NCBI GenBank assembly: GCA_963575745.1
Contig: CAUYUJ010000112.1
Coordinates: 1-64,000, forward strand
Length of the DNA: 64,000 bases
Source of the DNA: Prorocentrum cordatum
Taxonomy: Eukaryota
Direction: 5' to 3'
Shown here: positions 1 through 64,000 of the stretch, in pieces
Position numbering within the stretch: the stretch's first letter is position 1
Layout: every line of letters begins with the position of its first letter
Made by a program: the position numbers and the translations under genes
Notes under the pieces: model-generated
Seen by the model: the letters and a program-made list of their open reading frames with translations, nothing else
Told to the model about the DNA's origin: nothing
Database searches by the model: none

Positions 1-39
<39 letters not shown>

Positions 40-40
40 T

Positions 41-98
<58 letters not shown>

Positions 99-115
99 AC
101 TACTACTACTACTAC
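1..115. repeat. (CTA)n/(CTG)n microsatellite
   Basis: Directly visible trinucleotide runs. Confidence 0.97.
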
Positions 116-136
116 GAGGATCCGTACTATCATCAT

Positions 137-951
137 CACTGTTATTATTGTCATCAGTCTTATCATGTGCCTTTTGTGGCACCCAGGCGCAGCCAGGAAC
201 GCGGCGCATGTCAGGCCGCGATGCTACGCATGCACGGCTGGGAAGCCCACAGGGTAGGCGGCATTGTTTGGGATCGTTTGGCCAGGAGCCTACCAGAGGC
301 ATGGATCAACACCGACCATGCGCGGGCATTCACGCACGTTGGCTTCACAGGTTCGAACGCCACGTTCCCACTGTGGCTGGGAATCTCGCCCGGGGCCAGG
401 CTGCAGCTGCCGTGCATCTTCGAGCTGCCCGCTAAGCTCTGGGTGGCTCGGCTACGAGCCCACTTACGAGGCAGGCGCACGACCGTTTCAAAAAGGGCAC
501 GCAACGATGGTTTCTGGCCCGGTTGCTGGAGTAGGACAGTTAAAATGTGGAGCGGCCGCTGCGCGCTCGCCCGGTTCGCTGGAGGATTCCCGGCTATCTG
601 GGCAGATCAGCTCGACGAGTGGTGCGACAGCTGCTACGGCTCCGTCGTTTGGTGCCGCCCAGGTTGTGTGCAGCGACTTTGGGCACAATGCTGAACAGAT
701 GGACGACCGATCGCCGCATGCGCAGTGAAAGGGGGCAGCTGGGCCCCTGCGTCCTCGGCTGCAGTGCTACGGCGGTCGACTCGGTGGAGCACTACGGCCA
801 GTGCAAGACCTCGCGCGAGTGGCAACGGCGCCGACTGGGCCCGAACATCCCGCAACATGGGCTGGCGCACAGCGTGCTGGGTGTCACGATGGACGACGCA
901 GCTCTTGTGCTTCAGGCTGCACCTGCTTACGTGGTTGTCACCGATCTGTGA
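137..951 (+). pseudogene. Decayed 3' fragment of a non-LTR retrotransposon ORF2 (C-terminal Cys/His region)
   Basis: The translation contains TLGTMLNRWTTDRRM...CVLGCSATAVDSVEHYGQC, resembling the N-x-W-x-T-x-x-R...C-x-x-G-C...D-S-x-E-H-Y motif that ends LINE ORF2 proteins. It is frameshifted and has no RT core. Confidence 0.55.
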
Positions 952-1883
952 GCCACATGCGACACCAGCAAGGACAGCCAGCGGCGAGCCGCCCACAGCA
1001 CGTGCAGCACCACATGGACCAGTTTTTATACAGTCAACCATGATAGTAAGGATGGGGCAACTTTCCAAGGCTACCCTTGCATCCTTGCCCCTTCGGTATC
1101 CGACATCCTTCGGCATCCTGCTGCGCTCCGCACGGACAACGTAAACATGGCGTTCCAAGGCCCTTGCATCCTTACTGCGCATCCTTACTTTCCTGGTCGA
1201 GTGTACGAGGCATGCCGCGGTTGCGCCCGTCTCCGGCGCGCCTGCCACCTGCCCTGGGCGCTTTTCCGACCTCGCCGACCACGGGAGGCGCCGCCCAGCG
1301 CCGGACGCTGGGGCCGACAACGGCTACAGTAACCCTGGCTGCTGCCGCCCCAGATGTTTTTTTTTTCTTGTTGTACTTCATTTCCATCCGTGTATGCACA
1401 TCCCACAGTCGCATATGGCTATGACGTCTCAGTGCAGTTGGGGCTTCGCCTTGGCCCACATGTGGGAACGACGTTGTCCCATGGTTGTGCGTTGCGTCTC
1501 TTCATGTAATATTCGGTGCCGTGGTCGGTTCGCTTCAAGCATGTACCTTTTGGCGCTTCGAGTACGGCGGGAAACACGAGGAGCAGCGCTTTTGGTTGCC
1601 GTTTTTATCGGCCCTCACCACGTTATCCATCAAGATCACCTTCTTCGTTATGACCGTATCGATTGCAAGGCTGATGTGCGTGCCCACCTTGATGCTATTT
1701 TTCGGGGCTTCGTGGTCATATTCGCGATCGCCCGGCCCGCGGTGATCCTGATCTACAGGACGTGTAGTGCTGTCGTTTACTCGTCAACTATTTCGTTGCC
1801 ATGCAGTCCAGAGATCCTTGACGGCACCACGGACACGGTCTAGTGTTTGGCCACATGCTTGACGACGTTCACGGTCCACGTTC

Positions 1884-2935
1884 GTGATCAAGAGTACGAC
1901 AGCGACATCAGCTACGTATGCGGCTACGTGTACGCAGGCGCCTACGCCAGCACCGTCGCCAGCTCCGACGGAGGCAGCGACGTCGGCACCGACCCCGGCG
2001 CCGACGCCAGCGCCTACGCCTTCACCGTCGCCAGCGCCATCGCCGATTCTGACGTCGGCACCGTGCCCAGCACCGACGCCGGCGCCTACGCCAGCACCGT
2101 CGCCAGCAGCGACGTCGACGCCACCATCGTCGCCGACCCTTGCACCGACACCGACGGCTACGCCAGCGCCGTCGCCAGCGCCTACGCCGACACCGACGTC
2201 GGCGTCTACGCCGGCACTTTCGCCGGCGCAAACGCCAACACAGTCACCAGCGCCGACGCCGACACCGACGTCGGCGCCTACGCCGACGCCGGGGCCTTCG
2301 CCGGCACCGTCGACAGCACCGACGCCGACACCGAGGTCGGCGCTTACGCCGACAACATCGCCGGCGCCTACGCCAGCACAATCGCCTGCTCCGACGCCGA
2401 CGCCGACGTCGGCGACGTCCCCCAGCACCGACGCTGGAGCATACGCCATCACCGTCGCTAACACCAACGCCGACACCAACGTCGTCGCCGACCCCTGCAC
2501 CGACTCTGGCGCCTACGCCAGCGCCTTCGCCAGCGCCGACGCCGACACCGACGTCGGCCCCTACGCCAGCACCGTCGCGGACGGAAACGCCAACATAGTG
2601 ACCAGCACCGACACCGACACCGACGTCGGCGCCTACGCCGATGCCGGCGCCTACGCCAACACCGTCACCAGCTCCGACGGCGACGCCGACGTCGGCACCG
2701 ACCCCCGCACCAACGCCAGCGCCTACGCCAGCACCGTCGCCAGCACCGACGCCGATTCTGACGTCGGCGCCGTCCCCAGCACTCGCGATGGGGCCTACTC
2801 AAGCACCAGTCGCCAGCAGCGACGTCGACACCTGCGTTGTCGCCGACCCCTGCACTGTCGCCGGCGTCTACGCCAGCACCTTCGCCGACGCCGACACCGA
2901 CGTCGGCCCCGAGGCCCTACGCCATCACCGACGTC
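1884..2935 (+). repeat. Pro/Thr/Ala-rich tandem repeat ([12 protein letters not shown]), possibly a frameshifted mucin-like or cell-surface protein exon
   Basis: Codon-periodic repeat that reads (PTPA/PSPA)n in three successive frames. No globular domain recognised. Confidence 0.5.
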
Positions 2936-4149
2936 GGAGTGCGACGCACGACGGATACAAGGAGCACGACACCGAACATGAATATACAGAACTTACAGAA
3001 GTGCGACGCACGATGGGTACCAGGAACACGACTCTGACCATCCGACGACGACGATGATTACGACCCGACGGCGGCTCCGACGCACGACCTGCTACCAACC
3101 GACGACGGCGGAAAACACCGAATGCATGGTTCTCCACGCGCCCGGTATCAGCAATCGCTCCGACTTCCACTACTTGCTCAGCGGGCGCTGCGCTAAAAAA
3201 AACACGACATACATGCCCAGTATCTTTAACGATACTGTCGATTCGGTGATTCCTCTCGACCTCACCACGCTCTGAAAGCCCCGGCGCGTGGGCTCTCGCC
3301 TCCTCCTCCTCTCTCGGGGCTGCCTGTCCTCCTGCGCTCGCCTCCTGTCTCCTCTCGTGCATGACCAAGCGCTCCAGACTGTTTACGTCTTCGTCGCTGC
3401 GTGCTGGCCCGCTGGTGCTTGGTCTCACTCCGGGCATGCATGCTGTTGGGGCGCTGTCGGCCAGTGGTCGCCCGCCACGGCCTCTTCTCGGCGCCTCGGC
3501 GACAACACACCGCACCACCGATAGTAGATTTCTGGGTGCGTGGACGCGTGGAACCATCCGCGGGTGTGATCGCGCTGCCAGGTCCTTACTTGCGATGTGT
3601 TACTTCTGTTATTTCGAGTGGTCGCGCACCGCGTCATGTGCTGAGGTTCTCCCTCTCCCTTCCGTCCTCCCCCTCTTCCTCCTCTCGCTGCCTCCTCCTT
3701 CCCAATTTTCTGGCAGGTTTGCTTCTGCTACTGTTTCACTCGGGAGTTTGCCGGCATGCACTGAGTGGCGTAGCGTTGCCCTGCTCTCACCTTTTTGTGT
3801 CGACGGGATGGACGCGGCAATCAGCCGTCCATATCTCCCGCTTCCCCGCCGTGGTGAGGTTCGGTCTGGCACGATGTGGCGATTGGTGGCTCGGCGACGC
3901 GGCTTTCTGTTGGGTTCTTCGGCCATTGGGAGTATCGGCTCGGCGTCTCTCCTCTCCGCGGCCTCCCTCCTCTCTGTTTCACATCTTGCTCGGCCAGCGT
4001 GGTTCGGCGACTCATCTGTGTTGTGGACATCGTTGATGGGGTTGGCTGCGGGGAAAATCCCCTTCTTTTCTACATAACTCATCCATGTCGCACTCCGAGA
4101 CGTGCCGTTAGCGCGGGTCGGGCGTTTTGCCTGAGTTCTCCTCACCATT

Positions 4150-5560
4150 TATGATTCTGGAGCGTAGAAGGTTGCAGCAGTTTCACGGATGGAGGGCGAG
4201 TCGTTTTCAAAGTGTGGCTTTCGCATTTGCTCCGCGCGCAATCGACATCAAAGCTTGCACGATGTTCATGGATGGAGGGCGGCTCTTTTTCAAAATGTGG
4301 TTCTCGCTGCAGCGCCGCGCACAATCGACATAACTTTTGGCAGGAGTTTTACGAATGGAGGGTGGCTCGTGTTCAAACTCTGGTTTTCGCTTCAGCGCTG
4401 TGCACAATCGACCTCAAACCTTGCAAGAGGTTCTCGGATGGGGGGTGACTCTTTTTCAAAATGTGGCTCTCGCTTTGGCGCCGCGCACGTTCGTCGTACA
4501 GTCGGCCTTGATTAGTAGGTCTACCCTGCCAAGTCAAGGGTACCCGTGTGTCCTGTCTTTAGTGGTCCGTGCCTTCCGCATTCCCAAGGTGCTGTAGCCC
4601 TCGGAAGGGTCGCGTGTCCTCTCGCGTGTCCTCGCCAATCGAGTCCGACTGTAAAATGTTGAAGGCGTTTCACGGAGTGAGTGCGGCTATGTTTTGTAAA
4701 TGTGGACTTCGCCCCAGCGCCGCGCACACGCGTTGCAAAAGCTTGTGCAGTACGAGCTTTACGACTGTGGCTTTTGCGTTGGCGCCGTGCACCGCCGGCA
4801 TCAGAAAGGATTGCAAGAGCTGCGCGGAGGGAGGGCGGTTCCTCTTCAACATGGCGTTCTCGCCTCCGCGCTGTGCACATTCGTGGTAAGAGTTTGTAAG
4901 GGCTTCGCGGATGGAGGGGGGCTCCTTTCCAGAAAGTTGTCCTCGCCAATATAGCGCCGCGCGCAGCCGTCATACTTGCTTGCAGGAGGTTCACAGGAGG
5001 AGGGTGGGCCCTTTTTCAACATGCGGTTCTCTCCCTAGCGTCGCGCGCATTCGTCTCACACGGTGGTAAGAGTTTCACGGATGGAGGGCGGCCCCTTTTT
5101 AAATAGTGGTTCTTCCTTGAGCTCCGCGCACATTCGCTTTCAACGTGCGCTAGATCTGCACGGATGGAGGGCGGCTCTTGTTCAAAGTTGGTTTTGGCTT
5201 CGGCGCCGCGCGCGTCCGTATTAGCGGGCTCTTCTGATGGACGTTCCAGAGGTGTTTTGACACGCAATAGGGTTGTCAGGGCGCACAGGACACGGGTATT
5301 CGCGGTGCTGAGTTCCCAGGGATGGTGTTCTGGCACGACGCATGATCCTCAGGACATAAGAGTTTAGTCGCGGCGTCGCTGCCCAAGGAGTGGTTCTTTT
5401 CGTTCGATTCGGGATTCTCAGACTTCTGTTGTCCAACGGGGCAACTCCAGCCGTGAAGCGAAAATCTTGCAGGGACCTTTGAAGAAGAACGTTGAAGGGA
5501 GGGTTATGTGCAATCGTTGATGCGTCTTGGGTTTACACTGGTCCCTCTCTTCCTCGTCCT
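4150..5560 (+). repeat. Degenerate 83-bp satellite array with a ~290-bp unique tail
   Basis: A GGATGGAGGGCG-like core recurs at ~4187, 4270, 4353, 4436, 4825, 4908, 4995, 5078 and 5161 (mostly 83-bp spacing). The tail 5271-5560 is homologous to the reverse complement of 8575-8875. Confidence 0.8.
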
Positions 5561-6387
5561 CCTTGTCCGAGGCTGTCTAATTCTTGGTCCTGAGCTTCCA
5601 TATTTACCATCAGCTCAAATCGGACCTGGCGCGGCGGCCTCAAAGTGCCACGCCATTTTACCATGACAAGATACGAGCTGCTGCATTCGCTGCCATGAGC
5701 TGCTAGTGCTCCGCAGTAGCGGAGACACCATCGTCCCAGCTACGTGCGCTCGTCCGGGGCTGTCTCTTGGGGTGCGAGCAGGAGCAGGACGACATTCCTG
5801 CCCCAGCCTCCGCCTCCCTGCCGCTCCTCTTGCTCTCCTCTCCTCCGGCGCCAGGGCGGACCATCTGGGCCTCGGCCACCAGGCACAGCGCCAGGGCCAG
5901 AGACCTTCCCGTTCCAGAGGCGGCCCGCTTGGGTCTGCCACTTCGTCTGTGCGCCAGGGCGAAGGATCGGCCGATTTTTCCGGCATGCTTGGGGTGCAAT
6001 CCCAGATCTCGGACGATGTCGTTTTTGGCCAACTGGCCGTTTTTGACCAATCTCGGCCTTCAGAGGCTGGTTTCGAGCCTTGGTGCCACCCAACACGGAT
6101 CCGGGACGAAAAAAAGCCGCCGGGAAGCGGTCGAGGCTTCTGGGGCCGCGGATTGAAATCAGCCCCGCGGGTGTCTGGTGGGGTTGGCGTGAATGCGCCG
6201 GGTCCGCCAGATTTGGCACCCCGCAGGGCCCCAGTTCATTGCAGTCCTGGCCCTCGCTTCCCCGAGCGCCTCCGACATCGAGCTTGCTCACAACGAGTTG
6301 CTGATCGCAGTGCGCGCCAAATGCGGCGCTTCGATGTCCCTGGGGCCTGAGCCCGGCTGACGGCCTTGTTCCGAGCGGCAGTCGTTC

Positions 6388-7330
<943 letters not shown>

Positions 7331-7364
7331 CCTTTTCGGGCAGGCCTGAGGGGAGGATACTTCG

Positions 7365-7409
7365 AGAGCGTCCCAGAACGCTCTCAGATCGTTCCAGACA
7401 GCTCTGGAA
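7365..7409 (+). repeat. Dispersed copy of the interior of intron 19386-19564
   Basis: 36/45 ungapped identity with 19421-19465; contains two small hairpins. Confidence 0.75.
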
Positions 7410-7870
7410 CCGCTGTTCCCCTCCGACCTCCTCCGCCTCCGCCTCCTCCTCCTCCTCCTCCCCGTCCTCCTCCTTCCCTTTTTCTCTCTCTGCGACAACG
7501 ACACTTGAGGCGGCCACAACGACACTGGTTCAACGACATCCAGGACCTCCACCATCGTCGACGATTGCTACCCCGCCGACCACGTCATTCTCTGCGTCAA
7601 GAGCGTCCGCCGATTGCCACCCCGAGGGCCACACCATTCCCGGCCCCCAGATCGACAGCACCGCCGACCGCAACATTCACGTCAATTTCGACTACCAGGT
7701 CGAGTGGCCCAACTACCAGGCTGAAAGCAACGCTGACCACGCACTGTCAGAGCGACGCCCGTCGGCCCGACGCCACACCGACCGCCATCCTGACGGCAAT
7801 CCCTGGGTGTCCAAGTGCAACCAGCTGCCACGCCAGCGCGGTGCGGGCTGCCACTTTGACGGTTACACTC

Positions 7871-8062
7871 GACTGCACGTAAGAGTGACCCCTCGCCGGA
7901 GTGACTTTTGGTGCAGGCCCATTCGGGTCCCCCAATCGCCGAACGCGATGCGATAGTAGCGTCTTGCGCGCTTGTGTTAGGTCCCAGTTTGGTCCCTCCG
8001 CGGCCCCCAAGAAACCGCGCACCAAAGGTCACTCTTACCCAGGGTCACCCTTGCGTGTAGCC
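7871..8062. mobile_element. MITE with ~44-bp TIRs
   Basis: GACTGCACGTAAGAGTGACCC...GAGTGACTTTTGGTGC (7871-7914) is an inverted match to GCACCAAAGGTCACTC...GGGTCACCCTTGCGTGTAGCC (8019-8062). Confidence 0.75.
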
Positions 8063-8574
8063 GATACGCTGGCTGCAACCCTGACGGCACCGTGGTTGCC
8101 ACCTCGACGGCCGCGCCGGCTTCTAGTCCAACGGCAGGTCCGACTGCCAGACTGGAGGCAAACACGACTGTCTGAGTCTGGCCCGCGGATGCGCTCCTAC
8201 CGCCAGTCCAGCGACAACGCCGCCTGCCACTACCACGGCAACTCCTTCGCCCTCGATCCTTCTGGCAACGGCAGCGATTCACTCCGCTTCCTCCTCTGCC
8301 CCTCCTTCCTACTCATCCCTCTCCCCCCCTCCCCTTCTTCTCCTCCCTGCTGCATCCCTCCCCCCTCGCTTCATCCCTCATCCCTCCTCCTCCTCCTCCT
8401 GCTCCTTCCTCCTTTGTTCTTCCTGCATCCTTCTTTCCTGTCTTCGTCGTCGCCCAGGCTGGGCGCAGGCTGGACACGTGCGACGCTGCGACCACGGTGG
8501 CGATCCAGGCCATCGAGTGGCCTTCCAACCCGCTCGCGCACGCTGGCACTGCCAGCACGGTGCCCCCACCCCAC

Positions 8575-9055
8575 CAGTAGAAGGAGGAAGAGTAGGTTCA
8601 GTGCAAACCCAAGACGCATGTACGATTTTGCAATAAACCTTCCCTCCAAGATCCCTCTTCGTAGGTACCTAAACATATCATGATTGCGGGAATTGGCCCA
8701 TTAGAAGACCACTGTCTGAGAGTCTTCAATTATGCCACAACGCCGCCCCTGGGACTCCAGCGTGACTGTTGCTTACTCGCAATCCTTAATCGTACCAGAA
8801 CGCATCCCCTGGGACTTCAACCGTGAATCAACGTGGCTGACGCGTCCTGACAATCTTGCGACTTGCGCCATGCAAGCCCTTGAGACGAGCGTGCGCGGCG
8901 CAAAGGTGAGCGCCACATTTCGGAAAGGACCCGCCCTCCATCCGTGGAACTGTTGCAAGCTTTCACAAACGAATGTGCGTGGCGCTAAGGCGAGAGCCAC
9001 GTTTAGAACAGGACCCGCCCTCCATCCGTTGAGCTGCTGCAGATTTCAAGCTTCA
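8575..9055 (-). repeat. Second, inverted copy of the 83-bp satellite plus tail element
   Basis: CCGCCCTCCATCCG cores at ~8931 and ~9015. The tail shares ATGCGTCTTGGGTTT(G/A)CACTG with 5520-5540. Confidence 0.75.
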
Positions 9056-10214
9056 GGGTCGTAAGTGGCGGGGAAGTCTCGGGCGAAACGCCCAGCTCGC
9101 CCTACCGACACGTCTGGGGGTGCGACAGTAGTGATTTATTCAGTCGGAGAAGAAGAGGAGGAGGAGGATGGGGGAGGGGGAGGAGGCGGTCGAGGAGGAC
9201 TTACCCAACGTTTTCGTCATCTGTCTCCAGAGCGTTTTGGAGGCTCGGTCTGGTTCCTGTCAGCTGCGCCTCGTCGAGGGCGTTGCGGGGGTGCCGTGCT
9301 AGAGCCGTCCCGCACTGCCACAAGAAACCGAGGTTTGACCCGAGCCTCTGCGCGGTTTGGGGCGGTTGCGCCCGGTGGCCGCTGCAGACGGGCCCTGTCG
9401 AGGGCCCTGCTGTCGCTGGCGTGCCTGCCATGGGGGCGCCGCCTTTGGGCAGCGGATGAGGGGCCGCCATGGGACCCCCTCCCCGGGGGGCTGGCGGGCA
9501 GGGGCCCCTTGCGGCACCGTCGGGCGCCACTGGCCACGCCCTCTGGCCGTGGGGAGGGGTTGCCGCGGGCTGGGCGCTAGGAGGCCCACCTGCGGGACAT
9601 GTAAGTGCCCGCGCTGGGCGGCCCGGCCGGCCGCGCCGCCCGACCACGGGTGCGCGTCAAGCGGTCGGGCAGGGGGCGCTGCGAACGCAGGGAGCAGCAC
9701 CTACGAAGCGGGGCCTGACCAGAGGGTGGGTGTGTGCCCCGTGGCGAGCCCGCTCTTCTCGGGGGGGCAGGTGGTGACTTGTGAGGTGTTCGAGGGAGGG
9801 CCTCGTATTCGAGGATCGGAGGATTTGTCATCTCTTCCTCGGCGGAAGGGCGGCGGAAGGCGGCGGAAGCAAAACGAGGCCGCATCCGCCGGCGGAAGCC
9901 GGCGGAAGTAACAAATCGGCCTCCCAAGATGTGGCACGGTTTGCTGGTTCATGGTTTTTACACCCGCCATGTCTATCCCACCCCGCGAATCGGACCGCAC
10001 CGTCCAACCCCCAGCCCCCACCCGCTGGTGGGACGCAGGCATCGGACATGTTGCCGTGTTCGCCCACCATTTGTGCGGATGCAAATTTGCGCCTCCCGCC
10101 GTATTGCGCGCGCAGAAATTGTGCGTGTGGGGGCTATTCGGCTAATCGTGATCCTGCTTAGCGCATCGCGACGGTGTCGCCACGTAGCCCCTGGAGCTAC
10201 ATGTGCGTGTATGT

Positions 10215-10233
10215 GGTTTGTGTGTGCGTGTGT

Positions 10234-10277
<44 letters not shown>

Positions 10278-10442
10278 AGAGAGAGAGAGAACAACAGAGA
10301 AAGAGAGAGAGAGAGTGTGTGTGCGTGCGTGCGTGCGTGCGTGCGTGCGCGCGCGTGCGTGTGTGTGTGTGTGCGTGTGTGAATGTCTGTATGTGTGTGT
10401 GTGTGTGTGTTCGTGTGTGTGTGTGTTGTGTGTATGTGTGTG
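10215..10442. repeat. (AG)n, (GTGC)n and (GT)n microsatellites
   Basis: Directly visible. Confidence 0.95.
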
Positions 10443-11394
10443 ACCCCGCGCTTAGTACTTCTACTGGATCCGCCTCGTCGCTGCGCGTGATGCCGCTTCC
10501 GTCGAACAGATGTGTCTATGTGTGTGGGTGTGCGCCGACCTTGGAGGCTCCAGCTCGCGGTCGTCCGGCGTTTGGACTTGGTGCGTCGCTTCATAAAGGC
10601 AACTCAGTCGTGGTAAACGCGTCCCCAGACCCCGACGTCATGGTCTTTCACAACGTCGACTTTCAGAGGTCTAGACCCATTTCTTTTGGCCAATTCTTCA
10701 TCCCCGGTCATTTTATGCTTCCAGAGTCCGAAAATCACACAACACCTTCCGCCGTGATTTTTGTCACGGCGCGAAGGGGGTTTGGGCACCAAGCGCCCAT
10801 CGAGTTGAGCCACCTGCGCGTCGGAGGCAAAGAGGTCCACTGCGCGTGGCGGGCGCAGGCCACCGACGCCGCGGTGTTGTCCGCGCTGCAGGCGGCCTCC
10901 TTGCCGGCCACCCTGGACGGCGTCAGCTGCTGCACGGCGCCCGCGGGGGGTGTACCCGCGGGCGGCGGCGGCGGCGGCGATCCGCGACGGCGACGACGGC
11001 GAACCGCGGCGGCGACGACAGCCATGAAGGTTTTCGCGCTTCAACTTCTTCGAAAGGGTGCTGATGACGATGATGGATGCATTGTTCATGCTGAAGTGGT
11101 GATGCTTCGTGACACCACCATCATTATCGTCGTCATCATCATCAGCATTATCATCATTATTATCATCATCGTCATCGTCATCAACATCATCATCCGGTTG
11201 GCGATGTCGCCCCCCCGGGGGGCGCGAAGATGGTCGCGTTTCGTGCGTCGCTGCCCGGGCTGGAAAGCTGCTGCTCTCCAGAGGTTTGGCGCGCGGGCGC
11301 GAGCATGGCCGCATGCTGCGCATCGCGGAGCGCGAGGCGCGACGCTGGGTGGCCCCGGGACGGGGCATGCCGTGCCGTCAAGGTGAGCCCATCT

Positions 11395-11612
11395 AGGCCT
11401 TCCAGATGGGGTCGGAGCAGATGGGGTCGGAAGATCGCGACGCATCGCCGACGCATCGACGACGCATCGTCGATGTGGCGCCCGTGTCTCTCCTGGCCGA
11501 CGTCGCCGATGCATCGCCGACGTTGCCGATGCATCGCCTATACATCTGGGGTGCACTGGCGATGCCGCGCGATCCTTCGACCCCATCTGCTCGGATCGCA
11601 TCCAGGGGGCCT
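11395..11612. mobile_element. MITE with ~50-bp TIRs and internal GCATCGCCGA repeats
   Basis: GATGGGGTCGGAGCAGATGGGGTCGGAAGATCGCGACGCATCGCC is an inverted match to GGCGATGCCGCGCGATCCTTCGACCCCATCTGCTCGGATCGCATC. Confidence 0.75.
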
Positions 11613-12088
11613 CAAGTTCAGCAGTCGCGGCGGGCAGCCACCACGGTTCAGGCCGCCAGCCCGAGCGATCGGCGCAGCGGCTTGGCCTCCTCCATGGCCC
11701 AGAGCCCCGAGGCCGTGATTTTTCCAAAGCTCAGAAGAGAAAACGGTACCCATACTTCTACCCTCCGCCCGTTTTCCCCTTTTTGGGCCTCCTGGGCGGC
11801 TCTCGTCGCCACCGCTGGATTCGCCTCGAGATCCTGGTCAGACCGCACCCCGGGAGAGGTCCGGGGAGCAGCGGTATCGGTACCTCTTGGTTTCCCCAAA
11901 AGCGTGGGCCCTCGGAGGCCCATGCCCCACTGCTCTGGGGGCGGCTTTTTTGCCCCGAGCCGCTCGTTGGCGGCCCCGTGGCCGATTGTTTTCTTCACGG
12001 CGAGGGGAGGCCTGGGCCCCCCATGTCCCGATGACGTACTGAACGGCCGCGGCCCACTCTTTGCGCGCGCGCGCGCTGGGGTGAGGGC

Positions 12089-12730
12089 CTCAGGGGCAAC
12101 GTTTAGGGGGGGGGATAGGCTCAGGGGGTCCGCATCCACCCCCAATCGCCTCCTCCTCACCGATGGGGGCCTGATACCCCGCCCCGCGCAGGACCGTGCG
12201 GATTCGCCATTGGGTGTTCACTGCTGCAGGGGTCGACCTCATCGGTGTTTTGGCGATGTCATGGGCCCTTTGCGTTTCGATGTCGTCTTGCAGCAGAGGC
12301 GGACTCAAGACAGAACGAGAGCAAAACGAAAGCGAACACACGCACACACACGCACACTTACACACTTACACACTTACACACTTACACACTTACACACTTA
12401 CACACTTACACACCTACACACCTACACACCTACACACTTACACACCTACACACCTACACACCTACACACCTACACACCTACACACCTACACACCTACACA
12501 CCTACACACCTACACGCCTACACACCTACACACCTACACACAGAGACACAGACACACAGACACACAGACACACACACACACAGACACACACACACAGACA
12601 CACACGCAGACACACACACATATATATATACTCCACACACACTCACACACACACACTCTTTGGGGCGATCCCTGCACCGCCGATCTATCGGCGATGTATC
12701 GCTGATTCCAGGTCGATGTTTCCTCCGCTG
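12089..12730 (+). mobile_element. Copy of the repeat family forming intron 25662-25849, interrupted by a (CACACCTA)n/(CA)n microsatellite
   Basis: Starts CTCAGGGGCAACGTTT-G-run...CATCCACCCCCAATCGCC. After the microsatellite (12340-12658) it reads ATCGGCGATGTATCGCTGATTCCAGGTCGATGTT, matching 25797-25830. Confidence 0.6.
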
Positions 12731-13151
12731 AGCCGGTTTGGCAGTCCCCAAACGTGGTGTTGACAATACCCGGCGGTGAGTCTCGGGCGATTTGGTGTCA
12801 CCACCTGGTTTGGGGACACGTGTGGTTTCTTGAGGATGTCCCGAACGCTGGTGTGTCCAGGAGTCACAGAACCCGACGGTGGCCCCGTGTCCCAAAACCA
12901 GACGGTGACTTTTTGGGGGTTCCAGGTCAGCACCCGATATCGCACCACCTGGTTTGGGGGCTCCCAGCCGGTGCCCCCCCCCCGCTGACGTTCCCCCCCA
13001 GCTGGAGCGAGGGCCGATGGGCCCCGCGGCCGTGGGCGTGTGGGCGTTGGCCCTGGCGCTTTGGGCCCCCCGCGGGCGCGGCCTGGGCTACCGGTCCGCC
13101 GAGGACCGAGGGCCAGAGAACGACACCCGGAACCCCTCGCGTCGTGACAAA

Positions 13152-13196
13152 CGGGCGGGTGGTAATGGGGGTCACCCCCCATTTACCACCCGCCCG
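13152..13196. repeat. Short near-perfect hairpin (~21-bp stem)
   Basis: CGGGCGGGTGGTAATGGGGG-TCA-CCCCCCATTTACCACCCGCCCG. Confidence 0.85.
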
Positions 13197-13487
13197 GGAC
13201 AATCATGTCATTCAACGTTTTTCTGATTCTTTGTGTTCCGTGCGGTTTTTGTTTTACGTTTGTGTATTCGGCATCTGGGGGCCCTCGCCAGGCCCCAGGA
13301 CCTTTCAGGATGAAAAACGCACCCCGGGGGTCCACGCGGTGAAAATCATGACGTCAGGGGTCCGGGCACGGACGTGCGCTGTTGCAGGCTTGGGCGCTAG
13401 GCAGCGGGGGTCCGCTTCACGAGGGGGGGGGAGATCGAGGGTTGCAGGGCAGTGGCCCTCAATAGGCCCCAAGCGGCCTCTATTCTT

Positions 13488-13651
13488 CGAGTAGGGGATC
13501 GACTACATAATTGATGTGCCCCAGAAATTATTTGTTCGTCGAAATCATGAGAAATGCGTAGATTGCCCGTAGATCTACGAGCATTCTACGCATCACTTGA
13601 CGAGAAGATCACTTCTGGGGTAAATCAATTCTGTAGACGATCCCCTACTCG
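13488..13651. repeat. ~164-bp imperfect palindrome (fold-back element)
   Basis: The ends CGAGTAGGGGATCG and CGATCCCCTACTCG pair, and the arms align inward to the centre GTAGA|TCTAC. Confidence 0.85.
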
Positions 13652-14304
13652 GACGCTGTGCACTGCCGCCGCGGGCCCGAAGGGTGCTGCAACGGCGCGC
13701 GTTTCCTCACCTCCCCTTGTCCCCCCCCCCCCGTTAGCACACGCCCGACGGGCCCCCACGGATTTCTTGGGCCGGTGCTGGACCCCCACTCCCACTCTCC
13801 CCTGGCGGCGCCTCCGGCGCCGGTTCCCGGGCGCTGGAGGCGCCGAGGAGGGGGTTCGGGAAAGATGATCGAAGCAGTTTTGCCCGAGCGGGAGCCGCGG
13901 GACCAAGGGTAATTAGTAATTAGGGGGAGGCGAGGGAGGAGGCGGAGGTGGAGGAGGAGGAGGCGGAGGAGGAGGAGGAGGAGGAGGAGGAGGAGGAAGA
14001 GGAGGAGGCGAGGGAGGAGGGGGAGGAGGAGGAGGGGGAGGAGGAGGAGGCGAGGGAGGAGGGGGATGAGGGGGAGGGAGGAGGTGGAGGAAGAAGAGGA
14101 GGAAGAGGAGGAGGTCCTGCTTGCTTTGCCAAGTAGTCGGTGGGCGGTCCCCTCGTCGAGGCCGCCCGTCGCTGCCGTCCGTCGCCGCCCGGTGGCCGCT
14201 GGCTGGCGCTTTTCCCGGAGCTTGCCCCGTGGCCGCCTCTTGGCCGCTCCCCGCCTCGTGCGCTGGTTCGGGTGTTTATGACGGACACGTAGCCCGTAGC
14301 GAAC

Positions 14305-14447
14305 ATTAAGTCGGGCCTGTCCCTCTACAGGGGGAATGTTCAACATAGTCACAAAAAATAATAGGGGGACAATGTTTGGATATTTTTTGGGCTTTTATGT
14401 TTCGTGCGAAATCCGCCTGTGTGGGGAGGGGGCGCGCCCGACCTGAA
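14305..14447. mobile_element. MITE family GTTAAGTCGGGCC, copy 1 (right TIR degenerate)
   Basis: The left end TTAAGTCGGGCCTGTCCCTCTACAGG is identical to the copy at 37091. Confidence 0.7.
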
Positions 14448-15147
14448 GCTAACATGCCACATGGTGCACCACATGTCACACATCTCGCACCCCGTACTCT
14501 GCACGTTATAGGCAGCACAGTGTGGATGGTGCCACCCGTCTCGCACCACATATGTTCTCCTAGAGAAGGAAAGACGCACCGCTCTCCCGAGCCTGGACTT
14601 AACCGTCCCTCCTGGGATATTGCAAGTTACTTACTGCTTCTGCCTCATCGCCCGTTTACCGTTTTCCACATGCCATCCCAGCCAGGCCAGTCAGGCCAGT
14701 ATGGACACCCCCATCACCCCTGTCAAATAATACCACGTGACCGCGCGTTCGCTTATCTCAGGATGTATTTTCAATAGCCCCTTGCCATACATACAACAAA
14801 GTCCACACGTCTGCAGAAGTCGAGATCATATTTTTTTGTGCAATCGTTTCAAGCTAACATCCTTACACACGAGTTTTTTTTGAATGGGAGCGTGTCCGCG
14901 CGTACTTGCTGAAGTTCTCAACTCACCACGCGGTGCATCCGCGTTGATCTAGCATGCACCCAGTGCGCGACACCGTATCACAGAGTATCGCACTGGCAGC
15001 CTGCGCTCGCCGCTACGGGCGCGTGTCGAAATCCTTCTCAAACCATTGGTCTTCTAAGCATTTCAAGATAGAGCTCGTCAAGAACATATGAAACACCTGG
15101 TGTTCTTCAACCGAGTCTTGAACATTTTCTTTTCTGCGCGCGCGCCG

Positions 15148-15865
15148 GCCTCTTGGGGCATCATGGGGCCTCTTGGGGCCTCTTGGGCCGTCTTCGGGGC
15201 CCTTGGCCTGTCTGACGCCTCTTTCCTGGCCCTTGGCATGTCTTAGGGGCCCTTGGCCGTATTATGGGCCATGGGCCTTCGGCGGCCGTTTTGGGGGCCT
15301 CTTTGGGCCATCTCGGTGCCCTCTTGGAGCTCGTTGGGGCAGTCTTGTGGCCTTCTCGGGAGGCTCTTGGGCGATCTGGGGTCCTCTTGGGCCGACTCGG
15401 GGCCCTCTTTGAGGGCCTCGTGGGCTGTCTCGGAGCTATCTTGGAAGCCTCTTGGGCCGTCGTGGGCGGTCGGATAACGAAACAGGCGAGAATTCAAAAT
15501 CACTTAAACTAATAGGGGGATCGCTGTTTTTCGCCTCCTCGGACTCCTGGAGGTCCTCTTGGAGCCCTCTTGGGCCGTCTTGGGGGCCCCTTGGGCTCTC
15601 TTGAGGTCGTTTTGGGAGCCTCTTGAGCCGTCTTGGGCCATCTTGGGCCGTCCCGGTGTCGTCTTGGCTCTCTTGGAAGCCTTCTTGGAGACCGTCTTGG
15701 CCGTCTGGAGGCCGACCAGACAACTGGAGATCAAATTCAGGGCGGGGAGGGGCGCGAGCGGAACAGGAGGTGGGGCGGCCCTAGAACTTACAACGACTAA
15801 ACCTACTTCCCAAGCAACAGGCGAGCATTGTAACACGCCCACTCCGTGCAGGCACGGTTGCGGAT
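15148..15865 (+). repeat. Degenerate (TCTTGGGGCC)-type minisatellite element ending in a CCGTGC-AG-GCACGG hairpin
   Basis: Recurring CTCTTGGGCC/CTTGGAG units; related arrays at 36740-36865 and 57880-58950; hairpin at 15844-15857. Confidence 0.7.
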
Positions 15866-16289
15866 TTGTTGCACGATGTCTTGTTCTGCGGGTATCGCGT
15901 CCACCCTTCATCCCTGCCCAATAATACGATGTTGGTCACATGTGCACGCCCCCGCGCGCGGATGCCAAATTCACGGAACAACCATTGTAATTGAAACAAT
16001 GTTCAGGAACATCGCCCCAACTACGGACAGCATCTATTTATAGGTTTTCCAGCAAATCTTGGTAGGATTTCTGCGCGCGCGCACTCGCTGACATCACCAC
16101 ACGGCCATGGGTTGCCCAGACATTCTGTCGAATGAGGGCATGCGCGCCGCACGCTCGCGCATGTCGAACACGTGCAACAAGTATCGCGCGTCTGCCAACT
16201 CAGCCGCACGCGCGCCTCTCCGCGCGGGCACGTCGACATCCGCGCAAAACCTTCAGGCGTTTCAACAACCTGAACACAGCTGTGTCCAA

Positions 16290-16368
16290 CCACACGCACA
16301 CGCACGCACGCACACACGCGCACACACTCACATGCACGCACACACACACACACACACACACGCGCGCA

Positions 16369-16400
<32 letters not shown>

Positions 16401-16472
16401 CGCACACACACACACGCACACACACACACTCACACGCACACACACACAAACACGCATGCACGAAGGCACGCA

Positions 16473-16504
<32 letters not shown>

Positions 16505-17343
16505 CACGCGCACACACGCACACACTTACACGCACACGCACGCACACGCACGCACGCACACATACACACACATACGCAAGCACACGCGCACACACACACA
16601 CACACGCACACACACACGCACACGCAACCACACACGCACTCACGCACGCACGCACACACGCACACTCATACACACACGCACGCACGCACTCACGCACACA
16701 CACACACACACGCACGCACACGCACACACACATACACGCACTCACGCGCACACACACACAACCACACAAACACAAACAGACACAAACACACAAACACACA
16801 AACACACAAACACACAAACATACAAACACACAAACACACAAACACACAAACACACAAACACACAAACGCACAAACCCACACACACAAACACACAAACGCA
16901 CACACAAACACACAAACACACAAACCCACCCACACAAACACACAGACGCACACACACAAACACACAAACCAAACACACAAACACACAAACACACAAACAC
17001 ACAACCACACAAACACACAAACACACAAACACACAAACACACAAACACACAACCACACAAACCCACAAACACACAAACACACAAACACACAAACACACAA
17101 ACACACAAACACACACACACAAACACACAAACACACACAAACACACAAACACACAAACCCACAAACACACACACCCACAAACACACAAACACACAAACAC
17201 ACAAACATACAAACACACAAACGTACAGACGCGCGCGCACACATGCACGCACGCATGCACGCTCACACGCAGATACACGCGCACACGCACACACACACAC
17301 GCACACACACGCGCACACGCACGCGCACACACACACATGCACG

Positions 17344-17374
<31 letters not shown>

Positions 17375-18022
17375 GAACACGCACACATACGCACACATGC
17401 ACGCATGCACGTACGCACGCACGCACGCATGCACGCACGCACGCACACACACACACACATTCGTACGCACGCACGCACAATCACGCATACATATACACAC
17501 AGGCACACACAGACACACCCAGACACACTCAGACACACACCGACAACACACACAGACATACACAGGCACACACAGACACACACAGGCACACACAGACACA
17601 CACAGACATACAGAGACACACGCACAGACACACACGGACACACACACACACAGACACACACAGAGACACACACACGCAGACACACACACACACACGCAGA
17701 CACACAGACACACGCACACGCACACACACACGCACATGCGCACACTGACACACGCACGTACACACGCGCACGCATGCACGCACGCACGCATGCATCCACA
17801 TACACAGACACACACACACACGCACATACACAAACGCACACACACACTCACACACTCACATACATATATATACACATATGTACACACTACACTACACTAC
17901 ACTGCGCTATACTACACTACACCACGCTACACTACACCATACTACACGACACTACACTACACTACGCTACGTTACACTACACTGCATTACACTTACACGC
18001 ACACTTACACACACACGCACAC
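16290..18022. repeat. 1.7-kb compound CA-rich microsatellite: (CA)n, (CACG)n, (CACACAAA)n, (CAGACA)n, (CACTA)n
   Basis: Directly visible; accounts for the HT/CV-rich pseudo-ORFs. Confidence 0.97.
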
Positions 18023-18656
18023 GAACCCCACAGGCTTTCAGCACGCACTCGCCAGGAATTCGGAATTTATGCGGGCGAGCACTCCCTCATCTTCATCATC
18101 ACAATCGTTGCCATCAACATCAGCGTCATCATCACCATCGCCATCATCACCACAGCCGCCGTCATCATCGTCATCGTCGGTGCCCTCACTCGTTTCAGTT
18201 TTGATCGCGCGCACCTCCTCATCATCCTCACCAGCACCATTGTCATCATCATCGCCAGCGTCATCGTTGCCACTGTCATTGTCATGACCATTCGCTTCAT
18301 CGCCATCACAATCATCGTCGTCGATATCGTCCTATCATCGTCATGTACGCATCATGATTGACATCATCATCGTCGTTGGCGCAGCTCAGTTGAGTTTGCT
18401 CTTAAATTGTGATTGGTTGGGCGGGTGGGATGCTTGCACGAACAATGCATGTTGTCACGAGTGGATGCGATTATAATCAATAGCACCCCGCATATTGCAC
18501 CACATGATTTGGTTGGGCCGCATGGATTGCATCCGATAGTTCATATCCCCACACAAAGCGCACATCGAGGCTGCATCAAGCCCACTGTTTGGGGGCCAAG
18601 GTGGAATTTATATATTTGGTCTTCGGGAGGAGGTGACTCGCATTCAGCAGCATGAC

Positions 18657-19385
18657 ATGGCCACCCTCCCTGTGGGCGTGGAGGTCGTCGACGCTTGGTA
18701 TGGCTCCCCGACAGACGCCAGCAGGCGAGTGAACGTCACCGGCATGGTACGGAAGCAGTACCGAAGCGGCAACCTGACCGTCTACGCTTTGAACGAGCTG
18801 TACGGCAACGTGGACCCCTGGAAAACGAAGGTGCTGGAGGTTCGTTTCGCGCATTTGCCCAAGGTCAGAGCTCCAGCGCCCAGGGAGAGCCCTCGCGGGG
18901 TCACCGTGCTGGCGCAGATAGGCGACCCGAGGTACTGGGAAGACTTGCGGTCGTGCATGGTGAACGTGTCGCAGGCGGTGCAGGGTGCCGGGGAGGGCTT
19001 TCAGATCTTCCTTGCTTTCCCCGACGATGTCCCAGGTGGCCACATGGAGAGCATCCTCGGGGATGCCCGCGCCCAGTTCGGGAAGCAGTCTGTCCGGAGC
19101 CTCGTGGGAGAAGACCGGGGGGCAGACGTCGGGCTGTATCTCAGGCAGCTGCGCGTGCTCGGCGCTGAAGATCCGGCCGATCACTTCGACATCTTCCTCA
19201 AGGTGCACAGCGAAAGCGACCGCCTCCATAGGCGGGCGCGGCTCGGCGACCTCTGCGGGAGTGCCGCCAAGGTGCGCGAGATCCGCAGGGCCATGCGGGA
19301 CGCCGACGACCTGGGAATGGTCGGGCCCGCGAACGAGGTCCTGCAGTACCCGCGCCGGACCAAGGACTTCGCAGCTTGGGGCGAG
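18657..19385 (+). CDS. Exon 1: DUF3395-like N-terminal domain plus the start of a rhamnan synthesis F (RgpF)-like domain
   Basis: VEVVDAWYG...VNVT...NELYGNVDPWKTKVLEVRF fits the A-x-YG...DVT...DP...K-x-L-x-V pattern. EDRGADVGLYL, FDIFLKVHSES, DLCGS and DLGMVGP match the RgpF motifs NRGxD, YDxxLKxHxK, LLGS and LGMVGP. The start codon is uncertain and upstream exons are possible. Confidence 0.75.
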
Positions 19386-19564
19386 GCTCGGGCGGGGCCA
19401 GGACCAGGATCAAGAGTTCCAGAGCTTCCCGGAACGCTCTCACAGCGTTTCAAAGCGCTTTGGAATGACCGCGCCGCCCGGTACATCCTCCAGAACCGCT
19501 GGGTCTCAGAGATCCCCGACTTGTCCCGGTTCGATGTTATCCCGGTCCTGGCCCAGTCTTGGAG
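19386..19564 (+). mobile_element. Intron 1: GC-AG intron that is a TIR element (introner-like)
   Basis: AG|GCTCGG...GGAG|GC; removing the 179 nt restores the frame. Internal TIR GGGCCAGGACC(A/G)GGAT at 19395-19410 and 19539-19554. The alternative boundaries 19381-19556 also restore the frame. Confidence 0.75.
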
Positions 19565-19708
19565 GCGGACATAAAGGGCATGCTCAGGGCCTGGAGGACG
19601 ATGCAGCCCTGCGTGCCCTTCGACGTCCCGCTGCACAGGGCGCGCGTCGTGGCCGGATCCTCCTTCTGGTCCCGCCAGGACGCGGTGCTGCACCAGATCA
19701 TCCTGCAG
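19565..19708 (+). CDS. Exon 2 of the RgpF-like gene
   Basis: ADIKGMLRAW...RVVAGSSFWSR...IILQ matches the RgpF F-x-AG-x-x-FW-x-R motif. Ends at CAG|GCTCGG, the same donor sequence as intron 1. Confidence 0.75.
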
Positions 19709-20193
19709 GCTCGGCGGCACGCACGAGCCTCGGATCCTGGCGTCGCAGGTTTCGTCACACGTCGCAGCGGGCGATCTTGCCCTGTTTCGGGCTTCGGGGC
19801 CCTCGCGGATCGACGCAGCTCGAAACATGCAGCAGGAAGATGGGGTCCGGGGCTCCAGTCATGATGGTTCCAAGCGTCGGATCTCTGGGAGGGGGATGGC
19901 GCGAGGGGGGTGGCCCTCTAAGAAGCAGCGTGGCTTCTTAGAAAGCAGGGGCCATCTCAGAAGGCCCCTCTTCGAAGCTTCCAGGGGCTTCTGAGAAGCC
20001 CCCGGTCTTCTTAGCAGCCCCCCCCCCGAACGAACGAAGAAGCCGTGCCATGACGGCACATCGGCTGCAGTTCATATGGTGTGCGAAACAGAAAAGCAGC
20101 ATCATAGCGACTCGCCTGCTTAGCTTACGCGGGAGGGGGGGGGAGAAGAGAGGGGGGAGGACCGGAGCGGGGCAACAGTAAGCGGGCAAGCCC

Positions 20194-23135
20194 CTATGAA
20201 AGAGAACGGCAATGCTGCCGCACAGTGGCCCTCCAGTTCTGGAAAGAGCCGCTACCATTCGACAGCGTTGCTGCTAGCCGGTCCTCGTCCTGCTGCGCGA
20301 CGCTCAGTGCATGCGCCCTGACTCTCTGGCCCCACGACACCCTTGGGCGCCCTCGTTTTCGAGCGCCCCCTGGGCGTGCCAACATCGTGGATGAAGGTCG
20401 AAATACGGAGCGTCGTGCGATAGATGCGTCGGGCATCATGGCCACCCGCCCAAACAAACACATCTGTTTGGCGACTAGCTGGTCTGCCAGCGGGCTCGAC
20501 GACGCTGTCTTCAGAACTTCCTGGTTGGACACCCGGGATATCATCGGATGCGGATGCCCCATATCTTCCGCAGGCATTGCACATGGAACGAATTGATGCG
20601 AGAAAACTCTGCCTTATTCAATCGCTCCGTCTCCAAACTGTAGAGCAATTTGGCGACGACACACGCTTCGTATATGCGTTGCTTCCTTGCCCGACTCAAC
20701 GAAGAATGGCTCTATACCTTCGTCAGAAGCGAAAAGGAGTTGCGCGCCTCGCCCACCCTGCGTGCCACGGCGCACCTGGCACTGCCGCTGGTGGTGAGCA
20801 GACCGCCCAGATAGATGTGCTGCTCTGTCTTTGGGATGGGCTGGCCGTTCGGATCGTAAATGGGTGGCGGATCTCCAACTTGCAGCACCACGGTCTTGTC
20901 CCAATTAGGCAATAATCCATACGGGGCGGCCCGCGAGAGCAGGCTGTCGAGGGCGTGCTGCAAACAAGCGGACGACTTGCAAATCAATGCTGTATCGTCC
21001 GCGTACTCGACGTCATCTGTCCGGCTGCCTGCGTGCTCCCAATTCACGTCCTCCATGATGACAGACAAAACGATGATAAACAGGTGTGGCGAGAGCGGAC
21101 AGCCCTGGGCAATGCCAGCGGACTGCTCTCTGGCACCAGATTCCTTGCCAGAGTCGCGCACGGTGAAGGTTTTGTTCTGGTAGATGGATGCGACCATGTC
21201 CACGTATTCCTCAGGTAAGCCAAACCTGCGCAGCGCCACTTGCATGGCGCCGGGGTCGATGCGATCGAAAGCCTTGGACCAATCTAGGAGCAACACTGTC
21301 AGTTCTCCATGCTTGAGATCCTGGGCGGCGTCCAGCATCCGCTGCACGGTGAGAATGGCCAAGTGGGCGCCGCGACCACGTCGGAAGCCGAACTGGTTGT
21401 CGCGGAGCCGGCCCTCCACCCCTCCAGATCGCAGTCGCTGCAGGATGAGGCTCGCAAGCACCTTGTATCCAACTGCCAGTAGAGATATTGGACGGTAGTT
21501 TGAAGGCAGCGCAGGGTCACCTTTCTTGAAAAGCGTGGTGACTGAGAAGTGCGACCAGTCCTGTGGAATTGACTTCGAATGCCAGCACTGGTTGCACAAA
21601 CGCAGCAATATGTCGAGGGCGCCCGCACTCCTGCCAAGCACAGCCCAGAAATCGGGCGGCACGTTGTCAGGCCCACTTGCTCTGCCTCTCCGCAACCTCG
21701 ACAAGACTGATTTGAGCTCCGCTGTCAAGAACTCTCCGCAGGGTATGTCAAGAGTTGCCCCAAGTTTCGGCTCCTCTGGCACGCCGACACCTGCGCCTGG
21801 ACTACGTTGCCACTGCACGTTCTGCAAATATGTCGCCAAAGTGTCTGCCCTCTCGCTGGAATCCACCAGGTCGCCGGCCGAATTGCGAAGTCTGCCTTGT
21901 TGTTGGCGGGCAGACCCCTTCCGAAGGCGCTTGATTGCAGGCCAACCTCCGTCCGCCAAGTCTGCTTCCAACCATGCTGCCCGGTCATTCTTGGCCGCTG
22001 ATTTGATTTGCTTGTTCAGCGAGGCCTCCAGTGCGAACTGCCCCAAAACCCGTGCGTTGTTCCGCAGCTCGATGAGGTCCAGCGTGGCCGTTCGAATCCA
22101 CGGCCGCTTTGCCGTGACTGGGCGAACATGCAAGGCGGCATCTGCAGCAGCCTCCATGTTGGACCGCACTTCCTCCGCCAGTGCATCGACGCAACCATCT
22201 CCAGCGCCGCGCAAGATGTCCTGTCCCAACTCGACAAAACAGTCGCAGAATTTCTTCGCCACTGCAGCCTCCCCGAGACTCCGGGTGTCCCGCGTATCCC
22301 GGGATTCCCTGGGAAGCTTCTTCGGGATGTGCACGCCTAGGTCTGCGATGACAACGAAATGATGCGATTGCAGGGCAATGTCCCGCCTGCTCCGGACTGC
22401 GCGAATAACTCCAAGCCACTTTTCATGCACAAGTAAATGATCAATCTCAGCGAACTTGTTTGCCGTGATTTCGTCCATAGGTCGTGCAGAGATGTCGTAG
22501 TACGTGACTTGTTGGTGCACGGGGCGCTCGTGGAAGGTGTTCGCCACGACCATATTCATAGACCTGCAGGTTTCCACCAGGAGCTCCCGATTGCTCGCAG
22601 CATCTATATTGGCTTCGCGATTGCCGTAAACGTAAGGCCCTAGAACGTCGTGCTCCGCAGCGCCTCGTTTGTGAATCCTGCTGTTGAGATCGCCACACAC
22701 GACAATAGGTCCGTGGACTTTGGTTTTCTGCACAACGTCTTCCAAATCATTGAAGAAATCCTGTCGCTCCTCAGCCGGGCGCCCGTTGTGAGGGGCATAG
22801 CCTGTAATGAAACACATTTGTCCTCTTTCAACTCGGACCCGCAAGCTCGCTAACCTGGGACTGTGTTGCGCGAAGCCCAATACAGCACAACGGACGCGAG
22901 GAGACACCAAGAAACCTACTCCGACATGCTCTCTCTCATTCAGGCTCCCGCCAGATAGAATGACAAAGAAATCGTTGTGCAGAAAATATGCTGAACCAGC
23001 CAAGTGCGTTTCTTGGAGTCCCAGCACATCTATGTTCTCTGCCTTCAGAACCAACTCAATATGTTCCAACTTTGTTTCGTCCATCTGCTTCTCGTCTGAA
23101 AGGCCCTCCACGTTCCATGAGGCAAGCCGTCCCAT
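20194..23135 (-). CDS. LINE ORF2: apurinic-type endonuclease plus reverse transcriptase, with a premature stop at ~20712 and a 1-nt frameshift at ~20555
   Basis: EN motifs SWNVEGL, LQETH, GYAPH, GDLNSR, EIDHLL. RT motifs SGPDNVP, YRPISLL, QFGFRRGR, LDWSKAFD, GIAQGCPLSP, YADD, YLG. C-terminal RKRGRPRVSW. Confidence 0.95.
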
Positions 23136-23277
23136 GCAGATCGGTCTTGGGGTCGTTCTGCTCCGGAATTGCCTTTGGCAGTTCCGTCGTTCTTGAAAAC
23201 GGTCAGGGAAAGCATTCGGTGGCAAGGGTAAGGTTGGTGAAACCTCCAGGGCGGTCGCATGAATACCTACCTCACCA

Positions 23278-24369
23278 TTACAAGTGATGCGCAAAACTCC
23301 CCAGAGTGTGAAACGCCGATGCGCCGTCCGAGTTCCTAGCGCTTCGTAGGAGCTTGTCCTGGCCGGCCTTGAGGATCTTTTCCCAATCCTCGCTCTTCAG
23401 GTAGCCCTCCCACCCGGCCTCGTACTCAACCTTGAGGGCCCCTTCCTCCACGACCGCCGCCAGGACCTTTTCGTCCCCCATGTGCAGGGTGAAGGCCTCC
23501 TCGTCCACCCACATGGAAGACTTCACGAACCCCCACTGTGAAAGCATCCACTTCGCTCCGAAAAGAACCTGGCGTGCAACGCGCGTGCCTAGGGGCTGCT
23601 CTTCTTTGGCCCAAACACGTTTCCCGTCAGCTGTCTCATGTTTCAGGCTCCTGATCGTCGCAACCGCTGTGTCGCGATCTTCTTGTTTAGGGAATTCTGC
23701 GAACAACAGCCCCTTGAACTCCCCTTTCACGAAGTAGTCAGAAGCTGGCGTAACATACCCCTCCCACAATCGATCTTTTATCCACTTGGATGCTGACCAC
23801 TCGTCCCCCATACTTTCCAAACCTCCAAAAACTGCAATCAACTTGGTGTCCTCGGTCCCATTCTTCATGAGGGCGCGCATCTGGGCCTCCAGCTGCACAA
23901 TTTGGTTCTGCAAGTCCTGCTGGAGTTTGCTGTCCTGCGGGTTCCCGCCCTTCCTCCCCCCTGGGCCCACGGACGCCGTGAAGGTCTGAAGATCGTCATT
24001 CACAGCCTGGATCTTGTTCATGAGGTCCTTGTTCTTCTCCTCCATCCCCTCCCACATATTGTCCATGTTCGACTCCACTCTTGCCACGTCGTCCTGGAGC
24101 TCCCGGACGGTGTCCAAGACTGGCCGGATACGTTCATCAAACTTCTTGTCCAAGAGCTCCGCGATAGCACTGAGGGTGACAGGCTGTTGAGCTGCATCCG
24201 GAGGTGTAGAAGGAGTGGTAGCCGCTGGTCTCGTCTCCTCCTCGCCCTCGTCCCCGTCCATGGTGTGCAGCGGGCTGAACAGCCGCTGTCGAACGTCGCG
24301 TTCGCCTCGTAGGGGCGTGCCTGGCTGCCGCGTGTGAGGCCGGCTCCCGGCGCCGGCGCCGTCAGCCAT
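23278..24369 (-). CDS. LINE ORF1 (coiled-coil plus possible RRM-like region), ~363 aa
   Basis: Intact ORF directly upstream of ORF2 and inside the TSD. Heptad-rich segment VRELQDDVARVESNMDNM...LQNQIVQLEAQMRAL; KGLLFAEF resembles RNP1. Confidence 0.8.
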   Translation of the reverse strand: MADGAGAGSRPHTRQPGTPLRGERDVRQRLFSPLHTMDGDEGEEETRPAATTPSTPPDAAQQPVTLSAIAELLDKKFDERIRPVLDTVRELQDDVARVESNMDNMWEGMEEKNKDLMNKIQAVNDDLQTFTASVGPGGRKGGNPQDSKLQQDLQNQIVQLEAQMRALMKNGTEDTKLIAVFGGLESMGDEWSASKWIKDRLWEGYVTPASDYFVKGEFKGLLFAEFPKQEDRDTAVATIRSLKHETADGKRVWAKEEQPLGTRVARQVLFGAKWMLSQWGFVKSSMWVDEEAFTLHMGDEKVLAAVVEEGALKVEYEAGWEGYLKSEDWEKILKAGQDKLLRSARNSDGASAFHTLGSFAHHL

Positions 24370-24457
24370 TGCGCGCGGCTGGGGGCGAGGGAGAGAGAGC
24401 GATAACGGGATCGCGGCGGGAGAGATGGAGCGGACGGAGCGGCCTCTCACTCCAAGG

Positions 24458-24491
24458 CTTGAGCCAACCGCTTGAGCCAATCGCTTGAGCC
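24458..24491 (-). other. Three tandem spliced-leader relics at the LINE 5' end
   Basis: The minus strand reads GGCTCAAG-CGA-TTGGCTCAAG-CGG-TTGGCTCAAG, the 3' half of DinoSL (DCCGTAGCCATTTTGGCTCAAG). Confidence 0.75.
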
Positions 24492-24689
24492 CCCCCCCCG
24501 CCTGATCAAAAGGCCGCCCCCCCTCTCTGCACCCCCCTACGCGCGCCACTGACACCGGCATCACCCGAGCATGCTGCTTATGCTATGTTTGCGTCGCCCC
24601 CCCCCCCCCCCCAGGGAGCGACTCGCGCTCTCTCAGAAGTCTAATCATATGTGCGCAAGCTTGGGCCACGCACAGTGCACCTCTGGTAA

Positions 24690-25050
24690 TATAGGTTGTG
24701 CAGTATGTGTGGTGCAGTCCATGTGGTGCAGTCTGCGTTGTGCACCCTATGTTGTGCAATCTGTGTTTGCAAGTCATTTGGTGCAATCTACGCGGTTCAA
24801 TATATGTTGTGTAGGCTATGTGGTGCAGTCTAAATTGTGCAATCTATGTGAGGCAGTCAATTGTGTGCTCTACGCGGTGCAACTCATGTCGTGCTAATTA
24901 TGTGGTGCAGTACATGTTGTGTACTATATGGCGTTCAAGATATGTTGTGCTATCCATGTGGTACAATAGATGCGGTGCAAATTTGGTTGTGCAAACTATG
25001 TGGTGCATTTCATGTGGTGCAATATATGCGGTGCAATATGTGTTGTGCAG
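24690..25050. repeat. Degenerate (TATGTGGTGCAA)-like minisatellite
   Basis: Recurring TGTGGTGCA/TGTTGTGCA units. Confidence 0.8.
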
Positions 25051-25548
25051 TCTAGGGCGGCGACGAGGCGGCGACGTGGTGGCCACGGTGGCCACATAGC
25101 CGCCAGGTCGAATACACTGCCCAGACGACGGGCGGCGACGGCGGCCTCATAGCCGCCAGACCGAAGAAACGGCCCAGCTCCTTCGAACAGAAGCAAGGAC
25201 TCCTAAAGGCAAGCATTGCTTGGGGAAAGTGCTCGGCGACGGGGCACGCTTCCTCGCCACACCGCTCGGGCAACGATGTGCTGTACAGTGGAGGCCCATG
25301 CCAAGAAACACCCTGCTCGCCTCCAGGGTGCCCTGGGTTTCTTGGGTTTCGGTGGTTTTGCTATGGAGAGCGTGGCGCTCCCACACCAAACATCCGTGGT
25401 CGTCCTGGGGTCTCAGTGTTGGATTTCTTGTGGAAGGTTTCTTGTGGACTGGCCTCCACTGTATAAGATGTCTCTACGATGTGTTCGGTTCGAACGTGTG
25501 CCCCCCGAGGAGGGCGCACAGTTATGTCCTTTCTGCGTCCCAGAACAG

Positions 25549-25661
25549 GCCGTGGACGAGCTGCTGGCGTCCATGCCCTTGGAGTACCAGGTCAGCACGG
25601 CTGGGCAGACGTCGCGCGCACTGGAGCGCCTGATCCCCACGATGGTTGCCGCCGTTCGGGG
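25549..25661 (+). CDS. Exon 3 of the RgpF-like gene
   Basis: Acceptor CAG|GCC is in phase with exon 2. AVDELLASMPLEYQVSTAGQTSRALERLIPTMV matches the terminal RgpF G-x-x-x-HALER motif. Confidence 0.75.
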
Positions 25662-25849
25662 GCTCTCATGGACAACGTTCGGGGGGGAGATGCTCCGATG
25701 CATCAACCCCCAATCGCCTATTCATCGCCGATCGGTGGATCGCCCACCACCGCCCAGGAATGTGCGGCTTCGCAACCGGGGGCCTATCGCCGAGCCATCG
25801 GCGATGTGTCGCCAATTCCAGTTCGACGTTGCCGATCGTTGCCCCTCAG
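25662..25849 (+). mobile_element. Intron 3: GC-AG intron that is a TIR element of a dispersed family (introner-like)
   Basis: GG|GCTC...AG|GCTC junction repeat. TIR CTCATGGACAACGTTCGG / CCGATCGTTGCCCCTCAG (14/18). Paralogs at 12089 and 47760. Removal gives VRG-LRVLG in frame. Confidence 0.7.
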
Positions 25850-25984
25850 GCTCAGGGTCCTCGGGTCCGACGAGCTGCCGGAGCTGCGGGGGGAGCAAGC
25901 CCGGAGCGCCGATGCCGAAGGGCTGGACGACTTCGAGGAGCTCCGCCGCAAACGGGTCCCTGAGCCCTCTCGGGTCCACTCCGG

Positions 25985-25985
<1 letters not shown>
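25850..25985 (+). CDS. Exon 4 of the RgpF-like gene (3' boundary uncertain)
   Basis: In-phase, GC3-rich stretch LRVLGSDELPELRGEQARSADAEGLDDFEELRRKRVPEP that runs into a (CT)n/(TA)n tract. Confidence 0.55.
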
Positions 25986-25988
<3 letters not shown>

Positions 25989-26056
<68 letters not shown>

Positions 26057-26215
26057 TCCCCTCTCTCCTCTCCTCTCTCCTCTCCTCTTTTCTTCTCCTG
26101 TCCTCTTCTCTCTCCTCTTCTCTTCTCCTCTCCTCTTCTCTCCTCTCCTCCTTTTCTCTCCTCTCCTATCCTCGCCTCTCTTCTCCGCTCGCTCTCTTCT
26201 TCTTGCTTTCTTACT
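25989..26215. repeat. (CT)n, (TA)n and (CTCTC)n microsatellites
   Basis: Directly visible. Confidence 0.95.
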
Positions 26216-27699
26216 CATAGTATGCTTATTGTTGTATTTCCTTCTTCTTCTTATGCAGAACATCTCATTATTCGTAGTTATGGTGAGTACTAATATTTGT
26301 GTTGTCATTTGTACTCTCATTATCATTATTACTAGTATCGCGCTCTTCCTTTCTCTTCTCCCTGCATGTTCCTCTGAATCATTGTTTTGGCGGTCCCTGA
26401 GGCCGAAGCGGGCCTCCAGAGGTGGGAAAGCATGCGGCGCAATTCCGCAGACATCCGACGGTTCAGGCATTCTCCGACGCGGGGAAGCCCTTGAAGTGGC
26501 CATTGACGTCCACAGCTCATCCACAGATGGCAGCAACCATGCCATGGACATCGACACGCTGATGGACGAGCACCAACTCGATCCCACAGCAATGGCCCAC
26601 TGCGTATCACACTGGCGCGCCAGACACCGACCAGGCACGGCGTGCGCTCTGGGATGGCACCTCGTCGACGCGCCAGGCAAATTATCAGACGCACGACGGC
26701 TCCTTCCTGCTCCGGAGGGTCGCAACCAAGGGGTACAAGGCCAAACCAGACTCCTAGTTGAAAGGCTGGACCCTTTTCAACGACAGCGCAAGGCACCGAT
26801 GGGCCTGCGACAGACACCCCGACGGCGGCCACGAGGTGCTGACCGACATCGACGACGGCCGCCCGAACATGCGACCACAACATTTCACAGACCACATGGC
26901 CAGTCCCTCACTGGCCGTCACGGCCACCGAGGATGGCTGGGGGCCCGACGTTCCGTGGCGAAAAATACCCACATTCAAGGACGCCCTGCCAGGCCGATGG
27001 GTTTGCACCGACGCGCACTGTGACTGCAACGCCTGCCCTACCTGTGCCCAGCACCTCTACTACAGCCAGGCTGGGCACCAGCATCGCCTCCTCTGCCCAT
27101 GGTGCACACAGGGACACAGCATGAGGTGGTCCACAGAGGAAAAAAAGGAAGGCACGCAGCAAACAACTGGCTTTGCTCCTTCGCCTCCGTCAACGAGAGC
27201 AACGCTTGCGGCTTCAATTGTCGCAGCACCGGAGCTGCCCTTGACGAGCACGGCCCGAGCAACCCAACCCAAACAAACTCTGACCATGGATGCGGACCGG
27301 GGGCTTTTGACAGCTGCGTAAGCAAAGGGCCGCTTTTTCCAACAATGCCACCCATCAGGGATGGCTTCAAGAAGCAGGGCCACCGTGGGGCGACGGCGGC
27401 GTCACCAGACAGCGCCACGAGCCCACTCGCAGGCAACTAAGCCAACACCAGGACTGTCACGCTCAGGGACGAGCCCGCCTGCGAGCCAGAGCGGCCACTC
27501 TTCAAAGCGGAAGGAGTGGTCATCTTCTCCCCCGACCGCGACATGCTTAGCAGCGCTGCGCTCGCCACCAGTCAGGCAAACCAGCCCTCGAGGTACGTTC
27601 TCTCGGGCTGCACCGAGTAACAAAGGAGAGCCCTGTCAGTGCAACAAGCCATGGAACTCCTCGTCAGAAGGGTCCAGACACAGAGCCAGATGATTCGAC

Positions 27700-30600
27700 G
27701 TCGAACTACTCTGGCGTGGAACCCCGTTGCATCCTCAGTCTATCGTCTTCGACGTCCTTTCAGGATACAGCGGCGGCATGGTCGCCTTCCGACTTGACGG
27801 CCATGCGGCTAGGGAAGTTCGCCACCCGCTGGCGAGGGGCAACATAGTTTATTCGAGACAAGGCAGGCCCCAGTGGTCCAGCTTGGCCGCGACCCGCAGA
27901 CCCACAGCCAAGTCGCGATCCAGGGGCCGACCTACGGCGCCCTCGGGGATCCAAGACAGACTGTGCCAGGGCCTCCGATGCTTGAGCTCTCGCGTCCTGA
28001 ACGATCGTCGCCAGTCGACGCAGGCGCGGCAAAGGAATCTGCTCAGCTCACTCCCAGACAACCAAGCCACCCGCCACCAGGCGTGGATCGCACCGCGAGC
28101 GGGACAGTCAACGCCGAAGCTGACGGCGAGCAGCAGTCACGACCCCAAGTGGTTTTGCGGCCGCGGAAAGACATGGGTGACAAGGGCGAGCTCGAAAGGC
28201 TCGACCGCGAGCTATCGCCGCCATGGCAAAGGCCTCCTGGGCCCGGGCGACGCGCTGCCCAGGGAGGGGGAACGCCCTCCGACTCGCTGTCGCCGTCGCC
28301 GAGAAGGGTTGCTCCACCCAACGCCCAGTGCGCTCGCAAAAAGTGAGCCCCAGAGAACGACGAGCCAAGGCATGCCAAGCGACAGCACGAACCAGCGCGA
28401 GACCCAAACGAGCGCCGACGGGCACCAGGGACAGCCTTGCTGGGCCTTTCCGGCCCAGAACTCGCAGCTGAACAGGCGTGGATCCAGAGGTCCGAGGCCC
28501 CGCCTGGGGCGCCGCCGTAGAGCGCGGCGCCACAGCTCTAGCACTGCGGGCCCAGCAAGCAGGAAGGTACTCCTACGCGCGACCATCCGCAGTGCGGATC
28601 TCCCAGCGAGTCGGAGTCGGCAAACCTCGGGGTCGCGACGTGCAGGGCCAGGGCGCCCGAAGAGAACCTCATCGCATCGCCCGGCGAGGCTCCGAGCTTC
28701 GCCGCGCGCGCAGGCGACGCCGGGCTCCCCGCGCAAGGGGTCGGCAGCCCGAGCGCCAGCTCTTGGGGGCCAGTGTACCTGGCGCGCCTGTAGGGCACCA
28801 GCCAAGGTCCCCTGGAGATCGGCCCCGACCACTCGGAGGTGGACTTCGACGACGGCAGCAAGGACATCGACATCGGCGAGGACGTCGAGGCGGCGGTGCA
28901 GGCCCCCGCCGGCGCGGCGCCGCGCGCGGGAGCGACCGCTCCCGAGCGCAGCTGCAAGCGCTGCCGCTCTTTTGCGTTCGCTTTCGCTTCCGCTTTTCCT
29001 GGCGGCGGCGCAGGCGACGGCGCCTGCCCCCGTCGCGCCGCCGCCCGCAGCCGCCGGGTCGCCGTTCCCTCGGTCCTTCCCCCGGCGGCCGACGGGTGCG
29101 TCGAGGCGCCGACCGCGCTCGCACTTTCGACAGGTGCATCTGCTCACCAGACATGGGAGCCTGACGACCAGCGCGGGGTCGCAGCCCACTGAGCAACCGC
29201 GTCCAGCGGGACGGGCGCGGAAGGGGGCGTTCATCGCAGAGTGCGCTCCGCGACCGCCAAACGCGGAGGGCAGCGTGCATCGCTGCGCAAGGAGCGCTGG
29301 CTGACGCGTCCAAGGACGACCCAACCGTCGCAGGCCTTCCCGCGACCGCGCGATTCACTGGTCCGAAACATACCTTTGCCCAAGATCAGCCAGGGTGAGA
29401 TGGGCCGTCCGCGGGATTGGGCGCTTGCCAATGTGCCCGGTCAGCTTGCCCCGCGCGCCAGCGCAGCATTCGCGCGTCCAGACGCAATGGCGCGTTCAAT
29501 GGTTAGCTGTTCGATTGCAACGACAAGCGCTGCTTTTTTTGAAGGACTTCTGGGGGCATCGCGGTGCGCGTGCGGCTCAGGACTGCGCGGGAGTGGCGGC
29601 GCTTGTCCCATTTGGTGGAACAACGACATGTCCTCGCTATCTTGGAAACTGATGCGTCCGTGCTCATCCTGAGGAGCGACGTTGCAGCGTCGCGCCCCTC
29701 AGGGGGCCGCAGCGGCCGCGTCGGGGACGGCTCTGGAGGGCATGAGATGTGCTCGAGAGCGTTCTTGGGCGTGCCGCCACCTCGGTTTGGCACGGGTATG
29801 TGTCTGAACCAGGAGACATGCCCAGACCCAGCTGTGGTGGCTCTCGGACGCCTCGGCTAGGTGCGTGTCTGTCTCAGGATTTTATGACGTGCCTGGACCT
29901 AGCTGCGGCGATTCTCGGAGGGCCGTCCAGGGGGGGCGGCCTTTGGCGACCTCGGCCAGCGCTCGGAGTCGCGATGCTTCTGCATCGAGCAATTCGCGAT
30001 TGAGCGGTTGTCGCGCAGTGGCGTTCGCGCCAAAATTGCCCATGCGCGCCCCCGAGTGCGCGTTGACCCCGCAACGCTGGGATAAGGCCTCTGGAGGCGC
30101 ACCTCCGAATTAGCTGGTCTAGTTCGGCGGCGACCAACGCGGAGTTGGTCACTCGGCCTATTCGAGCGCACATGCAATCGGTGCCGCCGTGCGCCTGGCG
30201 AAGACAGCTTCCTGTAATGTTCAATCGGCCGTCGCATCTACATGTGCGCGGCCGCCGACAGCTGCGGCGAGTTGCCCCCCCGCCACTTGCCACCCTGTCT
30301 AGGCAAGGGTACGGGTATGTTTCCCGCTCGAGGGCGACGAGCGGCACGTCTCCTCCCCATTATTGCTCTCGCCACCGCCGCCAGGCGGGCAACTGGGCGG
30401 AGAGGCCGCCGCCGAGCCCTCGCCGAAGGCATCTTCGCAGCGTCGGTATACATCAAATCGGGCGCCGACAACACAGCCTTGTTTCAACGTGTCTGGTGCG
30501 CGGCCAATTGGGTGGTAGACGTGCGTATGCGTGGGCGCCCAATGCGGCCTGAAGGACTCGGCTGTCCACGCTAGCGCCCTCGGCCTCGGGTGGACTGCCG

Positions 30601-33550
30601 CGGCGGGCTGCCCTAGCGCGGGCGTGCTTCTGCGGCCGAAATCGATCGGGACCGACGCGCCGCTGGCGCGAGGGGGATGCGCATCGAGTGCGCCCCACGC
30701 CAACCCCGCAGCGAAACAGCGCGTTGCAAACTTTGTCCTTCTGACCTTCTGCGTTGCCCCCACGCCGAGCGGCGCCTCGGCCTCGCTGTCTCCATCTACC
30801 TCGACTTCGCCAGGCATCCTGCAAGGATGCGGCGGCGCCCTGCCCGCCAGCCTGCCCGGCGATGGGCTGGGGTGAGCTGCCATCGCGCGGGCGCTGCGTC
30901 GAGCGCGCCCGCGCGATGCTGCCGGGGACGTCGGCGAGATCTTTGACCTTGCAAGGCGAGCGGCGCATGCTTTCCACGCAGGGCCCCGCGGCAGGCGCCC
31001 GCCGCAGGGCCAAGGAGAGACCTCGCGAAGCGCGGCGAGGAGCCGCATTTCAGGATGCATGCGCTGCGCCATTTGCGCATCCGGAGAACGGAACGGCCAA
31101 TGGAGCCACTATCGTTCTCGGCGAGCTACTGGGGCAATTCTGGGCCATCGGGAAGGGCCTGGCGCCCCGTCGGGGCCGCTGCGGCGTTTGCGGCGCCGGC
31201 CACCCTGCCGCGTGCGCGCAGACCAAGAGCACCCAGGCTGCGTCTAACGTCTTCGCCAAACGCCGCCGCGGCACCAGCCTGACAGGGCCCCCGCGAGTCT
31301 GGGTCAGCGACGGAACTCCTGCCGACCATCCATCTGATAACCCGATCGCCTCCCGACAGAACCAGCCGCGCTAACGCTTGCAAAGCGCGCGCGAGCCAGT
31401 GGCGGGCGCGATGCGAAGAGCGAGTGGATCAAAGCAGCTGGCAATTTCATCGCCATCTACCATCGCGCCCCGCGAAACAGGCACCCCTCGCGCCGCCCGG
31501 CCCCGACGGGGGCCGAGAAGCGAAGAGCAGGTGCCCCGCGGATGACGCGGGCGGCGCTGGCGCCAAGTCGCATTCCAGCGCTGCGCCCATCGCCGCCCCG
31601 ATCAACTCTGCATCGGATTACGCGCGCGGCTCCGACGAACGCGCCCCGTTGGAGCCAAACCAGCGCGCCATCCTGGCCAACGCCAGAGCCGCGCTCAAAC
31701 TCATGGCGGACACGGGCGGGCCCACCGTGGGCAGATGCCGAAGCGCGGGCTCCCACGCTGATGAAGCCCCTCCCGCAAGGAAGACTTCGAAGCGAAGTGC
31801 CGCCAGGGACTCCTCGAGCCGGCACCGGCCCGCGCGTTCGCCCTGACTGACGAGACTCGCATCCGTTTCGCTGGCGCCCGCCCCGTCGCCCAGGCTGGGG
31901 GCCCGATAGGGTGCGCCACTAACTAGGGAGGCTAGAATGCTTCACGATGGAGTTCTCCGCCTTGTCGCGCAAGCATTGAGGGCCGTGCAGGGCGCGGGTC
32001 GAATTCCCGAGCCTCTTCCTGCGCGTGCCGGACCTGTGCCCGCGGGAATGAAAAGGTGAGCTTCCGCTGATCGGCGGCCCCTTTCCGTTGTGTCCATCTG
32101 GATGTTTTTCGGGGATGCGCTGGCCTGCCGCAGCTTGGCCGCCTGGAGAGCTCTGGGCCCTTAGCCCCGGGGCCGCGCGCGCCGCCGTGGGAGACGTCTC
32201 GCAACCCCGGCGCCCCAGGTAAAGCGCGCGCGCCATCTCCAAGCCCCCCTGGCAGGGGCAGCGTTAGGCGTCGACGCGCTTCGATCACTTCGTCGCGGAC
32301 ATCTGCTTCAATCTGGCGCTGCGCGCCGTGCCCCGCCCGGCGCCGCCCAAGGCGGGCGGCATCTGTGCGACAACCGGAGGATATTCATCCGTGCCAGCGG
32401 AGCCTACTCCATACCTGGCCCGCGCCAACGGCCACCACCAAGGTAGCTTTCGCCCCCGACGACGTCGAACTCCGCGCGCGGGCCATGGGGCGGCGCTGGC
32501 GCGCGCTCTCCGCTCATTGACTTCAACGTGCGTTGACGACAGCGACTCCGCGGCCCCTGCCGCTGGGGGGTCCAGACGTCAGTCGACGAGGCCGTCCTCT
32601 TCGACGGGTTGTCTGGCCAGGAGATTCTCCCTGGCAGCGTGGTGGGCCGGGCCGCTGGCGATGAGTTCCACCGCCAGGTGGCCTCCCTTGCAGGCGCTGC
32701 AAGCTCACTTCCAGGTGAAACCTGCGGGGGGCTACATCAACGTCGCGCCTGTTGTCGACCGCGCCAAATTGAACCTCGAGACCGTCGCTGACGCCAGGGT
32801 TGGGCGGGCCGTCGCCGGGCTGCCACGTGTCGGACGCCCCTCCGAGGGCACTCAAGCGAGATCGCGTTGCGCAGGGTCCGTCGCGGCCAGCGCGTGCCCC
32901 GCCTGTGTCGACATTCAAGCGCCCATCCAGAGAGCCATAAAGCCGCGGGCCCTCCATGCTCTCGTCGCCCCTCGGCGCGCCGTCGAGATGGTTGCTATAT
33001 CGCAAAGGGAAGCCTCGCTCGGTCTTAGAAGGCAGGCGCGGAGAGGCACCAGTCTCGACGCCAAGCCCAAATTGCTGCGCGACCGCGCGCAACCTTCCAA
33101 GGAGGCCCAATGGGTAGAGCAGCCTGAGGTGCGACGTGCGACGACTGAGGCATCCCCATTGTCATGGAAACACTTGCCAGCAGGGGTGTCCACTTGCGTG
33201 CTCCGTGCTTCGCGCAGAACGTTATTCTTTCGACGCGTCGCGACCATCGGTCGCGACCTGGGGGCCGTCGCCGCTGTCCAGCAGGGTCGCGATTACTTCG
33301 CTGACGCGTGGTTTCTCCGTGCCAAATTCAAGGCCAACTGCCTGGCGCGGCAGGTCGGTCTCCTTGCCGGCTGCCTCTGCGGGGGCGACCGCGCCCAGCA
33401 AGGAAACGTCGGGGCCAGCATCTCGGCCGGCCTTCCCGCTGCGCAGATGGCACAACCAGGGAGAATGACATCGGGAGCGCTGGAAATGTACGTGCTGGGA
33501 ATCCGAGAGGACTGCGCTGAAAACCATGATCACCGAGCAGCAGTGTCGTG
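27700..33550 (+). pseudogene. Heavily decayed LINE (ORF1-like region, EN, RT and C-terminal remnants)
   Basis: Collinear remnants across frames: LSHLVEQRHVLAILET (EN LQET region, ~29610), PPGPDG (~31500), RAILAN...KLMA (RPI-L-N..K region, ~31670) and DAWFLRAKF...GCLCGGD (C-terminal motif, ~33300). Boundaries approximate. Confidence 0.55.
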
Positions 33551-35716
33551 ACCTGCCGCCGCATGCTAGACAACGCGGCCCGCTGGAGGAAGACTTCGAG
33601 CTCCTTGATCTCCAGGTCGCCCTCGCCGAGGACGGGCCCCCGCGGCCCATTCTGCGCCCGGCGCTGGAGGGCCCCGGCGGTGACCCCGACGCGGGATGCG
33701 CCGACGACTGGTTCCCGATGGGCCGACGCTGTCACCGATGGAGTCTGCCTCCGCCGGAGCACGCCCGCTTCTCGCCGACGGCCAAGGCTAGCCCTCTCGC
33801 AAGATGAAGCCCAACCCTCTCGCCACAGGCCAAGGCGAGAACGAGCCGCCAGGCTCGCCAGGCGGCCCCGACCATCTGGGCGATCCACCAGGGCCTGGCT
33901 ACATCGACGACCTCGACGATCCGTGCCCGGGCCCGATCGATTACCTTGACGGAGACGTGCTGGACCCGCTCGGGCTCGGCGTCTCCATGAGCGACGGCGC
34001 CAGCGCGACGAACGCAGCGACCGCGCCCCCCCGCGCGGTGCGTTCCAATCGTGCCCCCTCAGCGGCCAGGGCGAGGCGGCTCGCGATCCCCCCGCCCAGG
34101 CCACCGTCGCCAGCTCCCACCGCCATCAGGAAAGCTTATCCTGCCACAAGGGCACTGGGAGAAGTGAACGGCCAAACGCCGCCACCAGCACGGGGCACGG
34201 CGCTTCCAGCGTTCCGACCGCAGGCAAACCTTCGCGCGGTATTTCTCGGCGGTTACACGGCAACCTGACGGTGACCGCGAAGCGGGCCCCATCGCTAGCA
34301 TCAGCGCGCTGTGCCCAACCTTTTCGCCCAATGTCCCCAGCGCATCCATTGACAGTCAGCTCCGGCGCTTGACGGTTTCCACCGTGCACGAGCGGCCTGG
34401 GACGACTTGCAGCAGGCCTTCCAGCCTGCTGCCTCCCTAGGGGCGCCTCTCCAGGACAGTCTCCTTGCTGCTCAACGTGCGGCGCGCAAGTGCTAGCGCC
34501 CCTCCTCCCTGTGGGCATCGTGAACTGTTGGCCACGGTTCTGTTGCCATCTGGTTTGGGCCGCTGCGGGGGCTGCCCCAAAGCGGCGCCGCTACTGCCAG
34601 GGCGCCGCATCACGCATGCCGAAGTGTATGTACAGCCGGCATCTCTTTGTTTGCGGGCGTATAAAAGGGGAGAGTTTCGCCCTTCCTGCCCCGCCCGCTC
34701 CTACTTCCCAGTCGGGGCCCCCGCAGGCCCCGCCAGGGGAAGGGGGTAGTCTCCCCACCCCTGTTCGCACATCGGTGCGTCCCGCCACGTGAGGCTGGCG
34801 TGGAGGGCGCTCGCAGCCCTCGCGCCAGATCTCTCTCTCTCTCTTTTTCTCTTTCTCTCCTTTTTTCTTTTGTTTTGTTATCACTCTCTCTCTTTCTCTG
34901 TCTCTGGCTGTCTCTCTCTCTCTCTCTTTTTCTCTTGTTCTCTCTCTCTCTCTCTCTTTCTCCCTTCATGTTACCCCTGGCTATTTGTTTGGAAGCCTTT
35001 GGGGCCGACATGGGCCTCCAGAGGCGGAAAGGCTTGCGGCGCAAACTCACAGACATCCGGCGATTCGTTTTTTTGTCCGACTGCGGCTTCAGGGAGGCAT
35101 CGACCACTTCCGTGGGGGCAGTTTTTCGTCCCCGAACCCTTTCTTGAAGGCCCCGAGGCCCAACGCGGTCCCCGGGAGGCCGAGATGAAGGAAACAACCG
35201 CTTGGACTGAACACTTCAATCCGCTGGACATTTGTGAATTTGTGCTTGTGTTCGATCCAGGACGCTCCCCCAGACCTGCCATTTTTTATATACGGGCCCT
35301 CCTGCAGGTCCGTGCAGTTGTTTTGAAGGTCCCGTTGTTATTGTTTTTTTCATGACGTTAGCACGTCGGGGTTGTCATCGCCGCGCCGACAGGCCCCCGA
35401 CGACCCCTCCGAGGCTCCCGACGACAGCCTCGCCGGCGCTGCGCCCACAATCGGCGACGGCGCCGCACCGTGGGAGGCGGCCGACGACGAGCCGCTCGCT
35501 GGCGCCCCCGAGTGGGACGCGCCCCTTGTGGCCGGCGACGCGCCCGACGCGCCCGAAGACGAGGGGCCCGGGGACGAGGCGCTGCTAACGGCCGCGGACG
35601 GAGGAGGGAAGACGGATGGACGATGGAGGAGGGAGGAGGAGCATGTAGGATCGAGTCTCGATGGTCGAGTTTTTTAGTGAGTTTTCGATTGTGTCTGGGG
35701 GCCAGCTTCCTGAGAT

Positions 35717-36169
35717 CGGGGGCGGCTAAAGGGGGTGATGACTAGGGTGGGGTGGATATCATGGCCAGGGCCACGACATTCTTCCCAGGTCTACTGACTT
35801 TAAACGTAAATAGTGGTGGTAGCGTAGATGGGGGGGCCGGAGTCGGTGCAATAGTTTAGCACGTGCGGTTTGGACGCAACCATTGCGTGTGGATGCAATC
35901 GTGCATTCTTTCAAACGCAATCTTTTGCGCAATAGTTCATGCTCTTTGCAATAGTTCGCGCCCTCCAGCATTAGTTGGCGCAAGAGTTCGCACAAGCGAA
36001 ATATTGCACCTACCACCGCACCCCCATCGGCGTTGCCCCCATCGCTCCAGTCTAAAATGGCGCCTCTTCTTATTTGAAGTCGTCCCTTGGCCCTTTCTGG
36101 GCCGCCCACATGCCTCGGGCCATGACTTGCGAGCCCCCCTCTTGGACGCCTCCCTCTTGGATGCCCCCG
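35717..36169. mobile_element. MITE (TCGGGGGC...GCCCCCGA ends) carrying a nested ~260-bp TIR element at ~35798-36057
   Basis: The outer arms match the uninterrupted copy at 37747-37929. The inner piece has inverted ends GATGGGGG...GGTGCAATA / TATTGCACC...CCCCCATC. Confidence 0.6.
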
Positions 36170-36696
36170 ATGAGATCCGGTGTGTACCTACGGGAGGTTC
36201 GGCCACTTGCGTGCATGGACTTGCTGTCCTCCCTTCTCCTCCCTGCTCCCTCCCTCCCCTCTGCTGTCCTCCCTTCTCCTCCGTTGCCTTTCGTTGTATT
36301 GGGAAGGCTTTGCCCATGTAATTATGGCCCGCCGACCTTGTATGCGAGGAGGAGAGGCAGCAGATGAGCACCAGGGTCGGCCGGAGGTAATATACGACAG
36401 TCCCTGGGGTCCGAAAACGGTGGGGAGACTGGGAAAGCACAAGAAGAAGAGATAGCTTCGCCAGGGGGCATTGTGGAGCGACATCGGAGCAGAAATCCTC
36501 TAATGTGGTGGCGCCGGGAGCGTCTTGATATGGGTGCTCGGGTAAGTTGCGAAGCTGCGCCGACGTGTCAGAAGTAGCTGTCAAGGGGCGCTAGTGGAGG
36601 TTTCCTGGGTTGTGGTCGGGGGTCTCGAGTCGAGCCCCAGACCAAATGAGGGTGGTCCCCCGACGACGACGATGAAGATGAAGATGACGATGACGG

Positions 36697-36728
<32 letters not shown>

Positions 36729-37089
36729 CTCGCGAGCTCTCGTGGGGGCCTTGTGGGCCCAGTTGGCCTCTCTTGGGGGCCGAATAGGTCGTCTAGGGGC
36801 ATTCATAGGCCGTTTCGGGGCCCCCTGAGCCGCCTTGGGGCCATTTGGAGCGCTTCTTGGGCATCCTTCTCCTCCTCCTCCTCCTCCTCCTCCTCCTCTC
36901 CTTCCCCTCCTACTCCTCCTGCTTCTCCTCCTCCTCCTCCTCCTCCGTTGCGTTCGTTGTGTGTTCATTCAAATGGCTGGCGGAGCCATCGGGGATGCCC
37001 ACGCAACGCGTTCGGCCTTTCTCCCCTCTCCTGCCTGCCTTTTTCTTTGTCCTGCATCATGTGCTTTTCCCTTGATTTCGGCCTCCAGG

Positions 37090-37234
37090 GTTAAGTCGGG
37101 CCTGTCCCTCTACAGGAGGAATATTCAAAGATAGTCAAGCAATACAATTTTTTATAATTAGTGAGTATTTCCCGCTATGTTTAAATGAATTTCCCATCGA
37201 AAATCGGCCTGTAGGTGGACAGGCCCGACTTAAC
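37090..37234. mobile_element. MITE family GTTAAGTCGGGCC, copy 2
   Basis: Perfect TIR GTTAAGTCGGGCCTGTCC / GGACAGGCCCGACTTAAC with an AT-rich interior. Confidence 0.9.
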
Positions 37235-37746
37235 TCTAGGGCTGGCCTGGTCATCGGGCGCTGGGGCCATCAGGAATGACTCTGGGACGACAACCTGATC
37301 CCGGGAAAGGGAATGGGGGACCTCTGGCGCCGCGCATGAATGCAGATCAGATCTTGCCTGGCGACGGGGCCAGCCCCGGAGATCCGGGCGCTGCCATTTT
37401 TGTCACGCGTGGCGTTTTCGCCTGGTGCCGAACACGGCGGACGGCAACGGGGGTAAGAGGAGGAGAAGTAGTAGGAGGGGGAGGAGGAGGAGGAGGAGGA
37501 GGAGGAGGAGGAGGAGGAGGAGGAGGAGGAGGAGGAGGAGGAGGAGGAGACGGGGGGCAATAAGCGTGGGGGGATCGAGGATTGCAGGAAGGCGGCGCCA
37601 AAGTGGCCCCTGAACTGCCACCGCGGGCCCGACAGGTGCGCGAGCGGGGAAAGTTTCGTCGCCCACGCGTTTATGCCCCCTTCGCTACCTGACGAACCCC
37701 CGAGAGTCCCTGGGCCATCACATATCGATCCGGCCGGCCCGAAAAT

Positions 37747-37929
37747 CAGGGGTGGCCAAGAGAGGGGTGATGACGGCATCATGGCGTGGGCCATGATATT
37801 CCACAGCTTTCATGGCGCCTCTTCTTCTTTCCTTACTTCCCTGGCACCCCCCTTGGGCCGCGCACGTGCCGCCGGCCATGATGTTCGCCCCCCCCCCTCT
37901 GGGACGCCCCCCTCTTGGCCGCCCCCGAG
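37747..37929. mobile_element. MITE, uninterrupted relative of 35717-36169
   Basis: Ends TCAGGGGTGGCCAAGAG / CTCTTGGCCGCCCCCGA; shared interior GGCGCCTCTTCTT...GGCCATGA. Confidence 0.65.
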
Positions 37930-38660
37930 AAGAGGCAGCAGAAAGATTGAGGAGGAAGGGGGAGGGGGAGGGGGAGGGGAGGGGGGAGGGGGGAGGGGGA
38001 GGAGGGGGAGGGGAGGGAGGAGGAGGAGGAGGAGGAGGAGGAGGAGGGAGGAGGAGAGGAGGAGGAGGAGGAGGAGGAGGAGGAGGAGGAAGAGGAGGAG
38101 GGGGGTCCAGGGCTCTAGGCGTGCAGCGTCGGCTCTCGGGGCCCCCCCTCCTCCCCGGAGGAGGAAGGCCTCGCTGGGGCCCCGCCGAGGCTCGCCCTAC
38201 CGCAGCATCCCCCCCCCCCCTCGGGGGCCTGCCCCGCAAGAAAAGGTCCTTGGGAGGTCCTCCGCGAGGCCCCCCCCCCCTCGCGCGGCCCCCTCGCGAG
38301 GCCCCCTCGCGAAGCCCTCCCCAAAGGCCCCCCCCGAGGCCCCCCCCGAGGTCCTCCGGAGGTCTCCCGAGGCCTGCCGAGGTCCGCCGAGGTCCCCGGA
38401 GGTCCCCGGAGGCCTTCCGAAGCCCTGCGGGGGGTCTGCCGAAGTCCTCCGAGGTCCCCGGAGGCCCCCAGAGAGGTCCCCCCCCTCTTTTTTCTGGCCT
38501 CGCGGCCAACCTGCAATGTGCCAGTTGGTTCCGGCTCCCCCACCTCTTGGGATGGTGGGCTGGTTGTTGAGCTCCCTCCAAACTGAGAGCCAGAAGCCAC
38601 GGGCACAGCATTACACACATGTTACGGCGTTGTGTGTGAATTACTGCTGCAGGCCTTACG

Positions 38661-38817
38661 GTTAAGTCGGGCCTTTCCCCCTACAGGAGGTGTTTTCTAC
38701 AAATAATCAAAACATAGTCTGGGGACCATGTTTTGATTATTTTTGAATCTGTTTAGGAAATTTTCCGGTTTTTTTTTCGTCGAAAATCCCCCTGTAGGGG
38801 GACAGGCCCGATTTAAC
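38661..38817. mobile_element. MITE family GTTAAGTCGGGCC, copy 3
   Basis: TIR GTTAAGTCGGGCCTTTCCCCCTACAGG / CCTGTAGGGGGACAGGCCCGATTTAAC. Confidence 0.9.
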
Positions 38818-38995
38818 TTTACGGATCAACTGCACCATAATTAACAGGAGGCGCTCCGAGGCCCCCCGCCCCTGGAGCCGCTCCGAGGCCCCCCCCCCAT
38901 GTGGGACGCCAGAAGCCCTCGTGAGATCCGGCGTGGCGGACACATCGCAAGATCGCGAACAGTCAGGCTCAGAGCCCCACGCGTAATTTCGGCCG

Positions 38996-39148
38996 AAGAG
39001 AACTATGCACATGCATCGATTCTGGCCAGGCCCATTTGGGGCCCAGGATCGGTGCATATGCTTTCCTGGCCAAGGCAGGAGGGCATATGCACCAATCCTG
39101 GGCTCAGGATGGGCCTGGTCAGAACCCGTGTATGTGCATAGTCCTCTT
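38996..39148. repeat. ~153-bp imperfect palindrome (fold-back element)
   Basis: ACTATGCACAT...CCAGGCCCAT...GGTGCATATGC pairs with GCATATGCACC...ATGGGCCTGG...ATGTGCATAGT around a short loop near 39072. Confidence 0.88.
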
Positions 39149-39311
39149 TCCTCTATAATTAGCACCCCGCAGTTGCGCATACGAGCGAGGGGACGGCGAG
39201 GACGTCGTCAGTCTGCGAGGCTCTGAAGAAGCCGGGCGCAGGCGCCTAACTTTCTACCAATCATGCAGGGAGTCCGCTGCAGGCGCCAATTTTTTCGTTG
39301 AAGCAATGTGG

Positions 39312-39955
39312 GGGGATCACGGGGTGGGTCGCGGGTGGGCTGGTGGGCCGCGGGTGGGTCGCGGGTGGGTCGCGGGCCGGGCCGCAGGTGGGTCGCGGGT
39401 GGGTCGCATGTGGGTCTCGAGTGGGTCGCGGGCGGGTCACGGGGTGGGTCGCGGGCGGGTCACGGGGTGGGTCGCGGGTGGGTCGCGGGGCGGGTCGCAG
39501 GGGGGACGACGCCAAACAACAACAGCAACAATAACAACAACAATACCAATAACAACAATAATAACAGCAACAACAACCACAACAGCATAAGCAGCAACAA
39601 CAACATCAACACCATCAACACCAACAATACCAACACCAGCAACAACAATAACAACAACACCAACAGTAGCAGCACCAACAACAATAACAGTTTCAACAAC
39701 AACAGCAACAGCAACACCACCACCAGCAACAACAGCAACACCACCACCGACAACAGCAAAACCAACAACGCAACAACAACGACGACGACAGCAACACCAA
39801 CAGCAACAACAAAAACAACATCAGAACACCAGCACAAACAAACAACCAAACAAACACACACACATCAGCACAACAACACCAACAGCAGCAGCAGCAGCAG
39901 CAACACCAACAACAACAGCAGCAACAACACCACCAACACCATTAACAACAATAAT
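39312..39955. repeat. (GGGTCGCGGGT)n minisatellite followed by a (CAA)n-rich tract
   Basis: Directly visible. Confidence 0.9.
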
Positions 39956-41169
39956 CCGCATCGCGGAATCCCACTTCAGCCATGCACGCAGGGACAGTGA
40001 AGGACCGTTCGACCCACTCACTCTGATATTATTTTTTGGGTGGCCCGACCGATCGCGACGTCGTTGTCGCGTGCTGGCACTTCGATCCATCGGAGTGGGG
40101 CAACGAGTGCAAGGTCGCCAACTACGGCCCTCACGCCGCCATCCAGCGGTACGTTGAAGCCGTTCAGGCAGACCCCTTCGACGAGCCCTCCCGCCCAAGC
40201 TCTCGGGGCACAGCCTGGCGTGTCACTGCGCTCGCCGGGAGGCTTGCCACGCCGACGCGCTTGTCGGCCTGTGCACTTCGGGGTTGCCCGTGATGGCCAC
40301 GGGGCAGGCGACCTATTGCCAGGTGGTGGTGGTGATGGTGATGGTGGTGATGATGATGATGGCGATGATGTTGATGGTTGTGATGATTACGTTTACGATG
40401 TTGATGGTTATGATGACGATGATGGTAATGATGCTGATGATGAGTATGATGACCATGATGAAGCCGGGCGGACACGCCTAGTGCGAGCACGGTGCAGCGC
40501 TTGGGCCTCCGGGGCGCCCCCCTGCCAGCGAGGCGCCCTGGGACGTGGCCCCGTACGACGCCGCCGAGGGGGCGCCCCTCGCGGAGTGAGGGCGCCGCTC
40601 GCCGCAGGAGCGGGGAGGCCCTGAGGCGGAGGGCAAGGGAGGAGGAGGGAGGAAGGAGAAGGAGGAGGAGGGAGGATGCGGAGGGAGGAGGAGGAGGAGG
40701 AGGAGGAGGAGGAGGAGGAGGAGGAGGAGGAGGAGGAGGAGGAGGAGGAGGAGGGGGAGGAGGAGGACGAGGAGGAGGAGGAGGAGGAAGGAGGCAGGAG
40801 GCAGGAGGAAGGAGGACAGAGGAGGAGGAGGAGAAGGAGGAGGAGGAGGAGGAGGAGGAGGAGGAGGAGGACGAGCGCTCAGCTGGGGGTGGTTCGTGGT
40901 TCGACTCGACTCGAATCGAATTTGGACGCAGGCCGTTGCCTCCGCCAAGCTACCGCAGGAAAGCACCTACTGTGAGGCTCTCGACCTGCGGCTGACTTTC
41001 CATTACGAATCCGCGCACAAACGAGAGGCGAAGCATCGCCGCTGCACGGGCCAAGGGGGAAATCCGACGACCCTCAAGGGGCCTTTTACGCTACATCTCG
41101 CTTCCAATCTGCTGCGGCTCCAGGGGGACCAGAGCTCTATGAATGTTCTGCTTCCTGGAAGCGCCAGTG

Positions 41170-42289
41170 AACTTAATTCATATACATATATATGTATACA
41201 CATCGTACAAAGTTGATTGTCAGGTGGCGAGAGGCGAACTTCATTCTCTGGATATGTTTCTTTTCCGCGATGTGCAACTGATACCTACGCTCCATTGCTT
41301 CGTTCCCGTAACTGATGTGGCACCAGATCGGCGCCAGCAGCTACTCCAGCAGCATCTTCAGCGTGCTCGGGTTGCGAACCGACGATTGTGCCTTCGACAG
41401 TATCTCCGTCCTCAGCTGCACCGTCGGTCTCAGAGACAGAGCCTGACACCTCAGGCTCTGGGTAGAGCACCTTCTCGGCGGAGGGCGCCACGTTGACGAC
41501 TGCCTTCATGGTGTCGGTCTGCGCCGCGTCCGAGGAGCTCGGCTGACCGAACTGCACAGCCTCCTTCTCCTGCTCCTCTCCGCCGCCGTTGTTGTCCTTC
41601 TCCAGGAAGGGGGTACCCTCCTCTGTGAAATCGACGTTCTCCTCTTTCGAGCGGGCAGGGTTCCCGCAGTCGATCGCCGTCGCGGTGGCGATCTTGCCAT
41701 CTAATTACTGAGACGACGTCCTTCTCGACCACGACCTCGGGATCCTCGCCGAGCTGCTCCATCAGCTCCTCGCCCGCCGACGTGTACAGCACTTGGTCAG
41801 CCGCCTCGTCCTTCTCCGCCATGGCCCACGTTGGCGGATCCTTCCGAGGGTGCCTCTGCGATCAGCTCCTTGCCAATCTCGTGCTGCTCCACATCCAGCG
41901 CTGCCAGCACCGTGTTATAGGTTTCCATGATGGCCCACTCCTCCAGGCCTGGTGGGGCGCCGAGCGCCAGGAACTCCACCAGGCGGCAGCGCTCCCGCTG
42001 GACGTGGAGAGCATGCGTGGCGCGGGTGCGCGCACGCCTGCGCGAGCTGCGCGACAAACCGAGGGCCGCACAGGCGGCAGCACACTGCGGCTCCATCTGC
42101 TTCAGCGTGACCTCCAAGCCGGATGCCTGCTGCTGCAGGACGTCATGCACGAGAGGTCTGCATGTGAGCGGTACTTGGGCAAGCAGGGCAAGGCCGAGCT
42201 CGAGCCAAGATGAGTACCGCTCAAGCCGGCGGGGCCCACTTGAGCCAGCTGGCTTGAGCCACGCGGTGCTTGAGCCAGATGGCTACGGA
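41170..42289 (-). pseudogene. Spliced-leader-capped retrocopy with a frameshifted acidic ORF of unknown function
   Basis: SL cluster at the 5' end, followed by coding-like segments (ORFs 41797-42150, 41451-41822, 41285-41557) with no obvious introns. Confidence 0.6.
42199..42289 (-). other. DinoSL relic cluster (one near-complete, three partial)
   Basis: TCCGTAGCCATCTGGCTCAAG (42289-42269), then TGGCTCAAG (42261-42253 and 42247-42239) and ATCTTGGCTCGAG (42211-42199). Confidence 0.88.
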
Positions 42290-42738
42290 GGAGGAGGAGG
42301 AGGGGCAGGAGGAGGAGGAGGAGGAGAAGGAGAAAGCAGGAGAGGAAGAGGAGCAGACTCTCGAAGCCCCCGTCCCGACGCCGCCGAGGGGGCACCCCTC
42401 GCGGAGTCGGAGCGCCGCTCGCGCGCGCCGCGCGGGGCCCGCGCCCGTAGCCTGCCGGGAGCCGCGCCGTCCTGCCCGCAGCCTGCCCGGCCTCCGTCCT
42501 CGCGCCTCCGAAGGCGGGGAGGCGAGGCCAGACCTCTGCACGAACGAAGTGGGCATACGGAAAGAATGGTCGGGAGTGGACATACCTCCTACCCTGACAC
42601 GTCGAGTATCGAATTGGCCGTTTTCGGTTCGCGAGACGGCGACGCGGCCGTCATTTTTGCGGGTCCAGGTCCGTCGGTTTCGGTCCCAGGCCGTTTTCAT
42701 TAAGGGGAGGTCTACTAAAGGGAGGTTTGTCCACCGCC

Positions 42739-42899
42739 GAAATGGGCACAATGCCCAACAGCAGTTCCTGTTCATTCTGAACAGGACTCGCTGTCCGCGC
42801 CGCCGCGGCCTGTGTCCATGCGAGACAGAAGGCCGCCTGCCCAACAGCGGCCGCTGTTGGTTTTGGACAACATCTGCTGTTGGGCATTGTGCCCATTTC
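42739..42899. mobile_element. MITE with perfect 26-bp TIRs
   Basis: GAAATGGGCACAATGCCCAACAGCAG / CTGCTGTTGGGCATTGTGCCCATTTC; internal palindrome CCAACAGCGGCCGCTGTTGG. Confidence 0.85.
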
Positions 42900-43446
42900 T
42901 TCCGTACCCATGTCGGGCGTCCGAAAGACCCACGGTGGCGCCGTGCACACACACGGCGGGAGGTGTTGGGGCCGTCTGCGGCCTCCCAGGGCCCTCGCGG
43001 GGCCCCAGGACCGCCAAGCAGCGACTCGGGAGGACACGCCCGAGGGAACGGGTGTGGACCTCCAGGGGCGCCGCACGGGGAAAGAAAACTCAGGACGACG
43101 CGGGTCCGGAAGGCGGAGGGCGGAGGCGGGGCGGGGCTCCGACAGGGCCCCAGGAGGCGCGCCTCCACGGACGGGGCGCAGGCTGGCCGCGGCTGTCGTG
43201 GGCCGACGCTGCTGGGAGAACGGCTCGGTTGCACGCAGCGGCGTCCACGGCACGCCTCGAGCGGTGGCTGGCACGGGCGGAGGAGGAGGAGGAGGAGGAG
43301 GAGGAGGAGGAGGAGGAGGAGGAGGAGGAGGAGGAGGAGGAGGAGGGGGAGGGGGAGGAGGGGGAGGGGGAGGAGGAGAAAGAATAATAATCATAAGAAG
43401 AAGGATAATAACAATAATACAATGATACCGGAGAAAAAAACATGTT

Positions 43447-44997
43447 TTACCTAACAGCGAAGACTGATAGGATTCTGGTAGGGTCAAAAGAGAGCATCAT
43501 GACTCCTCAGGGGGGTCTGGGCGGAACCCGGACAGAATCCGGCGGCTGCCGTCGGAGCCCAAATCGCTTGGGACATCCTTGCAAAATCGCTTTTGGCGCT
43601 CCCAGAACGCCATTCCCGGGCTACATTTTGGATGCCCGGAGCCAACGTAGGCCACTTCGTGCTCTTGGACTTCCCAGAACACCATTCCCGGGCCACATTT
43701 TGAATGCCCGGAGCCAATTGTAGGCCACTTCGTGGTCTTCGAGGTCCCAGAATTCCTTTCCTGGGCATGATTTTGAATGCTCGGAGCCAACTGTAGGCCA
43801 CTTCGTGGTCTTCGAGGTCCCAGAATTCCTTTCCTGGGCATGATTTTGAATGCTCGGAGCCAACTGTAGGCCACTTCGTGGTTTTCGAATTCCCAGAATT
43901 CCATTCCTGGGCATGATTTTGAATGCTCGGAGCCAACTGCAGGCCACTTCGTGGTCTTCGAGTTCCCAGAATTCCATTCCTGCGCATGATTTTGAATGTC
44001 CGGAGCCAACTGTAGGCCGAGGCTGAAGGCAGACTGAGGCTGAGGCTGAAGCAGGCAGAGGCTGAAGGCTGAGGCTGAGGCTGAAGCAGGCTGAGGCTGA
44101 GGCAGGCTGAGGCTGAGGCTGAGGCTGATGCAGGCTGAGGCTGAGGCAGGCTGAGGCTGAGGCCGAGGCTGAAGGCAGACTGAGGCTGAGGCTGAAGCAG
44201 GCTGAGGCTGAGGCTGAGGCAGGCTGAGGCTGAGGCTGAGGCAGGCTGATGCTGAGGCAGGCTGAGGCTGAGGCTGAGGCTGATGCAGGCTGAGGCTGAG
44301 GCAGGCTGAGGCTGAGGCCGAGGCTGAAGGCAGACTGAGGCTGAGGCTGAAGCAGGCTGAGGCTGAGGCTGAGAGGCAGGCTGAGGCTGAGGCAGGCTGA
44401 GGCTGAGGCCGAGGCTGAAGGCAGACTGAGGCTGAGGCTGAAGCAGGCTGAGGCTGAGGCTGAGGCTGAGGCTGAGGCTGAGGCTGAGGCTGAGGCAGGC
44501 TGATGCTGAGGCAGGCTGAGGCTGAGGCTGAGGCTGATGCAGGCTGAGGCTGAGGCAGGCTGAGGCTGAGGCCGAGGCTGAAGGCAGACTGAGGCTGAGG
44601 CTGAAGCAGGCTGAGGCTGAGGCTGAGGCAGGCTGAGGCTGAGGCTGAGGCAGGCTGATGCTGAGGCAGGCTGAGGCTGAGGCTGAGGCTGATGCAGGCT
44701 GAGGCTGAGGCAGGCTGAGGCTGAGGCCGAGGCTGAAGGCAGACTGAGGCTGAGGCTGAAGCAGGCTGAGGCTGAGGCTGAGGCAGGCTGAGGCTGAGGC
44801 AGGCTGAGGCTGAGGCTGAGGCAGGCTGAGGCTGAGGCTGTGACTGCGACTGCACTTGCCACTGCGACTGTCATCGCGAATGCGACTGCGACTGCGAGAA
44901 CAGCAGAATTCTACAACTGGATTATCATCTGAATCTTGAGGGGAATGCTTCCAGATATGCTCCTACACATCGCTGTTAGGTTGCTTTGCCGGGATAA
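43447..44997 (+). mobile_element. Composite satellite-carrying element, copy A
   Basis: Head TTACCTAACAGCGAAGACTGATAGG, 73-bp tandem array, (GCTGAG)n-derived array, conserved tail ending TCGCTGTTAGGTTGCTTTGCCGGGATAA. Confidence 0.85.
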
Positions 44998-44999
44998 TT

Positions 45000-45386
45000 T
45001 AGGGCTGTAGGGCTATAGGGCCATATGGGCTGTATGGCTATTGGGCTATAGGGTAATAGAGCTACAGGGCTATAGGGCTATAGGGTATAGGGGTATAGGG
45101 CTATAGAGCTATAGGGCTATACGGCTATAGGGCTATATGGCTATTGAGCTACAGGGCTATAGGGCTATAGAGCTATAGAGCTGCAGTGTTATGGGGCTAT
45201 ATGGCTATAGGGCTATAGGGCTGTAGGGCACCCCCGGGCACCCGGGCACCCCCGGGCACGCCCGGGCACCCGGGCACCCGGGCAGCCGGGCAGCCGGGCG
45301 CCCCCGGGCACCCGGGCGTGCGGCGAAAATCGGCGGCAAATCTAACCTAACCGAATGAATCCGCTACGACCTCCACAGTAGACGAA

Positions 45387-45430
<44 letters not shown>

Positions 45431-45452
45431 ACTACTACTACTTCTACTACTA

Positions 45453-45528
<76 letters not shown>

Positions 45529-45821
45529 CACTAATAACAATAATAGTAACACAAATGATAATAATAATAATAATCAGATTACTGAACCTGATGGGGGAAA
45601 TAAGAAGACGAATAATAGTAGTAATACGAATAACAATAATACTATTAAGAATAATATTAATACTACAAAGAATATTCATTATAAAATAGTATTAATAATA
45701 ATCATAATAATAATGCTAATAATAATCGTAATAATAGTAGTAGGAATAATAATAATAAAAGTAAGAAGAGGAAGAATAATAATAATAATAAGAAGAAGAA
45801 GAATACTACTACTAATAATAA

Positions 45822-45852
<31 letters not shown>

Positions 45853-45905
45853 AAGAAGAAGAAGAAGAAGAGGAGGAAGAAGAAGAGGAGGAGGAGGAGG
45901 AGGAG
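45000..45905. repeat. (AGGGCTAT)n, (CCCGGGCA)n, (CTA)n, (TAA)n and (GAA)n simple repeats
   Basis: Directly visible. Confidence 0.93.
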
Positions 45906-45997
45906 GCGGGCGCTCTCGTCTTCCGAGGATGCGCCTGGCCCGGGGGGGGGCAGGTGCGTTGGCGGTGCGCCTTCCCTGAAATCCGGGCGCTGCATTT

Positions 45998-47733
45998 TTA
46001 CCTAACTGACGACTGATAGGTTTCTAGTAGTGTCAAAACTGAGCATCTTGACTCCCCAGGGGGGTCTGGGCGGGTGCCGGAGAGAAGCCGCGGAAGTCGT
46101 TTTAAGCAAACAATTACACACTTCGTAGTATTTGAGGTCCCAGAACTCCACTCCCGGGCCACATTCTCAATGGCCGGAGCCAACTGTAGGCCACTTCGTG
46201 GTCTTCGAATTCCCAGAACTCCATTCCCGGGCCACATTTTGAATGCCCGGAGCCAACTGTAGGCCACTTCGTGGTCTTCGAGTTCCCCGAACCCCATTCC
46301 TGGGCATGATTCTGAATGCCCGGAACTTCGTGGTCTTCGAGTTCCCAGAATTCCAATCCTGGGCATGATTTTGAATGCCCAGGGCCAACTGTAGGCCACT
46401 TCGTGTTCTTCGAGTTCCCAGAATTCCATTCCCGGGCCACATTTTGAATGCTGAGGCAGGCTGATGCTGAGACTGAGGCAGGCTGAGGCTGAGGCAGGCC
46501 GAGGCTGAGGCCGAGGCTCAAGGCAGACTGAGGCTGAGGCTGAGGTGAGACTGAGGCTGAGGCTGAGCTGAGGCTGAGGCTGTGAGGAGGCTGAGGAGGC
46601 TGAGTGCTGGAGGCTGAGGCAGGCTGAGGCAGGCTGAGGCTGAGCCGAGGCTGAAGATGAGGCTGAGGCTGAGGCTGAGGCTGAGGCTGAGGCAGGCTGA
46701 GGCTGAGGCTGAGGCAGGCTGAGACTGATGCAGGCTGAGGCTGAGGCTGAGGCTGATGCAGGCTGAGGCTGAGGCAGGCTGAGGCTGAGGCCGAGGCTGA
46801 AGGCAGATTGAGGCTGAGGCTGAGGCAGGCAGGCTGATGCTGAGGCAGAGGCAGGCTGAGGCTGAGGCTGAGGCTGATGCAGGCTGAGGCTGAGGCAGGC
46901 TGAGGCTGAGGCAGGCTGAAGGCAGACTGAGGCCGAGGCTGAAGCAGAGGCTGAGGCTGAGGCAGGCTGAGGCTGAGGCTGAGGCTGAGGCTGAGGCAGG
47001 CTGAGGCTGAGGCAGGCTGAGGCTGAGGCTGAGGCTGAAGCAGGCTGAGGCTGAGGCTGAGGCTGAGGCTGAGGCTGAGGGCTGAGCTGAGGCAGGCTGA
47101 GGCTGAGGCTGAGGCTGATGCAGGCTGAGGCTGAGGCAGGCTGAGGCTGAGGCTGAGGCCGAGGCTGAAGGCAGACTGAGGCTGAGGCTGAAGCAGGCTG
47201 AGGCTGAGGCTGAGGCTGAGGCTGAGGCAGGCTCTGAGGCAGGCTGAGGCTGAGGCTGAGGCATGCAGGCTGAGGCTGAGGCAGGCGAGGCTGAGGCCGA
47301 GGCTGAAGGCAGACTGAGGCTGAGGCTGAAGGCAGGCTGAGGCTGAGGCTGAGGCAGGCTGAGGCTGAGGCAGGCTGAGGCTGAGGCTGAGGCCGAGGCA
47401 GGCTGAGGCTGAGGCTGAGGCTGAGGCTGAGGCTGAGGCTGCGGGCAGACTGAGGCTGAGCTGAAGGCAGGCTGAGGCTGAGGCAGGCTGAGGCAGGCTG
47501 AGGCTGAGGCATGAGGCTGAGGCTGAGGCTGAGGCTGAGGCTGAGGCAGGCTGAGGCTGAGGCAGGCTGAGGCTGAGGCTGAGGCTGATGCAGGCCACTG
47601 CGACTGTCATCGCGAATGCGACTACGACTGCGAGAACAGCAGAATTCTACAACTAAATTCTCATCTGAATCTTAAGGGGAATGCTTCCAGATATGCTCCT
47701 ACACATCGCTGTTAGGTTGCTTTGCCGGGATAA
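45998..47733 (+). mobile_element. Composite satellite-carrying element, copy B
   Basis: Same head, arrays and tail as copy A. Confidence 0.85.
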
Positions 47734-47759
47734 GTTTCCCACACCGGGCGTTTGGGCTC

Positions 47760-47875
47760 ATTTCTCGCCGATCGTTGCCTAGGTACCCCACCTTGCCAGG
47801 AACGTGCGGTCTTGGCATCGGGGGCTTGTCCGCGACTTATCGGTGATATGTCGCCGATTTCAAATGGATATTTCC
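47760..47875 (+). repeat. Partial copy of the intron-3 repeat family
   Basis: GCCGATCG...CCAGGAACGTGCGG...GGGGGC...ATCGGTGATATGTCGCCGATTTCA aligns with 25727-25820. Confidence 0.65.
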
Positions 47876-48557
47876 CCCCCACCCACCCACCCCTCCCTTG
47901 AGCCAGCACCCCCTGCTTCGTTTCCCCTCATTTCGTCGGCCCTCCCCTGAGAGTCGAGTTTGCGATCAAGTTCGCAGCATCGCAGAACTTCACGACTGGA
48001 GCCCTAATTGGGCCTCATCTTTCTGCGACATTGTTCGAAACTGGGCGAAAGCGCCCAGCCTAAACACAGTGCAACGCCCAGATCTCAGGGTCCTTTCAGC
48101 CAGGGCTGTACAAGACCCCCTGGGGCTTTCCAATGGGGCTCCACATCGCTCCGCCTCGCCTCGCCCTGGCTCGAGCCACGCAGCCCGAGCGACTGCCCTG
48201 GATTCGTGGGGCGGCGGGGAGCCAGCTGAAGTCGGTGCTCAGAGAGAGGCGTTCCAAGAGACTCCCTGGGCCGCCCGCTCGGGCAGGCTCCCAGCCACGT
48301 TCTTTGAGCACTGCCATCGTCCTTTCAGCGGGCACGGTGCGGAACGCAGACTGTTGTGCTTCCCCTTTCCCTCCTGTGCTCCAGCTCTTGCGCCTCCCTC
48401 CCTTCTGCTCCTGCTGCTGGTGTTGCTCCTCCTCCTCCTCCTCCTCCTCCTCCTCCTCCTCCTGGTCCCCCCGCTTCTCCTCCTGCTTCCGCTGGTGCTC
48501 CACCTCCTTCGCCGTTTCCTCTTTCTTCTGGTGCTGCTGCTCCTCCCTCTCTTCTCC

Positions 48558-48600
<43 letters not shown>

Positions 48601-48636
48601 CCTCCCCCTTCCCCGCTTCCTGCTGCTGCTGCTGCT

Positions 48637-48676
<40 letters not shown>

Positions 48677-48704
48677 GTGGTGGTGGTGCTGCTGCTGCTG
48701 CTGG

Positions 48705-48739
<35 letters not shown>

Positions 48740-48849
48740 CTCCTCCTCCTCCTCCTCCCTCCTCCTCCTCCTCCTCCTCCTCCTCCTCCTCCTCCCCCTT
48801 CCGCTCTCCTCCTGCTTCTGCTCCTCCTCTTTACCCTCCCCCGCTTCCT

Positions 48850-49234
48850 GCTGCTTGTTGGTAGACCAGACATGCATTTTCACCACATCTGCTAGCACCC
48901 GGCCACCTTTGGAGTGTGCCACTGGGGTTTACGCCATCACCGCTTGGTGCTAAATGGGCTGCAGCACGCATGGCATTTGCGCACTATTCCTCTGAGCAGA
49001 TCCACGCTAGCAAGAGTATGACTCCGGCTACTTTCGGGAACGTTGTTAACATGACGCCAAGCTTAGCAACAGCAAGGCAAAAGTTGAGAGAAAGAGAGAT
49101 GAGATAGAGGACCCAAGACGCAAGAGAAACGAGAAGTGAGCTGAGCAAGTTATGGTACAACGTGAGATTTACATGCAGGACGGGTGTGCAATCAACTCTC
49201 TCACAGAAAGCTGCTTCTACTGCGGCTGCTGCTG
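48850..49234 (-). repeat. 3' direct terminal repeat (pseudo-LTR) of the PLE
   Basis: About 14 substitutions relative to 54038-54422 by manual count; no TG...CA ends. Confidence 0.92.
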
Positions 49235-49467
49235 TACCCGCCACAACAACCGCAGCAGCTTGAAGGGCTACACAACATAGTCCAAGGGCTGCGGCGAGAC
49301 TTGCGTATCCTCGTAGCAGTGTGATCCGCTCGACCCCCATCGAGCAGACATCGAGGAGTAGGATTCCTGGTAGGAGAACGACCAGGCACGTTATCTTATT
49401 CACTCGGCGCAACGTCATGGTTGGCGATTTTGATCTTGTAGTGCTGTATTCTTGTTAGGTTTATCTT

Positions 49468-50470
49468 CTAGGCCATGGCGCCACAGCCCTTGCCAGTAAC
49501 GAACTGGATGAGCTGCTCGATTTTCCTCGCTTTGGTCTTCCCGATGGACGTGCTCAAGTTGTTTTTCTTCAAGATCGTGTCCAACTTCGCCTGCGTTGTT
49601 TCCTCGGCCAGGCGCGAAATGAAGCCGGCACTTTCTTGCGGCCAGCCCTCCAATGAAGTGTCGGGGCAGACGACTTTGGCTACGTACTTCAGTGCTTTTG
49701 CTTCCGTGTGTTCCGCCTCCTCGGGCTCCTCATCCTGGCTGGGGACGGCCAAGGTACGCAGGCCCTGCTGGCCACCCGATGGCGTGGCACGACGGTCGCT
49801 CCCACTTGCCCCTGACCTGGCCAGGCCTGCGTTCTCGACGAAATCACCCAAGATGTCATCGAGGCTCTTCTTCGTGGTGCCGTGTTTGGCTGCGACGACC
49901 TCTTTGAGCCTCTCGACGAACTCCTCTTCCGTGTACTTGCGGGCTCCGCCAGGCGGGTTCCCCATCCTAGTCTGCAGGGATTTCACCCACTTGATGACCT
50001 CATCTTCGGGGGGGGGGGGTCTGCTTCTGCATGATCTTGCGGAGCATCTGCTTCATGAGGCCAGATCCGGCGTGGTCGCTGTCCGAATCCTCGTCAGACT
50101 CCGACTCCTCAGACATGGCAAGCCTCTTCGCCATCCTCAAGAAGCGGAAAGGTGCACGCTTGCCGTCACGCTGGCTCCTCCTCCCTTTCTCATCATGCTT
50201 GCTCTTGATCCCCAGGAGCTTGCGCACAGCTGCCTCCGCACCTGCCGTGATCTTTTTCACGAAGGACCGTTCTTGCTCCTCCATGACTGCAGCCTGTTCG
50301 TAGTCATACAGGCGGCGGTTCAAGTCATCGATGCCCGAGATCCCTCCAGCCATCCATAGAGGCTGCTGCGATCCATACGGCGTGTAGCCTATGGACTTGC
50401 CCTTGCCTTTGCCCTTGCCGTTGCCGTTGCCCCCCTGCCCGTACTGGTTGTAGCGGTTCCTAGACCCCAT
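49468..50470 (-). CDS. PLE accessory ORF (~333 aa; GK-rich N-terminus, acidic tract, SAP/HeH-like C-terminus) with one frameshift in a C12 run
   Basis: MGSRNRYNQYGQGGNGNGKGKGKGK...QKQTPPP joins EDEVIKWVKSLQ...AKLDTILKKNNLSTSIGKTKARKIEQL if the homopolymer at 50008-50019 is shortened by one base. Confidence 0.65.
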
Positions 50471-50576
50471 GGGACCGGCAATGGAGCAGCACCAGTGCAG
50501 GGGAGGAGAGTTCTGTACGCGGCGAGGGCCGAGATGGGCTGCAGGCACGATGGGCATAACGGTGCATGAAGAATAT

Positions 50577-53462
50577 TTAGGCTGCTCGGCAGATCCATGC
50601 ATATGTCTCATGGAGAACACGGTGTGTGAGCGCGTAATGTTGAGATCCATCCGCATGCAGAAAGTCCCCCAAACCCTCTCGATGTAGTCCTTGCAGGATT
50701 CGGCCGAAAACCTTGACGACAGCCAAGAATTCTGAGCGATGCTTCCGAGGGATGCTGCGACACGTCTGTGCAAGCCATTGCGGGGGCCACTGCAAGCGCA
50801 ATATCTCACAAACAAGGTCCACGAAAACATCTTGAGCACGGCACGGATCCCATTCGGCCACACTGTTGTGACTGAGAACTCGTTCCAAAACCAAGGGACG
50901 CACATGGTGAAATGAGAGTGTGGCAGACGAGGAGGGGTAATGAGGAAATTTTGCCAACTGGGGTTGGTCTGCCTGTCCACGGGCAAATTCTGCGTTAGGG
51001 AAGAATGGGCACACCTCGTACGATAAGCCTGTCGGCCGGATGTGCGCCTGGAGGTATGTGAGATGGAGGCCCCGACCTTCCACCGTGACCCCGACGTCCG
51101 GGGGCCAGAGCATGCGCACAGCACGTTCAAGGCAACTCTCACAAAAAACCATGCTAAACACGAGACTGTCGTCGACATATAAGATGCCTTGGATGAGCTC
51201 TGCTGTCGAAAACCCCGGGCATGCAAGACCGATGGAGGCACTATACCCTGCTTCCGTGTATAAGCGATGGACGTTCTCTCCAAGGTCGCCCAAGGTGGTG
51301 GACTCAGACATGCTGCCACCCATGGCCACCCCCGCTTACGGCAGAATATGTCTTTGCCCATCATAAAATGGATATCCTTGGAAGCGAACTTGAGAGCCCT
51401 GCGAATATCAGCGAATGTGTATACATCATGATCAGAGGGAACGCGATCTCCACTACGACATAAGAAACCTTTTGCCTTCGAACCCCGTTTGACTGCCACT
51501 GCTGTTTTTCCATGCCGTTTGAAGGCCCGGTCCAGGAACAACGAACACCGACGGACACCACGATCGACGTCAGCATCTTTAAAAATCTGACTGGCGTCAC
51601 ATTTAAGCCAAGATATACACGACTTCGGATTTCCATAAAGGCACCGAAACGTAAATTGGCCATTGGTGCGAAGACGACGGACACGCTCCGCCAACACTTT
51701 CGGTAGGAGACGGGGTTCCCAGAGCGACCAAGAAATATCTCCAGAATGCTGGTTGGCCAAACGTAGCGCTCGGGCAGCCTTCCAGAGGAATCTGCGCTGA
51801 GTGTTCTTGCAATTGGCGACGATCTCCTCGTGGTGTGCATGCGCGCGTGTACACGTGAGTGCGCCACTCGTGCGATCAAGGCACTTGCCTTTGATGGTAA
51901 GGTACGCGTGCGGAAGATGATGTACATGTGTAATTTCGGGGTTCTGGTGCTTTTTGGGGATGTATTTGTCGACCAGTTTTTGAAGACGCCGGGCAACTCC
52001 TTTAGCATGTAGGTGCGGGCAGTGCTCGTAGTGTACGGCGTCTTCGCAAAGCCACTCCCATAGTTTCCAGAAATAGCAACTACGGGGTATGCATACACGT
52101 CTGTGTGGGTCCTTATCCAAAGGTATGAATACATGGTGGGGTAGGGATTCTCGTATATGGCATGCGTGCAGCTCCAGACCAGTAACACAAGGTACATGAG
52201 ATGCGTACCTGTCGCCCCAATGCTCGAATAACCAATGTGCCTTGACGCACCCCGGCAGTTGTAGGTTCGAATGGTATGAGGCAAGCTGCTGGCAAAAATC
52301 GAAGAAGACGAAGGAGAGAGGCAGCGTGGCAGGAACATCCCAGTGCTGATCCAGCCAAACAACGTCATGTGCCAGGATATGCTGGCACCGAGGGTCATGT
52401 AGCAGATATTGACAAACTGTGTGGGAGAAATCTCGACATACTTGCCGCTGTTGTGTAACATGATCAGAAACTTTAGGAGGTCGTACACACAATATTTTTG
52501 TCATTGCACGCAGGTAGAGAGCAATATTGGGAGAACGAATGTTTTGACACACCCAATATACGTATTGTCTAAGCGTGCGACGACAATGTTGTACGAACAC
52601 GTGTGAGGTATCCGGCAATCTGAACAGTTTGATGCTCGACGGGATAATGTTCCCCGACGGCATGAATCGTTCATTTCTTCTTGCGATGACAGCACGTTCA
52701 TACGTCAGGCGTGAGCAGAGAATCCAGACAGATAGGATATATTCGACCAACCAACCATGACGCCATGCGGTATGATAGCGCAGGCGGGTGTGCCGCTCCC
52801 CCAAGTACGTTGCCAGCCAGAGCTCGTAGCCTCTGCGGTAGAGACGCTGCACCACTTCATCTCTGGAAAGATCGTAGCGCTGACGAGCCCAACCCAGCAA
52901 GGCAGCAAACGAGGTATCAATAGACGGGAGACGGCTCCGCATCGCCTGGTCTTCCCGTAGACGGCATATCAAATTGAGTCGAGACTCGTCTGCGAGGGTG
53001 GGATGCGTCCGGAACCTCGGGAACGGGCGTGGTTCCGGACCCTGCCCTCGCTGAGTTGGTCCTGTTCCGCATTGGGTTGGGGGCCGCAGTACTCTAATTG
53101 CCAAGGCCTCGTACTGGGCAGTTCTCGCCTCAGTGCTGAAGACCATGGGTACGAGAACGAACGACCAGGACGAAGACGAACGCCAGGAACGATACCGCGG
53201 GCGTCCAGCTTGGTTTCCTTTCCCGTTGAAGGTGGCCTGGAAATGCTCCCAAAAACGACCTTGCAGCCCAGAACGCACCGTGCGATTGCGCGGATGAGTG
53301 CACTTAGCACGCCCCACATACCAGGTTCCAGACTCCCAGGAGAATGCTGAGTAGCATAATGCTGCATGCGGTTGGGAGGCAGGGTCCCAGACCAAACGAA
53401 CCATTTCAGTAAGATACCGAAGCCCACACTCCCCTCGAAAGTCAGATCGTAGAACGCACATT
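50577..53462 (-). CDS. PLE GIY-YIG endonuclease-reverse transcriptase ORF (one frameshift at ~51330; start uncertain, open frame extends to 53692)
   Basis: GIY-YIG: CYSAF...WYVGRA...GRFWEH...YEALAIRVLRPPTQ. RT: IPLDKD, LPHAYLTIKGK, KCDASQIF, RKRG/AMGGSMS, LYVDDSL, LTYLQ. Confidence 0.82.
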
Positions 53463-54037
53463 TGGAAATTAGGCGTAGCACATCGAAGAAGTACTCGCGT
53501 CCAGTGTTTTCGCTCGTGCTGTTTCGAAATCCATTCACATGCGATAAGGATGCCGATAAAGACCAGGAGGGACAGAACAGCTTGTGATTCACGTTTGTGT
53601 TGCTGCCACGATGTGAGGGTGCACCTAATATTAACTGCTTTTTGGAACCAGTGTTGATCACGTATTGCACGCGTGCTCCATTTAAACACCACTATGCCAA
53701 TCTTACGCGGTGTGGTGGTCGTATCTGATGTAGGTGTGATACTACAATACTGACAGAGACCGGATAGAAGAGCGTGTTCAGATAGACACTGCAGAGCATG
53801 TAGAGGTAGGTGGCGGGGTAGGGAGGGAAAGACTTATCGCACACGACGTGACTGGGCTTCCATGCCTGCCATGTGAGGAAAGCCAGGGGGTAACTGCACA
53901 GGGGGAAAATAAAGAAGCAGACGAGCTTGGGTACAGAGTCAGTGTAGATGAAGAACAACTGGATGATGGTGAAGATGGGGGTGTAGTACTGATAGTAATG
54001 TATACTCCCACGCCAACAATATGGAACTGTGAAAAGC

Positions 54038-54422
54038 GCTGCTTGTTGGTAGACGAGACATGCATTTTCACCACATCTGCTAGCACCCGGCCACCTTTGG
54101 AGTGTGCCACTGGGGTTTACGCCATCACCGCTTGGTGCTAAATGGGCTGCAGCACGCATGGCATTTGCGCACTATTCCTCTGAGCAGATCCACGCTAGCA
54201 AGAGCATGACTCCAGCTATTTTCGGGAACGTTGTCAAAATGGCGCCAAGCTTAGCAACAACAAGGCAAAAGCTGAGAGAAAGAGAGATGAGACAGAGGAC
54301 CCAAGACGCAAGAGAAACGAGAAGTGAGCTGAGCAAAGTATGGTACAACGTGAGATTTACATGCAGGACGCGTGTGCAATCAACTCTCTCACAGAAAGCT
54401 GTTTCTACTGCGGCTGCTGCTG
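54038..54422 (-). repeat. 5' direct terminal repeat (pseudo-LTR) of the PLE
   Basis: Matches 48850-49234 at a constant offset of 5188. Confidence 0.92.
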
Positions 54423-54639
54423 CTGCTCCTTCTCCCCCCTCCTCTTCCTGGCGCTCGCAGAGGTGAAAAGGAATCCGGGTATCGAGAGGGGAGTTGACCT
54501 GGGACGGGAGGGCATGCCGAAGCATCAGTAAGGTGCATTTGGTTTGCTCGGGTCCCATTCTTCCTCCTCCCCTTACAGTCTCCGCCGTTCGCTCCGCCCC
54601 CATTTGCCATACTGCTGTTGCTTCTCTGGCTTCTCTTTT

Positions 54640-55215
54640 ACCTCCCTTCTCCATCCTCCTGCCTCTGCTGCTGCTCATCCAGCTCCTCTCCCTTCCTTCT
54701 CCTCCTCCGTTTCTTCCTCTTTCTACCTCCTCCTCCTCCTTCTGTATTCTGCCTCTTCCTTCCTATCCTCCTTTTCCTCATCCTCCTTCCTCCTCCGTCC
54801 TCCCTCCTCCCTCCTCCCTTCTGCCACCTCCCGCCTCCTCCTCCTCCTCCTCCTCCTCCTCTTCCTCCTCCTCCTCCTCCTCCTCCTCTTCCTCCTGCCT
54901 CCTCCTCCTCCTCCTCCTCCTCCTCCTTCTGTTCCTCCTCCTTCCTCCTCCTCCTCCTCCTCCTCCTCCTCCTTCTGTTCCTCCTCCTCCTCCTCCTCCT
55001 CTCCTAAACGTCACGAGATACGCATTCAAGGACGGGAGAGCCCGTGTGCCCCGCCCGACTCGTCAAGGTTACGCGTACCCTCTAAGGCATAAGCAATACA
55101 CGACAATCCTCCTCTTCCTCCTCCTCCTCCTCCTCCTCCTCCTCCTCCTCCTCCTCCTCCACTCTCGTCTTCTCCTCCCGCCCTTCCTCATCTGCCTCCT
55201 CTGTCTCCTCAACCT
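54640..55215. repeat. (CCT)n-rich tract
   Basis: Directly visible. Confidence 0.93.
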
Positions 55216-56959
55216 CGTCTTACCCTCGTCTTATCCTCTTCTCCCTCGCCCCTCTCGACCCTCCGCTGTCCCTGGCCGCGGCCCGCTTCGCTCCCCGGGT
55301 CGGCCAGGTGGCCAGCGAGACCGTGCAGACGTGCAGCGTCAGTGCTTGCGGAGGAGATCCGGGGAAGCGCGGCATTGTCGGACCGCCTCAAGAAGCTCGG
55401 ATGCAACTCCTGGGAGGTCAAATTCTGACTGTGCCCTGGTCCGAAATCCGGCCTGATCTGGCTTACTCCCGCTGATTCTGGCCTAATCCCGCTTAGTCCC
55501 GTTTCATCCTGTTTAATCCCGCTTAGTCCGCGACCTGATCTAGCGTAACAGCCCCCTAATGGGGATCAATGGGGATCGATCCTCCTTCATCCTTCCGACG
55601 AAGACCTCCCAGCAGCTGCCTCCGAACATACGGTAGGTTCGCGTCGCGTCGACTGGCGGCGACCCCGCCGAGGACGTTCAACGTTGAACGTCGCCAGCGA
55701 CCCCGAATCGGTCGATGTTGACCGTCACGGGGAGCGGCCGATCGTTCAAGGTTGAACGACCCCCGCGGTGTCAGGAACCAGCGCCAACGTCGGCACGACG
55801 CGAACCTGCCGTACCCAGACCTGGGGCGGATTTGCTTTTCCAATCTCGGCGTTGTTCCTCGACGTTGGCCTCCAAGGGGCTGGCTTCGGGCCCCGGGGCC
55901 CTCGGAAACGGATCCAGGAGGGAAACGCTGCCCTGGGGAAGTGGCCGAGACCGCTCTGGGGCCGCGCATCGGAAGCCACATCGTCGGATGTCGGGGTGCG
56001 TGGCGCATTTCTGAAAGAGCCTCGCCGTCGAGGGCTCGAGAAGTTCACCTCTCTTCCTCAGCGTGGACTGGCCGACGTAAAGCGGGGGCGGCTCCGTCCG
56101 CGGAAGGTCGGAGCGAGGTCGGCGGAAGCTGGCGGCAGTAAACGTCCGCCTCCCGCAGAGATGTTATGTTTTTTGGGGGGGCGATTCAGGATTGCAGAGT
56201 CGGGCATGTCCATGTCCACTGCGGAGTGGTGCCCAGGGACCTCGAGAGCCTCTCGAGGACCTGGCGGAGGTGAACGCGGGGCAAGTGCGGGGGGCGATTG
56301 GGGTGCCGGAAAGTGGCCCTCAGGGGGCCGTAACGGGTGTCCACCTCGAGGAAGCGCAAGCATTCATTACGGCGCTTGGATTCCATACAGAGTCGGCGCA
56401 CTCCGTCGCCAGATCAGGCGGTGTGGGCCTCACATTTCGAGGGGTACCTTCCCCGATCCGTGAAACTGGCGGCCACGCGCCAGATTCACAGATCCGTAGT
56501 CCATATTTGCGTGCGCCCAATCAATCGCCACGGTGGCCCCGAAAGGTGCTGGAAAGGTGCGCCTTGTCCTCCCTTGTTTATTCCCTCTACCCCGTCCAGC
56601 TGGTAGGAGTGGTGGGTATTGGCATCTGCCAGCCCCTTAGGGTGGTAAGGTGTCCATCGCCACCTTTCCTGAATGGATCCAGGGCAGGACATCCAGCAGC
56701 TGTGGATGTGGATGACCACCTAGCAGTGCAGTCATGGGATGCTTGCTGTAGATATCATGGAGCTCTTAGATTCAAGTTTTTTTCGATGGCGTTCCTTAAA
56801 GTTTCCGGAAGCCCTCCGCAGTTTTCGGAGTCTTCGGAAGTTTTGGGAGGGTGGTCGTTCTTGATGTCGCCGCCTCCGTCGCCGCCATCCTCGTGGTCGC
56901 AGTTGTAGTCGTGGTGGTCGTCTTTGGCGACGTCGAAGGAGAAAGGGGAATGACGAGGG

Positions 56960-57392
56960 AGGGGTACGAGAAGGAGGAGGGGGAGGAGGAGGAGGAGGAG
57001 GAGGAGGAGGAGGAGGAGGAGGAGGAGGAGGGGGAAGAGGAGGAGGAAGAGGAGGAGGAGGAGGAGGAGGCGGAGGAGGAACAAGCTAGGTGCGCTAGAG
57101 GAGGAGGGGGAGGAGGAGGAGGAGGAGGAGAAGAAAGAGGAAGATACATCATAATAATAAGAATAAACATGCAACTCATACGGATACTGCTACTAATACT
57201 AGTAATGATAGCACTAAGAAGAATGAAAAGAAAACTAAGGATAATAATACTAATAATAATAAGAAGAATAATAAGAAGAATAAGAAGAAGAAGAAGAAGA
57301 GGGAGAGGAGGAGGAGGAGGAGGAGGAGGAGGAGGAGGAGGAGGAGGAGGAGGAGGAGGGAGGAGGAGGAGGAGGAGGAGGAGGAGGGGGAG
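56960..57392. repeat. (GGA)n, (TAA)n and (GAA)n tracts
   Basis: Directly visible. Confidence 0.93.
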
Positions 57393-57879
57393 GGTCTGGC
57401 TGATCTCACCTCAGCCCCCGTGCGGATCGGGGTCAGTCCAATGCGACAAACCAGCACCTCGGCCTATAGTTGGGAATGGTCGATGCTTCGCGTATCCCCA
57501 CCAGCCAGCCATCTGAGGTTGCCACTGTTGGCATGCGATACAGGTACGCTGGACTGCTTGCGCAGCCCCGCGCTTTGCCACGCTCGGTGGCACGGTTACT
57601 CTGGCGCCTGGCGCGACAGGGTACAATTCGTTCGTCTTCCTGGTGATCTCACCTCTAGGATGGTTGCATTTCGGCCGCCTGGCACACCTGGCAGCTCCTG
57701 CAGCTCGCCTTCAGCCCCTGGCGCCACCCAGCGTCCCTCGGCGGCAGCTCTGGCAGCCGTGAGTGCGCTCGCTGGTTAATTAGGTTTCGCCCGTAGCCCG
57801 GGACGACTTCTGACGCCGCCTGCGCCTTCGCTTGCGGCCGCGACCAACAAATCCTCACCAGCCAATCCAGGCACGATCG

Positions 57880-58950
57880 GATGGTGTCTTGCGGCCTCTT
57901 GGATGCCATCGTCAGCTATGTTCGGCTAGAGGCTGTCGGAGGCTACCCTGAGCCATGCTGAGCTATCTTGGAACGTGTTGTCGCTGCCTTGATGCCTCTT
58001 GGGTGTCTGTCGGAGGCTACCTTGAGCCATGCTCGACCTCCTGGGAGTATCTTGAGGGGAGCAGGAGGAGGAGGAGGCGGAGGAGGAGGAGGAGGAGGAG
58101 GAGTAGAAGGAGGAGGAGGAGGAGGCGGAGAAGGAATAGGAGGAGGAGGAGGAGGAGGAGGAGGGATGCGGCACGGGAGGAGGAGGAGGAAGAGGAGGAG
58201 GAGGAGGAGGAGGAGGAGGAGGAGGAGGAGGCAGGAGGAGGAGGATGCGGAGGAGGAGGAGGAGGAGGAGGCAGGAAAGGAAAATGGAAGGAACGGACGA
58301 TTACAAGGAAGATGCGAAATCAGGCTTTCGAGGTATGTAGCTGTGGGGTGTTCTTGAAGGACGGCGCAGGCCATCTTAGCGGCTCTCTTAGGGCCCCCCA
58401 AAGGCCTCCTGGGGCACAATGTGACCCTCTTGGGGCCCATTTTGGGGTCCTTGGGGCCATCTTGGGGCTCCTTGGAGGGGTCTGGGAGGCCTCTTGGGGC
58501 CATCCTGGCCCCCCATGGGTCAAAAAGATGGGGGTCCTCAATTCAGGCCTCTCCGTCAGAGGCTCAAACCTAGCGTCTTGCGTCTCGGGGCCCTCTTGGG
58601 CCGCTCTTGGAGCGCTCTCGAGCGCTCTTTGGGCCCGCTTGTGGCCCTCTTGGGCCCCTCTTGGGGCCGTCTTGGGACCATCTGGAGGCCTCCGGGCCCA
58701 TCGGAAGCGCGAAGGCGAGAAGGTACACCACATTTGTGTTCTCTAGGTTTTTTGAAAGGGTTCGGCCTCTTGGAGGATGCCTCGGAAGGCTCGAAGGGCA
58801 CTGGGAACCGTCTTGGGCCAGTCTTGAGGCGTCTTCGAGGCATGTCGGAGGCTATTTTGAATAGTTTTCAGCTATCTTGGGCCATCTTGGAGGCCATCTT
58901 TGGCTCTCTGAGGCCCTCTTGAAGCCATCTTGGGCCATCTTGGACCCTCT
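57880..58950 (+). repeat. (TCTTGGGGCC)-type minisatellite family interrupted by (GGA)n
   Basis: Same units as 15148-15720, including a shared AGGCGAGAA spacer. Confidence 0.75.
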
Positions 58951-59140
58951 AACCCCTCCGCCCCCCCCTCCAAGTCCCAGGGGAGGGGGTAGGGAGAGCG
59001 GTCAAGTTACCCCCTCCCCGCCCGCAAGCCGTCTCGCTCACTCCCACCCGCCCTCCCAACACATACGTAGCACCCGAGTCTGGCCCGAGCCTCAGCATAT
59101 TCAGCAGTCGTCTTTGGATGGGCAGCTACAGGGGGCCAAT

Positions 59141-59271
59141 CCGCCGCCGCCGCCGCCGCCTCCGCCGCCTCCGCCGCCGCCGCCGCCGCCGCCCGCCGCC
59201 GCCGCCGCCGCGGCCGCCGCCCGCGCCGCCGCCGCCACCGCCGCAGCCTGTCGCCGGCCAGACGCAGCCTG

Positions 59272-59315
<44 letters not shown>

Positions 59316-59436
59316 CCCGCCTCAGCCGCCGCCGCCGCCGCCGCCGCCGCCGTCGCCCGCTGCCGTCGCCGCCGCCGCAGCCGCCGCAACGGCCGCCACC
59401 GCCGCCGCAGCCGCCGCAGCCGCCGCCGCCGCCGCC
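59141..59436. repeat. (CCG)n microsatellite
   Basis: Directly visible. Confidence 0.97.
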
Positions 59437-59450
59437 AAGTGTACTCTGTA

Positions 59451-62400
59451 TTACCTAACAGCGAAGACTGATAGGTTTCTAGTGGTGTCAAAAGAGAGCA
59501 TCATGACTCCTCAGGGGGGTCGGGGCGGGACCCGGGGAGGCTGCCGCCGAAGCCGAAATCGCTTGGGACATCCTCGCAAAATCGCTCTTGGTGCTCCCAG
59601 AACTCCATTCCCGGGCCACATTTTGGATGCCCGGAGCCAACTGTAGGCCACTTCGTGCTCTTCGACTTCCCAGAACTCCATTCCCGGGCCACATTTTGGA
59701 TGCCCGGAGCCAACTGTAGGCCACTTCGTGCTCTTCGATTTCCCAGAACTCCATTCCCGGGCCACATTTTGGATGCCCGGAGCCAACTGTAGGCCACTTC
59801 GTGCTCTTCAAGTTCCAGAACTCCATTCCTGGGCATGATTTTGAATGCCCGAGCCAATGTCAGGCCACTTCGGTTCTGTCTAGTTTCCGGGAATTCCAGT
59901 CCTGGGCCACATTTTGAAATGCTGAGGCAAATTTGAAATGCTGAGGCAGGCTCGATGCTGTGGCCGAGAGCGGCTGAGGCTGAGGCAGGGCTGTGGCTGG
60001 GCTGAGCGAGGCTGAAGGCAGACTGAGGCTGAGGCTGAAGCAGGCTGAGGCTGAGGCTGAGGCAGGCTGAGGCTGAGGCTGAGGCAGGCTGATGCTGAGG
60101 CAGGCTGAGGCTGAGGCTGAGGCTGATGCAGGCTGAGGCTGAGGCAGCCTGAGGCTGACGCCGAGGCTGAAGGCAGACTGAGGCTGAGGCTGAAGCAGGC
60201 TGAGGCTGAGGCTGAGTCAGGCTGAGGCTGAGGCTGAGGCAGGCTGAGGCTGAGGCAGGCTGAGGTTGAGGCTGTGACTGCGACTGCCGTTGCCGCTGCG
60301 AATGTCATCGCGAATGCGACTACGACTTCGAGAACAGCAGAATTCTACAACTGGATTTTAACCTAACAGCTCTTGTATGGTGGTTTCTAGTGGTCTCAAA
60401 AGAAGAGAGCATCCGACTCCTCAGGGGGGTCTGGGGGACCCCGGGGAAGGCGTGGCGTGGCCGCCCCCGGCCGACGAAGCGAAATCCGCGCCTATGGGAA
60501 TACCTCCGCAAAATCGCTCCTTGGGTGCGCTCCCCAACTGTAGGCACTTCGTGCTCTTCGATTTCCCAGAACTCCATTCCCGGGCCACATTTTGGATGCC
60601 CGGAGCCAACTGTAGGCCACTTCGTGTTCTTCAAGTTCCCAGAACTCCATTCCTGGGCATGATTTTGAATGCCCGGAGCCAACTGTAGGCCACTTCGTGT
60701 TCTTCTAGTTCCCAGAACTTCACTCCTGGGCCACATTTTGAATGCTGAGGCAGGCTGATGCTGCGGCCGAGGCAGGCTGAGGCTGAGGCAAGGCTGAGGC
60801 TGAGGCCGAGGCTCGAAGACACAGACTGAGGGCTGAGGCTGAAGCAGGCTGAGGCTGAGGCTGAGGCTGAGGCAGAGCTGCCCCTCCGATCCTCCAGATC
60901 CCTCAACTGATCAACATCGCTCCTCAGGTGCACACTGCCAGATGCAGCGCTGAGATAACAAGCACTGGGCTGCGCCCGTTCCGCGTTCCCACTGAGGATG
61001 GGGATCTCACCCCCCATGGGTTGTGGAGCGGGGGGGAATTGGAGGCAGAAGCATTTTGAGGCAGGGGGGGCTGCCCTGTTCCTGGGATGGGCACGCCCCC
61101 CGCTGCCCTGTCCTCTCCTTGATCCTTTCTATAGAACGCAGAATTCGACCCCCTGCATATGATAATCGACTGCTCATGACCCAGAGATGCTCCTACACAT
61201 GGCTGTTAGGTTGCTTTGCCGGGATAATTTTACTAACAGCGAAGACTGATAGGTTTCTAGTGGTCTCAAAAGAGAGCAGCAGATGACTCCACAGGGGGGT
61301 CTGGGCGGGTGCCGGACAGGGTGCCGCAGAAGTCATTTTAAGCCAACAGTCACACACTTCGTGCTCTTCGACTTCCCAGAACTCCATTCCCGGGCCACAT
61401 TTTGATGCCCGGAGCCAACTGTTGGCCACTTCGTGCTCTTCGACTTCCCAGAACTCCATTCCCGGGCCACATTTTGGATGCCCGGAGCCAACTGTAGGCC
61501 ACTTCGTGGTCTTCGAGTTCCCAGAACTCCATTCCCGGGCCACATTTTGGATGCCCGGAGCCAACTGTAGGCCACTTCGTGCTCTTCGAGTTCCCAGAAC
61601 TCCATTCCCGGGCCACATTTTGAATGCCCGGAGCCAACTGTTTCGTGCTCTTCGAGTTCCAGAACTCCATTCCCGGGCCACATTTTGAATGCCCGGAGCC
61701 AACTGTAGGCCACTTCGTGTCTTCGAGTTCCCAGAACTCCATTCCCGGGCCACATTTTGAATGCCCGTAGCCAGCCGAGGCTGAGGCAGGCTGCTGCTGA
61801 GGCAGGCTGAGGCTGAGGCTGAGGCAGGCTGAGGCTGAGGCAGGCTGAGGCTGAGGCTGAGGTTGAGGCTGAGGCTGAGGCTGAAGCAGGCTGAGGCACA
61901 CGCTGAGGCAAGCTGATGCTGAGGCAGGCTGAGGCTGAGGCTGAGGCTGATGCAGGCTGAGGCTGAGGCTGAGGAAAAGGTTGAGGCTGAGGCTAAGGTT
62001 GAGGCTGAAGCTGAAGCAGGCTGAGGCTGAGGCTGAGGCAGGCTGAGGCTGAGGCTTAGGCAAGCTGATACTGAGGCAGACTGAGGCTGAGGCTGAGGCA
62101 GGCTGAGGCTGAGGCAGGCTGAGGCTGTGGCTGAGGCTGAGGCTTGAGGCTGAGGCTGAGGCTGAGGATGAGGCAGGTGAGGCAGACGCTGAGGCAGGCT
62201 GAGGCTGAGGCTGTGGCAGGCTGATGCTGAGGCAGGCTGGGCTGAGGCTGAGGCTGATGCAGGCTGAGGCTGAGGCAGGCTGAGGCTGAGGCCGAGGCTG
62301 AAGGCAGACTGAGGCTGAGGCTGAAGCAGGCTGAGGCTGAGGCTGAGGCAGGCTGAGGCTGAGGCAGGCTGATGCTGAGGCAGGCTGAGGCTGAGGCTGA

Positions 62401-62915
62401 GGCTGATGCAGGCTGAGGCTGAGGCAGGCTGAGGCTGAGGCCGAGGCTGAAGGCAGACTGAGGCTGAGGCTGAAGCAGGCTGAGGCTGAGGCTGAGGCAG
62501 GCTGAGGCTGAGGCAGGCTGAGCTGAGGAAAAGGTTGAGGCTGAGGCTGAGGCAGGCTGAGGCTGAGGCTGAGGCAGGCTGAGGCTGAGGCTGAGGCTGG
62601 GCTGAGGCAGGCTGAGGCTGAGGCCGAGGCTGACGCTGAGGCTGAGGATGCAGGCTGAGGCTGAGGCTGAGGCTGAAGGCTGAGGCTGTGGCTGAGGCTG
62701 AGGCTGAGGAGGCTGAGGCTGAGGCAGGCTGAGGCTGAGGCTGAGGCAGGCTGATACTGAGGCAGGCTGAGGCTGAGGCTGTGACTGTGACTGCCGTTGC
62801 CACTGCGACTGTCATCGCGAATGCGACTGCGACTGCGAGAACAGGAGAATTCTACAACTGGATTCTCATCTGGATCTTAAGGGGAATGTTTCCATATATG
62901 CTTCTACACATCGCT
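59451..62915 (+). mobile_element. Head-to-tail tandem of the composite element: copies C (59451-60357), D (60358-61227) and E (61230-62915)
   Basis: Heads at 59451, ~60360 and 61230. The D-E junction reads GCCGGGATAA-TTTT-ACTAACAGCGA. C and E lack the last part of the tail. Confidence 0.82.
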
Positions 62916-63245
62916 ACATAGCGTGCTGCCTGCTCCTGCAGCGCCACCAGCGTGCCTTGCAGCGCTTGCATCATTCGGACTGGAGCGATGTCATGCACTG
63001 GATCCACTGCAACTGTGAACTCTGCCACATTCTCATGCAGGTAGGCCATGTCAGGCTGTTCTGCTGCTTCTCCGTCTTTGTCTGTCTCTTTCTCCTCGTC
63101 AGACTCGTCTCCCGCCTCGTCGTCTCTGCCCACTTCCGGCGCCCTGGATGCTGGCCCCAACAGACGTACCGGGGCTTTGTCCGCACCGTCCACTGGTTGC
63201 AGACAGGCTTGGATGTGGTCTGGCACGCCGTCATTGTCCAGGCCC
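62916..63245 (-). pseudogene. Coding-like fragment, possibly from a Helitron Rep/helicase polyprotein
   Basis: LDNDGVPDHIQACLQPVDGAD...acidic tract...VAVDPVHDIAPVRMMQALQGTL. The resemblance is from recollection only; no catalytic motif is present. Confidence 0.3.
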
Positions 63246-64000
63246 CTTCATAATCATCCATTCATCATCCATTTCGTTGTCCGTGCCTCTGTATGCTCAA
63301 CCCACTTTTCTGTTCTGTATATTGAATGCGCTGCTTCACCACGCCCCGCGGTGCTTCTCAGCCTGCCTAGTCATTTACGGTTCTTTCAGCCAACTAGCGA
63401 TGGTCAAGAAATTGGTTTTCAAAAAAAAATCTGTGACCAAAAGGTATCGACCCGCGCTGGTCCCTGGCATGGAGAAGAAAGACTTGGCCACTCCGAGGAG
63501 TGCAACTCTTCATTCGCTTCGCTCACTCCGCCGGCCCATGTTGTAGCATCGCTGGCGCTTGCTTCCGTACTCGGGCGCGGGCGTCTGAACGGCCTCCTCG
63601 GGCCGCTTCGGGGTTCTGAGGAGCTCCTTCGGAGCCTTCTGAGGGGTTCTGACGAGCCTCTGAGGGCCCTTCTGGGGAAACCTCTTCGGTCCTCCTGAGC
63701 CTCTGGGAAATCTCTTCGCCTTTCTTGGGACTCCCTGGCGGGCCTCGGGGCCGCGCCCAAAGGGAAAACCATTGTGGATTAACGCGCCTCAGCTCCATTT
63801 CGGCCAGCGAACTTCAGGTCGCCGCCGTGCTGCGAGGAGAACGGCAAGGCGCTCCGGGTGCAGACGTGGTTGCAAAGTTACGCTTCAGATGAATGTCATA
63901 TCTTCACTGTTAGTTGGTGCAAAAAACCCAACAAGCAGATATGAGCGCTTCTTGTACAATCATGCCCTTGTTCGCTGTCGCATTTGCAGTGCTCCTCAAT

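What the first reader, a model, noticed from the sequence alone, without database searches (positions are those of the whole stretch)
19386..19564. Intron 1 of the RgpF-like gene is a TIR element with a dispersed paralog (introner-like)
Seen: removing 179 nt (AG|GC...AG|GC, with GAGGC repeated at both junctions) fuses two RgpF motif blocks in frame. The intron has 16-bp subterminal inverted repeats, and its interior matches 7365-7409 at 36/45. Known: introners are non-autonomous TIR transposons that create spliceosomal introns, and dinoflagellates use GC donors frequently. Inference: intron gain by a MITE family, or a MITE that landed in and now fills a tiny pre-existing intron.
Basis: partly seen in the sequence, partly recalled or inferred. 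Interest (0 to 1): 0.75.

Follow-up and report, generated by a model that had tools for sequence, protein, structure and literature searches.

The report
Transposon-made intron in a dinoflagellate gene
A 179-base intron of a dinoflagellate sugar-polymer-enzyme-like gene is a small mobile DNA element plus one copy of its duplicated target, and the cell cuts it out of the message exactly; this way of making introns is already known in these algae.

Summary
Window 19386-19564 (179 nt, GC..AG, GAGGC at both junctions) is missing from contigs of 4 of 4 runs laid, from 4 studies; one is on record as polyA RNA. A stored transcript ORF, P0004, reads straight across the junction. The 16-nt inverted repeat (15/16) is far beyond chance: 0 of 5000 shuffles.

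A metagenome contig (L002) holds a colinear copy of the interior, 129 of 172 positions identical. It has different flanks and its own exact 7-nt direct repeat. A left-half copy lies at 7337-7415 (nhmmer E 1.2e-10). L002 homology starts directly after the left GAGGC and stops 0-2 nt before the right one. The intron is therefore element plus one target duplication, with both splice sites (AG|GC) taken from the duplicated target. That leaves no room for an older intron.

Corrections:
- It is the second of six coding introns, not intron 1.
- Junction repeats of 3-8 nt occur at all six introns, so GAGGC alone proves little.
- "RgpF-like" rests on relatives only.

The kind is known: dinoflagellate introner-like elements. 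Genome-wide copy number and the ortholog state could not be tested.

The parts
19386..19564 (+). The 179-nt GC..AG spliceosomal intron. It is phase 0 and the second of six coding introns.
   Evidence: Contigs of 4 of 4 runs join 19382|19562, skipping 179 nt with 5 nt of slack. GC..AG is the only splice-type phase among the six possible cuts. P0004 reads across the junction.
19388..19559 (+). Body of the mobile element (172 nt, or 174 nt to 19561 if the target duplication is 5 nt).
   Evidence: Colinear with L002 369-539: 129 of 172 columns identical, 1 gap. blastn gives E 8e-35.
19395..19410 (+). Left arm of the subterminal inverted repeat.
   Evidence: The pairing is kept in L002 in the same register.
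19539..19554 (+). Right arm of the subterminal inverted repeat.
19381..19387 (+). Left copy of the putative target duplication, GCGAGGC. Its last 5 nt, GAGGC, are repeated exactly. The donor AG|GC lies in it.
   Evidence: The 7-nt length is inferred from L002's exact 7-nt repeat.
19560..19566 (+). Right copy of the putative target duplication, TGGAGGC (5 of 7 like the left copy). The acceptor AG|GC lies in it.
18630..19385 (+). Coding exon 2 of the RgpF-like gene.
   Evidence: Contigs cover 18627-19382 with 0 differences in 3 runs. Junction mapping to P0004.
19565..19708 (+). Coding exon 3.
13017..13103 (+). Coding exon 1, with the start codon and a signal-peptide-like N-terminus.
   Evidence: The loose end of all four runs' contigs lies at 13071-13100. 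tblastn of P0004.
7337..7415 (+). Partial (left-half) copy of the same element family, set between CCT-type simple repeats.
   Evidence: nhmmer with the intron+L002 profile: model positions 2-84, E 1.2e-10. blastn 55/78 starting at the element's first base. 36/45 ungapped.

Best explanation
A non-autonomous DNA transposon with inverted-repeat ends (a MITE of about 172 nt) inserted into the coding sequence of an RgpF-like gene of a dinoflagellate. The target contained ...GAG|GC..., and this short target was duplicated on both sides of the element. Because the duplicated target contains AG|GC, the spliceosome uses the GC of the left copy as the donor and the AG of the right copy as the acceptor. 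It therefore removes the element plus exactly one copy of the duplication (172+7 or 174+5 = 179 nt), which restores the original reading frame between Glu281 and Ala282.

Shown: precise removal from transcripts; the inverted repeat; a related copy at an unrelated place with its own flanking repeat; no spare intron sequence outside the element and its duplication.

Inferred: that the insertion created the intron rather than replacing one; the exact length of the duplication (5 to 8 nt); that a transposase acting in trans moved it. The inverted repeat can pair in the RNA and bring the two splice sites together, but whether that helps splicing was not tested.
For: Splicing:
- 4 of 4 runs laid, from 4 studies, each have a contig that joins 19382|19562, skipping 179 nt with 5 nt of slack. 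X15 is on record as polyA metatranscriptomic RNA. The kind of the other three is a guess or unknown.
- Depth inside the intron (bin 19440-19505) is zero in all four runs.
- The same contigs also skip the two flanking multi-kb introns.
- P0004, a 476-aa transcript ORF held by two sources, is 100% identical over the exon and reads WGE|ADIKG. All six junctions reproduce it.

Mobile-element anatomy:
- The inverted repeat is 15/16. None of 5000 shuffles reaches it, and 4 of 1725 window segments do.
- The other five introns of the gene score only 9-12 of 16.

Family:
- 1 of 5 metagenome loci found with a 22-nt core motif (L002) is a near full-length copy. blastn covers 167 nt at 77% identity, E 8e-35, and mafft gives 129/172 identical with 1 gap.
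- L002 is flanked by an exact 7-nt repeat, ATGTGCT, at 362-368 and 540-546. Chance expectation is about 0.003 even with 3 nt of slack on each side.
- The inverted repeat is kept in L002 in the same register. One pair changed on both sides (C:G to T:A at 19404/19545), and the intron's one mismatch is a pair in L002.
- A profile of the two copies finds a left-half copy at 7337-7415, E 1.2e-10.

Boundaries:
- L002 homology starts at 19388, the first base after GAGGC, and ends at 19559, 0-2 nt before the right repeat.

Precedent:
- Roy et al., preprint 10.1101/2020.10.14.339549 (parts 1-2 of the text read), describe Polarella classes 12-14, in which both splice sites come from an NAGGH or AGGH target duplication. 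GAGGC fits NAGGH.
Against: - Only one copy of the family is shown to be an intron. L002's flanking repeat has no AGG, and its flanks show no long open frame. The copy at 7337-7415 is partial and has no transcript evidence.
- The GAGGC repeat is not specific: all six introns of this gene have 3-8 nt of identical boundary sequence (GAGGA, GAGGC, CAGGC, GGCTC, AGG, CGAGGCGC), including three-to-nine-kb introns without end repeats.
- The duplication length disagrees between the copies. It is 7 exact in L002 but only 5 of 7 here, so either two substitutions occurred or two of L002's seven bases match by chance.
- The outermost 7 nt of the element are only weakly inverted (2 of 7).
- The RNA fold of the intron is not more stable than shuffles (z -0.86; 39 of 200 shuffles fold at least as well).
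- All runs were Logan contigs, which cannot show rare retained forms. No DNA run holding the stretch was found, so an empty-site allele or processed copy as the source of the RNA is not formally excluded.
- Intron presence or absence at this site in relatives could not be examined.
Confidence: 0.8

Rival explanations
1. The MITE landed inside a small pre-existing intron and now fills it.
For: Dinoflagellate introns often hold MITEs. The window has 66 inverted-repeat pairs with arms of 15 nt or more within 400 nt of each other.
Against: L002 homology begins at the first base after the left GAGGC and ends 0-2 nt before the right copy. An older intron could have contributed 2 nt at most. Both splice sites lie in the repeated GAGGC itself.
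Confidence: 0.05
2. This is an ordinary, old intron whose end hairpin evolved for splicing, and L002 and the 7.3-kb copy derive from the intron (for example by reverse splicing or intron transposition) rather than the other way round.
For: Farhat et al. (PMC7789003, passages seen) propose that end hairpins join the exon boundaries in Amoebophrya introners. They found no family-specific inverted repeats or general transposase there.
Against: L002 carries an exact 7-nt direct repeat right at the ends of the homology, which is the mark of staggered-cut DNA insertion. The L002 repeat lacks any AG|G splice motif. The fold is not unusually stable.
Confidence: 0.07
3. The 179 nt are not spliced from this locus. 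The transcripts come from an allele, paralog or processed (retro-copied) gene that lacks the element.
For: All evidence comes from assembled contigs, and no DNA run was available as a control. In run X11 the assembly graph branches at 19354 into a sequence not present in the window, so close relatives of the transcript exist.
Against: The exons match the window with 0 differences over 905 nt in 3 of 4 runs. The deletion is bounded by GC..AG and restores the frame. The same contigs also lack the two neighbouring introns, as spliced RNA would.
Confidence: 0.03

Closest known systems
Introner-like elements of Polarella glacialis, classes 12-14 (Roy et al., bioRxiv 10.1101/2020.10.14.339549; later Curr Biol 2023, known to me only from the reference list seen)
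   Same: It is a short non-autonomous element with inverted-repeat ends. The intron equals the element plus one target duplication. Both splice sites are recruited from a duplicated NAGGH/AGGH target, and GAGGC fits. It uses a GC donor and is in phase 0.
   Different: No sequence comparison with those classes was possible, because their sequences are not held. The related copy here has a 7-nt flanking repeat, whereas classes 12-14 have 4-5 nt. Only one intron copy of this family has been seen so far.
Introner elements (IE) as defined by Farhat et al. 2021 (PMC7789003) and counted in Prorocentrum cordatum by Dougan et al. 2023 (PMC10666404)
   Same: It meets the operational pattern of an 8-20 nt inverted repeat and a 3-5 nt direct repeat within 30 nt of each intron end (passages seen). 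Relatives of the host protein are P. cordatum proteins at 39-43% identity. The window's GC content of about 60% is like that genome's 59.7%.
   Different: That definition is purely structural and needs no family. Here a related copy elsewhere was found. Amoebophrya IEs mostly have non-canonical ends, while this one is GC..AG.
Aureococcus and Micromonas introners (Huff et al. 2016, recalled and seen only as a citation; Gozashti et al. 2022, PMC9860276, passages seen)
   Same: A DNA-transposon insertion creates an intron by combining element ends and target duplication. TSDs of 3-9 bp and TIRs are reported for part of the families.
   Different: Those families carry one or both splice sites in the element and use GT donors. 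Here both sites lie in the duplicated target and the donor is GC.

Membership tests
Introner element (IE), structural definition of Farhat 2021 / Dougan 2023 | Inverted repeat of 8-20 nt within 30 nt of each intron end | tested here: met
   Arms of 16 nt, 15/16 complementary, 9 and 10 nt from the ends.
Introner element (IE), structural definition of Farhat 2021 / Dougan 2023 | Direct repeat of 3-5 nt overlapping the exon/intron boundaries | tested here: met
   GAGGC at 19383-19387 and 19562-19566. The same is true of all six introns of the gene, so it discriminates poorly.
Introner element (IE), structural definition of Farhat 2021 / Dougan 2023 | The stretch is an intron, removed from the transcript | tested here: met
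   The joint 19382|19562 is in contigs of 4 of 4 runs. P0004 reads across it.
Introner / introner-like element in the family sense (Roy et al.; Gozashti et al.) | Many sequence-similar introns in different genes of one genome | not testable with these tools
   No whole genome is held. In the 64-kb window only this intron and one partial non-intron copy match the profile. Earlier notes of the scan hold no look-alike.
Introner / introner-like element in the family sense (Roy et al.; Gozashti et al.) | Related copies at unrelated loci with transposon hallmarks (TIR and TSD) | tested here: met
   L002 is 129/172 identical, has its own exact 7-nt flanking repeat, and keeps the inverted repeat with one change on both sides. 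Only 1 of 5 metagenome loci and 0 of 8 viral loci were true relatives.
Introner / introner-like element in the family sense (Roy et al.; Gozashti et al.) | Intron = element + one target duplication, with splice sites from the element ends or the duplication | tested here: met
   172+7 (or 174+5) = 179. AG|GC occurs in both repeat copies.
Introner / introner-like element in the family sense (Roy et al.; Gozashti et al.) | Intron absent from the same site in related genes or species (a gain) | not testable with these tools
   Only proteins or transcripts of relatives were available (P0001, P0003, P0005-P0007), and no genomic DNA.
RgpF, rhamnan synthesis protein F (Pfam PF05045), for the host gene | Score at or above Pfam's gathering cut-off (25 bits) | tested here: inconclusive
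   The window's exons and its own product P0004 give no RgpF hit at E up to 1. Relative P0006 (53% identical) scores 39.8 bits, E 3e-10. P0003 scores 23.5, P0007 22.6, P0001 17.9 and P0005 17.0 bits, all below the cut-off. In all 5 proteins with a hit, the matched stretch spans the junction residue. Only the C-terminal part of the profile (about 288-498 of 503) is matched.
A named DNA-transposon superfamily (for example hAT or P) | Characteristic TSD length and terminal motif, and a cognate transposase | not testable with these tools
   The TSD length is unsettled at 5-8 nt. No autonomous partner was looked for, because no genome is held.

The most novel reading that the evidence does not exclude
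The element belongs to an undescribed MITE family shared by different marine protists. The L002 copy, in an unrelated environmental contig, is 75% identical. On this reading the family becomes an intron only when its 5-8 nt target duplication happens to contain AGGH. It would then offer a natural experiment: within one family, compare spliced and unspliced insertions to learn what a dinoflagellate spliceosome minimally needs, and whether the end hairpin that draws the two AG|GC sites together is part of that requirement.
Probability: 0.15. Interest if true: 0.5.

Novelty: new member of a known kind. Interest (0 to 1): 0.3.

Why it matters
This is a clean single case, backed by RNA evidence, of how a transposon insertion can become an intron at once. 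The duplicated target supplies both splice sites, so the message is restored to the base. Such cases support the view that dinoflagellates owe many of their introns to mobile elements. The mechanism and its occurrence in dinoflagellates are already published, including a count of 2.4% of Prorocentrum cordatum introns (supplementary note of PMC10666404, passage seen). The value here is as a well-documented example and as a seed profile for a genome-wide count, not as a discovery.

Tried and rejected
- Whole-genome search for copies: no genome is held for this window, and the record behind L002 is not held either.
- Pfam on the single exons, on the unspliced frame and on the intron's in-frame translation: no RgpF hit. 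The only hit was a weak LEH match at E 0.023 on the exon-3 piece, below its cut-off.
- Metagenome scan with the 22-nt core motif: 4 of 5 loci (L001, L003-L005) match only the motif itself and are unrelated.
- Viral contigs, three motif scans: 0, 8 and 0 loci. The 8 match only around the 18-nt motif (at most 44 nt) and are chance hits. There is thus no sign of a virus-borne copy in that collection.
- Prokaryote genome contigs: 0 hits.
- Rfam on 19300-19650: no family at E up to 1, so there is no known intron-hosted small RNA.
- RNA fold of the intron with 10 nt of flank on each side: the inverted repeat pairs in the minimum-energy structure, but the energy is ordinary (z -0.86). Stability gives no argument.
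- The 36/45 count as evidence by itself: rejected, because 11 of 25 control segments of the window reach 38/45 or more. The profile and gapped matches were used instead.
- The GAGGC repeat as evidence by itself for a target duplication: rejected, because all six introns have such repeats.
- Earlier notes of the scan searched by sequence with the intron and with the L002 copy: no look-alike.
- The parts without cover in the laid runs (introns, and beyond 19710) are contig data and prove no absence.

Full report
**What is there.** The window is eukaryotic, about 60% G+C, and comes from a dinoflagellate-type genome. The nearest named relatives of the gene's product are Prorocentrum cordatum proteins at 39-43% identity. 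Earlier notes on the same genome also call it dinoflagellate (unchecked). At 19386-19564 lie 179 nt that begin GC and end AG, with GAGGC at 19383-19387 and again at 19562-19566. Arms 19395-19410 and 19539-19554 form a 16-nt inverted repeat with 15/16 complementary, 9 and 10 nt from the ends.

**Is it more than chance?**
- An inverted repeat of at least 15/16 within 40 nt of both ends arose in 0 of 5000 dinucleotide-preserving shuffles of the 179 nt. One of at least 14/16 arose in 1 of 5000.
- It occurred in 4 of 1725 other 179-nt segments of the window.
- The interior match to 7365-7409 is 36/45 as stated, and the best of 25 shuffles was 30.
- However, 11 of 25 real control segments of this repeat-rich window reach 38/45 or more somewhere, so that count alone says little.
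- Gapped blastn gives 55/78 beginning at the third base of the intron.
- A profile search gives E 1.2e-10 for 7337-7415. This makes the relation credible. It is a left-half copy, set between CCT-type simple repeats.

**Is it an intron?** Yes.
- I laid four runs from four studies on 18450-20400. X15 is on record as polyA metatranscriptomic RNA. X1 is guessed to be RNA, and X3 and X11 are of unknown kind. All were Logan contigs.
- Each run has a contig that joins 19382 to 19562, skipping 179 nt with 5 nt of slack, and none covers the bin 19440-19505.
- Of the six possible cuts, only 19386-19564 has splice-type ends, GC..AG.
- The same contigs stop matching at 18627 and at 19710. There they continue with sequence that lies at 13071-13100 and at about 25549 of the window. 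They also skip the two neighbouring multi-kb introns, as spliced RNA does.
- Three runs match the exons with 0 differences, and X15 has 2.
- P0004, a stored 476-aa transcript ORF held by two sources, is 100% identical to the exon translation and reads ...AWGE|ADIKG....
- Junction-by-junction mapping reproduces P0004 across six introns:

| Intron | Coordinates | Ends |
|---|---|---|
| 1 | 13104-18629 | GA..AG |
| 2 | 19386-19564 | GC..AG |
| 3 | 19709-25548 | GC..AG |
| 4 | 25662-25849 | GC..AG |
| 5 | 25938-35392 | GA..AG |
| 6 | 35579-40532 | GC..AG |

The finding's intron is therefore the second, not the first. It is in phase 0, with 843 coding bases before it.

**The host gene.**
- Pfam sees no RgpF in the single exons or in P0004.
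- Relative P0006 (53% identical) scores 39.8 bits against a cut-off of 25 (E 3e-10).
- Four others score 17-23.5 bits, below the cut-off.
- In all five proteins with a hit, the matched stretch spans the residue at the junction.
- 'RgpF-like' is thus a fair label, resting on relatives and covering only the C-terminal part of the profile.

**Is it a mobile element?**
- A scan of metagenome contigs with a 22-nt core motif gave five loci. Four match only the motif.
- The fifth, L002, holds a near full-length colinear copy. blastn covers 167 nt at 77% identity, E 8e-35, and mafft gives 129 of 172 columns identical with 1 gap.
- L002's flanks are unrelated to the window and show no long open frame.
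- The L002 copy (369-539) is bounded by an exact 7-nt direct repeat, ATGTGCT, at 362-368 and 540-546. About 0.003 is expected by chance, even with slack.
- The inverted repeat is kept in L002 in the same register. One pair changed on both sides (C:G to T:A at 19404/19545), and the intron's single mismatch is a pair in L002.
- These are the marks of a non-autonomous DNA transposon family.

**How the intron relates to the element.**
- L002 homology starts at 19388, the first base after the left GAGGC, and ends at 19559.
- The 7 nt outside are GCGAGGC on the left and TGGAGGC on the right, 5 of 7 alike.
- The intron therefore equals the element plus one copy of the duplication: 172+7, or 174+5 if the duplication is 5 nt.
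- The donor (AG|GC) and the acceptor (AG|GC) sit at the same place in the two copies.
- This is the scheme that Roy et al. describe for Polarella classes 12-14, where both splice sites come from an NAGGH or AGGH duplication (preprint 10.1101/2020.10.14.339549, text parts 1-2 read).

**What weakens the case.**
- All six introns of the gene have 3-8 nt of identical sequence at their two boundaries: GAGGA, GAGGC, CAGGC, GGCTC, AGG and CGAGGCGC. GAGGC by itself is therefore no proof of a duplication. It may reflect the splice consensus, and Table 2 of PMC10666404 gives AGG at 79.7% of acceptors.
- Only the 179-nt intron has a strong end repeat. The others reach 9-12 of 16.
- The duplication length differs between the two copies.
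- The RNA fold is not unusually stable (z -0.86).
- Only one copy is shown to be an intron.
- No genome is held, so copy number, the share of copies that are introns, and the state of the site in relatives stay open.
- Contigs cannot show rare retained forms, and no DNA run was available as a control.

**Comparison with what is known.**
- The intron meets the structural definition of an 'introner element' used for Amoebophrya (PMC7789003, passages) and for P. cordatum (PMC10666404, methods passage).
- The P. cordatum authors report such elements in 2.4% of all introns (supplementary note, passage).
- A review states that recently active introners were found in four of five dinoflagellate genomes (PMC11453091, passage).
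- The kind is therefore known, and this is a new, well-documented member.

**Other searches that found nothing.** Three motif scans of viral contigs gave no family member. The prokaryote genome contigs gave none. Rfam finds nothing in 19300-19650.

**Verdict.** The introner-like reading is supported at about 0.8. Interest is modest, because the mechanism and its presence in dinoflagellates are in print.

Noticed in passing
window 13104-40532: All six coding introns of the gene use GC (4) or GA (2) donors and none uses GT. Each has 3-8 nt of identical sequence at its two boundaries (GAGGA, GAGGC, CAGGC, GGCTC, AGG, CGAGGCGC). Four of them are 5-9.5 kb long.
   Followed up: yes
window 25662-25849: This is a second short intron (188 nt, GC..AG). 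The tetramer GCTC stands both at the donor and right after the acceptor, which recalls the 4-nt GHNN duplication pattern that Roy et al. describe for Symbiodinium-type elements. Its best end repeat is only 12/16, and it has no relative in the window.
   Followed up: partly
window 20712-23396 (- strand): An 894-codon open frame lies inside intron 3. By eye it reads like an endonuclease plus reverse transcriptase of a LINE-type retroelement. It was not searched against any library.
   Followed up: no
window 16000-18300: A long CA/ACAC-type simple-repeat tract lies inside intron 1 (GC skew -0.55, AT skew +0.71). It gives long spurious open frames of Thr-His repeats.
   Followed up: no
window 37087-37237 and 38654-38824: Two hairpin elements with similar ends (TTAAGTCGGGCC..CTACAGG) lie inside intron 6, so they are probably another MITE family with two copies. 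The window holds 66 inverted-repeat pairs with arms of 15 nt or more within 400 nt of each other.
   Followed up: no
window 24695-25054: A tandem array of about 13 copies of a 28-nt unit lies inside intron 3.
   Followed up: no
window 19325-19354: In run X11 (coded organism B) the contig graph branches after 19354 into a more deeply covered contig whose continuation is not in the window. This points to a paralogous or alternative transcript that shares at least 30 nt with exon 2.
   Followed up: partly
window 19386-19574: If the intron were retained, the frame would stay open through it for 63 codons, up to TAA at 19572-19574. The L002 copy is open in the corresponding frame too. This is probably a side effect of the high G+C content.
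   Followed up: no

What the first reader, a model, noticed from the sequence alone, without database searches (positions are those of the whole stretch)
48850..54422. Penelope-like retroelement with permuted (N-terminal GIY-YIG) architecture in a dinoflagellate
Seen: a long minus-strand frame with GIY-YIG motifs (CYSAF..WYVGRA, R..EH, E..I...P..Q) upstream of PLE-type RT motifs (LDKD, P.AY...K.K, CDASQIF, G.AMGG, YVDD), bounded by 385-bp direct repeats. Known: canonical Penelope/Poseidon elements carry GIY-YIG at the C-terminus, whereas N-terminal placement defines the Naiad/Chlamys and Hydra groups. Inference: this is a divergent and recently active member of such a group, or a new lineage. 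The spacer between nuclease and RT is long (roughly 300 aa).
Basis: partly seen in the sequence, partly recalled or inferred. Interest (0 to 1): 0.85.

Follow-up and report, generated by a model that had tools for sequence, protein, structure and literature searches.

The report
Decayed Penelope-like retroelement with front-end nuclease
This is a broken copy of a retrotransposon whose single large protein has a DNA-cutting GIY-YIG domain in front of its reverse transcriptase, and it belongs to a large, unnamed protein family that standard domain libraries do not recognise.

Summary
Two 385-bp direct repeats (48850-49234 and 54038-54422, 96.4% identical) bracket a minus-strand coding unit.

ORF1 is about 1,090 codons: a 170-aa N-terminal extension, a GIY-YIG nuclease, a 285-aa linker and a reverse transcriptase (RT). 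A downstream ORF2 of about 330 aa is fused in-frame in some relatives, and in one relative it ends in a SAP DNA-binding domain.

- **Family:** an exhaustive HMMER search found 277 unnamed relatives (best 38% identity, E 7e-134), and 18 of the 150 listed are 1,000 aa or longer.
- **Domain libraries:** Pfam, NCBIfam and PDB sequence searches see nothing.
- **Nuclease:** profile-profile comparison supports GIY-YIG (94%, E 1e-7; controls 0.1-0.2%).
- **RT:** support is weaker (59-81%, E 1e-5 to 9e-5).
- **Motifs:** order, a G-W-P-M-G motif B and an 89-aa gap between motifs A and B match N-terminal-nuclease Penelope-like elements (Naiad/Chlamys). Their diagnostic CxC motif is not at the expected place.
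- **Phylogeny:** no RT tree could be built.

This copy is dead: it has a stop at codon 13, a 1-nt loss in RT motif B, an indel in ORF2 and three changed near-invariant residues. "Recently active" is not supported. "Dinoflagellate" was not verified. Hydra elements carry the nuclease at the C-terminus, not the N-terminus.

The best reading is a decayed member of a new, very divergent Penelope-like clade.

The parts
54038..54422 (-). Upstream direct repeat. Read as a 5'-truncated partial copy holding only the 3' end of the element (a pseudo-LTR).
   Evidence: It is 385 nt and 96.364% identical to 48850-49234. It holds no part of ORF1.
53873..54037 (-). 5' untranslated leader of the full-length copy
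   Evidence: It lies between the end of the upstream repeat and the in-frame ATG at 53872.
53834..53872 (-). Start of ORF1 (ATG 53872-53870, MAGMEAQSRRVR), closed by an in-frame TAA at 53836-53834
   Evidence: Shown by the translation. The sequence after the stop aligns with the N-termini of the relatives.
53387..53833 (-). ORF1 N-terminal extension, a family-specific domain of unknown function
   Evidence: It aligns with residues 1 to about 170 of the full-length relatives. W92, R138, Q145 and L149 are conserved. There are no Pfam hits.
52964..53386 (-). GIY-YIG endonuclease domain (Y..WYVG, R..EH, E, N), without a CCHH zinc motif
   Evidence: - hhalign against 13 bacterial PF01541 domains: Prob 94.2%, E 1.1e-7; controls 0.1-0.2%.
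- The first ESM-feature hit is a GIY-YIG cluster, score 0.94.
- Family columns Y182, Y193, G195, R214, H218, E263 and N308 are all kept in the window.
52124..52963 (-). Linker of about 280 aa between nuclease and RT, starting with a conserved basic RP[WF]PR.R motif
   Evidence: Family columns 316-590. No match to the GIY-YIG or RT references (0.1-0.6%).
51324..52123 (-). RT, first part. It holds the DK-type motif (LDKD, 52120-52109), RT1 (AYLTIKGKC), RT2 (here EEI, family REI), a CxC insert (here C-L-Y), motif A (CDASQIF, Asp at 51598-51596), an 89-aa A-to-B spacer, and motif B up to GWP.
   Evidence: Family alignment; hhalign of motifs A to C; by-eye comparison with Figs S1, S4 and S7 of Craig et al..
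51323..51324 (-). Frame break: one base is missing in the Pro codon of motif B (GWP|MGG)
   Evidence: Frame A reads ..RKRGWP and the other frame reads MGGSMSE. The family consensus is R..GWPMGG..SEP.
50577..51323 (-). RT, second part: the rest of motif B, motif C (YVDD, 51179-51168), a CxxC, motifs D and E, a thumb-like region and the stop at 50579-50577
   Evidence: It aligns over its whole length with the RT C-termini of 18 relatives. D909, D910, C919, C922, E940 and N969 are kept.
49468..50470 (-). ORF2, about 330 aa: Gly-rich, then coiled-coil/acidic, then basic, then a SAP-like C-terminal end. It is broken by an indel in a run of 12 C (50019-50008).
   Evidence: - It is co-linear with the tails of L001, L002, P0018 and P0165.
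- The same position in P0170 matches Pfam SAP (E 2e-6, above the cut-off), and L002 matches SAP_new25 (E 0.019).
- The window's own C-terminal end is not detected.
48984..49418 (-). Hydrophobic 144-codon ORF in the 3' region (unsupported ORF3 candidate)
   Evidence: - A hydrophobic ORF follows ORF2 in 3 of 3 loci.
- The three are not significantly similar (E 4.4 and 0.44).
- No homologue was found.
48850..49234 (-). Downstream direct repeat, which is the 3' end of the full-length copy
48388..48849 (.). Flanking (CTG)n/(CTC)n microsatellite on the 3' side of the element
   Evidence: TRF rows 48528-48738 and 48737-48829; the repeat finder families D1-D3.
54423..55241 (.). Flank on the 5' side. 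The first 27 nt or so are purine-rich on the element's sense strand, and (CCT)n arrays follow from 54645.
   Evidence: TRF rows 54645-55005 and 55107-55241; flank sequences.

Best explanation
**What it is.** The region holds one decayed insertion of a retrotransposon built like an endonuclease-positive Penelope-like element (PLE) with the nuclease at the N-terminus. The full copy runs on the minus strand from 54037 to 48850 (5,188 nt). It is preceded by a 385-nt 5'-truncated partial copy of its own 3' end, which is the arrangement called a pseudo-LTR in PLEs.

**How it most likely works (inferred from what is known of PLEs).**
1. The element RNA is translated into a protein of about 1,090 aa.
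2. Its GIY-YIG domain nicks chromosomal DNA, here apparently in or beside a (GAG/CAG)n microsatellite.
3. Its RT uses the freed 3'-OH to copy the element RNA in place (target-primed reverse transcription).
4. Template switching or read-through onto a second RNA gives the partial tandem.
5. The Gly-rich, basic, SAP-ended ORF2, which is fused to ORF1 in some relatives, probably binds nucleic acid and helps targeting or RNP assembly.

**Shown here.** The domain content and order, the family, the repeats and the lesions.

**Inferred.** The PLE lineage of the RT, the mechanism and the role of ORF2.

**State of this copy.** It can no longer encode the protein. The family is so far from described PLEs that it is best treated as a new clade rather than as Chlamys or Naiad.
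For: 1. **A real, conserved family.** phmmer over 1.84 billion proteins found 277 hits at E<=1e-3 and 34 at E<=1e-30. The best is P0001 (E 7.3e-134, 38% identity over 700 aa). Of the 150 listed, 18 are 1,000 aa or longer. A tree of 23 near-full-length members under 90% identical shows deep diversity, and the window is sister to P0001.

2. **GIY-YIG.**
 - hhalign of family columns 172-315 (59 rows) against 13 bacterial PF01541 domains gives Prob 94.2%, E 1.1e-7 over 75 columns.
 - Three other regions of the same proteins give 0.1-0.2%.
 - The N-terminal 296 columns give 92.2%.
 - The nearest ESM-feature cluster is GIY-YIG: score 0.94, 8 of 30 hits.

3. **RT.**
 - hhalign against 19 prokaryotic RVT_1 domains gives Prob 61.5% and 58.9%, E 8e-5 and 9e-5, over motifs B and C.
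 - With the A-to-B insert cut out, it gives 81.2%, E 1.2e-5 over 104 columns spanning motifs A to C.
 - The nearest ESM-feature clusters score 0.97 (Chlorophyta, Streptophyta). The next carry HTH_animal, RVT_1 and DUF8422 and come from rotifers and nematodes.

4. **PLE-type motif series in order**, read by eye against Figs S1, S4 and S7 of Craig et al.:
 - 'hhVPxD[KR]D....hhh....Y..[KR]L....D...Y' against the PLE DK(G) block;
 - Y...K.K against Y..PKIHK;
 - REI.S against RPI.S;
 - K.DA.QFF against the TERT and PLE motif A;
 - G-W-P-M-G against the Naiad/Chlamys G-I-P-M-G.
 - My counts of the gap from the motif A Asp to the motif B Gly are 89 aa here, about 61 in Penelope, about 84 in Naiad-Amil, about 105 in Chlamys-1_cRei and about 118 in human TERT.

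5. **Structure of the insertion.**
 - 385-bp direct repeats with no ORF1 sequence inside them.
 - Relative L001 has contig ends that repeat 238 nt (98% identical), including the ORF1 start. That fits head-to-tail copies with a 5,947-nt unit.
 - No integrase, protease, RNase H, tyrosine recombinase or APE domain was found.
 - No hammerhead ribozyme was found, as in Naiad and most Chlamys.

6. **Eukaryotic genomic origin.** No relatives were found in viral contigs or in prokaryote genomes. Relatives sit on contigs of up to 314 kb.
Against: - No sequence search links the family to any described RT or PLE.
  - Pfam at E<=1 or E<=10: 0 of 18 and 0 of 19 members hit RVT_1 or GIY-YIG.
  - PDB phmmer and hmmsearch: no TERT or other RT at E<=10.
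  - NCBIfam: nothing.
  - Profile search A6: only family members, 16 of 16.
- Craig et al. state that Naiad RTs do retrieve canonical PLEs by BLAST.
- The hhalign support for the RT is moderate. The best value came after I removed an insert post hoc. RT1-2, the insert and the thumb taken alone score 0.1%.
- The Naiad/Chlamys-specific CxC motif and the general GxKF/Y motif are not found between nuclease and RT. The family's conserved CxC sits between RT2 and motif A.
- The motif comparison with the published alignments is by eye.
- No target-site duplication can be seen: flank alignment scores 23 against a null mean of 25.
- Tandem repeats cover 26% of the window, so lying near a microsatellite is weak evidence.
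- No structure prediction could be run.
Confidence: 0.72

Rival explanations
1. It is a separate, so far undescribed class of retroelement that joined a GIY-YIG nuclease to a very divergent RT independently of PLEs. It would work like a PLE (nick, then target-primed reverse transcription) but would not be one by descent.
For: - The family has no detectable sequence similarity to any RT family in Pfam, PDB or NCBIfam.
- It has its own N-terminal extension and a 285-aa linker.
- It has Cys/His insertions in the RT fingers (C671, C681, H685, H687, C751, C753).
- It has an ORF2 with SAP.
- It lacks the CxC and GxKF/Y motifs at the PLE positions.
Against: - The co-linear DK block, RT1, RT2, the P-M-G motif B and the IFD-length spacer resemble PLE and TERT rather than LINE, LTR or group II RTs.
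- The nearest ESM-feature clusters are green-lineage and rotifer/nematode RT clusters carrying HTH_animal and RVT_1.
- To my knowledge, GIY-YIG plus RT in one ORF is known only from PLEs.
Confidence: 0.15
2. It is an endogenous copy of a small reverse-transcribing virus-like or episomal element with three ORFs (polymerase, a basic nucleic-acid-binding protein, a membrane protein) and terminal redundancy.
For: - The units are compact, at 5.2-5.9 kb.
- The ends of contig L001 overlap by 238 nt, like a circle or concatemer.
- Many relatives sit on contigs of 4.5-7 kb.
- A hydrophobic multi-span ORF follows ORF2 in 3 of 3 loci.
Against: - The L001 overlap is 98% identical, not 100%.
- The three hydrophobic ORFs are not significantly alike (E 4.4 and 0.44) and have no homologues.
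- No family member is in IMG/VR.
- Relatives lie on contigs of 133-314 kb.
- No capsid-like or RNase H domain was found.
- A GIY-YIG nuclease points to chromosomal integration by nicking.
Confidence: 0.06
3. It is an LTR or DIRS-type retrotransposon, and the 385-bp repeats are true LTRs.
For: Two direct repeats of equal length bracket the coding region.
Against: - No integrase, protease, RNase H or tyrosine recombinase was found.
- The repeats start CAGCAG and end AAGCAGC, with no TG..CA ends.
- No target duplication is visible.
- In relative L001 the repeated ends include the ORF1 start.
Confidence: 0.03
4. It is a host gene or domesticated RT rather than a mobile element.
For: A EukProt gene model (P0024, 79 aa) is identical to part of ORF2.
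Against: - The locus is broken by a stop and two frame breaks.
- It is flanked by direct repeats.
- Relatives occur as several near-identical copies per data set. The clusters of P0002, P0005 and P0010 have 5-10 members on different contigs.
Confidence: 0.03

Closest known systems
Chlamys elements: N-terminal EN+ Penelope-like elements of green algae, spike mosses and Physarum (Craig et al. 2021, PMC8557442)
   Same: - An N-terminal GIY-YIG without the CCHH and CX2-5CxxC zinc motifs, but with the conserved R, H, E and N residues.
- A DK-type motif without a fixed third residue.
- A long gap between motifs A and B, at the IFD position.
- A G-x-P-M-G motif B.
- Pseudo-LTRs.
- A length of 3.3-8.2 kb.
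- No hammerhead ribozyme in most families.
- A bias for microsatellite targets.
- Accessory domains are common, including a SAP domain in Chlamys-1_pPol.
   Different: - No conserved CxC motif or GxKF/Y motif between the nuclease and the DK block. The family's CxC lies between RT2 and motif A.
- An extra N-terminal domain of 170 aa and a linker of about 285 aa.
- Conserved C..C.K.HAH and CxxC motifs inside the RT.
- SAP sits at the end of a downstream ORF2 or tail, not between RT7 and the thumb.
- No similarity detectable by HMMER.
- The host is outside the green lineage and Amoebozoa (not identified here).
Naiad elements: N-terminal EN+ PLEs of aquatic invertebrates
   Same: The permuted order (nuclease before RT), the G-I-P-M-G type motif B, an A-to-B distance of about 84 aa in Naiad-Amil against 89 here, pseudo-LTRs and the lack of a hammerhead.
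   Different: Naiads keep the CCHH and CX2-5CxxC motifs, the CxC motif and a KR-rich block. They are 3.4-4.4 kb with a single ORF, and they retrieve canonical PLEs by BLAST. None of this holds here.
Telomerase reverse transcriptase (TERT)
   Same: Motif A reads K-V-D-[VA]-[ST]-x-x-[YF] in both, and both have a long insertion between motifs A and B.
   Different: - The window protein has no TEN or TRBD domains.
- It has an attached nuclease.
- It is multi-copy and flanked by repeats.
- Motif B has M where TERT has Q.
- A family profile gave no PDB TERT hit.
Canonical C-terminal EN+ PLEs (Penelope/Poseidon, Neptune, Nematis, Hydra)
   Same: RT plus GIY-YIG in one ORF, the DK block upstream of RT1, YVDD, and pseudo-LTRs.
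   Different: In those clades the nuclease is C-terminal, hammerhead ribozymes are present and the A-to-B gap is short (about 61 aa).

Membership tests
Penelope-like elements (EN+) | Reverse transcriptase with motifs A, B and C in order | tested here: met
   - hhalign against 19 prokaryotic RVT_1 domains: 61.5% and 58.9% (E 8e-5 and 9e-5) over motifs B and C.
- With the A-to-B insert removed post hoc: 81.2% (E 1.2e-5) over motifs A to C.
- Controls: 0.1-0.6%.
- D767, D909 and D910 are 94-98% conserved and kept in the window.
- Pfam RVT_1 itself does not hit.
Penelope-like elements (EN+) | GIY-YIG endonuclease in the same ORF as the RT | tested here: met
   hhalign gives 94.2%, E 1.1e-7, with controls at 0.1-0.2%. 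Intact relatives carry both domains in one 1,100-aa ORF.
Penelope-like elements (EN+) | DK(G) motif block upstream of RT1 | tested here: inconclusive
   The family has VP.D[KR]D..RR....Y..RL....D...Y (D593 97%, D595 88%). By eye this parallels PADKG....Y..K.....D...Y of Fig. S7 and the DK block of Fig. S4. No statistical test was done.
Penelope-like elements (EN+) | RT groups with PLEs and TERT in a phylogeny | not testable with these tools
   No PLE or TERT reference sequences could be loaded. Only prokaryotic RTs and the window's own LINE RT were on hand.
Penelope-like elements (EN+) | Pseudo-LTRs from partial tandem insertion | tested here: met
   A 385-bp copy of the 3' end lies directly upstream of the full copy. 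The ends of contig L001 repeat 238 nt, including the ORF1 start. This rests on one window copy and one relative.
Penelope-like elements (EN+) | Hammerhead ribozyme in the repeats (canonical clades) | tested here: not met
   An Rfam scan of 48300-55000 at E<=1 gave two unrelated weak hits and no hammerhead. Naiad and most Chlamys also lack it.
Naiad/Chlamys clade (N-terminal EN+ PLEs) | Nuclease N-terminal to the RT | tested here: met
   The GIY-YIG domain is at family columns 172-315 and the RT at 590-1085.
Naiad/Chlamys clade (N-terminal EN+ PLEs) | CxC (zf-CDGSH-like) motif between the nuclease and the GxKF/Y motif | tested here: not met
   No Cys column reaches 85% conservation in columns 316-590. 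The conserved C751-x-C753 lies 14 residues before motif A. Position compared with Fig. S4.
Naiad/Chlamys clade (N-terminal EN+ PLEs) | IFD-like insertion between RT3(A) and RT4(B) | tested here: met
   The gap from D746 to G835 is 89 aa in the window. My counts from Fig. S1 are about 61 for Penelope, 84 for Naiad-Amil, 105 for Chlamys-1_cRei and 118 for human TERT. This tests length only.
Naiad/Chlamys clade (N-terminal EN+ PLEs) | Chlamys-type nuclease: no CCHH and no CX2-5CxxC, but R, H, E and N present | tested here: met
   The conserved columns in 170-320 are Y182, W192, Y193, G195, R201, G210, R214, E217, H218, R234, Y235, W238, P250, E263, I267, Q275, R290, R296, E304 and N308. None is Cys.
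Naiad/Chlamys clade (N-terminal EN+ PLEs) | RT similar enough to retrieve canonical PLEs by sequence search | tested here: not met
   All 150 listed hits of the exhaustive search fit the family HMM. All 16 hits of the profile search are family members.
Naiad/Chlamys clade (N-terminal EN+ PLEs) | Insertion into microsatellites | tested here: inconclusive
   (CTG)n/(CTC)n ends 21 nt from the 3' end, and (CCT)n starts 222 nt beyond the 5' repeat. Tandem repeats cover 26% of the window, and this is a single copy.
LTR / DIRS retrotransposons | Integrase or tyrosine recombinase, protease and RNase H | tested here: not met
   None was found in the window pieces or in 18 full-length relatives.
LINE (non-LTR) retrotransposons | APE or RLE endonuclease with an RVT_1-type RT | tested here: not met
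   No Exo_endo_phos or RVT_1 hit. The LINE in the same window (20712-23396) gets RVT_1 at E 6.5e-32 and Exo_endo_phos at E 4e-11.

The most novel reading that the evidence does not exclude
The window holds a member of a deep-branching, undescribed superfamily of Penelope-like retroelements of protists. It combines an N-terminal GIY-YIG, a private N-terminal domain, probable zinc-binding inserts in the RT fingers, a TERT-like motif A with an IFD-length insert, and a SAP-ended accessory module (ORF2 or a C-terminal tail). Neither its RT nor its nuclease is seen by Pfam, so it is missed or mis-annotated as host genes in genome annotation. Placed in an RT tree, it could bear on how PLEs, their nucleases and telomerase are related.
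Probability: 0.5. Interest if true: 0.72.

Novelty: new variant of a known kind. Interest (0 to 1): 0.6.

Why it matters
- **Taxonomic reach of PLEs.** Penelope-like elements are the sister group of telomerase RTs. N-terminal-nuclease PLEs have been described only from animals, the green lineage and a slime mould (Craig et al. 2021; I read the abstract, sections 5, 6, 9 and 12, and passages from others). A further, much more divergent clade in another protist lineage would widen the known range. The host was not identified here.
- **A second data point for the TERT-like insert.** It would give a new example of the insert between motifs A and B.
- **A blind spot in annotation.** Pfam reports nothing for at least 277 protein clusters, and part of ORF2 is already filed as a predicted protein in a eukaryotic proteome set.
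- **This locus.** It explains 5.6 kb as dead mobile DNA.

Tried and rejected
- **Sequencing runs.** So the breaks could not be checked against reads, and there are no copy-number or expression data.
- **Genome.** No genome is held for the window.
- **Word-indexed protein searches.**
  - ORF1 N-part: nothing.
  - RT profile: family members only.
  - ORF3: nothing.
- **Domain and structure libraries.** Pfam, NCBIfam and PDB sequence searches gave nothing relevant.
- **Related loci.**
  - The 18-sequence alignment was too divergent to search with. A 6-sequence alignment gave 2 metagenome loci.
  - Nothing was found in viral or prokaryote collections.
- **DinoSL relic.** None in the window or in the loci.
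- **Target-site duplication.** Not distinguishable from low-complexity similarity.
- **ORF3 as a conserved membrane protein.** Rejected for lack of similarity.
- **Earlier findings of this scan.** None.
- **Literature.** Searches for an N-terminal-nuclease PLE in dinoflagellates found no such report. This covers only the held library.
- **My own correction.** I first placed the ORF1 break in the G-run. On re-reading, it lies in the Pro codon of motif B.

Full report
**Observation**

The two direct repeats are real. They lie at 48850-49234 and 54038-54422, are 385 nt long and 96.364% identical, and the window holds no third copy.

Between them, on the minus strand, a frame stays open for 1,277 codons from 53833 to 50000. 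That length misleads. The true ORF1 leaves this frame between 51324 and 51323, where one base of a Pro codon is missing. One frame reads ..RKRGWP and the other continues MGGSMSE... The family consensus there is R..GWPMGG..SEP. ORF1 then runs in the frame of 51335-50580, through YVDD (51179-51168), to a stop at 50579-50577.

Upstream there is an in-frame ATG at 53872-53870 (MAGMEAQSRRVR), followed by an in-frame TAA at 53836-53834. The codons after that stop still align with the N-termini of relatives, so it is a premature stop.

A second ORF starts at 50470 and ends at 49468. It changes frame in a run of 12 C at 50019-50008.

**A family exists**

A word-indexed search found nothing. The exhaustive phmmer search over 1.84 billion representatives found 277 proteins at E<=1e-3, 135 at E<=1e-10 and 34 at E<=1e-30. 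The best is P0001, with E 7.3e-134 and 38% identity over 700 residues. Of the 150 listed, 18 are 1,000 aa or longer, and they begin about 150-200 residues before the window's first Met.

None carries a name. They come from Logan, ENA and JGI assemblies, on contigs from 0.7 kb to 314 kb. One 79-aa entry, identical to part of ORF2, comes from EukProt.

A tree of 23 near-full-length members under 90% identical shows long branches, with the window next to P0001. No relative was found in IMG/VR or in 185,579 prokaryote species genomes.

**What the protein is**

Pfam finds neither RVT_1 nor GIY-YIG:
- in the window pieces;
- in 18 full-length members at E<=1;
- in 19 RT-only members at E<=10.

NCBIfam finds nothing. 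PDB sequence and profile searches give nothing relevant at E<=10. For contrast, a LINE in the same window gets RVT_1 at E 6.5e-32.

I therefore fetched 13 bacterial PF01541 domains and 19 prokaryotic PF00078 domains and ran hhalign against slices of a 181-row family alignment.

| Family slice | Reference | Prob | E-value | Columns |
|---|---|---|---|---|
| Nuclease region | GIY-YIG | 94.2% | 1.1e-7 | 75 |
| Three other regions | GIY-YIG | 0.1-0.2% | - | - |
| RT region (two slices) | RVT_1 | 61.5%, 58.9% | 8e-5, 9e-5 | 56 (motifs B-C) |
| Control regions | RVT_1 | 0.1-0.6% | - | - |
| RT with columns 791-834 removed (post hoc) | RVT_1 | 81.2% | 1.2e-5 | 104 (motifs A-C) |
| Motif A alone | RVT_1 | 16.9% | 0.0015 | 29 |
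| RT1-2, the insert, the thumb, each alone | RVT_1 | 0.1% | - | - |

ESM-feature neighbours agree, as leads only.
- For the nuclease, the first hit is a GIY-YIG cluster (score 0.94, 157 shared features, 8 of 30 hits).
- For the RT, the top clusters score 0.97 and come from Chlorophyta and Streptophyta. The next clusters carry HTH_animal, RVT_1 and DUF8422 and come from nematodes and rotifers.

**Comparison with described PLEs**

I read Craig et al. 2021 (PMC8557442): the abstract, sections 5, 6, 9 and 12, further passages, and parts 53, 54, 56, 57 and 58 of the 59-part supplement. According to that paper:
- N-terminal-nuclease PLEs are Naiad and Chlamys. Hydra is C-terminal.
- Chlamys lacks the CCHH and CX2-5CxxC motifs but keeps R, H, E and N.
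- Both clades have a CxC motif between the nuclease and a GxKF/Y motif, a DK(G) block, an IFD-like insert between motifs A and B, and pseudo-LTRs.
- Both mostly lack hammerheads and tend to insert into microsatellites.

The family here shares:
- the N-terminal nuclease without conserved Cys;
- the R214, H218, E263 and N308 columns;
- a block VP.D[KR]D..RR....Y..RL....D...Y that by eye parallels the DK block;
- RT1-like Y...K.K and RT2-like REI.S;
- a motif A, K.DA.QFF, that looks most like the TERT motif A;
- a motif B, G-W-P-M-G, like the G-I-P-M-G of Naiad and Chlamys;
- an A-to-B distance of 89 aa. My counts from Fig. S1 give about 61 for Penelope, 84 for Naiad-Amil, 105 for Chlamys-1_cRei and 118 for human TERT.

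It differs as follows:
- No conserved Cys lies between nuclease and DK block. I see no GxKF/Y motif. The family's own CxC sits just before motif A.
- There are further conserved Cys/His residues (C671, C681, H685, H687, C919, C922).
- There is a 170-aa N-terminal domain and a 285-aa linker.
- Sequence searches do not reach canonical PLEs, whereas Naiad RTs do.

This is the main gap.

**ORF2**

The downstream ORF has four parts in order: Gly-rich, coiled-coil/acidic with an F.FL.M motif, basic or Ser-rich, and a C-terminal end. It is co-linear with:
- the region after ORF1 in L001;
- in-frame tails in L002, P0018, P0008/P0165 and P0170.

The last 30 residues of P0170 match Pfam SAP (E 2e-6, 27.7 bits, cut-off 23.9), and L002 matches SAP_new25 at E 0.019. 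The window's own C-terminal end and five others are not detected (1 of 8 over the cut-off). So a SAP-type DNA-binding end is likely for the family and inferred for the window.

A hydrophobic ORF follows ORF2 in all three loci. The three are not significantly alike and have no homologues, so I do not count it as a gene.

**Structure of the insertion**

The upstream repeat holds only the last 385 nt of the unit and none of ORF1. This fits a 5'-truncated copy lying head-to-tail before a full copy, which is the PLE pseudo-LTR.

In L001 the contig ends repeat 238 nt at 98% identity, and the repeat includes the ORF1 start codon. That fits tandem units of 5,947 nt better than LTRs. No hammerhead was found.

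The 3' end lies 21 nt from a (CTG)n/(CTC)n array, and the same kind of array starts 222 nt beyond the 5' repeat. However, tandem repeats make up 26% of the window, and no target duplication stands out. A microsatellite target is therefore plausible, not shown.

**State of this copy**

Besides the stop and the two frame breaks, the window differs at 6 of 81 assessable columns that are at least 85% conserved. Three are near-invariant:
- R201 to H, in the nuclease;
- R689 to E, in RT2;
- C753 to Y, in the CxC.

The repeats differ at 14 of 385 positions. The copy is dead and not young. The run-of-C break could still be an assembly error.

**Mechanism**

By analogy with PLEs, the GIY-YIG domain nicks the target and the RT primes on the nick. 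The green-anole PLE cleaves DNA and initiates reverse transcription inside its RNA in vitro (Frangieh et al. 2024, PMC11167929; abstract only). Tandem or partial copies then arise from template switching. This is inference; nothing here tests activity.

**Verdict**

The architecture claim stands. The element is best filed as a decayed member of a new, very divergent clade of N-terminal-nuclease Penelope-like elements. Membership in Chlamys or Naiad is not established, because one diagnostic motif was tested and not met.

The host taxon was not verified. All that can be said is that the source looks eukaryotic: a EukProt-sourced protein is identical to part of ORF2, GC is about 60%, and no DinoSL relic was found.

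Noticed in passing
window 20712-24582 (-): A LINE-type retrotransposon. The ORF at 20712-23396 carries Exo_endo_phos (E 4e-11) and RVT_1 (E 6.5e-32). It is preceded by a coiled-coil-like ORF at 23278-24582.
   Followed up: partly
window 43600-44840, 46119-47588, 59595-60274, 60534-60877, 61355-62781: A composite repeat occurs five times. Each has 3-6 tandem units of a 73-bp sequence, directly followed by a long (GGCTGA)n array. This may be a satellite or a non-autonomous element.
   Followed up: no
window 16291-17864: A 1.6-kb (CA)n-type array with strong strand skew: GC skew -0.55 and AT skew +0.71.
   Followed up: no
window 50000-53833 (-); L001 3-5243 (+): Alternative frames stay open for unusually long. 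The window's frame runs 1,277 codons across the frameshift. In L001, the frame of ORF2 is open for 1,746 codons across all of ORF1. This is probably codon-composition bias and was not tested.
   Followed up: no
window 48984-49418 (-); L001 5243-5758; L002 4401-4784: A hydrophobic ORF with several membrane-span-like stretches follows ORF2 in all three loci. The three show no significant similarity and have no database homologues.
   Followed up: yes
window 50104-50340 (-), protein P0024: A 79-aa predicted protein from a eukaryotic proteome collection is identical to an internal piece of the element's ORF2. Part of this transposon is therefore filed as a host protein.
   Followed up: partly
window 1932-2938: A GC-rich tandem array with nested periods of 12, 24, 72 and 355 nt (ACGCCGGCACCG-like). 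It is open in several frames.
   Followed up: no
L001 and L002: Relatives sit in DNA of very different composition: L001 is about 60% GC and L002 is 45-48% GC. This suggests the family lives in several unrelated host genomes.
   Followed up: no

What the first reader, a model, noticed from the sequence alone, without database searches (positions are those of the whole stretch)
49468..50470. Separate accessory ORF downstream of the RT inside the Penelope-like element
Seen: ~106 nt after the RT stop, a second co-oriented ORF of ~333 aa lies inside the terminal repeats. It has an N/G/K-rich start (GNGKGKGKGK), helical and acidic segments, and a C-terminal LDTILKKNNLSTSIGKTKARKIEQL motif resembling a SAP/HeH DNA-binding module. 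Known: most endonuclease-bearing PLEs have a single ORF. Inference: a dedicated nucleic-acid-binding partner (RNP chaperone or targeting factor), giving a two-gene RT system of possibly undescribed layout.
Basis: partly seen in the sequence, partly recalled or inferred. Interest (0 to 1): 0.8.

Follow-up and report, generated by a model that had tools for sequence, protein, structure and literature searches.

The report
SAP-like gene inside Penelope-like retrotransposon
A real but frameshifted small gene for a probable DNA-binding protein sits behind the reverse transcriptase of a Penelope-like retrotransposon, and it looks more like a picked-up passenger gene than an ancestral second gene of the element.

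Summary
The sequence is real coding DNA, but it is not an intact 333-codon ORF. The span 50470-49468 is 1003 nt. It reads in one frame to a TGA at 50002-50000 and continues in the next frame after a C12 run at 50019-50008. It lies in a 1.34-kb spacer between the RT stop (50579-50577) and the 3' copy of a 385-nt terminal direct repeat. By motifs, the 5.19-kb element has an N-terminal GIY-YIG nuclease followed by an RT (Chlamys/Naiad layout). No HMM library recognised either domain.

The C-terminal half has six small stand-alone relatives (112-198 aa), one from the dinoflagellate Prorocentrum cordatum. Its last ~75 residues fold confidently into four helices. The final helix-loop-helix weakly matches SAP domains (Z 3.8-4.8).

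One contig from another copy bridges the RT stop and the ORF start without gaps, so the ORF is not unique to this copy. GC3 is 0.75-0.85 in the ORF against 0.53-0.58 in the RT. The relatives are single-copy and short. Host-DNA capture at this exact position is documented in rotifer Penelope elements. Together these favour a captured, co-mobilised gene over a dedicated partner. The RT is also frameshifted here, so this copy is dead as assembled. Verdict: a new variant of a known kind, of moderate interest.

The parts
54038..54422 (-). 5' pseudo-LTR: upstream copy of the terminal direct repeat
   Evidence: blastn self-match, 385 nt, 96.4% identical to 48850-49234; boundaries read
48850..54037 (-). 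Full retrotransposed unit, 5188 nt, running from the end of the 5' repeat to the end of the 3' repeat
   Evidence: repeat spacing 5188; junction ...caacaagcagc|gcttttcac read
51323..53404 (-). Nuclease-RT ORF, first part (frame 1), from M 53404. GIY-YIG-like motifs at 53356-53306 (CYSAFSWESGTWYVGRA), 53260-53243 (GRFWEH) and 53116-53090. DK motif at 52126-52109. Candidate RT motif A at 51607-51569 or 51544-51515.
   Evidence: translation, motif coordinates. Motifs read by eye; no HMM hit. Listed sibling differences lean synonymous in this frame.
51323..51325 (-). Frameshift site in the RT: this copy lacks one base that a sibling has
   Evidence: (sequence) and table 4: 'put in behind 51323: G' in X1 record 5. 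With it the protein reads ...FCRKRGWPMGGSMSES... in one frame.
50577..51335 (-). RT ORF, second part (frame 0): motif B MGGSMSES 51323-51300, ILYVDDSLVF 51185-51156, stop TAA 50579-50577
   Evidence: No difference is listed at the stop in the sibling contig (table 3).
49235..50576 (-). 1.34-kb spacer between the RT stop and the 3' pseudo-LTR, holding the ORF
   Evidence: T content drops to 0.10-0.18 between about 50500 and 49450.
50000..50470 (-). ORF N-half (frame 1, 156 codons plus TGA). An earlier in-frame ATG is at 50557.
   Evidence: GC by codon position 0.56/0.46/0.75. Weak collinear similarity of residues 88-150 to P0003 residues 2-59 (P=0.006). No relatives found otherwise.
50396..50431 (-). 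Hexanucleotide microsatellite encoding GNGNGKGKGKGK
   Evidence: Contigs of all 4 runs pile up here (tables 2 and 8).
50008..50019 (-). C12 homopolymer where the reading frame changes
   Evidence: The read-through needs one base skipped. No listed contig piece bridges it.
49468..50019 (-). ORF C-half (frame 2) to TAG 49470-49468; this is the part with relatives
49483..49761 (-). Conserved four-helix C-terminal domain (consensus LLPxxDxxxWP ... TxAxLNxxLKxNxLSxSxGxxKxxKIEQL)
   Evidence: alignments A1-A5. pLDDT 80-93 by blocks in the 181-aa model. Mean pLDDT 72 in the 96-aa model.
49498..49596 (-). SAP-like helix / extended loop / helix
   Evidence: SAP-titled rows, Z 3.8-4.8. No Pfam SAP hit.
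48850..49234 (-). 3' pseudo-LTR
48388..48849 (.). Flanking trinucleotide microsatellite; a similar tract lies beyond the 5' repeat at about 54423-55240
   Evidence: repeat families D5, D6 and D8; flanks read

Best explanation
The stretch is a real gene for a small, charged protein whose C-terminal four-helix domain ends in a SAP-like helix-loop-helix, so it probably binds DNA or chromatin. It belongs to a small family of stand-alone 110-200-aa proteins seen in a dinoflagellate and in uncultured microbial eukaryotes.

In this genome a copy sits in the 1.34-kb spacer between the RT stop and the 3' pseudo-LTR of a Penelope-like retrotransposon with an N-terminal GIY-YIG nuclease (Chlamys/Naiad layout). 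I infer that the element acquired it by capturing foreign, probably host, coding sequence at its 3' end, and that it is now copied along with the element as a passenger.

Shown: it is coding, it has relatives, it lies inside the unit, and it recurs in a second copy. Inferred: the direction of capture, the DNA binding, and any use to the element.

In this copy both genes carry one-base frameshifts at homopolymers (CC versus CCC in the RT; C12 in the ORF). As assembled, the copy is inactive.
For: - **Coding and conserved.** Six small relatives have E from 2.6e-08 to 8.9e-04 in a search of 1.84 billion representatives. In the C-half alignment A4, 7 columns are invariant. All 6 relatives map only to 50010-49483.
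- **One ORF across the C run.** GC3 periodicity switches frame exactly there. The closest relative, P0003, is collinear on both sides: its residues 2-59 match ORF residues 88-150 with a Smith-Waterman score of 48, against 28.6+-5.1 in 500 shuffles, P=0.006. Its residues 73-198 match 49875-49489.
- **Inside the element.** The ORF lies between the RT stop and the 3' repeat, which marks the element's 3' end.
- **Not unique to this copy.** X1 record 4 (50321-50615, 19 differences, 0 gaps) spans the RT stop and both candidate ATGs. No difference is listed at any of them and no listed change creates a stop. A freshwater metagenome, X2, holds pieces at 49429-49579, 50013-50156 and 50214-50364.
- **Foreign origin.** GC3 is 0.75-0.85 in the ORF, against 0.53-0.58 in the RT and 0.64-0.72 in the window's LINE.
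- **Relatives look stand-alone.** They are single- or two-member clusters on 1-2 contigs each of 564-1564 nt, or on one 170-kb genomic contig. No long fused form appeared among the 7 hits of the length-agnostic search.
- **Fold.** Four helices, with pLDDT 80-93 by blocks. Tho1 SAP: Z 4.8, rmsd 2.8, 47 of 51 residues, 21% identity. Five SAP-titled rows and one LEM row among the 50 shown.
Against: - No whole genome was available, so no stand-alone host paralogue was shown and the direction of transfer is untested.
- The GC3 contrast could reflect amino-acid composition or different constraints rather than origin.
- The genomic context of the six relatives could not be seen. They might themselves be element-borne.
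- A SAP domain inside the RT of Chlamys-1_pPol (PMC8557442, section 9) shows that such elements can use SAP modules, which fits a dedicated role equally well.
- The SAP assignment is weak. Z stays below 5, generic helical folds score as high (T4 endonuclease VII at 5.1, HAD cap domains at 5.0), and neither Pfam nor a PDB profile search gave a SAP hit.
- The RT and nuclease identity rests on motifs read by eye. Pfam, NCBIfam, PADLOC and PDB sequence searches found nothing.
- X1 may be another strain, so its contig could be an allele or orthologue rather than a paralogous copy.
Confidence: 0.5

Rival explanations
1. Dedicated accessory gene. The ORF is a functional second gene of this element family, encoding a SAP-like DNA/RNA-binding factor that tethers or targets the retrotransposition complex, for example to its microsatellite targets. 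It would be translated from the same RNA by reinitiation at the ATG 20 nt after the RT stop, or from a separate transcript.
For: - It lies inside the unit and the RT-stop/ORF-start junction is retained in a second copy.
- The C-terminal domain is conserved over long distances.
- An in-frame ATG lies at 50557, 20 nt after the TAA.
- The element is flanked by trinucleotide microsatellites.
- There is a precedent for SAP within a Chlamys RT and for an upstream gag-like ORF in Chlamys-2_cBra (PMC8557442, section 9).
Against: - Ten of 11 listed differences in 50557-50377 are non-synonymous, against 13 of 22 in the RT.
- GC3 is unlike the RT's.
- The relatives are short, low-copy and stand-alone as far as can be seen.
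- The gene is broken here.
- No expression data were available.
Confidence: 0.3
2. Trapped host gene. The ORF is ordinary host sequence lying between a Penelope-like insertion and a second, solo repeat, and is not part of the mobile unit.
For: - Penelope repeats can frame unrelated sequence (PMC3846280, passages read).
- X1 covers each position with roughly one contig, so its pieces could be an allele or orthologue of this same locus.
Against: - The repeat is exactly the unit's 3' end joined head-to-tail to its 5' end, the usual pseudo-LTR architecture.
- Both outer flanks are similar microsatellite.
- X1 pieces range from 0 to about 6% different from the window within one element. That fits several copies better than one allele.
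Confidence: 0.1
3. C-terminal extension of the RT protein. The ORF is reached by a +1 ribosomal frameshift or was formerly fused. Its frame is the RT's +1 frame, which is almost free of stops across the RT.
For: - The +1 frame of the RT has 0 stops against 5.0+-1.6 expected in 51335-50580, and 4 against 18.3-18.4+-2.8 in 53398-51332, in 2000 synonymous shuffles.
- With the sibling's extra base, that frame runs on into the ORF.
Against: - The RT stop is retained in the sibling.
- The same depletion occurs far upstream, where a fusion would destroy the RT.
- The window's LINE ORF2 is also depleted in both off-frames, 17 against 27.3 and 19 against 37.9. So the depletion is at least partly a genome-wide codon-context effect.
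- Listed sibling differences lean to RT third positions, so the +1 frame is not protein-constrained.
Confidence: 0.05

Closest known systems
Chlamys / Naiad N-terminal-endonuclease Penelope-like elements (Craig et al. 2021, PMC8557442; sections 9 and 10 read)
   Same: GIY-YIG-like motifs lie upstream of the RT motifs. There is a DK motif, pseudo-LTRs from partial tandem insertion, insertion in microsatellite, and no canonical hammerhead ribozyme (no Rfam hit). The 5.19-kb unit falls within the 3.3-8.2 kb given for Chlamys.
   Different: No downstream ORF is described there: 'orf2', 'second orf', 'additional orf', 'two orfs' and 'downstream orf' each have 0 occurrences. The host here is unidentified. 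Membership rests on motifs read by eye, and no profile hit or alignment to Chlamys sequences was possible.
Chlamys-1_pPol of Physarum (SAP domain inserted between RT7 and the thumb; PMC8557442 section 9)
   Same: A SAP-type module associated with an N-terminal-endonuclease Penelope-like element.
   Different: There the SAP is part of the RT polypeptide. Here it is the end of a separate reading frame after the RT stop, with stand-alone relatives.
Chlamys-2_cBra of Chara (upstream ORF with gag-like zinc knuckle; PMC8557442 section 9)
   Same: A two-ORF layout in this clade.
   Different: That extra ORF is upstream and gag-like. Here it is downstream and SAP-like.
Pen1_Av of Adineta vaga: 0.9-1.5-kb captured host spacer between the ORF and the 3' pseudo-LTR; host genes framed by Penelope repeats (Arkhipova et al. 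2013, PMC3846280; passages read)
   Same: Same position and size: the spacer here is 1.34 kb. Foreign sequence is carried inside the repeats.
   Different: Those spacers differ between copies that are 90% identical and are not reported as a conserved protein gene next to the RT. Here a copy about 6% diverged shares the junction, and the spacer encodes a conserved protein.
SAP-domain proteins (Tho1, Hcc-1/SARNP, MANF, DEK)
   Same: The predicted helix / extended loop / helix of about 40 residues superposes on them: Tho1 at Z 4.8, Hcc-1 at 4.5, MANF SAP at 4.1. The best-probability Foldseek rows are DEK. The charged, acidic/basic make-up recalls chromatin proteins (recalled).
   Different: There is no Pfam SAP hit at E<=1 and no SAP hit with a 40-position profile against PDB sequences. 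The spacing of the conserved G and K residues differs by one from the SAP consensus as I recall it.
Multi-ORF endonuclease-deficient Penelope-like elements (Athena/Terminons of rotifers)
   Same: Penelope-like RTs accompanied by further co-oriented ORFs.
   Different: Those elements are telomeric, lack the endonuclease, are much larger and carry different accessory genes. This rests on recall plus a search listing only. I did not read those papers.

Membership tests
N-terminal EN+ Penelope-like elements (Naiad/Chlamys) | GIY-YIG endonuclease N-terminal to the RT in one ORF | tested here: inconclusive
   Motifs read by eye: CYSAFSWESGTWYVGRA, GRFWEH and QYEALAIRV at 53356-53090, upstream of the RT motifs. 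Pfam, NCBIfam and PADLOC gave no hit.
N-terminal EN+ Penelope-like elements (Naiad/Chlamys) | Reverse transcriptase with the core motifs (A, B, C = YxDD) | tested here: inconclusive
   RGWP(M)GGSMSES and ILYVDDSLVF are present. The best BLASTP alignment to the window's LINE RT falls on its motif 2-3 region, at E 0.27. No RVT_1 hit at E<=0.1. No PDB hit at E<=10. The atlas gave only leads at 0.86-0.88.
N-terminal EN+ Penelope-like elements (Naiad/Chlamys) | Pseudo-LTRs from partial tandem insertion | tested here: met
   385-nt direct repeats, 96.4% identical, spaced by one unit length of 5188 nt. The head-to-tail junction was read.
N-terminal EN+ Penelope-like elements (Naiad/Chlamys) | Insertion bias for microsatellites | tested here: met
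   Both outer flanks are similar trinucleotide repeats. This is one insertion only.
N-terminal EN+ Penelope-like elements (Naiad/Chlamys) | No canonical hammerhead ribozyme | tested here: met
   0 Rfam matches at gathering score in the whole window.
N-terminal EN+ Penelope-like elements (Naiad/Chlamys) | CxC zinc-finger linker and insertion-in-fingers domain | not tested
   No reference sequences could be obtained for alignment.
SAP domain (PF02037) / HeH fold | Sequence profile match | tested here: not met
   No SAP hit in Pfam at E<=1 for the ORF or for any of the 7 family members scanned. No SAP chain with a 40-position profile against PDB sequences at E<=10.
SAP domain (PF02037) / HeH fold | Two helices joined by an extended loop, about 35-45 residues | tested here: inconclusive
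   Model helices 56-65 and 76-88 with a 10-residue loop. Tho1 SAP Z 4.8 and 4.6, Hcc-1 4.5, MANF SAP 4.1, 1zrj 4.0, 1h1j 3.8, 2do5 3.8, emerin LEM 4.1. Unrelated helical folds score equally.
Small stand-alone protein family P0003-P0008 | Shared C-terminal domain LLPxxDxxxWP ... TxAxLNxxLKxNxLSxSxGxxKxxKIEQL | tested here: met
   E from 2.6e-08 to 8.9e-04. 38-43% identity over the last 42 residues. Reciprocal tblastn E from 2e-13 to 7e-09.
   One X1 contig bridges the RT stop and the ORF start, and further pieces of the ORF occur in X1 and X2. No listed contig piece links the C-half to an RT, and no genome was available.
   Only the first ~60 codons from the ATG at 50557 (50557-50377) could be compared: 1 of 11 listed differences is synonymous, against 9 of 22 in the RT. 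128 further differences were not shown by the tool.
   Frameshift at the C12 run. An assembly error at the homopolymer cannot be excluded.

The most novel reading that the evidence does not exclude
A true two-gene Penelope-like retrotransposon. The N-terminal-nuclease RT would be followed by a SAP-like DNA-binding protein that the element uses to tether its complex to microsatellite targets. This protein would be translated by reinitiation 20 nt after the RT stop, or through the RT's +1 frame, which is kept almost free of stops. The small stand-alone relatives in dinoflagellates would then be domesticated or sister copies of this element gene. It would also place Chlamys-type elements in a lineage beyond the green algae, spike mosses and slime mould where they have been described.
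Probability: 0.2. Interest if true: 0.7.

Novelty: new variant of a known kind. Interest (0 to 1): 0.4.

Why it matters
Penelope-like elements are the closest retrotransposon relatives of telomerase, and how they choose targets is poorly understood. A DNA-binding module carried as a separate 3' gene would be a third way these elements acquire accessory functions, beside inserted domains and an upstream gag-like ORF. It would also give a testable candidate for microsatellite targeting.

If it is only a passenger, it is still a clean example of a Penelope-like element co-mobilising a protein-coding gene next to its own RT. That would extend to another lineage the host-gene dispersal described in rotifers. 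It also gives a first genomic context to an uncharacterised small protein family of dinoflagellates and related plankton.

Tried and rejected
**Searches with the ORF**
- The word-indexed search with the read-through ORF found nothing.
- With a family profile, the same search returned only 3 proteins that were already in the profile.
- The atlas returned no usable hit for the ORF N-half.
- PDB profile searches with the family gave only chance-level rows.
- P0002 (2815 aa, E 1.3e-19 from 6 repeated 27-residue stretches) is a tandem-repeat translation on a 590-kb unnamed contig. I set it aside as not comparable.
- BLASTP of the ORF N-half against P0003 gave no alignment. Only a shuffle test gave P=0.006 for P0003, and P=0.07, 0.76 and 0.32 for three other relatives.

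**Searches with the RT and nuclease**
- The word-indexed search with the N-part of the RT ORF found nothing. Its words come from the first 500 residues, upstream of the RT core.
- The atlas gave only weak leads for the RT.
- Pfam, NCBIfam, PADLOC and PDB sequence searches gave nothing for the RT or nuclease.

**Related loci elsewhere**
- Metagenome scans gave nothing for the family.
- With the RT C-part they gave two loci, L001 and L002, which proved unrelated on inspection. L001 holds a kinase-like ORF on the other strand and L002 looks bacterial.
- Viral-contig scans gave nothing.

**Fold searches**
- Foldseek on both models gave no match at E<=0.001.
- The 181-aa model's N-terminal three helices gave only generic rows.

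**Expression and trans-splicing**
Its 12-nt core matched at chance level, 5 against 4.7 expected.
- No RNA holder was listed, so nothing can be said on expression or trans-splicing.

**Limits on the sibling evidence**
- No listed contig piece bridges the C12 run, so its true length is open.
The context of the relatives could therefore not be seen.
Full report
**What is at the coordinates.** On the minus strand, 106 nt after a TAA at 50579-50577, an ATG at 50470 opens a frame that encodes MGSRNRYNQYGQGGNGNGKGKGKGK.... The first frame ends after 156 codons at TGA 50002-50000.

GC by codon position (0.56/0.46/0.75 before the run, 0.58/0.46/0.76 after) and a sliding-window profile both follow frame 1 up to the run and frame 2 after it. 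This is therefore one coding sequence with a one-base frameshift, or a homopolymer assembly error. It is not two unrelated frames.

The start is not well defined. The frame is open upstream as far as 53689, and an in-frame ATG at 50557 lies only 20 nt after the TAA. The 'N/G/K-rich start' is a hexanucleotide microsatellite at 50431-50396. It attracted contigs from all four sequencing runs laid, including two runs that cover almost nothing else.

**The element around it.** A 385-nt direct repeat (48850-49234 and 54038-54422, 96.4% identical) brackets the region. The end of the upstream repeat abuts the start of the internal part exactly one unit length (5188 nt) before the downstream repeat ends. 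This is the partial-tandem 'pseudo-LTR' architecture. Both outer flanks are similar trinucleotide microsatellites.

The long upstream frame reads, from M at 53404:
- GIY-YIG-like motifs (CYSAFSWESGTWYVGRA, GRFWEH, QYEALAIRV);
- a DK motif (IPLDKD);
- RT-like motifs ending in FCRKRGWP.

It then continues in another frame with MGGSMSES, ILYVDDSLVF and about 190 further residues to the TAA.

A contig of run X1 that is 97% identical carries one extra base at 51323. That base makes the RT read ...RGWPMGGSMSES... in a single frame. So the window's RT is frameshifted too. Listed differences to X1 contigs in the RT lean synonymous, 9 of 22.

This layout, with the nuclease before the RT, matches the Naiad/Chlamys clade of Penelope-like elements. 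So do the pseudo-LTRs, the microsatellite target, the absence of a hammerhead ribozyme and the 5.19-kb unit (PMC8557442, sections 9-10 read).

The assignment has a clear weakness. No profile library or PDB sequence search recognised either domain. The best alignment to the window's own LINE RT is only E 0.27. The class assignment therefore rests on motifs read by eye.

**Is the ORF a real gene?** Yes. An exhaustive HMMER search of 1.84 billion cluster representatives with the 181-residue C-half returned 7 proteins at E<=0.001.
- One is a 2815-residue tandem-repeat translation, which I set aside.
- Six are small proteins of 112-198 residues.
- One of the six is an unnamed protein of the dinoflagellate Prorocentrum cordatum on a 170-kb contig. 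Five come from ENA or JGI assemblies on contigs of 564-1564 nt.
- Each sits in a cluster of one or two members.

They share a C-terminal domain with the consensus LLPxxDxxxWP ... TxAxLNxxLKxNxLSxSxGxxKxxKIEQL. All six map back only to 50010-49483 in the window.

The closest relative is also weakly collinear with the last 60 residues of the frame-1 half (P=0.006 against 500 shuffles). Three others are not (P=0.07, 0.76 and 0.32).

**Fold.** With the seven-sequence alignment, the last ~75 residues are predicted as four helices, with pLDDT 80-93 by blocks. Folded alone, the 96-residue domain has mean pLDDT 72.

Foldseek found nothing at E<=0.001. Its highest-probability rows were the SAP-containing part of DEK. 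The exhaustive structural search placed the last 40 residues on several SAP-type domains:
- Hcc-1: Z 4.5
- MANF SAP: Z 4.1
- 1zrj: Z 4.0
- 1h1j: Z 3.8
- 2do5: Z 3.8
- the emerin LEM domain: Z 4.1

The second look gave Tho1 SAP at Z 4.8, rmsd 2.8 Å, with 47 of 51 residues aligned.

Unrelated helical folds score as high (T4 endonuclease VII at 5.1, HAD cap domains at about 5). Pfam SAP does not hit. A 40-position profile finds no SAP chain. 'SAP-like' is therefore a reasonable working description, not a demonstrated membership.

**Accessory gene or passenger?** Three points favour a link to the element.
- The ORF lies inside the retrotransposed unit.
- X1 record 4 (50321-50615, 19 differences, no gaps) bridges the RT stop and both candidate start codons. 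No difference is listed at any of them, and no listed change creates a stop.
- Further pieces of the ORF occur in X1 and in a freshwater metagenome, X2.

Four points weigh against a dedicated, ancestral partner.
- Its GC3 (0.75-0.85) is far from the RT's (0.53-0.58) and above the window's LINE genes (0.64-0.72).
- Its relatives look like low-copy stand-alone genes, and no fused form appeared in a length-agnostic search.
- In the one stretch that could be compared (50557-50377), 10 of 11 listed differences change the residue.
- Rotifer Penelope elements are documented to carry a 0.9-1.5-kb spacer of captured host DNA exactly between the ORF and the 3' pseudo-LTR, and to frame host genes with their repeats (PMC3846280, passages read). 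The spacer here is 1.34 kb.

Against pure hitch-hiking, a Physarum Chlamys element has a SAP domain inside its RT, and a Chara one has an upstream gag-like ORF (PMC8557442, section 9). Such elements do recruit nucleic-acid-binding modules.

I therefore rate 'captured and co-mobilised SAP-like gene, use to the element unproven' at 0.5. I rate 'dedicated accessory gene' at 0.3, 'trapped host gene outside the mobile unit' at 0.1, and 'RT extension by frameshifting' at 0.05.

**Limits.**
- No whole genome was available, and the context of the relatives could not be fetched.
- No RNA run was listed.
- The read-laying tool showed only 40 of 168 differences.
- No listed contig piece spans the C12 run.
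- dN/dS over the conserved domain, the true state of the two homopolymers, and expression all remain open.
- The supplements of PMC8557442, with its consensus sequences and motif alignments, were not consulted. They could settle class membership.

**Novelty.** I found no description of a downstream, separately framed ORF in an endonuclease-bearing Penelope-like element. The terms 'orf2', 'second orf', 'additional orf', 'two orfs' and 'downstream orf' are absent from PMC8557442. Searches gave no such report in their listings. Given known spacer capture and known accessory domains, this is a new variant of a known kind and not a new kind of system.

Noticed in passing
window 53398-50580 (minus strand): The +1 frame of the nuclease-RT gene is almost free of stop codons. 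It has 4 stops (all TGA) against 18.3-18.4+-2.8 expected in 53398-51332, and 0 against 5.0+-1.6 in 51335-50580, in 2000 synonymous-codon shuffles. All 31 codons ending in TA are followed by C or T. The +2 frames are normal and the SAP-like ORF shows no such effect. With the sibling's extra base, this +1 frame runs on into the ORF. The LINE ORF2 is also depleted in both off-frames, so part of this is a genome-wide context effect. The rest is unexplained.
   Followed up: partly
window 20715-24564 (minus strand): A non-LTR retrotransposon. Its 860-aa ORF has an Exo_endo_phos domain (E 3.8e-11) and an RVT_1 domain (E 6.1e-32). It is preceded by a 428-aa ORF with only sub-threshold Pfam hits (DUF1664, FlxA).
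   Followed up: no
window 51323-51325: The RT of this copy lacks one base relative to a 97%-identical contig of run X1, which splits motif B between two frames. Another X1 contig lacks 4 nt at 52310 and 2 nt at 52560, so the copies differ by several indels.
   Followed up: yes
window 48984-49418 and 54172-54678 (minus strand): A hydrophobic ORF (144 and 168 aa, ending ...LLLAWICSEE) is open in both copies of the terminal repeat. It was not examined further and may be chance.
   Followed up: no
window 43497-47610: Long arrays of short tandem repeats (AGGCTG-like units, ACT and other trinucleotides, an 8-nt GGGCTATA-like array at 45012-45245) create spurious ORFs of 400-500 codons on both strands.
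   Followed up: no
window 50396-50432: The hexanucleotide repeat inside the ORF is the only part of the element covered by runs X3 and X4 (other organisms of the same study), with summed word depth up to 3285. Depth at this spot says nothing about the element.
   Followed up: yes
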